Shown piece after piece: positions 1 through 55,537 of a DNA stretch of 55,537 nt. This DNA comes from Schmidtea nova (Eukaryota). The position numbers and the translations under genes are program-made. The notes under the pieces are model-generated. The model saw only the letters and a list, made by a program, of their open reading frames with translations, did no database searches and was not told where the DNA came from. The stretch is taken from positions 111,918,464 through 111,974,000 of the forward strand of contig CM097883.1 of the NCBI GenBank assembly GCA_044892505.1, given 5' to 3'. Position 1 is the first letter of the stretch; each line of letters starts with the position of its first letter.

Positions 1-11618: not shown

Positions 11619-11712
11619 GTTTTTACTTTTTTCTTTGTTTTTTGCAGATGGGTCGCTTAAACGTTACTGTTTTAACAGTGGGTCTCCACTGGTAAAGGAT
11701 TGGCAACCACTG
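11378..11712. mobile_element. hAT (Charlie-type) MITE with internal (TA)n
   Basis: TIRs CAGTGGCTCCAA / TTGGCAACCACTG; 8-bp TSD ATCTCAAA / ATCTAAAA (7/8). Confidence 0.75.
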
Positions 11713-11802
11713 ATCTAAAATATTTAAATTAATCTAATATCTTTTTCAGAAGTGTCTGTTTTCGAATAATAGCGAAAAATGAAAATTAAATTAAAGATTT
11801 TT

Positions 11803-12909
11803 GGCGACGGTCAGGAATCCGGATTATTTTAATTAATTTAAAATAAATATTTAATTGATTTAAAATAAATATTTAATTAATAATAAAATAATAACCATTT
11901 AAATATTTTAATTCGAAACCAAATTCAAAAAAATATCGAAAATATTTCCATCCGCCAAATTTTCCCTTGAAAGCCACATTCTAAAGGCTATGTAATTCAT
12001 CTTGTTGCTAAATGACAGCCCTCGTTTTTTTCTCAAGTCCGTTTTTAAATTTCCCGAATGTCCTTCAATAAGATTTGTATTTACTCCGGTCACAGGATCT
12101 ACATAATATAAATTATGATTAATTGAAAGATGAATGTAATTTTGATCGGGCAAATGCGCCAGATTGAATCTCGGTCCCCAGTATCCAGACCATTGATCAC
12201 TGACTATAACAGTTCCAGGTTTAATAAAGCGCGTTATTAATCTCGTAAGGGTTCTTCTATTTCTTTTTTTTACAACAACTCCAAACCATTTATTTGTGCC
12301 CCTTTCCTTTCCCCCAAAAAGCCAAACCGCTGGTTGAATTCGACCTTTATTGTACTTTCGTTTTTTAGAAATTAATGTTTCATCAATCTCCACTGTACAG
12401 CCAATTCCTCCAATCATTTTTTCCTCATCCGTAAGTCTTTCTCCGGCCATTTTAATAACAGAGTGGAATCTTTTATTCCACTCTGCCATTGTATCTTTTG
12501 AGATGCCTAACATTATTTCGATTCGATTTGACGGAATATCTAAGAGCCACATATATACCAACAAAGAAAATGTTTTAAGTGGCAAATTCGAATTATATAG
12601 TATAGAACCAGTTCTTATTGAAATTGACCGGCATTGTTTGACGCACTTGTAAACATATTCGTCCTTTAAATCATTTCTTTTTACGAGATTTGTCGGACGG
12701 CCGCAAGTACAAACAATGTTTTGCTTTAAAACTTGTTTTCTGATTAAAAACAATATTGATTCTTTGCTATCGCTCATTACTTCTATAATTTCAAATATGT
12801 TCATGTTCATGTTCATAATTAGGCTAATTATTTTAGAATTTTATTATTTTAAATCAATTAAATATTTATTTTAAATTAATTAAAATAATCCAGATTCCTG
12901 ACCGTCGCC
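11803..12909 (-). mobile_element. Merlin (IS1016/IS1595-like) DNA transposon, complete, 1107 bp
   Basis: 66-bp TIRs starting GGCGACGGTCAGGAATC with 1 mismatch (11803-11868 and 12844-12909). Perfect 8-bp TSD AGATTTTT at 11795-11802 and 12910-12917. Confidence 0.95.
11908..12816 (-). CDS. Merlin/IS1595-family DDE transposase, 302 aa, uninterrupted
   Basis: N-terminal CTC..YKC zinc/HTH region, VEIDET..RKYNKGR, WLFGGKER, IVSDQWSGY, INH..YVDPVTGVNTNLIEG. Confidence 0.92.
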   Translation of the reverse strand: MNMNMNIFEIIEVMSDSKESILFLIRKQVLKQNIVCTCGRPTNLVKRNDLKDEYVYKCVKQCRSISIRTGSILYNSNLPLKTFSLLVYMWLLDIPSNRIEIMLGISKDTMAEWNKRFHSVIKMAGERLTDEEKMIGGIGCTVEIDETLISKKRKYNKGRIQPAVWLFGGKERGTNKWFGVVVKKRNRRTLTRLITRFIKPGTVIVSDQWSGYWGPRFNLAHLPDQNYIHLSINHNLYYVDPVTGVNTNLIEGHSGNLKTDLRKKRGLSFSNKMNYIAFRMWLSRENLADGNIFDIFLNLVSN

Positions 12910-14937
12910 AGATTTTTTTTATCTTATTGTTAAAAAGAAATACAAATAAAATTTCGCATATAAAATATTCATTTACAGTTTGAGAACTAAAAGATTCAAA
13001 ATAATTCAAATATTCAACATATTGTAATGTTTTACTGCTGTAATAAGGACATAAAGGATAAATCGTATGAAAAACAATTTTAGTTTTGTTTAAGTTAATG
13101 ATAATTGATAGCTTTCTTCAATAACCAACCAGGGAACTATATGCCAATTATTATTTAGTAGGAAAAGTTCAGTAATGGAAATCATTTTAAATCTATTTAA
13201 AATAACTTTAAAATAACTACTTAATAATTCCAACTCTTTCTTTAAATTTTATATTTATTTTTTTCGGTGCATGAATTAATATTTTTGTCATATCTTGTTA
13301 CACTTTAACAGTTTTTGAAATGATAAAAGCTTACGGTATTTTAATTTAACAAAAGTTAACTCGTTTGTTCGTTCATGTGTTTTTCCAAATTGAGACTTGC
13401 ACATGTCGTTGAGTTTTAACTATTATAATAGAAATATTATTACAATTTTTTATTCACTTCTATTGTGGTTTCTAACCTGCTGTATATTGCGTTTTTCTAA
13501 TTGGCACATTGTTATTGAAATTCCTTGATGTTGAATGAATAACTAAAAAAGATTCTATAAACCTTGATTTCTTATTGCAATATGAAAGGGGTGTTTTATT
13601 CGTCTTATATCTAGACATTCATAGATATGTTATTCTTCAATGTTAAATTCCAATTTTAACGGGATTTCCTTATTAAAAAATTAAATTTATGTGTATTATG
13701 TTTTTTATTTGTAAGATAATATTTTTATTTGTGTTGCATTTTTGGTTTTTATAGTATTTCGAACAATTTTATTTAGTGGTATGGCGCTATAAAAGTTAGG
13801 AAACTATTATACGATTTAAATATTTTTTCCTAATTAATTAATTAATTAATTTACAACATTTATGAATTTTTATTTAATATAATTGAAAATTAAATTTCAA
13901 CAAATATATTCGGGAAAAATCTTTAGAAAATTTATTTTAACTATTTGATATAAAAGTCATAATTGTATTTATTTTTTAAACTATTGTTTATTTTAAAAAA
14001 TTTTATTAAATTAAAAAAGTTTGACATTAAAATAAAAATTTACAATGATTTATATTATATATTTATTTCTGAGATATTAATAGAATTTTAAGAAAGTCTG
14101 AAACAGTAAAAAATAACACGTGTTGGAAGGGGGTAAATATCTCTGATAAAATCACTTGTGTCTCTACATGTCAATATATTCCATGTGTCTAAGTTGTTCA
14201 AATGTCGACTTTTTATAGTAACATTTGCAAGTTTAAAGGAAATCGTATTTTGATTCTTAGTGAAATTCGAATGTCATAATGTAAAAATCAAAATTTTATT
14301 TATATTTTTAATTTTTAAATTATTTAAAAAAATGATACTTTTCTAAATAATTAAATGATTTTTATAAAAAATTTTTATTTAAATATAAGTCAATAAATTA
14401 TTATTATGAAAATAGAAAAAATAAATTCTGATTTTAAAATAATAATTTTAAATTTATTCTGACGAATTTATTGCGAAAAACATGAGATTTTTATATTCCA
14501 TAATATGTTAAACACATTGTTTGAGTTTATGAAAATTATTATTTTGCAGTAATAAATGTTTTTTTTATAAATAGTCAACTTACTTTAACATGATTACAGT
14601 ATAATTTTTCGGTCCCAAACAAATTAACACTAGACGATATATTTATTATGTCATCATAAACAATTATAAACAATTGCAAATAAATAAAATAAACAATAAA
14701 TTTTAATCAAATTGGACTCAATACTGTTAAAATAACCAATCAGCTTTCTAAATTAAATTTTATAAACAATTATTCTTTTTTAGCAAAACATGTTTAATAC
14801 GTATTTCTACCGACAAGAATAAAGCAGTTGTAAAAAAAACTCTAACCAAATTCTAAAATATGTTGGTTATAAATTAAAATATCTACATTGTACACGCATT
14901 TAATTAAATATAAAATATTCAAAATACATATCTTTAT

Positions 14938-15499
14938 CAGCTGTTCTTAACCAGTGGTGCACGCACCCCTTGGGAGCGCGAGCTAGAATATGTGGGGGTT
15001 GCGAAGTTATAATTTTACAAATTCACCATTAAATTTAAGTGAAGCTAGTAAAAATAAAATCTAAACTTAAAAATTCGTTTTGGTTTGTAAATATTATTTT
15101 TACCGACTAAAACCATTTTAAATATGTGCGTGAAATTAAAATTATTCACCATGAAAAAAAATATGAATTTTTCCTATGAATTTTTATTTGTTTTTTTCAC
15201 TTTAGCATCTTGTTCCATTTGTTACAAAGTATTTGTGTGAAAGGAGGTGATATGCGTGGGGCTATTTTAACAAAGATTCCCCGACTTTCAAGCTTATTGA
15301 GAAAAAGGCAACAGCAGAAAAACCTTAAACCATAAATTTATATTTCAGATAAGAATTAAGATTTTCAATAAATAACTAAATAAATATAAAGTATGTTTGT
15401 TTTTAAATTTTTCTAATTTAATTATTTCGGGTAAGGGAAGCGAAAATATTCTTTGAAAATTTTTGGGACATTTATAGCTAAAAAGGTTAAGAATCGATG
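14938..15499 (+). mobile_element. hAT (Charlie/Buster-like) internal-deletion derivative
   Basis: TIRs CAGCTGTTCTTAACC / GGTTAAGAATCGATG; TSD-like ATCTTTAT/ATTTATAT (6/8). An internal fragment translates YLCE..DMRGAILTKIPRLSSLLRKRQQQK, like the Charlie transposase C-terminus. Confidence 0.7.
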
Positions 15500-15709
15500 A
15501 TTTATATCAATTAATTTACAATTTTATAAGGCTAGAATAATTTTTTAAAGTCCACAAATTTTATCTGGTATTTAAAAAGTGAAAATTTATGAAATAGAAA
15601 AAAAAGATCAAAAGTATCCAAATTATATTCATTAATATTTCATTAATTTTTAGTATTAATTTCGCGGTTGAAGATTTATCAGTGCTTTATATTGTGAAAA
15701 TTAATTTAA

Positions 15710-15748
<39 letters not shown>

Positions 15749-16830
15749 AAATATTTATTGAAAAATATAAATTATAAATTATTGAAACACCAAAAATGTG
15801 TCATCATTCTGAATGGTGAAAATAAGGAAATATCAAATTAAATTTCTCACGCTGATATTGAAACAGAATTAATTAATTTTGAAGTTCTGAATATATTTCC
15901 TATAACAGGATAAAAATAGCGTTACTGTAAGTGAATACAGAAATAAAAACTTTTTTTTGTTTATTAGAACTAAATTTAGATTCTAAATAATAAAATAATG
16001 AACGCAGAGTTTATTAAAATATAATAATATAGGTAAAAGTGTTTAGCTTTTCAGTGAAATGTTTATTTGATGAAAAATTTCGATCTCAAAAAAAGATTCC
16101 GATCACTTCAATACGAAATTCTTTTCCAATTGACTTAATATTTGTTGAATATTTTCTTTTCGCTGAATTCTGATTTATTATATATTATTTATGCAAATTA
16201 AGACTCATTCCCGGGCTAGAGGATAGAAAAAATTAAAAACCCGATGGAAGTGAGCTTTTGCTAATATAAAAGCCGGGCTAATCCGCAAGGATATGCAAGG
16301 CTATCCTCAAAGATATCTCTTTGGAGTAGGAATGTTTTTTAAAATAAATTTTGAGAGTTACCTACAAGGGTAACTCGACGATATTAAATCACAATTAAAT
16401 TAAAATTAAAATTTTCAACAAATAAGAACATTTTAAAAGTTTTTTAAATATTCCATATAAAATTAAAATATTTTTTTAATAAAATGCTCTTTTTATAAAA
16501 ATCTCGAAAATAAATCATATTTTTATATTTAAATTTTCTGTATCTATTTCGAAGACGACGCTTTAATCTGACTCAGATCGAAATTATAAAGTATATTGTT
16601 CATCAAATAAACATTGCATNNNNNNNNNNNNNNNNNNNNNNNNNNNNNNNNNNNNNNNNNNNNNNNNNNNNNNNNNNNNNNNNNNNNNNNNNNNNNNNNN
16701 NNNNNNNNNNNNNNNNNNNNNNNNNNNNNNNNNNNNNNNNNNNNNNNNNNNNNNNNNNNNNNNNNNNNNNNNNNNNNNNNNNNNNNNNNNNNNNNNNNNN
16801 NNNNNNNNNNNNNNNNNNNNNNNNNNNNNN

Positions 16831-16899
16831 GCGGATGTTAAAATATTAATTTAATTTTAACATTTAGGGATGCGGAAGCCTAAAGTTTGAGAAACGCTG
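16831..16899. mobile_element. hAT MITE end emerging from a gap
   Basis: Terminal TTTGAGAAACGCTG (reverse complement CAGCGTTTCTCAAA); the other end is not visible. Confidence 0.4.
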
Positions 16900-17480
16900 A
16901 TTTTGAGAGCATTTTAAAATAAATCTTTAGTTTTTAGATTAACTTTTATTTAGAATAAAATTTAAAATTTATTGTTAAAAATTGTTTTTCTTTTCCTTAT
17001 AAACATTTAGATTAATTTTATTACAGGCGTTTATTTGATATAAACGCAAAAACTTTCCATAGGTAATTAACTGTTTTGAAAATGTTGCTATTATTTATAT
17101 GGCCAATAAACATGTGCTTCTCTAAATTTTTATTAAATCGACATTTAAAATATAGATAAAAGCTTGCCAATCATAATTGATAATTTCTTATAAATTCTGA
17201 CTTTTTTGTCAACATTAATTAAGTTTATCGATTTTATGCCGTTTTTTGGATTATCCAAATGTTTTAAACCATTTGTNNNNNNNNNNNNNNNNNNNNNNNN
17301 NNNNNNNNNNNNNNNNNNNNNNNNNNNNNNNNNNNNNNNNNNNNNNNNNNNNNNNNNNNNNNNNNNNNNNNNNNNNNNNNNNNNNNNNNNNNNNNNNNNN
17401 NNNNNNNNNTTTGATCTTTTTTTATTATTAATATCAATAATTCTCATAATGACTATAGATCAAAAATTCTTTAAATAAGT

Positions 17481-17500
17481 ACACGATATTTCGGCACAGC
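17481..17500 (-). ncRNA. Minimal hammerhead-like motif, 3' half (5' half in gap)
   Basis: Minus strand GC-TGT-GCC-GAAA-TA-TC^GTGT; predicted AUC cleavage between 17485 and 17484. Confidence 0.6.
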
Positions 17501-17747
17501 NNNNNNNNNNNNNNNNNNNNNNNNNNNNNNNNNNNNNNNNNNNNNNNNNNNNNNNNNNNNNNNNNNNNNNNNNNNNNNNNNNNNNNNNNNNNNNNNNNNN
17601 NNNNNNNNNNNNNNNNNNNNNNNNNNNNNNNNNNNNNNNNNNNNNNNNNNNNNNNNNNAATTGTTATTTTTGTCGTTTAGCGGAGTATTTTTAAAACATA
17701 ATTATATTATAAAATGTTTATATGTATTATTATTATTTTTATTTCAG

Positions 17748-17975
17748 CTGAAAAATTCATTTAAAGATCAAGCGAAATCATTTACAAATAAATCATCAGA
17801 AAATATGTCTCTCAACGAGAAAACAGTAAATGAATTATTTTCCAGTAATGAAACGAATGGTCTTATTTCAAAAAAATGTAAAGTCTGTTTCGATAAAGCT
17901 GTCAATCAGAACTTCGGAGTTTTGTCTTGCGAATCATGTAAAGCTTTCTTCCGAAGGAATGCCATTCGATCATCA
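17748..17975 (+). CDS. Nuclear receptor exon with first C4 zinc finger (HR96/NR1J-like)
   Basis: TTTCAG acceptor; CKVCFDKAVNQNFGVLSCESCKAFFRRNA (CX2CX13CX2C, P-box CESCKA as in HR96/NHR-8/DAF-12); GTAAAA donor. Confidence 0.93.
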
Positions 17976-18024
17976 GTAAAATTTCAATAAATTATAATTA
18001 AATTTTCATTATTTTCATTAACAG

Positions 18025-18154
18025 CCTCTCAAATGTTCCAACGGTACCGACCTTTGTTCTGTGACATCATCGACTAGAAAGCAATGCCCGTCTTGCCGAC
18101 TAAAAAAATGTCTACAAGTTGGAATGAGAAGTGAATTAATACAAATTAGAAAAA
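18025..18154 (+). CDS. Nuclear receptor exon with second C4 zinc finger
   Basis: Follows a 49-nt GT..AG intron (17976-18024); PLKCSNGTDLCSVTSSTRKQCPSCRLKKCLQVGMRSELIQ. Donor is either GTAATT at 18155 or GTGAAT at 18131, both phase 1. Confidence 0.9.
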
Positions 18155-18585
18155 GTAATTTTTATTAAATTGAAAAAGTTTTATTTTAAATTGGTAAAAA
18201 TATCTTGTTGAATTTTACCAAGTAATGTAAACAATAAACTGGAAAATTGTCCAATTGATAAACATTTGTCGATATATCATCATAATGTATGTTGGAAATT
18301 TCGAAAATATTATTTATTTGATAAACCAAAATAAATATTAACATTTTTTGTAAATTATTTTTTTTATCAGTAGTGTAAATTTTGGACCTTAGGATATCAG
18401 TTTAAATAGACATTAAAATATTCGCGTGAAGTAAAAGAAGCATATTATTTTTTATCAAAGATTTTTATGGTAAAGATTTTATTTATTTGTTATAAGTATT
18501 AATTTTCTTTTTGTTCATTTTTAAAAAATCATAGAAAAATAACTTCAAATTCTACACATTATTAACATTGTTTTGTTATTAACAG

Positions 18586-18632
18586 TTCATAGATGCTGTG
18601 TCGAAAATTTGTCTATCATCTGAATTTATTGA
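18586..18632 (+). repeat. Degenerate copy of the hammerhead-bearing repeat
   Basis: TTCATAGATGCTGTGTCGAAAATTTGTC..ATTTATTGATA aligns with the family consensus. A similar degenerate copy lies at about 19755-19785. Confidence 0.5.
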
Positions 18633-19090
18633 TATGTAGTCTGATGAAAATGAGGAAAAAATTAATTTAAAATATTTGAGCAATGGGGAAAACTATAAGG
18701 TATTTCTCTGGTAAATAGCAATAATGTTTAATGATAATNNNNNNNNNNNNNNNNNNNNNNNNNNNNNNNNNNNNNNNNNNNNNNNNNNNNNNNNNNNNNN
18801 NNNNNNNNNNNNNNNNNNNNNNNNNNNNNNNNNNNNNNNNNNNNNNNNNNNNNNNNNNNNNNNNNNNNNNNNNNNNNNNNNNNNNNNNNNNNNNNNNNNN
18901 NNNNNNNNNNNNNNNNNNNNNNNNNNNNNNNNNNNNNNNNNNNNNNNNNNNNNNNNNNNNNNNNNNNNNNNNNNNNNNNNNNNNNNNNNNNNNNNNNNNN
19001 NNNNNNNNNNNNNNNNNNNNNNNNNNNNNNNNNNNNNNNNNNNNNNNNNNNNNNNNNNNNNNNNNNNNNNNNNNNNNNNNNNNNNNNNNN

Positions 19091-19272
19091 TGACTATAGA
19101 TCAAAATAATTTTGATCTATAGTCATTATGAGAATTATTGATAATAATAATAAAAAAAGATCAAAGGTGAAAAAAGATAATTATGATAATTATAATTATG
19201 ATTATAATTATAATTATAATTATAATAATTATAATAATAATAAATAATAATAATAATAATAATAATAATAAT
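19091..19272 (+). repeat. Hammerhead-repeat leader with 5' inverted duplication, followed by an (AAT)n-rich tract
   Basis: TGACTATAGATCAAAA-TAA-TTTTGATCTATAGTCA (16-bp arms), then TTATGAGAATTATTGATA..AGATCAAAGGTG and AAT/TAT repeats. Confidence 0.8.
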
Positions 19273-20773
19273 CAATCTGTATGTTTCTAATTTCTTTAAA
19301 ATTTTTAAATATATTTTAAGAATGGCAAAACTTGCTTAATGTGAAAGCTACATGTTGACATTTTATTTTTTCGCAAACTGATAAGTATTTTATTTTTATT
19401 TATCTATTTTTCGTTACAAAACGTTTACTTGTATTAAAGTCAACTTTATTCTTCATATGTTCGGATACCTAGCTTTAATACAACATAAATAATTATTTGT
19501 CTAGTCTGTATTCAAATATGTAGAATATACATGAAAACAAATACAGAATTAACACGTGTGGAGGCTGATTAATAATTTTCTTTTAAAAATGTCATCATTT
19601 TTAAATCATCTAATTTTTTTCAAATTTATTTGTAAATATATTTTTTAAGGTAATCCTAAAAAAAGTAGTGTTCAATAAAATTTAAAAAATAATTAAATGA
19701 AATAGGTCTTATTTTAACGTACTTATTAATATGAGAAAATATTAGCAATTAAAAAATCAGTGTCGAAAATTTGTGTTAAATAGAAAATAACACATTGATT
19801 ATAAGTTTTAAAGAATGAAAATAAACGAAATCGCAAATAATATAGTACGATTGACATTCAAAAATCCTGAAATCCATAATCCGGTTCCTTCAAATTTTCG
19901 GCACGGATTTCGTGCATTAATGCAGCGCACTCCATAATTAAAATATAATTAATATACATTTATCAGGAATAATTGTAAGTAAAAATATAAAATAAAATTT
20001 CTAATTTATTATTTTTAAATTAATACTATTGAAATAATTAACCTTACATTTTGAAATGGCCCAATTTTCTTTCTTTAAAGGACTGTAAATATAGTCTTTT
20101 TCTTGTAAATATATACAGCATATATAACTATTAAAAATCCAGTATCCTTATGTCCAGAAGTAGCCGGATTTTTGAATGTAAACTGTTAGTCGAATTGTAT
20201 ATAATTATTACAAAATTTTATGAAGCTATATTTTCATTTTTAAAACAGTAGAACAAACTTTTTCATTGAAACAAGAATTTTCGGCATTGACTTTTTCAAG
20301 TCATGTAATTTATTAAAAAATCCGTTTAATAATTAATTAAATTGTCATTATTGAACATAATAATTATAGTTCACTGTATTTTTGAAACAATAAATCAGTC
20401 AATTCTTTATTCATATCGTATTTTGCTGTAAAGAGGTATTTGCTCCTCACAATAACTAATAGATTTCATTATTACAGAAATGACTTTTGAGGCTAATTTG
20501 ACCAATTGTGTTTAGTAAATTCAGTAAATTAAAACAGATAAATTGCTTTTCTCTATTTTCCATTTTAACTGAAAGTTTGAATTAATCAAAGCTTATTATG
20601 TAGATAATCCTAAAATAAATCTGGGAAAAAGAAAAGCTAATGCAACACCACGTAAGTGGATAACTTTGATATTTATTGCATTGCATGCCAACATTTATTC
20701 CAATTTTATTTTGGTATATGTAAGGTTTATCAATTTAATCACGTTTCGGTTTGACTGTCTATTATTTTCTCAG

Positions 20774-21142
20774 AAGACGCACACAGCGCAAAATGGACCA
20801 ATCAAAACACGAACTGCTCAAATTCAAGTGGTAGACTTTCACAAGACAACATTGATGATAATTTAAAATCTAACGAGATTGGATTAGTCTCAAATATTTT
20901 ACCGGAAAATTCCCCATTAATCCCGGCCGGTTTATGGGTTAATACCACGAATTATCAATATCAAATCAACAACAATCACAACCTCTGGTTGCCGATGAAT
21001 ATAGACCAGCAGTGTACTGACTCACTGAATTGCAATTTGCTACCAACGAATTGCTTAGCCCCTCTCAATAGCCAGTCATTTGTGCACAGTTTTGATCCAG
21101 TCAAATACGATGTTCAAATACCAATGATTAAAATCAAAACAC
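20774..21142 (+). CDS. Candidate hinge exon of the nuclear receptor
   Basis: TTTTCTCAG acceptor; 369 nt open in the phase-1 frame (DAHSAKWTNQ..PMIKIKT); GTAATA donor; phase fits both neighbouring exons. Confidence 0.65.
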
Positions 21143-21327
21143 GTAATATTATTTTTCTAGATTTGTTCATTTTCTTATAAATTAACATTTGTTTATAGAA
21201 GTTAAAAGAATATAAATAAATGGAGAATTGTTTACAAAAAAAAAGTCACTGTATTTATTTATTACCAAAAAAACTTGAATTTTATTGGTTTTAACTAAAA
21301 AAACTGGAACCTTAACGCAGCGTGATA

Positions 21328-21850
21328 TTAGGTAAATAGGGAATTTTCACCATCGCAACAATTGCACACCGTTTCTGTTTAAATCACAAATCCCATCAAA
21401 TGCTCATTTGTGCTACGATTTCTTTCCTCAATTTATCGGGAAATTTGCTCTTGGGCACATAATACTACAAATTCTTATATATATAAAACTTTTACTCCAG
21501 ACAGAAACACATCAAAACTGTCGGCTGCATTCGCTTTTTGCTTTAGGCATTATGTAATCCTGTTTTTCATCTTTTTCGGTGTGCTTCCTATGCTTCACTT
21601 ACAGACCGTCGTAGGTGTGTGTATGTATATTTGTTTGTGCATGTAAGTTGTTCATGTTTATATGTATTAATTTTAATTTTGTGAAAATTCCAGCTCCAAC
21701 TGCTATTTTTCTTTTCGAAAAAATAAGTAACTAACTCTAAAAAAATTATTAATTGTAAAAAAAATATTAGAAATTTTTTTCGCAAAAAATATCTCAGTTT
21801 ATAAATTTAAATTGAAAAAAACGCAACTGAAAAATCTGATTGTAACCTAA
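21328..21850. mobile_element. Possible mariner-type MITE
   Basis: TA|TTAGGT... and ...ACCTAA|TA ends with only about 60% similarity beyond the first 6 bp. Confidence 0.35.
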
Positions 21851-23239
21851 TATTATCTTTAATTTGATAAAATATCTCTTAGGTTTTTAATGTTTTCAGT
21901 GTACTTTAAGAGACAGTTTTATCTATGCTTTTACTTTTCCTGCCGAATTTGTGAAAGGAAACTGCAGATTTTTAAATTTGATTGATATTTAACTTCTGAC
22001 TTTCGGTAGGACCTGACAAAATCAGAATTTGCAATCCATATTTTTTTTGTTTACATTAAAAAATTTTCACCTGAAACAGAATTAAATTATTAAAAATTAA
22101 ATAATTTGTTTTATAAATGTACATGTAAATAGTGCGATTAAACAAAAAGAAAATTAAATATCGAAATCGATAAAAATATGACATGATAAATTTCTGAGAA
22201 AAATTTAAAATTATTTTTGTTTTTGATGGTTGCGAAAATATAAAAATTATTTTTAAAAATTTTAAATATATATTTGATATATTCTAAAAATTATTTATAA
22301 ATTGCACAAGAATTTTTAAAAAATTTTTAACTGTAATTTTTTTGGTAGTCTTTTTAAAAAAATGTTTGTAAAAATTAATTATTTTAAGGAAAAATTGAAA
22401 ACTACTTGATTAACTTCGAATAATTTTATTTAAAAGTTTTTCCATTGAAATTAAATATGATCAAAGATGTTTCTTTTAATATTCAGAGATTTTGACTGTT
22501 AGTAATGTGTTTTGCAAACTTTTTATTGATATCCAGACAAGTTTTGGTGTAATATATCATATATAGAATTTTTAATATTAAATGGAAGAATGAAATAAAA
22601 GAATATATATATGGGGAACAATAATTCTGAACATAATTAAAACATAAGGAAGAAAAACTAATCTTTAGAACCCATGATAAAATAATATTTCCTTTTTCAT
22701 TCAGTCAGCCGGACAGTTAATCTCGCGACAAGCTTCAACCATCCACCGTTGGATGTGTTTGAAACTTGTGTCTCCGTACATAAATTCGGAGATATGTAAC
22801 TTCTTACTCTTTATTTATTTGTTTCAGAATCATAGATATGTATATATCTTTTTGCTGATTTTTTTACTAAGAGACTTCTATTACAACTACATATTAGAAA
22901 CTCGTAATTTGTTGTTATTTTGCTAGTAAAATGCCAGTTAAGAAATTGGAAAAGGGAATCTGTAGGTTACCCTGTTCCTGTCCCACCTATTGTGTAATTC
23001 TGGGATATTAGTGTATTGCGAAAAATATTTGTGTGTTAAAAATCTTTCTTTATAAAAATAATATTCTTTTTAATAATTTTACAAAAGTATTAAAAATTTC
23101 AAAAATAAAAATTAGGTAATTTTCAAATATTTATATCTATTTTAGCAAGTATAATCTACCTAACATATTGTTTAGACAAAAAAAATTCTTTCGTCTTATA
23201 TTCACAATTGAATTTTCATTTGTTTTATTATATTCAATA

Positions 23240-23450
23240 CACCTATACCTCGTTATACGGTCTAGGTAAGTTTTTAGAAAATTGACCATAAAGCGAAATA
23301 CCGAATAACTAAGCAATCCAAAAAATAGTTCAATTTTTCTCTAACAAAAATAATTGCTAAAGTTTTGTTAGGATTGATTAGTTAAACGGCTTTTCGATAT
23401 AACGCTAGTTTTATTAGAACGTACATAGATCTTATAACGAGGTACAGATG
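23240..23450. mobile_element. Tigger/pogo-type MITE (211 bp)
   Basis: 18-bp TIRs CACCTATACCTCGTTATA / CATCTGTACCTCGTTATA (16/18) with TA TSDs. Confidence 0.75.
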
Positions 23451-23855
23451 TATTTATATAATTCTGTCTATTGCATATATGTCTTTTAGAAATGTATTGA
23501 TATATTGTCATTTAAAAACAGACTTTAACAATATTCTTTAAAAATGCATAAAATAAATTAAAAATTATTTATTTATAATTTTATATTATTTAATTTAAAA
23601 ATTTTAATTTTATGATTATTAAAATTAGTATGCTTATCTATAAATTATTAATTCTAAAATATTGTTCCATGGGGGGAAATGTGTAGGTTTAAACCTAGGA
23701 TTTATGCAAGGCTCTTTATCCCATTAACTGGCAAATTTTTATTTTCATTTTACCGCATATGTTATAAATTTATATGTTAAATACATTTACAAGTTTCGCA
23801 GCATTGAAACCAAAATTTATTTTGAAAACTAGAAGGTTTATGTGTAACGAATATA

Positions 23856-25236
23856 CCCGGGTCTACCAAAAGTCTCCAGTCTACATGTTGCAGTTCATAA
23901 TGAACGTCTGCAGTGCAAATATGAACAGTAATTGGAACAAATGTCGCCAAAACCTTCAACATGCTGCATGCGCACATATACACACGCACGCACGTACTCT
24001 CACACAGACACACACAGAATATGACTACTCACACCAGACACACAACAGTGATAACAGTGAGTCATGTTAATGAAGGATTGTCACTTTCTTAGAATATGGC
24101 TACTCGGAGAGAGCTTACAGACTTTCAGAAAGGCATTATTTACGGATGTTACCTTTGTTGAAGAAGTCAAAGTGAAACTGCTGCATTGACTGGCCATTCC
24201 AAAGGAACTATTAACTACTTCCTGAGAAAGTACCGCCAGGAGCTGACACATGTCAACAAGCAGCGTTCAGGCCGACCGAAACTTCTGAGCATCCGTACAC
24301 AACGGCAGCTGAAACGACTTGTGGTGGCCCATCTTCGGTTTCACTGTCTAAGTTAGTGTCCACATATAACACTGGCCCTGTGCATGCCAGCATGTCAACC
24401 ATTTGTCGCGCATTACATTTTCATGGTTTCTATGACAGATACTGCACAAGAAAGCCTTTGATTACAGAAACGATTCGTCGTCGTCGCTTAAAGTGGTGCC
24501 AGGAGAGAAGTAGTTTGGACAGTAGAACAATGGCGCTCATTAATTTGGAGTGATGAATCACGTTTCACTCTTTTCAAATCTGATGGACAGCAATTCTGCT
24601 GGCGTCGTGTAGGAGAACAATTTCACCCTGTCTGCATTCAGCCAACTGTGAAATATGGAGGAGGCTCCGTCGTGTTTTGGAGTCTTTTCTCAGCTCGTGG
24701 AACTGGTTCTCTAGTGAAGTGCAGCAATCACACGACATCGGCGGAATACCGTGCCATTCTGGGAAATGAGCTTGTTCCCTTTCTCCCAGAAATTGAGGGG
24801 CTCATTTTCCAACAGGATAATGCACCAATCCATACTTCGCACATTATGAAGGAATTCATTCTGCAGCACAGCATAAACGTTTTGGATTGGGTTACACAAA
24901 GCCCTGATCTGAATCCTAGTGAGTTTCTGTAGGACATCCTTGGTAGACGAGTTCGCAAAAGAATTCAAATTGCCCGTAACGCCTCCGAACTGGAAACGCA
25001 TCTGCATGAGGAATGGTCACACATCTCCCCTGATTTCTTGGCAAAAGTGGTCAATAATTGCCTAAACGAGTTTGCCTTGTTATCCAGATGAAAAGTAATA
25101 TAACGAAGTACTAACTATTTCAGAACTATAGACATTCAGTATTCGTGTGTGTTTGTGACATTTGTTCCCATTACTATTCATTATAAACTGCAATATGTAA
25201 ATAACTGCTTGACTGGAGACTTTTGGTAGGCCTGGG
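23856..25236 (+). mobile_element. Tc1-family transposon, full length, degenerate
   Basis: 26-bp outer TIRs CCC(G/A)GG(T/C)CTACCAAAAGTCTCCAGTC with more diverged inner extension; TA TSDs at 23854-55 and 25237-38. Confidence 0.9.
24096..25114 (+). pseudogene. Tc1 DD34E transposase with stops and frameshifts
   Basis: MATRRELTDFQKG, RSGRPKLLS, RKPL, WSDESRF, VKYGGGSVVFW, FQQDNAPIH-34 aa-SPDLNPSE, terminal TKY*. Confidence 0.9.
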
Positions 25237-26218
25237 TATATTTTATTTATTATAATTCTATTGCAAGTAAAAAAAATTATTCAAATCCCCATTTAGGGAT
25301 TTTGGGTAGTGAATGAGTTAATATTTTCAAAAAAATAATTATACTACCGAATTCACTGACAAAAGGTAAAATAATCAAAACAAATTCTACGTCTTTGAAT
25401 GAATAAAAAATACCGAAACAAATAAACAGTTTTGATTTATTAGGATGCCCTTCGGAGTATCAACAACTGCAGAAATCTTTCCAAATCTAATAGGTGGCAA
25501 GCTGACAAGCAGCTAGTCTTTCAGAGAAAATTAAACAATTAAAGATAAATCTTTCTAAATGTCGATTTTTAAACAATAAAGTAAAGAAACCTATAAATCT
25601 AATCAACTTTTTTTAACAAAATTTTATATATTGCAAATTATTGTTAAAATTTATGTTGAAACTGTGGAAGGTAAAAAAGAACTAGAAAAAAGAATGTTAA
25701 ACTATTGCAACCTTTAAGTTAAATAATATAGGATAGAAGCTTTACTGAAGATTGTCGAGACGATTCTAAATATTTAGAAATGTTATGTGTATAAAAAGTT
25801 AAAAGGTCCATTTCAAAAAAGTGATGTACAAATTAGAAACGATTTTTAAAATATCATTATTATCTCTTATTTTTACATCAGATCTTTTCGTTTCTATTTC
25901 AGAAATTTGCATTGTTTTATAGATTATTTACCAAATTTTGTAAAAATATATTTGATCTCTAGTCTTTAATGAAAACGATTTTTAAAGATGTTTTTACTAT
26001 TTATTTTGTAAATTATCAGGATTTGTTTCGAGCCTAAAACTATAAAAACTCCATATTGAAAGGTTTGTTGTACAAAACCTTATTGTACGATACTTAAAAC
26101 TGTATACTTTTTAATAAACGAAAAAAACATTAAAACCCAGTTTAATTCATTAGAATGACAAATTAAAAAAAATAATTATCAGTTGAGTTAGATTTTAAAA
26201 ATTTATTCTTCGTCCAAA

Positions 26219-26272
26219 TAACAAAATACAATATAAATAAATTTATTTATTTATTTATATTGTATTTTGTTA
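26219..26272. repeat. Perfect AT-rich palindrome, 24-bp arms, 6-nt spacer
   Basis: TAACAAAATACAATATAAATAAAT-TTATTT-ATTTATTTATATTGTATTTTGTTA. Confidence 0.9.
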
Positions 26273-27731
26273 ATTTTAAAATTCGTTTTTTACGATTTTT
26301 ACAATAAATAATTTAAAAAGAAAAGATACCGTGTTTTCTCATTATGCTTAGATTATTAAAATGCAAGAACAAAATCAATTCGTTTTGGAGAATTTTTTGA
26401 AAAAATCCGCAACATGAAATGAAACCGATAAATTTTGCTGATAACTTAACTCATTAAAACAAAAAGGATGAAAATTTTATAACTATAATTATATTTTATT
26501 TTTGACTTATTTGAAATAAATTTTAAAATTTTTTTATCGTTATATTGTTATTATTTTGAAATATTTTAAAGAATTACTAATACAGAAATGTTCTTCTCTA
26601 AATTTTAAAATGTAATTCCCATTATTTTGGTTAGAAATGTATTCAATTATGCATGTTCTTTTTACGCAAAGAAAAGTTTTAATTTCTGCTATTTGTAATG
26701 CAATTTATCATACCGATTCAGTGAGTCAGACATCGATGTAAAAATAATTTTCATATTTGTTTCGAAAATTTTAAATACCATGCTAAAAGTTTATTTTTCA
26801 GTTTTAAGTCAAGGAAATATGTAAATAAATTAATTCGAATCAATTCCAGTTTGGTTTCGCTCTCTAATTTGATTGACATTTTCGGTAAATGAATTTGTCC
26901 ATGATCAGATTTTGACTGGTTTTTGATAATCGAAAGATTTAGACAACATTTTTTTTTAATTTTAAATTTTATGTTTTCTCAAGAAATGTAAATGTTGTTT
27001 TAATAATACTCCGACTTTCAATTTGAAAATGTAGTAAATATTTGGATTTAATTTCGCCATGCAATATCTCAAAGAAATTAAAATATTTATTGTTTTAATT
27101 TGCGCTGGATTTTTAGAATAGAAATATTCAATTTTTATAATTGGATAAATGATACCCAAAATTTATCTCAATGTCAATATTTATTTACCATTTAGAATAG
27201 GTTTTCAAAAAAAAACATCTATGAAACTGAATATAAATCCCATAAATCCATTTTAATTGGCTTTGAATAATAATAAAATCTAGTTCTGCTTTATTCCGTT
27301 TCGAAGCGATTGACAAGCATCTATTTCTGTAAATGCGTTTGTGGAGCAATTTATTTTCTGATTTATTGCATGCTATTCTACATAAACATTGTATGAAATA
27401 TTTTGACAAAAATCATTTGTAATTCAGGATCCCGATCAATTAGTTCGGTCAGGTAAAACTTTATTTAATGATATTGTAGTCGTAAATTGTTGTCTTTTGA
27501 TTTTTAGTCATTTTTATTGAATTACTTTTTAAATTTATAATTTTGTTTTGTATGTTCGTTGATGTATCATTTCAATGTTTTCATTGTAAGAAATAAAAAG
27601 AAAAATTAACTCTGTATCGAATGAGATGTTTTCTGATTAACATATTTTTACAGATTAAGGTATAAAGTGCAAAATAATATGAATTTTAATATCAATCTTA
27701 AATAATTTGTTATTTAAAAATTTATTTATTG

Positions 27732-27783
<52 letters not shown>
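27732..27783 (+). repeat. (AAT)n microsatellite
   Basis: About 17 units. Also (TTA)n at about 30704-30770 and (TA)n at about 11569-11613, 15714-15746 and 38544-38581. Confidence 0.9.
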
Positions 27784-27784
<1 letters not shown>

Positions 27785-30700
27785 TAGTCAAGATTGACGA
27801 GGATTATTTTATAATCGAAAATTTTCTCAATAAAATTATTTTTGCAGCAAAGGCTTATTTTGTTACTTATTTATTAATTAATTTAATACTTAATGCTGCT
27901 ACCAAGGAANNNNNNNNNNNNNNNNNNNNNNNNNNNNNNNNNNNNNNNNNNNNNNNNNNNNNNNNNNNNNNNNNNNNNNNNNNNNNNNNNNNNNNNNNNN
28001 NNNNNNNNNNNNNNNNNNNNNNNNNNNNNNNNNNNNNNNNNNNNNNNNNNNNNNNNNNNNNNNNNNNNNNNNNNNNNNNNNNNNNNNNNNNNNNNNNNNN
28101 NNNNNNNNNNNNNNNNNNNNNNNNNNNNNNNNNNNNNNNNNNNNNNNNNNTAATAATAATTCGTTTTACATTATTTTTTAAACTTAACTATAATATTTAA
28201 AATATATAATATTATCAAATCATATATTTTCATATATTTTGTATATTACGGAGCTTGTAACTTCATTGACAAATGTAAATATAAACATTATTTCAATAAT
28301 AATTTTAGTGCACATCCATTATGAATAAACCATCGAAATCCAAGTCAATAAATAGAGATTTTGTTTTAGTTAAGATGTCAATTATTTGTTAAACTTTTGG
28401 AGAATAATTAAACCATAAATTTATTTTATTTTCAATTTTTAAAATGATTCTGAATCAAGAATTGAAAAATTTTAATTATTACGTATTTTTTATTTTATCC
28501 AATTTTTGTCTTTTCTATCTGATTATAAAAATTTTAATTTCTTAGTAGTTACTAATTATTCTATTTCAGAAATTTTCTTTTATTTTTTCATATAAAAACT
28601 ATATATCAAAAGTTTTTATTTAAAAATTAGCACACGAATTTAAAAAAAAATAATCTTTAGTCTTTATATAAAAAAATAAATGAAAATTTCTTAAATAGAT
28701 AAGAAAAGATGAAAATTGAATAAAATAAAATTTGTAAATTATATTAATTTTTAATATTAAGTTTGGTTTTTTTATTTTCCATTTGTATCGAATTTTGATT
28801 GATAATTACCCCATTTTTCATCGGCACTATTCAGAGTCCATTATTAAGTTTTTGCATATTGTGAAAGGTTATTCGGTAATTGACGATCCACATTTATGAA
28901 ATGGAACATTGATGATATATTTCATGTTCATTTTGTACGCTTTTCTCGTATTTTGCCATTGACTGTTGGATTTTTCTCTTTTTTTGGAAGTTATATTTTA
29001 TTGACATAATACGTAATTGAATCTAGTAAAGGAAATTATTTTCCTAGACAGAAAATTTTGCAAATATAATTTTTTGCGTTTATTTTACTAAAGCTAATGA
29101 AGATTTTATTATTTTCTTAATCATTTTTATAGTCAAAATTAAAAATAAATAGGAATATTTTATACGAAAATTTGATTTTAATTAAATTATATACTCAGAT
29201 ATTGGATTAAATACATGAAAATTAAAAATATCATTTATTAACTAAATAAAATTAATTAACTTAAATAATAAAAATTGATTTTATTAAAATATAATGGACG
29301 AAATTTTCAAATTTTTTTTTATGAAAATTATTTTGCACTTTATACCTTAATCTGTAAAAATATGTTAATCATAAAAAATATTAATCATAAATTTTTGAAA
29401 AAAATCAGTTTATTATAAATACAGCAATGCGCGAAACTGAGAAAAAAAATTAAAATATATTTAAATATAAAGTGCAAACTTAGGATTTTTGTTAAACTAA
29501 TATATTTATGTTAAAGTGTGCACTTCATTTTTATTTGTAAGTCATCTTATCTATTTTTATATATTTTCGTTTTTTCACCGTCTGAAATTAAGAAACCTAT
29601 AAGTGACATTTTTGAAAAATAAATTATTAAAGCCGCAGGATGAAGAGCAGATTTATCAAATTTACGTATGCATTGTAAAACGCTTACAAATTAGTTATTT
29701 TAAAAAAATTATCATATTTTTGTGGTATTACCTTTGTCAGATGTTTCTAGAGACAATTATAAGTCATACTCCCTAAATGTCACATATTCTCTTTGAATCT
29801 ATCAGAATGTAAATCACTAGTATTATCATTAAAATTTTGCTATTTTTCTTTATTTTTCTTTGAATTATAGATTTGTAATTTTATTTACTTTTTTCCTGTA
29901 GCTTTTAAATAAATACGTTAACCTTAACCTATGTCTTCGCCATTTTTTTCTTTCTTTGTATTTAAGAATTTTTTACAATATTGAAGTTAAGATTCAAGAA
30001 TGACTCTTTTATATAGTATTTGCTTTTATTTAATTATTTGTATTGCTATTCTTTTTAATAAACTCTATAACAAAAGTTGAAACGTTTCATTATTTAAACA
30101 AGCGTCTAAAGTTTATAGTCTAGTTCTAAAAAGTGTCAAAGTTTTCTAAACAAGAAAAGAGTGATATTCATTGAAAAAGTTGGAAAATAATTTTTTATAA
30201 ACAAAATTCAGATAATTAAAAACTTGTCTGGTTTATAGCTTCGTCGTTCAATGACGCGAATATCATAAATTAATTACCAAATTAAGTGTATTATTCAAAT
30301 AAACAACATATCAAAATGTCACTTATACAAATTACGGTTCTTTAGAGATAGATGAAGTTTAGTTTTTCAAAATTTTATAATAAATAAATTAGAAATTTTA
30401 GTAATTCAGTTAATTAAATTTAAAAATATGAATGTAGTTATTATTTCGTTTATCTTGATTATGGCAGTCTATCACGCTTGTAAAAGGTAGCACCAAAAGC
30501 TTCAGTTAAATTGAAAGCATTTTTCTTTTATTTGACAGAATAAAAATAAACGAAATCATAAATAACATATCAAAGATGACAAAAATAAAAGATTTTAATG
30601 AATTTAATTATTTTAATTACTAACTATTATTATTATTATTATTGTTAATTGTTTGTTATTGTATATTATATTTAAAAGGTTACTCTTCTGTGTTATAAAA

Positions 30701-30756
<56 letters not shown>

Positions 30757-30769
<13 letters not shown>

Positions 30770-30888
30770 CAATAATTCTCATAATGACTATAGATCAAAA
30801 TTTTTTTTTATAAACAATATTGTGTTATTGTTTATAAAAAAAAATTTTGATCTATAGTCATTATGAGAATTATTGATAATAATAATAA
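30757..30888. repeat. Perfect palindrome, 63-bp arms, 6-nt loop, made of two inverted hammerhead-repeat leaders
   Basis: Arms 30757-30819 and 30826-30888 are exact reverse complements, including the T9/A9 runs; loop TTGTGT. Confidence 0.95.
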
Positions 30889-33800
30889 AAAAAGATCAAA
30901 GGTNNNNNNNNNNNNNNNNNNNNNNNNNNNNNNNNNNNNNNNNNNNNNNNNNNNNNNNNNNNNNNNNNNNNNNNNNNNNNNNNNNNNNNNNNNNNNNNNN
31001 NNNNNNNNNNNNNNNNNNNNNNNNNNNNNNNNNNNNNNNNNNNNNNNNNNNNNNNNNNNNNNNNNNNNNNNNNNNNNNNNNNNNNNNNNNNNNNNNNNNN
31101 NNNNNNNNNNNNNNNNNNNNNNNNNNNNNNNNNNNNNNNTTTTAGTAAAAAAATTTAAAATGAAATTAAAATTTATAAATGAAAGTAGCAATAAATTTTC
31201 AATGTATCTGATCATTTAATTAATTCAGCATTTTCTAATAAACTTCAAAGTAAATTTTTGAAATGGATAATTTATCTGACGATTAGACTAATTGATATAA
31301 TAATATTCTCGAAATTCCTAAAGTATAATTCCTAAAACTTTAATTAGAAAAACGTCTTAAGGATATATATAAATCCTTTTAATGAATCTCCTTCTTTTCA
31401 AACACCCTTAAACAGCAGGCTTAGATAGGTTTCAAGAACATAAAGCTAATTAGTGCTTCCATTCCGCAGTCTAAAATATTTTCAGATTAAAAAAATTTCT
31501 ATTCATTTCATTTTAATTAAGTCTACTAAAATATTTTCAATTACTTAAACGTGGAATTTTTCAACAGAAATTGTTTCTGGAAATGGTTTATTTAAATAGG
31601 TTTTTTGGAAAGTGTCATTTAACACCTTTCTTTTGCATTTTTACCGTATTACATTATCTAGCGATATTTTGATTTGTGCTACCAGCTGACAGGTTATGAT
31701 TTATTATTTCATTTATTTTTCAGATAAAATAAATCAAATTGAAAATCAAATGAAAAAAATAATTAAAATTTAACTTATTTAAATGCCAGTTTTTGTAAAT
31801 TATTAAAAGTATGGTGCAACTCTGTTAAGAGCTGTAGNNNNNNNNNNNNNNNNNNNNNNNNNNNNNNNNNNNNNNNNNNNNNNNNNNNNNNNNNNNNNNN
31901 NNNNNNNNNNNNNNNNNNNNNNNNNNNNNNNNNNNNNNNNNNNNNNNNNNNNNNNNNNNNNNNNNNNNNNNNNNNNNNNNNNNNNNNNNNNNNNNNNNNN
32001 NNNAAATATTTGTTTTAATGAAGCTATTGTGTGAAGTAGAAGAGGTTGAATTAATTGTTTTCTTTTGACTTGATTATTGTGTTGTCAACTTTACCATGAA
32101 CTTTTAAAAGGAATGATTATCCTTTATATTACAAAAATGCATTTTTCTAAAAAAAAGTAATAATATATTTCTAATAATAAACATTTCTTTGATTTTTTTC
32201 ACCTTTGATCTATTTTTGCTATTTCACATATTTTGATTTTTAAGACATTAAATCAAAGTTATTATAAAAAGATTAGCTCAATAGCATATACATTATTATT
32301 GTGATCAAAACTCAGTGGATAAATAACATGCATGACATTTATTTTTTTTATAAAGGCTATTGATGAAAATTTATATATTTAGGCACACAAATTTTTAATC
32401 TATAGGTTTTAAATAAAACAATTAATGACAATTTCTGAAATAGAAAAAAACAGATAAAAGATGAACAAATTGTAAGATGTTAATGAAATAATAAAATAAT
32501 GAAATTCTAAATATTTCGATGAAACGATTTAATACATTAATTCACTATTACTCAATTTTTTATAAGAAATCTAAAGAAATTTCATGATATTACAATTAAA
32601 TTGACATAAAACAGTTACAAACTCACGCTAAAATTAATATCTTTGTCATAACCTTATTGTATGTATGCATCTTATCTATAGGCGTTTTTACTATTAAGGT
32701 GGTCTCTCACTTATGCACATTTCCATGCACATTATTCCCCTAACCCAATTCACTAGATCACAATCTATTGGGCAGAAGACCTACCTACAGTTCTTATGAG
32801 CTTGAGAAATTGCACAAGGAGAGAAGGCAAACCATCAGCTACCCAATTACCATATTTCTGAGTTGTAATTTGAAATTTTCTATGGTAATTTAATGTTTGG
32901 AAAAATTTGCGCAGGGATCCGCCCTCTTTTCAGGTTTCTTTTGAAAAGTTTTAAATTAATTTTATCCTTCAGAAAATTTGCGTAGAGATCTGTTGTGTAG
33001 AGATCTTGGTAAGATCACCAAGAATTTTCTTTAGGAAGTCTTCCCTTGTTTAACTCTTATTTATGCCCCAATTCTCAAAGTTCATAGGAGAAATAAACCT
33101 AAGGAGGACAATAACCCTGATCATAGCCCATTTTATCCAATCGAAAGATTTTAGATGCAACTTTATTACTCCATAAGACCATTCCGGAGAAATGTAAATA
33201 GCTTATTTTCATAGACTAGTTCGTCGACAGAATAAACTCTGAAAGAAAGGTTCAAGTGCTCTTTCAGACTACATATCTTCCACTTTCTCATTCATTTATT
33301 ATGGGAGTCAAATTATCTGAATGAGGATCATGAGTCAGAGCTTAAAATTGAAAAATAAAATGAAAAGTGGAAAAAATTATTTGACATAAAAATTTAACTT
33401 TTAATTACGATTACAAAAGTATAAAATACACACTTGTTTCTGTAGATTAGCATGCAATAAAGAAAAAATTTGATGTAGTTCCGCTTACTTATGAAACTTG
33501 ACTGGTAACAGCAAAATTGAATTAATAATTTTAGTGTCGTATTTATACTAAATTTTAAGTGATGGCCACGCATTCTGTTGTCGATCTTCATCTGATGTGT
33601 GTATAATTTGTCTCGCAAATATTATGAGTTATACGCAGATAAGTTCACATAATTTTAGATTTGGCAGCGAACACCTACATATGAATTTGTTTTTCTTGGT
33701 GCAAAATAAATTTATTTTAATTTTTAATAATTTTATTTATTTCTAACCATTTTTATCTTATCGCCATAATAACATGTGTGTATCCTTCTTATTGTCGTGT

Positions 33801-35708
33801 TAGATGTTACCGCTCATTAAATAATTCTTTTTAAACAATATATTAATTTATTTCAATTTCTTATTCTGTTTGGATGATTTTGCAGATATTTTGATGAGAG
33901 TTTTTCTATAATTTTTTAAAAATTTATTTCTTTTATTTTAATATTATTTTTTTGACTTCGTGTATTGTTACTTCCCCTATCAATTTGCTTCCAGTTTTTC
34001 TTATATAAAGTCGTTCTGCAATCAAATTGTGGGATCTCTTTTGATATGCCTCTTTTTTTATCGTTTTCTCTGTATTGACAGTCTTACGAAATGCGGATTT
34101 TTATGCCTACTCTGTTGGTGCTTGCAAACTCTTGCGTTTTAAGATTTTATTTATTCATTTTTATTGATTCTATTATGCTATGTTCTTATTTTGAGTCATT
34201 TAATGTTATAACGAATTTTAAGTTAACATCTTGTAGTTGCGTGTGTATTTTCGACACATTTAAGCAATGAGAAAGTTTCGCTTGTTGTTGATCCAACACA
34301 TTTGAATGTAATTTCTACGGTCAATAAAAAGAAAAAAAGATACTTTGATAATGGAGCGAGAAATTTAACATTTCATTGACTGTTAAGAAATTCTGAATGT
34401 AATCTTCAAGAAATAGCAAATGAGACAACAATTGAAAAATTTTAGAAATTTTTGTCAAATGTAGAGGAAAATACTATAACAAAAGAAAGTGAATTTGCTA
34501 TCGATTAGTCTGAGATTGATGAAAGATGCAACAAACCATGTCCAACATGAACTCGAGTTATAAATTAAAAATTCCGAACTAATATGAATGTATGACTACT
34601 TGAAAAGGGTGAAAAATAGAAATATTTGAGTATAACCTCGCTAAATTGAGGGTGATTTGCAAATATTTTAAATTTAGACATTGTAAAAGATAAAAGTTAT
34701 AAGATGAGAAGTTGACATGTTGCTGCCATAAAAACTGAAATGAAATGTCCATTTTCCATTTTAAAGAACGTGCTTATCATCAAGAAATATAATAATTGCA
34801 CACTCACCTTAAATTTGGATGATCATTCTTTTCCTATGCTTTTTCAGAAATTTTCAAGTTTGAAAGAGTCGTATTCGGTTTTTAAGGAAACAAATAATGT
34901 AGGCTAAGTATTGCTATAAAATTAATTTTAATAATATTTGCTAATTAAAACAATTTATTTTTTTCTATTTTTGTAATTTAAAACTTAAGAACAATATCAT
35001 TAACATTTTTTATTTGGTTTATCTTTTATCTTTTCTTTTATATGTCAAATATTTTCATCAAAACCAACTTGGCAAAAGCAGGACCGATAATCTGTGTACC
35101 TATAATAAACATTTGATTGAGTCTTTTAAAATAAAATTAAAAAAAAAATTTTAATAAAATATTTATACAATTTAGAATTTTATTTGCTAATTTATTGAAA
35201 ATTAATGATCCTAAAAGCTTATATATTATTGCAAAACTGATTTCTTAATATTACCACCTAATGGCTTGTCTGATCTATATATACATATAAAATCAGTGAA
35301 TCACCGGCAAGATTGATTCTGATATTTTACAATTTATTATTTCCTCTATCTAATTCCATTTATATTTAAGCCAAAAAAATAGACAATTATTTTTTGACAT
35401 AATTTATTTCGATTTTTTAAAAGAATTTTAAGAATATTAACACGTTTACGGATATGTTTAACATGGTTTATTTAACATGGTTTAGAAAAATAAAATAAAA
35501 TTTAATATTTTTAAAATGTTTAATCTATGATTTTTACTTTGATTAAATCATTCTGGAAAGTGAAGTAACAACCATCGCCGATAGTCATCACGGCTTAACT
35601 GATATAATAAGTATCCGTCACAGGTGACCAAGATGGAAGTCAAGAACAATTAAATAAATACTTATTTTAAAACATTTTTCATTGACCGATTAAATAAAAT
35701 CTTTCTAG

Positions 35709-36268
35709 ACCATAACATCATTCAACCGATTGCTGTACTTCCAACCACAGTAACCTCCATTTACGATTCTCACGTCAACTCTAACTCCATAAATTCTTAT
35801 GAAATAAAATCAAAACAATCAAAATTTTCAAAAGATCCACTGCTTGCCAGTGAAATGTTGGGCTATTCAGAGACCCCGATGCAAAATCTTTATCAATATG
35901 ATTTATCAAATTACAACCAATCAAATAATACACCAAAGCCTTCAATCGGTAGCAATAACAGTCCGTCAGCATTCTATCCGTTTACTATGCATTCGAATAG
36001 CGCTACCTCGCAATCTATTTATTTCAATGGAGTTGAATCGACAAACGTGAATTCTTACATCTGGGAATGTTCCAATCAAAATTCCGAATCATCAATTAGC
36101 AATGATCATAGCAACAGTTTTTTATCAATTGATTCTGGATCAGAAACATTCTTTTGCAATCCCGCGTATCCAGATAGTTGCAACTCCTCACAGAAAATAT
36201 ACCTTTCGCCCGAAAGATTTGAAATATTGGAATCTAATCCATGTTTTACTAATATAGAAGGAGAAGAG
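35709..36268 (+). CDS. Candidate Ser/Asn-rich exon of the nuclear receptor
   Basis: TTTCTAG acceptor; 560 nt open with phase-1 entry matching the 21142 exit; GAG|GTATTT donor; contains ORF 35855. Confidence 0.65.
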
Positions 36269-37009
36269 GTATTTTCTTTTCAATATTTTTTTTATATAAA
36301 AAAGAAAATTGTGAAAAAAATTAATTATTAATTTTTACAGTTCTTTTTCAAAAGGTGTCGTGGAAAAATTTAATTATAAAAAAGTGATTATAAAAAAGTC
36401 AAATGCCATAAAAAAATTCAAGCCAGTGTTTTCAGGACACCTAAATCACATAATATATATCATTCTAGTAATGTCGCAACAAGATACAAATTTTTAGATC
36501 TTCAACATCTATTTTATTTGTCTTCAAATGCAGTTTTAATATTAACAATTTTCAGATAAGTAACACAAATGCAATATCNNNNNNNNNNNNNNNNNNNNNN
36601 NNNNNNNNNNNNNNNNNNNNNNNNNNNNNNNNNNNNNNNNNNNNNNNNNNNNNNNNNNNNNNNNNNNNNNNNNNNNNNNNNNNNNNNNNNNNNNNNNNNN
36701 NNNNNNNNNNNNNNNNNNNNNNNNNNNNNNNNNNNNNNNNTTGTGAGTGGCACATGAAAATGTAATAGCACACTTAGAGAAATTTAGAAAAGCATGGCAT
36801 CATCAAATAAATACAATAATATATTCAAAATTTTGTCTTTTTGAAAAATATTTTGAATTAATGTGATAAAAACAAACATTTATTTTATATTTATTCAATA
36901 TATTTCGCGGCATACTTATGAAAAAAGTGGCTATAAATTTTAGGTGTTTGTAGTATTCATTAAGCATAAAATTCAATAGCATGAGTCTGAAAGTGTTTCC
37001 CTTAAAAGT

Positions 37010-37250
37010 TATATACCGTAATGTATGATTAATACAAATACTATTATAAAATGTATTAACATAATTTTATCCACAAAAGATTTTTCATGTCCCTTGTTCA
37101 TTTTATTACACAATGTCGGACACTTCGTCATTGAAAATAGAACAAATTCAAAAATGCCCGACCTTTTTTGTATTTCCTGACAATAGTTTTTAATTCTATA
37201 TCTCAATTCCTCCACAGTATCGACTGATATAATATACACCATACTCTTAA
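37010..37250 (-). mobile_element. Tc1/mariner-superfamily transposase C-terminal remnant
   Basis: VY..VDTVEELRYRI..CQEI....GIFE.V..SM.K...LC...N.GH resembles the end of these transposases. Confidence 0.55.
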
Positions 37251-38538
37251 ATTATTTCCAAAAAAATCTATTGGATTGAAAACTGATGAACGAAGTGGTG
37301 ACGCAACCTACTTCACTTCATCCTTTATCTTTACTTCTAGAACGTTTGTTTAAATATTTTTTAATACTCTTTAGAAAATTGGCAGGACCGCTATAATTTA
37401 TGTTCATTGATTAATGGAATATTTTCCATTAGTTCGGGTAAGTCATTTGTGAGAAAATGAAGATAATTTTTTACTGTCAGTCTATTAGGCAAAATATAAG
37501 ACCTTTAAGAGAAAATGTCATCCGAGAAAATTTCATCCAAACATTAATAGAAAAGTGATACTGGTGCCTCGATACTTAAACTGTGTGAGGATCCTCACCT
37601 TACTAAACATGAATGTTGTTGCCATTATTGATGCCGTTCCTAGTGAAAGCTGATTCATCAGTAAATAAAATTTTATATAAAATCTGTGAATCCTGAGTGC
37701 AACTATTAATGAGTCATTGACAAAAGGTAAACCTTACTTTATAATTATTGTTACATTTATAAAAAAATGCACACTTTTTTTGAAAAAAACATACAAAAAA
37801 CAATTTTTTTATTAAAGAAAATCATCATCATAGCATCATTTTGTCTCATTTATAAGATTTATGAAAATGAACGTGAGTTATATGAAATCAAAATGTACTG
37901 CCTAGCTGTCAGAATAAATTGTTACAAAATTTAAAAAAATCGTTCAATGGTATTTCAATCAAATTGCAAGAAATTTGAATTTTATACTCAAAAAATTAAT
38001 TCTGATTTCATTAGAATACAATGTTGCTAAACATTTCGGCACAGGTGAACTTGTTTTTCTAGATTTTGTCAACATCAAATTTAGACATGTACCTTAAAAG
38101 GTGTTTTTAGTTTTATTTCGTGTATTTTAAATAAATACTTGCTATTCATGTACCAATGTAATTTACTGCATTTGCCACTTTAATGACAATAAAGTATCTG
38201 TCTAAGTTTTACTAGCTATAGCCCACGTATAAAATGACAGAAGTTTGTTTTAAAACTCAATTAAAATACATAATTCTCTGATGCATTAAAATCAATTTTT
38301 ATCTGTTATTGTTTTAATTTATATTCAACAACTTCTAATGATACAAATAGTCCGTACGAAATTTTTTTACTACGAGCGAGCAGAGCACTATCTTCGAATG
38401 TTACTTGGATAGATTTGATTTTTAAATTCAATATTATTTATTATAATAAATTACTTTAATAAAATTTATGTATTACTTATAATAATCAGTTATTAATCAT
38501 AAAGCATTAGAGTCCCTAACATACATACATACCTACCT

Positions 38539-38582
<44 letters not shown>

Positions 38583-38612
38583 GAATTTTCAGCACAGCTA
38601 TTTTTAAGTGTG
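38583..38612 (-). repeat. Degenerate hammerhead-repeat copy
   Basis: Minus strand CACAC-TTAAAAT-AGC-TGT-GCT-GAAA-ATTC-GT; helix II pairing is retained (AGC/GCT) but the core has decayed. Confidence 0.5.
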
Positions 38613-39699
38613 AATATTCGAAAAGAATTTATTTAGTTTTTATAAAAAACGATGAATATTTCTGAAATAGAAAAGAAAATATCAAAGGTGAAATTAAGAT
38701 ATGTTAATGAGAACAGGTTCTTCTGGATTTTCATCATCATTCACAGTAGATATCCCAACCTTCTCACTACTCAGTGAAATGTGTTCATCAATATCCATAT
38801 TGAGTCAAGAGCAAAGAATTCATCAAATGTCATATGAGGTTGAACTGGTTTATACGTGACGATGTTAAAAGGTCCGTAGACTCATATTTAGATACAAGAT
38901 ATGAACTTGAGATTTTTTGTCTGAAATAACCTTATTGAGTTGGTTTTTAGGCAAAAATATTTTGCAACGTAAATATTATTATTTTTGATGCACTTTTTCC
39001 ATCGAAAATTCATGACTGAAAAGACTTTTCGTAACTAATTTGTTTTTCTGAACGAATTTGGCACAGAAGTCTTCAGTTCATCGGTGTCAGTTATAAGCTT
39101 TTCTTTCAAAAGTTTTTTTTGAGATGACTAAACAAGGAAATGTTACATGGATCCAAATCAGGACTGTATTGTTGGTGCTGCAGTTCAACAAAGCCAGCTT
39201 CCTGAATTGAGTACAGTGCCACAGAACCTTTTTGAGTGTGGGCAAAAGAAACAATGTTTGTTAATGGGGCTTTCTTCTTTTCTTTCTTGTAGTTTTAATA
39301 ACATCAGCTTATTACTTTTCGTTCAATTTCATACCTTTGTCGGTGAATTCTTTATTGATAATAACAAATGAATCTAAGATAATTGTCATCATAAGTGTTC
39401 GTCGGTAAGATGTTTTAATCCTCAATTTTTTTAAACTTGACTCCCTAGGGAACTTTCATTCTTCATATGATCGTCTGTTACCAGGAATATAAAAAAACAA
39501 TGGCGTTCCATCTTCAGTCACAATATTGTCTAGCTTTTGGTTACCAATTTCAGCAAACAGTTGAAGGTTATCAGTGCAACATTGAAAATGTCCTTCACAC
39601 TTTTCTGAGTTGAGAAAGTTGTAAATGGCCTGAAACTTAATTTTCCTCGTGTTATTAAAAGTGTCATAACTAAATTTTAATTCCTTAGTCAATTGTTAT

Positions 39700-40330
39700 T
39701 GCGTTAATTTTAATATTTAAGACCAATTTCTTCAATCTCACTAATTTTCATCAGCAATCTTTGCAAGCCTTCATGATCTTGCGGTCTTAATAATGAAACT
39801 TAAATGACTGAATTATTCCAAATTATACATTTGATGGCGATTTGTAGGGCAGGATGGAAGAAAGTGGACAGTAATATTTCTTAAATCAGGTGGATGGATA
39901 TAGCTTTGGGTATTGTCTAGAATGAGGAGATTTTCCGATTTTATCTTCTCATTTCACCATTGGTGGTTTGAAGTCAGCGTTGAAAGAATGATCCTATCAT
40001 TCACGCCATTACATTGTTTGCATAATCCGCATGAATTTCTGGATGAAAGTGGTAAAATGAGCATGCATTTTTGGATTTGAAAATGAGAAGGAGTTTTAGC
40101 TTGTCATTTCCTGTTAGTGCACAAAACAACAGTCACTTGATATTTCTTTTTTTTCTTGTTTTTCTCTTCTGATTTGTGAATTTGAAGGGAGACACAATTC
40201 TTTTTCAAAATTTAGTCAAATTGTAACATTTTTATGGCGGGTAGAAAATAGCATTCAAAAGATTTTGTCAGTCTTAGAAACCAAACCGTCTTCTCAATCT
40301 TTGCGATCCATTTCCTTATCTGCCGCAGAC
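39700..40330 (-). mobile_element. pogo/Tigger-type DDE_1 transposase remnant
   Basis: Stop- and frameshift-ridden translation: VTVVLCTN.GNDKLKLLLIFKSKN, YANNVMAW, RKI.LILDN, NITVHFLP, IIQSFKFHY. A possible acidic C-terminal piece (TFDEFFALDS..DDENPEEP) lies at about 38710-38850. Confidence 0.75.
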
Positions 40331-41837
40331 ATTCACTTTATCTTGTTTGCTTAAATGTCTCCAACCATCTTCCTAGGCTCTTTGACGTTTTGTATAGTAA
40401 CTGCTTTTCTGTAGATGACAGTCCCGTTATTTTTCTCTTCACCTCTGATTCATAAAACATTATGGCTGTAGAAACCGTTTTCAAGTTAACTAGGTATGAA
40501 AAAGGCAAAGGAGAATGGGTGAAAATGAAAATGAAAACAACCGACATTTGATTTGTATGGGGTGATTCGCTGGTTAAGGGTACATTCAATACTGACTACA
40601 CAATTCGGTATTGGTCTTTGACGTATAACAGAAAAATCAACATTGTATTATGAGTCACTTATATTATTTATTTGCTATAAAATGTGGTGGCAGTGACATC
40701 TGTCATGCTTGTAATGAATGGCGAATTGTGGGATACAAGGGACAATTCAAATATCCCTATTCATTTCAATGGAGACTAAGTGTTTTCCTAATTCTTTTGC
40801 AGAAAATCGAGTTACATACATACACACACACATATATATATATATATCGAAAATATATATTTACTTTCGTTAGGTGAAGAAATGTTTGTTGTATTGTAGA
40901 TGTAAAATTATATAGTTTTAATGACAGTTAATTCATGTTATAACACGCGTCTGGAGGATAGGACAATGATTGAATAGTTTTAAACAAATAATTTGTATTT
41001 TTTAATTAAAAGTTGTAATTGAGAATAATTGTGGCTGGATGTTGTTTAGTCTCTACACACACACACAAAATCCAACAACTAGCCCTGGATTTCCGTTATA
41101 AAAATATAGGTGCTATATTTATGGAACATTAGTTAATGTAAACTGATAAATAAGCATTTATTTTTTGTTATCAAACTAGTTCACGTAAAATCGGTTTCAG
41201 TTAATTTTGGTCATTGCTTTTATTTTGTTTATTATATCTCATTAATTTGAATTTTCAATTAATCCTTTCATTCTTGGAACCATGCTACTAATTGATAAAT
41301 GTCTATTTATCAGATGTCTACTTGATTTTATATTAGACATTATCTCCCTAATCAAATGACAATTTCAACATTTCATTTCTTTCTGTTTCACATCTCCCTG
41401 CGATAAGTCTAATTAAACAATTAGAGAATTGTCGTGGCTTGATAATATATATCAAAATTCTATTAGGATCTGGGTGAAATTTATCAAGATGCGTTGATAA
41501 TTTTTTATTTTATGTTTTGATTTCAAAAAAAATGTTTTTTGAAAAATTACCGAAATTTTAATAATTAGTCTATTTTTCAAAATGTTTATTTTCTTTTTTG
41601 ATACATTTTTTGTTAATTATACTTAGTAGCTTATTATGTCAAAATAGTAATAATTAATCTTTAAAAGTACAGGATTTATATCAAATGGAATATTTAATGT
41701 TGTATGATTAGAAAATGTATTGATTAGAAACATATTGGAATCATTTTAGATGGAATTTACGGAACAAAATTCATCGATATTTATTTTTATTAATTGCAAA
41801 GATTTAGTTAATGAAAAACGTCATTTATATAACATCC

Positions 41838-41880
41838 GTACTATATATATTTCGTCAGATTACTTTCCATCTTCAGGTAT
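41838..41880 (-). ncRNA. Minimal type I hammerhead-like motif with canonical core, downstream of the Penelope ORF
   Basis: ATAC-CTGAAGA-T-G..(13 nt)..C-GAAA-TATATA-TA^GTAC. Helix I is 3 bp, helix III is a palindromic (AT)n, and helix II is poorly paired in this copy. Confidence 0.55.
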
Positions 41881-42111
41881 TCCGAAAAAACCTATGTTAA
41901 ATACAATCTCTTGAAACAAATTGCAAAATATAATTAGATAAAGTTTTATCAAAAATCAATCTAAATATTTATTTAAAAATGATTAACAACATTATAATTA
42001 TTAATTAATTTTTAAAATATTTTTTAAAAAATTTATTTATTTAATTTTAACAAAACCAATTTCATCATTCAATTTAATTAGTACAATAACACATCCATGA
42101 CAGCATCCTAA

Positions 42112-42670
42112 CTATTTTAAAACATTCGAAATACACGTGTTCACTGCATTCTGCACATTAATTTTTGGATTCAAAGATCTTATCAACAAAGCTTCCCATA
42201 TAATGCGTTCATAATGATTATTGAGATTTTTAATAAAATAAAAAAATCAGACATGTCAATCAATAAAGACTGTAACAGAATGTTCAGTAATATTAGACAC
42301 TCCCCTCTGTTGGCCATGTTCAAGAACTCGAGTACAGAGATAACGGACAGTCTCTCCAATGTTGGTGGCATTATACCTATTATATGTAAATTGATAGACG
42401 AGATCTGTATACAATCCAATTTAAGTTTGCGACTTATTAACAAACACATTACTCACTTTACACGAATTGGAAGCAATCCAAAAGTTTAAACCGCTCAATT
42501 GCTTACCTATCTTCCTTCTATAATCTTTAATATCCTCCTTATGTGGTAATACCATCAGGAATTTAGGCTTTTTTTGTTTGATAGATCCAATACTGCCATT
42601 TACTATATCATCCAAATTATCAGCTATATTACATTCGTGCTTACAAGGATCCTTCAGATTATTGATACAA
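42112..42670 (-). mobile_element. Penelope-like element remnant: thumb, linker and GIY-YIG endonuclease
   Basis: KPKFLMVLPH..LNFWIA.., DLVYQFTYNRYNATNIGETVRYLCTRVLEH, ..ERIIWEALLIRSLNPKINVQ; stop at 42112-42114; runs into a gap. Confidence 0.85.
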
Positions 42671-43289
42671 NNNNNNNNNNNNNNNNNNNNNNNNNNNNNN
42701 NNNNNNNNNNNNNNNNNNNNNNNNNNNNNNNNNNNNNNNNNNNNNNNNNNNNNNNNNNNNNNNNNNNNNNNNNNNNNNNNNNNNNNNNNNNNNNNNNNNN
42801 NNNNNNNNNNNNNNNNNNNNNNNNNNNNNNNNNNNNNNNNNNNNNNNNNNNNNNNNNNNNNNNNNNNNNNNNNNNNNNNNNNNNNNNNNNNNNNNNNNNN
42901 NNNNNNNNNNNNNNNNNNNNNNNNNNNNNNNNNNNNNNNNNNNNNNNNNNNNNNNNNNNNNNNNNNNNNNNNNNNNNNNNNNNNNNNNNNNNNNNNNNNN
43001 NNNNNNNNNNNNNNNNNNNNNNNNNNNNNNNNNNNNNNNNNNNNNNNNNNNNNNNCAGTTCCACGATTTTGACATTTTTTACAAAATAAATTAATAAATA
43101 AGTAACAAAATAAGTCTAAGGTGCAAAAACAATTTTATCACTTAATAAAATTGTTTTTGCTGCAAAGGCTTATTTTGTTACATATTAATTTATTTATTTA
43201 ATACTTAATGCTGCGACCAATGAATCACCATTTTATACTTTTATAGAATGTTTGAAAGTAGAAGATAATCACCATGATCGATAAATCAA

Positions 43290-43560
43290 TCCTCTTACCA
43301 TATTTATCTTATATTTAAACTCACAAAACTTTTCTGGAGAAGTATAAAGATCATTATCAGTTGGTTTTCTATAAATCTCTGTCGTAAATAAATCTATCAT
43401 CGTTCCCTTTTATTACCAGATTTGAAAACGTTATTGAGGATTCATTCTCGGTTCCACGCGTGAACACGGTGTTTTTATGTAAACCATTCATATAATTAAA
43501 AAATTGCTGCACATGATCTTGATTTTTAAATATAAGAAAAATATCATTCACATATCTTTT
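43290..43560 (-). mobile_element. Penelope-like RT palm remnant, probably the same element as 42112-42670
   Basis: NDIFLIFKNQDHVQQFFNYMNGLHKNTVFTRGTENESSITF resembles the PLE 'DD.F....H...F...LN..H.NI.FT.E.E....L.FLD' region. Confidence 0.8.
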
Positions 43561-44140
43561 ATATACAATTGGTTTTTCAAATTGTAAAGAAGTAATTTTT
43601 TTAAAAGTATTTAAAAAATTTATTAATCATTTTAAAATTAAATTCTAGACTGATTTTTAATAAATTTAAATTATATTTAAAATTTAAAACTTTATCTAAT
43701 TATATTTTATAATATGTTTCAATAAATTGGATTTAACTTAGATTTTTTTCTGGATACCTTAAGATGGTAGTGAGACTGTTGAAATATATAATACGAACGT
43801 TATATAGATGGGGTTTTTCATTAATTTATATTTATGTTAGTTGTTCATTTCAATTTCTTATATTAATACAGTTTTCTAAATGGAATTTTGTTTTCATATT
43901 TAATTCTTTCAAAGTCTTCTTATGACAATGAGACTATGATAATATAATAAGTCTTCCAATATGACGTATAGTAGTCATTACATGTCCATAACTTCCAGGA
44001 GCATTCAACATAAATTTTAATTTGTAAAATACAATTTTAATGTGAAAACACTGATGAAATTTTTTTAAAGCTTTTATCATGCTTAATTTTATGTTTTCAT
44101 TTGGTTTTTGTCAATTTATGCTTTCGCAAATAATAATAAT

Positions 44141-44250
44141 GCACACTTGATAAAGGCTGTGCCAAAATATTGTGTCCTTGTTAAAAATGTTTTTGATCTA
44201 TAGTAATACAATTATGGAAATTATTGATATAAATAGAGATCAAAGATGAA
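44141..44250 (+). ncRNA. Hammerhead-repeat copy with G12-to-A change, plus leader running into a gap
   Basis: GCACAC-TTGATAA-A-GGC-TGT-GCC-AAAA-TA-TT^GTGT (44141-44175), then TTTTGATCTATAG..AGATCAAAG. Confidence 0.6.
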
Positions 44251-46039
44251 NNNNNNNNNNNNNNNNNNNNNNNNNNNNNNNNNNNNNNNNNNNNNNNNNN
44301 NNNNNNNNNNNNNNNNNNNNNNNNNNNNNNNNNNNNNNNNNNNNNNNNNNNNNNNNNNNNNNNNNNNNNNNNNNNNNNNNNNNNNNNNNNNNNNNNNNNN
44401 NNNNNNNNNNNNNNNNNNNNNNNNNNNNNNNNNNNNNNNNNNNNNNNNNNNNNNNNNNNNNNNNNNNNNNNNNNNNNNNNNNNNNNNNNNNNNNNNNNNN
44501 NNNNNNNNNNNNNNNNNNNNNNNNNNNNNNNNNNNNNNNNNNNNNNNNNNNNNNNNNNNNNNNNNNNNNNNNNNNNNNNNNNNNNNNNNNNNNNNNNNNN
44601 NNNNNNNNNNNNNNNNNNNNNNNNNNNNNNNNNNNNNNNNNNNNNNNNNNTAATAAATAATACTATAAGTTTCAAAATTTAGAGAATCACAACTAGTTTC
44701 CTGATATTAAATTAAAAATTTAATTATATAAAAATTGACTAAATATAAATAAGTGATGTATAAATTTTGTGGATAAAATCGTATAATTAATTAATTTTAT
44801 GAATTACAGTGACTGATAGCTATTCACCATACTTTAGTGATATTCTGCCTATTTTCAAAATTAATATTTTTAACAGTAATTTTAAATTTTAACTGACGAT
44901 ATTTGATCAAATTATTGGGGTGATGGCAAGAAAAAAATATAGTTTTCAATAATTTTTAAATGTAATACAAAACAAATATTTTACCCAATCTGATATTAAA
45001 ATAATAAGTATAAAACGAAACCACTTTTTCTGTCAAAAATCTATTTAATTGAAAAATTCCTTAAAATAAAATAAAATTTAAGACATGAATAGTAAATTAT
45101 TTTTATGGAAAAATCAGCATTATTCAAATTACACTGACAGCCGGAAAAGAGTTGCTTATCAATGACGCAACCGATTGGAGCCAAGCCACTATAAAAAGAA
45201 TTGTAAAAGATTTATATTACCTAAAATCGTCACAGAAAAAATTGATATTTCTGAAGTTTTTCATATGATAACGGAATTATTGAAGTAACAAAATATACTG
45301 CAATTTTATTTATTGAATAATAATTCACCCCGGTCTATCAAAAGAATTTTCACTACGAAATATTTTTCTAAATAAATATTTAGACTAAAACGATTCAGAA
45401 ACTGAGTCATGGGATTTATTTCCCAGGGCTTATAAATGATATTTTAATATAGAGAACACAAGAAGGTAATAGTATTCTATAATTGTAGACAAATGGGGAC
45501 AACAATCTCTAGGAATGTGTTTCATGTCATGTTGTATTAGGCACAAATGATTGCTTTGAGGAATGCCATACAATGATCAAATTTTGATTGAAGTTTTATG
45601 ACTTTTTGATAATAGATTAATTAAATAAAAGTTTAAAAAATAATTTCCCTAAATATACCCCTTTCAAATTGATAATAACATATCAATAAGTTATCATTCA
45701 GGTTTAATATTTATAAACATATCTTTAGTGATATCGAAGTTTTGTATTTTATATTGGTCTTCGACATCCTTACGTCATCCTTGACAATTAATTTTCTCTA
45801 ATTTTGCATTTTTATATAAATCATTGAAGGTTTTCCAAACATGTTCAACGATAATCAAATCATGACTCCTAGGTGATCATAGTTAGAATCAAACATAAAT
45901 TCTTTTATAAATTACGTACTAAGGCTAAATTTCCTTATACTTAAATAGAAATAATAAAGTAAGTGGAACCAAAGGCATTATTATCAATAAGACAGATATG
46001 TAAGATTAATTTCTCAACATAACTTCCACTAACACTGAT

Positions 46040-46340
46040 GCACTATCTCCAACAGTAAAACGCTGATTTGAAAGCCATTTTGATAATTTCTTGTCCTTTC
46101 TACGCAAGATATTTATCCACATTATCATTCAAATCATGCTTTTATTCAAATATTTTACCTCTCAGATGATTGAATAACAATAAATCACTAGGTACAAGAT
46201 CTGGACTCTATGGTGGAAGGTCCAACTGCACAAACCACATTTTCCTACTGATTGTTGTGTTCGATAAGATGTGTGGATTGGAGCGTTGTCATGAAAGTAA
46301 ATAAGGGTCCTGGTTTTGTGGCTTGCACTGTATTGTAAAT
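46040..46340 (-). mobile_element. mariner (DD34D-type) transposase C-terminal remnant
   Basis: HDNAPIH..LPP*SPDLVPSD.LLFNHL with one frameshift. Confidence 0.75.
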
Positions 46341-47059
46341 AGACTCAGTTTTATTTATGAAAAGTGAGAAATGACATTCCTTAGAATCTCATCATAGCTT
46401 CCTATTTGTCTTTATTTTGTCATTATTCATTTGAATGTAAATATCGCCAAATATGGAGTACGAATTATAACAGATATTCACAACAATTATCTCGCTAATT
46501 GTTTAAATATTATTTTTTATTTTCTAATTCATTTGCGGACATCTTCAGGACCACAAAAATGTTACTAATCATTAAAATGGACCTTCTTGAAGCTCACTTT
46601 GTCAAAGATACAATTAGAAACCCATCCAAACTTGATTAGTTTATTTGCACCCGGTAAATTTATTTTCACGGATAATTACGAGGCATTTAGATATTTCCAA
46701 ATGTCTCCTACATGTGAGACTTAGGAAATTTTAGTTTTAGGAATTGATACTCTTTCTTCAGTGGTTTTAAAATTTATAATAAATTCTTTTTGAATTTTCA
46801 TTTTTTGTTTCGTAATTCGATGTGTATTTTGTGTCTTTTATGGGTTTAGGATTCAAAATAAACTGAATACTCAATCTAGGAAATTTTGAAGCCATATTTC
46901 TCTTTTGTCCTTTGGTGAGCACGTAGAAGTAAATGTCCTCGGACAATATCCCATCGTATGATTATCCCCCCTGACAATAATGTTAAAATCAAAATCTTTT
47001 AGATTAAAATGTAATACATATTTTTGGAACAGGAATATCAAACACTCATGCAAAAGGAG

Positions 47060-47880
47060 TTATTCCATTATCTATTCTAGTTTTACCCGATCATCACAAA
47101 ACAGCAACCGACAGTGAGAGTTGTCTTTTGTTTGATCTCGGTCCAACATCGACTAGAATTTTAATCTTTGGAACACAAGAAAATACGGATCTTTTACAAC
47201 AATCTTCACACTGGTTCTTTTACGGTGCATTCGAAATAGGATCTTCAATTTTCTTTTGGCTTTATAAGATATATGTGCTCGTCAATGGGCGTACAATTCC
47301 ATTTGTGTGCTCTACTACCAAACAAGTTTAAAGTGACATAGAAATAGTTACTTAATCAGTTGATATAAGTTAATGGAAACTTGATATCGGTTTCGATTAT
47401 GGCTGATTTTGAGCAAACCCTGATATAGAAAATGCACTAAGTTCTACTCAAAACTGGAATCAAAGATTATTTCTTTCACTTAAGCCAAAATATCGATAAA
47501 AAAATTCAGAAGCATGGTTTTTAGCAACGATATAAAGATGACACCGTATTTTCTCTGAAAATGAGGATGATACCTGCTCATGCTTTTATTCCACTACAAT
47601 ATGTGATTATTGACTTCGAAAAGTTATTTGAAGAACTTCCAACTGAAATACAACTTATTGTTCACTACTTCGAAGACACCTACATGGGCAGATTACCATG
47701 TTGAGGGCGTATTCCATCTGTCTTTGAAAAGAACCTGTGGAACATGCATCAATGATCACAAGATGAACTTGAAAGAACAAACAACTCGATTGAAAGATAA
47801 CAAATTCCAACGTTAGTTGTAATCATCCATATATTTGGAGCTTCCTCGACTACATCAGACGTAAACAAGCTGTGTAACAA
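47060..47880 (+). mobile_element. MULE (Mutator-like) transposase remnant
   Basis: CLLFDLG..RILIFGT..SSHWF, IMADFEQ, FHLSQNI..KIQKHG, AFIP, VHYFEDTY, LWNMH, RTNNSIE. Confidence 0.8.
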
Positions 47881-48825
47881 GTCCACTTGATGACACAGGC
47901 TTTGTCTGACCATACGCCTCAACCTGGAAAAAGTCTAATTTGCCTTATTTATTAAAAGGACATGTTTTTATCTATACGGGAGATTGCCTGGTGTGGATTT
48001 TATCCTAGTGAATATTATCTTGATAACAGAAAATATAAATATTATTATTATATTATTATTAATGATATTAATATTAATAATATGATCGTAGTTATCATTG
48101 TTATCATTACCATAATTTAAAATAAATAAATAATAAACCGATATTAGTGATTGGAGATTTGAAACAATATTAAATATTTAGACAAATTAATAAAAAAATA
48201 CAAATTGACCTGATTAATCAAGTAATTAATTTAATCTAAAAATAAAATTAGTATTATGTTAAAAATAAAAATAAAAAATTATGGAGTTATGGAAATTAGT
48301 AAACATTAAAGGTAAATGCACAAAAATTCAAGTGCAACAATAATTAAATAAAAAAGATGACATTTAAAGGAAAAAGTTAAAATATTTTAATTTTGTAAAA
48401 TCCAAAAATCAATATTTTCTTGAGAGATGTGTATGAGATGAGTTGTAGATGATCTGTTAATTGCTTAAATAATTGATTAATTAAAATGTTGTTGACGATA
48501 TTAATCATCTCAGTATGAAAACGATATAGCATAATATGATAGGTGTAAACTGTGAAAACTTGATTAAATTTTCTATACTAGTTAAAAATTAAATTTGTAA
48601 AGAGATTCAAAAGTAGCTTTGTAATATAACTCAAATATTGCCTTTCAGATTTACAAGTGTTTTATATCCAACCAGTTTGTGGCAGTTTTCCTTAGATTAC
48701 TTTCACATGTAAGCAAACCATATCAGTGTGTATTAAAGTGATCAAATAAATAATTGAACTACATTGTGTTTATATCAATAATTTCCATAATAGTATGACT
48801 ATAGATTAAAAGTTTTTTAACAAGT

Positions 48826-48860
48826 ATACAATATTTCGGCACAGCCTTTATCAAGTGTGT
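48826..48860 (-). ncRNA. Most complete minimal hammerhead-like motif of the family (U3-A8 core)
   Basis: Minus strand ACACAC-TTGATAA-A-GGC-TGT-GCC-GAAA-TA-TT^GTAT. All core positions are present and helix I has one mismatch in this copy. The leader continues to about 48785. Confidence 0.7.
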
Positions 48861-49736
48861 AAATTGTGTAAATTTTGAAAATTTAGTTTATTGAAAATAA
48901 AACTTAACTGTGTTTGGTTTTGTTGTTTTGAATAAGGACACGAGGAGTCAGACTTTAACGAAATTTTTGCCTAAGTTATTATAACATTAAAAAATTGCAA
49001 AGTGCAGAATTTTATTTTTCGTTTCGACAACAACCACTAAATTTGGGAATAACTTGGAAATAACTTGCTAAAAGAATAAAAAACAAAATTGTTAATTTAT
49101 TATATATAATATTAAATGAATTAATTAAAGAGGTTCAACAAAATCGGACAGAATTGATCAAAACTTCAGAAGATTGTTATTAAAATTCAATTTGTAAATG
49201 AAATTATTGCAATTTTCATATCGTTTAAAACATGTTTACTGAATAACTGTCATATAATGTTAAGATTAAAATATACTTTTTCATAAATATATAAATTCCC
49301 TCTTGTTTATCTAGATTCATTTTTAGCAAAGATAAACAGAGTTTTTTATTCTTTTATATATTCTTTTGAATATATTTAATATGCAAATATATTCATTCTT
49401 GCAATTGTTTCGTGACCAAATCTAGATTTAATATATTATATATTTTTGCCTTGGTGAAAAAAACTGTATTTTAGATTATAATTCAATTCAGACTTTTTAT
49501 TATATTTTTAAATATTAACTGGAAAGCAAATTTTTTTTAATTTTATTCATTGTTATTCTTGAGCTTCTGAATCCATTTCTGGAGGGGATACGGATTAAAA
49601 TTTCCACGTTTAAACTGATTGAATATGTATCCTTTATTCTTTACCAAACTAAACTCCTATAATTAATATACCATCACTGCTTAAATTATTAAATATTATT
49701 TTAATTTATAAAAATGATCCAAGTTTCTTTTTAAAT

Positions 49737-49845
49737 GCACACTTAACAAAGGCTATGCAGAAATATCGTGTATTTAACAGCTAAAAAAACTTTTAAAAAC
49801 TTTTTGATCTAGTCATAATTATGTAAATTATTGATATAATCAAAA
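49737..49845 (+). repeat. Degenerate hammerhead-repeat copy with leader
   Basis: GCACAC-TTAACAA-A-GGC-TAT-GCA-GAAA-TA-TC^GTGT (G5A and C11.1A changes), then TTTTTGATCTAGTCATAATTATG..ATTATTGATA. Confidence 0.6.
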
Positions 49846-50046
49846 TGTAATAAAATCTTTCATTAATTAAAATGAAATATTTTCTCAAATTTGTGTATGT
49901 TTGAACTGTCCAACGGGTGTATTTATGAAATTTAAGAGCCATTGACTTGAACAATTTTCATTTTATATTTGTTTATTTTAATACTGTGAAATAAATGTTT
50001 TTTTTGTGTCATTAGCAATGAAAGCATCAATCATTTATAATTTTTT

Positions 50047-50353
50047 TTACTTTTTTGTGATAAGTCAGAATATATTTCTTTAATATCCAAATAATTAATA
50101 AGAGTCGAAAATATTTTATTTGTCAATTAATAATAATAGTAGCAATAACAATATAATAATGTAAATTACAATGGTAATTCAAACGCGACATACTTCTCTG
50201 TATTTGAGCTTCAAAAAAATATTATTAAAGAGGAGGGTTGTTTTCAATCATACTGATATTTACAAATATGACAATATTTTAAATTTACAATTGTTCTTAT
50301 TTTAAGTTGTTACCTCTAATTTCTCCAATTTTTGTAAATAAGATGATATGGCT
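50047..50353 (+). repeat. ~310-bp direct repeat copy A (copy B at 54068-54382)
   Basis: Colinear with several substitutions and indels; copy A ends exactly at the LTR boundary. Confidence 0.9.
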
Positions 50354-50498
50354 TGTTGTGTTATTTGTCAAAGACATTGAATAACACGTTTATATAAAAA
50401 GTTTATTTCATATAAAAATTCTTTATTTAAACAAACTAACTGTTTAAATAATATTAATATTGGTAATCAATTTATGTTTATAAATTAATATCCCAACA
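50354..50498 (-). repeat. Complete 145-bp 3' LTR
   Basis: Starts TGTTG directly after the PPT, ends CAACA, and contains AATAAA. Confidence 0.85.
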
Positions 50499-51738
50499 CG
50501 CCTCCTCTGTAGACTGTCAGGCTATAGTGGCTGTTTTCTATCCATGGTTTTAGTCTGTCAATCGATACTATTCTTTCATCTCCATTTATATTGATCTTGA
50601 TTGTTTTATTGCTTGGTGATATTTCAATTACTTGGTACGGACCTGTATATGAATTGTCTAGCGACTTCCTGAATTCTGATCGTAGCCACACCTTCTTACA
50701 GTCTGTAAACAGTTTGCTCACATAGCTTTTTTCTTTTATATTGTTGTCCTCTTGAGAATCTTTGAGAGTGTTAGAGACATTAGCCTGGATTGTTTCAAGA
50801 TCATCCTCATCCGCAACGGTTGGTGTTGATATTGTGAAGTATCCAGGCAGTCTGGTTGTTTGTCCAAATGGTAATTGGGTAGCTGATGGTTTGCCTTCTC
50901 TTCTTGTGCAATTTCTCAAGCTCATAAGAACTGTAGGTAGGTCTTCTGCCCAAGTTCTTGATGCATTGTCTGAGTGTGCTCTGATTGAATTCTTCATTGA
51001 TCTGTGCCACCTTTCTATTTTCCCATTGGATTGTGGATGATAGGCTGTGGTTCTATGTTTCTCTTCACCCATGATTCTACAAAATTCTTTGAACTTTTCT
51101 GACTGAAATTGTAAACCTTGATCAGTGATAATTATTTCCGGTACACCAAATCTGCTGATCCATTCCTTTTTAAATGTTTTTATTATTACTTCCGAGCTGA
51201 TCTCATGTATTGGAATTGGTTCTACTCGAGATGTTCCACGATCAATCATTGTTAAAACATATCTCTTGTTGTTTACTACAGGAAGAGGCCCAACGATATC
51301 GATATGGACCGTGTTGAATCTTCCTTTGGTTAGAATTTTTCCTATCGGAGTCTTAGTATGTCTAGATATTTTTGTAATCTGGCATTTTTGACACTCCCTG
51401 CACCATTCTGATATATCCTTTTTCATCCTCGACCAGACATATCTCTCTCTGATTAGATCAATTGTTGGTGTTGGACCGGGATGTGAAATATTGTGGAGTC
51501 TTTCGAATTCTTGATATCTGAGATTCTTTGGAAGTACGACTCTTGCATGACCTAGTGTTGTGTCAACAACAATGTTATCTTCAGTTACACATAATTGTAG
51601 ATCACTGTTCTTGAGTGTTCTTAGAGTTTCATCAGTGCTTTGTTCTTTTCGGAGTAAGTCAGTCGTAATTCCGATTAAGTTTATAGTAGTTTTGATTTTG
51701 ATTGGTTTGGTGTTTGGTCTTGATAGCCAGTCGGCCAA
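50485..51738 (-). CDS. pol: Gypsy integrase region (417-aa open frame)
   Basis: ADWLSR, HHCC (LHNISHPG..CRECQKCQ), HIDIVGP, ITDQG, YHPQSNGKIERWH, YTGPYQVI..VSIDRLKP. Confidence 0.9.
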   Translation of the reverse strand: MADWLSRPNTKPIKIKTTINLIGITTDLLRKEQSTDETLRTLKNSDLQLCVTEDNIVVDTTLGHARVVLPKNLRYQEFERLHNISHPGPTPTIDLIRERYVWSRMKKDISEWCRECQKCQITKISRHTKTPIGKILTKGRFNTVHIDIVGPLPVVNNKRYVLTMIDRGTSRVEPIPIHEISSEVIIKTFKKEWISRFGVPEIIITDQGLQFQSEKFKEFCRIMGEEKHRTTAYHPQSNGKIERWHRSMKNSIRAHSDNASRTWAEDLPTVLMSLRNCTRREGKPSATQLPFGQTTRLPGYFTISTPTVADEDDLETIQANVSNTLKDSQEDNNIKEKSYVSKLFTDCKKVWLRSEFRKSLDNSYTGPYQVIEISPSNKTIKININGDERIVSIDRLKPWIENSHYSLTVYRGGVLGY

Positions 51739-53487
51739 TGAGTTACTTTGCCCTTGTATGTATTTCCATTCAAAGTTGAATCGGCTAAGATATTAATGAT
51801 TCTCCACTGTCTTGGTGATGGATCCTTCATAAACATTGTTCTTTGTAGCGGTTTGTGGTATACGTTGATTTCAAAAGTTGAACCGTCGATAAATTGCTTA
51901 AAGTGTTTGACAGCTTAGTATACTGCCAAGAGCTCTCTGTCGAATGTTGAATATTTTGTTTCTGTCTTTGTTAATTTTCGAGAGAAAAATTCTGTAGGAA
52001 CACATCTGTTGTCCTCAGTCATCTGGTTTAGGCTGGCACCAACTGCTATACCCGATGCGTCTGTATTGAGGATAAATGGTCGTCTTGGATCAGGATAGTT
52101 GATTCTTGTTATAGACAGTAGCAATTCCTTTGCTTTCTTCAAAGATTTTTCGTGATTGGAGTTCCATGAAAAGCTTTTGCTGTTTTTGATTGATGTATTT
52201 ACCAGCTTATGTAGTGGAGTTAACACTTCCGAAAGATTAGGCATCAACCAGTGATAATATCCGATGCTGCCGATGAACCATCTTAACTCTTTGATATCAC
52301 TTGGTGTACTTGTGTATTTGATGGCTTCTATTCTTGTATCCGTTGGTTTGATTCCATTCTCCGAAATGTTGAAGCCTAGAAAGTCAACGTTTTCTTTGCA
52401 GAACTCACATTTTTCATTATTTATCACAAGATAATCCGATTCTAGACTCTTGAGAATTTCTTTCATATGTTCCTCGTGTTCTTCGAGATTGCCTAAAAAA
52501 TAAGAATGTTATCTTTGTATGCAAGACAATATCGCCGTGTGTCTTTTAATATTTCATCCATGTGATGTTTAAACGTTTGAGATGCATTTCATAGTCCAAA
52601 TGGCATCTTTACATATTCATATAACCCAAAAGGGGTGATAACTGCAGTTTTCGGGATGTCATCCTGATGTATTGGAATCTGGTGATAAGTTTTCTTAAAA
52701 TCAAGTTTTGTGAACCACTTGCTGCCTACAATTCCGTCAAGGATGTCGTTGATTCTTGGCAAGAGGTATTTATCGGGTCGTGTGATATCATTTTGTAGTC
52801 TATAATCTCCACATGCCCGCCAAGATCCATCTGATTTCTTTACTACCACTAGGGGTGACGCCCATTCACTTTTGCTTGGTCGTATTGTGCCATCTCTAAG
52901 TAGCTTGTTAAATTCCTCTTTAGTAGCATTATATTTCTCTCCAAATAACCTTCTTTGCTTTTGAGATACGGGAATTTGTATACGGGAATATGTATGCGCA
53001 GCTGTGTGAGTGGAACTGTGTTGAAGGCTTGATCTATTGTGTTGAGGGCTTGATCTAAGATAATCTTGTCTTTTAATCTGAATATTGTTTTGAGGTTGCA
53101 ACTGACGTTAATTTTGTTTCTTGAGAGGAAGTCGGCTCTCGATATTGGTTTGGTGACGGCAGCTACCGCAAATGTCCATATGAACTTGTCCTTGAATCCT
53201 TTGATTTGAAATTCAATAATTTTGTCACCTAAATATTTGATTGGAGAATTGTTGGCTGATAGAAGCGATCGATTTGAACTAACCTTGTTTGGCTTGTGAG
53301 TCGAAATTGGTAGAACATTTATATCAGCTCCTGTATCTACTAGGAATGCTACAAGGAAATTGTTGATATAAATATTGACGTTAAATATTTTGGGTTTGAT
53401 ATCCGAGTATGTTGATATGATTCTGAAGGTTCCACTCCTCGGAGTTAGTGGAACCACTTGTCGTTTCCGTGGATGCCATTGTTCCAT
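51739..53487 (-). pseudogene. pol: Gypsy protease, RT and RNase H, fragmented by stops and frameshifts
   Basis: FLVDTGAD; SEWASPLVVVKK..WRACGDYR..KLDFKKTYHQI..MPFGL; the YxDD motif reads YKDN; LNTDASG..YSTFDRELLAVY. Confidence 0.9.
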
Positions 53488-54067
53488 TCACAAGGTGGTT
53501 GACATTTTCTCGCCTTGACTCCAAACATATCGTGATAATAGAAGAGCTTTGAATTGCACTGATTTAGTTGTCGTCTTCTGAGCACGTTCAATTCTTCTCG
53601 AAGATCTTTTAATTCTTTTTCCTTTACCGAGTTTGCTAATATATCTACGGGCATGCAGTTCTTTGAAGTTTCTTTATGTCTTACATTAATTAATTTGTCA
53701 GCTAGAGCTGCTAGATATGAGAGATCGTCATTGGATTGAGCTAAAAGTATTGTCTGGATATGTGAAGGCAATAATCTCATGAAAAGTTCACGATTTATAT
53801 AACTGTTTTGGTTAAAGTAAACCAGGTCTATTAGTTGCATTTGAAAATTGATTTGTTGAAGGGCCTCTGAAGGTGATCTGTCTCCCAGTGAGTCATCTTT
53901 AAATAAAGCCGATATTGACAGCTTCTGTTTCGCCTCGAAATCTTTTATTGTGGCCCCTCGAAGATTACTGTATGGACTTGGTTTGCTGGCATCCAAATAA
54001 GATTGAAACTTCATTAGCATCTCAGTTGAAATGTTTGAAATGAGATGGAAGTATTTAGTTACTTTCG
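53445..54067 (-). pseudogene. gag: Gypsy gag, N-terminally truncated
   Basis: TKYFHLISNI..PYSNL..LGDRSPS..LLPSHIQTIL..LAALADKL; knuckle (F)YYH..FGVKARKCQPPC with the first Cys lost; C GGA AAC slippery site at 53469-53463. Confidence 0.9.
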
Positions 54068-54382
54068 TTACTTTTTTTGTGATTAGTCAGAATATATTTC
54101 TTTAATATCCAAATAATTAATAAGAGTCGAAAATATTTTATTTGTCAATTAATAATAATAGTAACAATAACAATAACAATATAATAATGTAATTTGCAAT
54201 GGTAATTCAAACGCGACATACTTAAGAAAAAGTGCCCGTCTTCTTTGTATTTGAGCTTCAAAAAATATTATTAAGGAGGAGGGTTGTTTTACAAATATGA
54301 CAATATTTTAAATTTACAATTTTTCTTATTTTAAGTTGTTACCTCTAATTTCTCCAATTTTTGTAAATAAGATGATATGGCT
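54068..54382 (+). repeat. ~310-bp direct repeat copy B
   Basis: Matches 50047-50353 and continues into non-LTR sequence at the point where copy A meets the LTR. Confidence 0.9.
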
Positions 54383-55249
54383 ATTGGTGATTCTTGAATT
54401 TTTCTTTTCTATTTTATTTTATACTCGTTTAATCTTTTCATATGTCATAGGAAAAACGCAACAAACTTTAGATAAGACTGTCCTTCTTCTCTGTACTTAA
54501 GTATTATCAATTAATGATTATGAGCTTGGTTCTTCAAACATACAGTTTATAAATATTTTTGTGAAATTTTAACAAAATATTTTTAAAGAATATTTTTAAA
54601 AATTTGCTTAACTTAATTCAAAATTTTAAAAATTCTTTTGATAATTTTAAAAACTTTTTAAATTTTGAATTTTAAAAGTTATTGGTGAATTGTTTAAATA
54701 ATTGAATCACACGATTATGAGAATTATGTTCTCGAAATAATTTGGGAAATATAATTCAGATTGGCATTTATTGTTAATTTTGAATTATATAATTAGAATT
54801 TGTTGTTCAGATTTTAGTGACAATATTATTTTTTATCACTTATAATCTATTTTAATTATACAGATTCAATTAAAATATCTGCTTATCTCTCTAATTATAT
54901 GTAAAATTGTATATTTGAATTAAAATAAATATACATTTAAGGATAAAATATATCGTGATTTACAATTATTTCTTATATAATTTTTTACAGAAAAAGATAA
55001 GTGGTAATGAAAAGGTTGCAGAAAAGAAAATATGTGTCAATAAATATATATTTAATTTATATTTAATTTTGAATTATACCATTTTTGTCTGTCAATTTAA
55101 ATTTTCAGCGAGTATATAATAATAACTTGATTATTAAATAAGGAATCCGCGAGCCATTCGTGAGAATTATTAACTTTAACGAAGTCAACATAAACTATAA
55201 TTTTATATTAATATGATTTTTTTCACAAATATAACATCATAATTTTCTT

Positions 55250-55376
55250 TTCGTTTCACCTTTGATTTCTTTTTTTATTCAATAATTTACATTTTAATTT
55301 TTATAAGACTATAGATCAAAAGTTTTTTTGGTTGTTAGGGGCACGATATTCTGCAAAGCTTTTTTCAAATGTGTAA
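55250..55376 (-). repeat. Degenerate hammerhead-repeat copy with leader
   Basis: Minus strand ACACA-TTTGAAAA-AAGC-TTT-GCA-GAA-TA-TC-GTGC, then TTTTGATCTATAGTC..AAATCAAAGGTGAAA. Confidence 0.55.
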
Positions 55377-55537
55377 ATATGATGTAAAATCATAATTAGC
55401 AACCAAAAAAAATTTATCTTTAGTCTTACTAAAAATTAATATGAAAATTATTGAATTACGTAACAAATATAAGCTTCAACATTTATGGAATATTTTCAAT
55501 TAAAAATATCTAACACGGCGTTTTTGCACTTAATGAA

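Follow-up and report, generated by a model that had tools for sequence, protein, structure and literature searches.

A high-copy dispersed repeat of Schmidtea nova with a U3-A8 hammerhead-like head and Penelope-type anatomy

Hammerheads of Penelope-like elements and related systems

Cervera & de la Peña 2014 (PMC4209133) defined the minimal hammerheads that Penelope-like elements carry in their flanking repeats. In these motifs helix III is missing and one base 5' of helix II is unpaired; they are predicted to act as dimers and are weak in vitro. The same study described a U3-A8 variant in Schistosoma mansoni, with about 1,300 mostly solitary matches, some of them paired on opposite strands, and a variant in the Penelope element of Drosophila virilis in which a 2-nt palindromic insertion stands in for helix III (PMC4209133). 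Frangieh et al. 2024 (PMC11167929) studied Poseidon, an element of Anolis carolinensis. It has two internal start sites of reverse transcription, about 90 nt 3' of the cut, and these account for an optional tail of 30-40 bp; both strands of AT-rich targets are cut and extended. Hammerhead mutants had no effect on insertion in vitro and no RNA ends were found at the cut site (PMC11167929). Penelope-like elements at large are recognised by 5' truncation, inverted truncated partners, tails and a bias for microsatellites, and Naiad elements prosper without hammerheads (Craig et al. 2021, PMC8557442). Animal retrozymes, finally, have been interpreted as non-autonomous derivatives of Penelope (Li et al. 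2026 preprint, bioRxiv 10.64898/2026.07.22.740005).

We analysed 55,537 nucleotides of the Schmidtea nova genome (hereafter the window), in which a dispersed repeat begins with a hammerhead-like motif. This focal motif shares with Cercyon of S. mansoni a type I layout, an open and short helix I (4-5 bp), an unpaired nucleotide 5' of helix II and the U3-A8 pair; neither has a true helix III, and dimer action is expected of both. Both occur in thousands of copies, mostly solitary and some in opposite-strand pairs. They differ in helix II, which has 7-8 bp in Cercyon and 3 bp with a 3-nt loop here, and in the link to a reverse transcriptase/endonuclease ORF, which was shown for Cercyon whereas none adjoins the focal copies in the window. 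The A-UA-U of the focal motif recalls the palindromic insertion of D. virilis, and the focal element has its 5' end at the edge of helix I where the D. virilis variant has the 3' end of an intron; yet in the latter the core is C3-G8 and helix II is bulged and has 6 bp. The layout can also be likened to that of Poseidon, where the flanking repeat meets the ORF at the hammerhead, but the ORF of Poseidon starts inside helix II whereas the focal family has a conserved ATG about 50 nt past the predicted cut. Moreover, the Poseidon mechanisms were measured in vitro, and for the focal family they are inferred. Animal non-LTR retrozymes are likewise short non-coding units with a hammerhead, whose mobilisation is attributed to Penelope-like elements (PMC7229834; Li et al. 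2026). They form tandem arrays, carry canonical type I motifs and give circular RNAs, whereas the focal family is dispersed, solitary or head-to-head.

An earlier note on this DNA implied that the combination of features was new. In fact, all of them have precedent: minimal hammerheads with U3-A8, an unpaired base and no helix III were published in 2014 for the Penelope-like elements of S. mansoni (PMC4209133). The family is probably a further case of the known Penelope hammerheads.

The motif and its repeat family

The focal motif occupies 34 nt of the minus strand (48828-48861) and was delimited by direct reading, a core-pattern search and a structural descriptor. From 48861 to 48826 the strand reads T ACACAC TTGATAA A GGC TGT GCC GAAA TAT T GTAT. 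The core UUGAUAA, the extra A, helix II (GGC/GCC), the UGU loop, GAAA, AUAU and U as H17 are intact, and helix I forms three of its four pairs (GUAU in place of GUGU). The predicted cut falls between 48830 and 48829. All invariant positions (U4, G5, A6, A9, G12, A13, A14, A15.1, U16.1 and a non-G at 17) are present in this copy and in the family majority, and positions 3 and 8 form a Watson-Crick U-A pair in the five of five copies that cover them. A palindrome replaces helix III, AUAU in most copies and AAUU in the copy at 38593, both self-complementary.

In the window, a 25-nt core pattern with at most three mismatches finds 44146-44170 (+) and 48831-48855 (-) where 0 are expected, and a 13-nt pattern, GGCTGTGCCGAAA, with at most two mismatches finds 7 sites where 0.20 are expected and the largest shuffle gives 2; one of the seven, at 38034, looks like chance. 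A strict minimal-hammerhead descriptor has 0 matches in the window, with a chance rate of 0.025 per window-sized Markov sequence (~53 kb). When one helix-I mismatch is allowed it finds the focal copy only, at a chance rate of 0.125. Such rates amount to hundreds of matches per gigabase, so that the parse alone is not rare genome-wide; its weight comes from the motif being the common head of a huge repeat family. No window copy carries an intact hammerhead. The earlier reading of a hammerhead core with U3-A8 is thus borne out, every invariant nucleotide being there. The proposed covariation of positions 3 and 8 must be given up for the family itself, where the pair is fixed, so that one can speak of covariation only relative to other hammerheads.

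The family was sought with an nhmmer profile built from four copies and run on the window. Near-complete copies lie at 44140-44250 (+), 48861-48749 (-), 49736-49860 (+) and 55375-55255 (-), with E values of 1e-24 to 1e-26. Further matches are 17500-17424 (-; E 2.5e-12), the 5' part of which is masked by Ns, the two 5'-truncated copies 30815-30879 (+) and 19101-19169 (+), and 38612-38579 (-; E 0.01). Hence, of about nine related copies proposed before, the focal one and five to six others are recognisable, and those at 18586 (E 0.11) and 19755 (E 0.94) are doubtful.

The focal copy is a whole short-form unit (48769-48861, -), as delimited by the loose ends of contigs in one sequencing run (139 at 48861 and 62 at 48769 in X1) and by nhmmer. 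Its 5' end is sharp at 48861 and the common part stops near 48769 (ATTATTGATATAA), past the equivalent of which other copies continue in A-rich variable sequence. The copy at 44140-44250 (+) is 90% identical to it, has G12 changed to A and is of the long form, running with GATCAAAG into an N run. That at 49736-49860 (+) is a decayed short form with G5 changed to A, U7 to C and helix II broken (GGC/GCA). A heavily decayed copy at 55255-55376 (-; the 55340 copy, placed by nhmmer and alignment) has the 3' extension ATCAAAGGTGAAA...AATTATGAT and stands head-to-head with an inverted 5'-truncated partner at 55396-55468 (+; nhmmer). The copy at 17410-17500 (-) is young; the N run 17501-17658 covers the 5' half of its motif, and on the 3' side it reaches the Ns of 17277-17409. 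Two 5'-truncated copies form a palindrome at 30754-30903, with arms 30754-30819 and 30826-30891 that are 98% complementary; the right copy runs on into a tail and then into an N run. Another 5'-truncated copy, at 19091-19190 (+), has a tail and a short inverted stub at its 5' end. An old motif fragment at 38579-38612 (-) has helix II as AGC/GCU (A10.1-U11.1) and the palindrome AAUU, and is interrupted by a (TA)n run. The window has 17-38% G+C and eleven N runs, which were left unfilled in all analyses. Five of these eleven (17277-17409, 17501-17658, 18739-19090, 30904-31139 and 44251-44650) end or start in or beside copies of the focal repeat, so that parts of several copies, including one motif head, are unreadable. 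The exact 21-nt motif was not found in viral and metagenome contig collections.

To gauge abundance, contigs of four public DNA runs from one study (X1-X4) were mapped onto 44651-49950. In X1 the contig depth summed over 48722-48898 reaches 1.4 million, and neighbouring single-copy bins have about 42. The ratio of element to single-copy depth, which is not a copy number, is about 27,000-33,000 in all four runs and implies tens of thousands of family copies. The view of a dispersed high-copy family is therefore confirmed.

The unit is about 95-140 bp long. Contigs split sharply at 48861 into unrelated AT-rich continuations, and hence the unit begins exactly where the motif does, with T(G/A)CACAC. 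Shortly past the 3' end of the motif the contigs split again into subfamilies (48828, 48822, 48819 and 48815), and some contigs contain head-to-head joints of two motif heads. Behind the conserved 34-nt head come about 20 nt of variable linker, then a second block, again conserved and with the ATG (TTTTGATCTATAGTC...ATTATG.GAATTATTGATA), and one of two ends. The short form (48860, 49737) ends with ATTATTGATA and an A/TAA-rich run; the long form (55340, 19103, 44141, 17495, 30816) has an extension of about 40 nt, GATCAAAGGTGAAA...AATTATGAT. The alternation of short (ATTATTGATA(TAA)) and long forms corresponds to the optional tail of 30-40 bp that is typical of Penelope-like elements. The second block opens with UUUGAUCU, the complement of AGAUCAAA within the extension.

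Inverted 5'-truncated partners stand head-to-head at 30754-30891, 55255-55468 and 19091-19125. Copies truncated at 5' exist (30816, 19103, 55396), yet most contigs end at the fixed base 48861, unlike the variable 5' truncation typical of Penelope-like elements. This fixed end speaks to some extent against reading the repeat as a Penelope module. Nor is there an excess of conservation in the core over its flanks, as one might expect of a ribozyme following the earlier note: the head is no more conserved than the second block downstream.

Penelope-like sequences in the window and full-length relatives

The window contains a decayed Penelope-like element at 42117-43626 (-), split by the N run 42671-43055, with the motif C region of the reverse transcriptase (RYVND...FT), the thumb (YRKPT) and a GIY-YIG endonuclease (VYQF...IGET...EH). 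The reverse transcriptase piece has 881 relatives in a library of 1.8 billion proteins. The long ones among them carry RVT_1 and end in a GIY-YIG-type motif, to which the VYQF...IGET...EH piece of the window aligns with E 7e-7. Pfam gave nothing useful on these short decayed pieces. A minimal hammerhead-like motif with a canonical core (CUGAAGA + U ... GAA AUAUAU; 41840-41882, -) follows on that strand, about 235 nt 3' of the remnant's stop. The motif recurs at 43752-43794 (+) in an inverted partner arm (43600-43824), which is 83% identical to 41808-42027 and adjoins the truncated 5' end of the remnant. Such elements, and this architecture, are thus present in the window, which does not imply that the remnant is the parent of the focal family. 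Indeed, the local alignment of the focal family with the 3' region of the remnant scores below the 95% null, and no ORF for a reverse transcriptase or GIY-YIG endonuclease adjoins any focal copy in the window. Both results count against the reading as a Penelope module.

A covariance model built from five Penelope hammerheads scores further motifs in the window as candidates. A second repeat family at 27788-27909 (+) has the head UUGACGA G GAUUAU UUU AUAAUC GAA AAUU U, in which U3 faces G8; its motif (27788-27830) is the best match of the Penelope-hammerhead model (20.1 bits, E 0.035). The other copy of this family is a palindrome at 43073-43210, with arms 43073-43138 and 43145-43210. The U-G at positions 3 and 8 would be intermediate between C-G and U-A. 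At 31270-31324 (+), between two N runs, a canonical-core motif (CUGACGA U ... UUCUC GAAA; 19.6 bits, E 0.046) has an imperfect helix II and probably represents one more Penelope hammerhead in decay.

Public contigs yielded five full-length relatives (L002-L006). All carry a hammerhead 10-90 nt before the ATG of the ORF, and in L004 the ORF is flanked by one on either side. The motif consists of CUGAYGA, one unpaired U, a helix II of 5-6 bp, GAA and a palindrome (ACGU/AUAUAU). All of helix II is paired (100%) and four of its five pairs show compensatory changes, a result that none of 500 shuffles reaches. The focal motif is like these in the order of its parts, the single unpaired base, the GAA followed by an A...U palindrome and the site before an ATG. 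It differs in having U3-A8, an unpaired A and 3 bp where the relatives have C3-G8, an unpaired U and 5-6 bp with strong covariation.

Probable origin of the repeat and predicted activity of its head

The family has a defined layout, is very abundant and shows rearrangements of Penelope type. Together, its inverted 5'-truncated partners, its tailed forms, its conserved ATG and the presence in the window of a remnant with reverse transcriptase and GIY-YIG pieces support the association with Penelope proposed before. The repeat probably belongs to a Penelope-like retroelement, either as its 3'-terminal module or as a short, non-autonomous derivative of it with only that module left, and its cleavage is predicted. 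By analogy with Poseidon, reverse transcription would initiate within the element, at either of two positions some tens of nt 3' of the hammerhead. We propose that these two start sites produce the short and the tailed 3' forms, and that the ability of both target strands to prime produces the head-to-head inverted partners. The hammerhead might assemble only as a dimer, through AUAU/AUAU pairing of two copies, and would be at best a weak and facultative cutter. Most templates would be copied uncut, since most copies keep the motif and share a 5' end at its first base. This common template start could be the transcription start of master copies or the border of a discrete non-autonomous unit.

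The centres of the palindromes bear on whether some templates are cut. That of 30754-30891 lies at 30822/30823, 1 nt from the predicted cut (30821/30822), and that of the second family at 43141/42, about 2 nt from its predicted cut (~43139/40). The other two are at +8 and +25 relative to the cut, the latter being the apex of the 19091-19190 stub, 3' of the cut. Two of four palindromes, from two hammerhead families, are therefore centred 1-2 nt from the cut, which hints that some templates are cleaved; two out of four are too few to claim it. One might go further and suppose that dimers of the U3-A8 motif with its 3-bp helix II, in trans or in tandem, cut in vivo, and that the cut-centred palindromes are footprints of reverse transcriptase running off self-cleaved templates. 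This seems unlikely to us. If it were true, such palindromes would be the first in-genome evidence that ribozyme cleavage sets the 5' ends of Penelope templates.

A possible, if doubtful, alternative is that the module derives from Penelope and its hammerhead-like head is no longer a ribozyme, having become an GCACACUU / AGG-CUGUGC hairpin, a protein-binding element of the template RNA or a hitch-hiking relic. In six window copies, 88% of the cells of helices I and II are paired and one cell is compensatory (AGC/GCU of helix II at 38593), which 205 of 500 shuffles equal; for the competing hairpin, 85% of cells are paired. Covariation within the family is not significant for either structure in these copies. 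Nearest-neighbour energies, calculated on a 41-nt motif string, give -8.0 kcal/mol for the double hammerhead versus -19.9 for the alternative duplex. The predicted fold of the monomer is a GCACAC../..GUGC hairpin, not a hammerhead, and this alternative hairpin is the minimum-free-energy fold in two natural copies; folds of natural copies show no stability above shuffles (z -1.4 to +0.4). Conservation of the core is matched by that of the downstream block. In addition, hammerhead mutants of the Anolis element still insert in vitro and its cut site shows no RNA ends (PMC11167929), and Naiad elements thrive without any hammerhead (PMC8557442). But the family majority keeps all ten invariant core nucleotides and a Watson-Crick pair at 3-8, none of which a plain hairpin needs. 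One old copy exchanged a G-C of helix II for A-U on both sides, the AUAU and AAUU variants both remained self-complementary, and two palindromes are centred at predicted cut sites. Hence, the support that the sequence lends to a ribozyme fold comes from the invariant nucleotides and the self-complementary AUAU (AAUU once), not from covariation. We retain the reading of a Penelope-type module with predicted cleavage.

Chance resemblance is very unlikely. On this account an unrelated repeat, similar to a SINE or a MITE, would have a head that happens to fit a relaxed hammerhead descriptor in an AT-rich genome. Relaxed descriptors are indeed permissive (~0.025 per 53 kb, i.e. hundreds of chance matches per gigabase), and neither profiles nor covariation speak for the motif. 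Rfam has 0 matches, in the whole window at the gathering threshold and in 48700-49000 at E<=10, in line with the earlier expectation that standard searches would miss it, and a covariance model built on five Penelope hammerheads (R1) gives the focal motif 6.1 bits only, leaving it unrecognised. Against chance, the motif is placed as Penelope hammerheads are, just 5' of an ATG and less than 100 nt from the 3' end of the element, and it has the odd extras of these hammerheads: a single base left unpaired ahead of helix II, and GAA followed by an A/U palindrome. Penelope-like elements are also known for inverted partners truncated at 5' and for tailed forms (PMC8557442). The unit has no tRNA or other pol III head, includes runs of T4-5, and lacks at its 3' end an inverted repeat of its 5' end.

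An animal non-LTR retrozyme, with tandem units transcribed, self-cleaved, circularised and copied back, is extremely improbable, and so is the retrozyme-like label of the earlier note: the unit is short and hammerhead-bearing, and retrozymes are argued to be non-autonomous Penelope derivatives (bioRxiv 10.64898/2026.07.22.740005), but the window copies are head-to-head or solitary and 0.9-11 kb apart, and the unit extends from the start of the motif to about 60-100 nt past the cut, neither end being at the cut itself.

Three specific candidates were rejected. A tandem retrozyme is contradicted by the lack of head-to-tail arrays in the window and by ends that lie off the cut site. A MITE with terminal inverted repeats does not fit, as searches of both strands place the head motif only at the 5' end of the unit and the palindromes are paired 5'-truncated units. 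A pol III SINE, with a head derived from tRNA, 5S or 7SL RNA, was dismissed given no tRNA in a tRNA scan, no Rfam match and T4-5 runs inside the unit.

To our knowledge, a 3-bp helix II with a 3-nt loop is below all described sizes (5-8 bp). If active, the motif would therefore lower the known size limit of natural hammerheads: a U3-A8 hammerhead with such a helix would be the smallest natural version. The family would then also be a second phylogenetically independent U3-A8 lineage. Its copy number, together with the cut-centred palindromes, could open the role of the hammerhead in Penelope-like elements to study from genome sequence alone. At present the value of these results is mainly for annotation. 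Ribozyme models will miss tens of thousands of modules and inverted pairs, and the focal modules are easily mistaken for MITEs or SINEs.

Other repeats and mobile elements are found in the window. Between 4950 and 5830 there is a dense array of 8/16/25/49-nt periodic repeats (GAGTGCTTGGTGCTTT-like; ~47% G+C), where long minus-strand ORFs encode repeats of the STKHS/KAPRTP type; segments of its flanks are duplicated at 2663-2843 and 4324-4504. A further high-copy repeat lies at 45890-46300, with a contig depth about 100x single copy and many internal skip joints. An LTR retrotransposon occupies 50038-54396 (-), with direct repeats at 50038-50367 and 54060-54396 and pol ORFs with Integrase_H2C2, rve, RT_RNaseH_2 and RVT_1. 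A G+C-richer island (46-48%) at 24215-24929 (+) contains a fragment of a Tc1/mariner-type DDE_3 transposase. Finally, an intact ORF of 302 aa at 11908-12816 (-) encodes an ISXO2-like (DDE_Tnp_IS1595) transposase domain, the nearest relatives of which are 48-53% identical.
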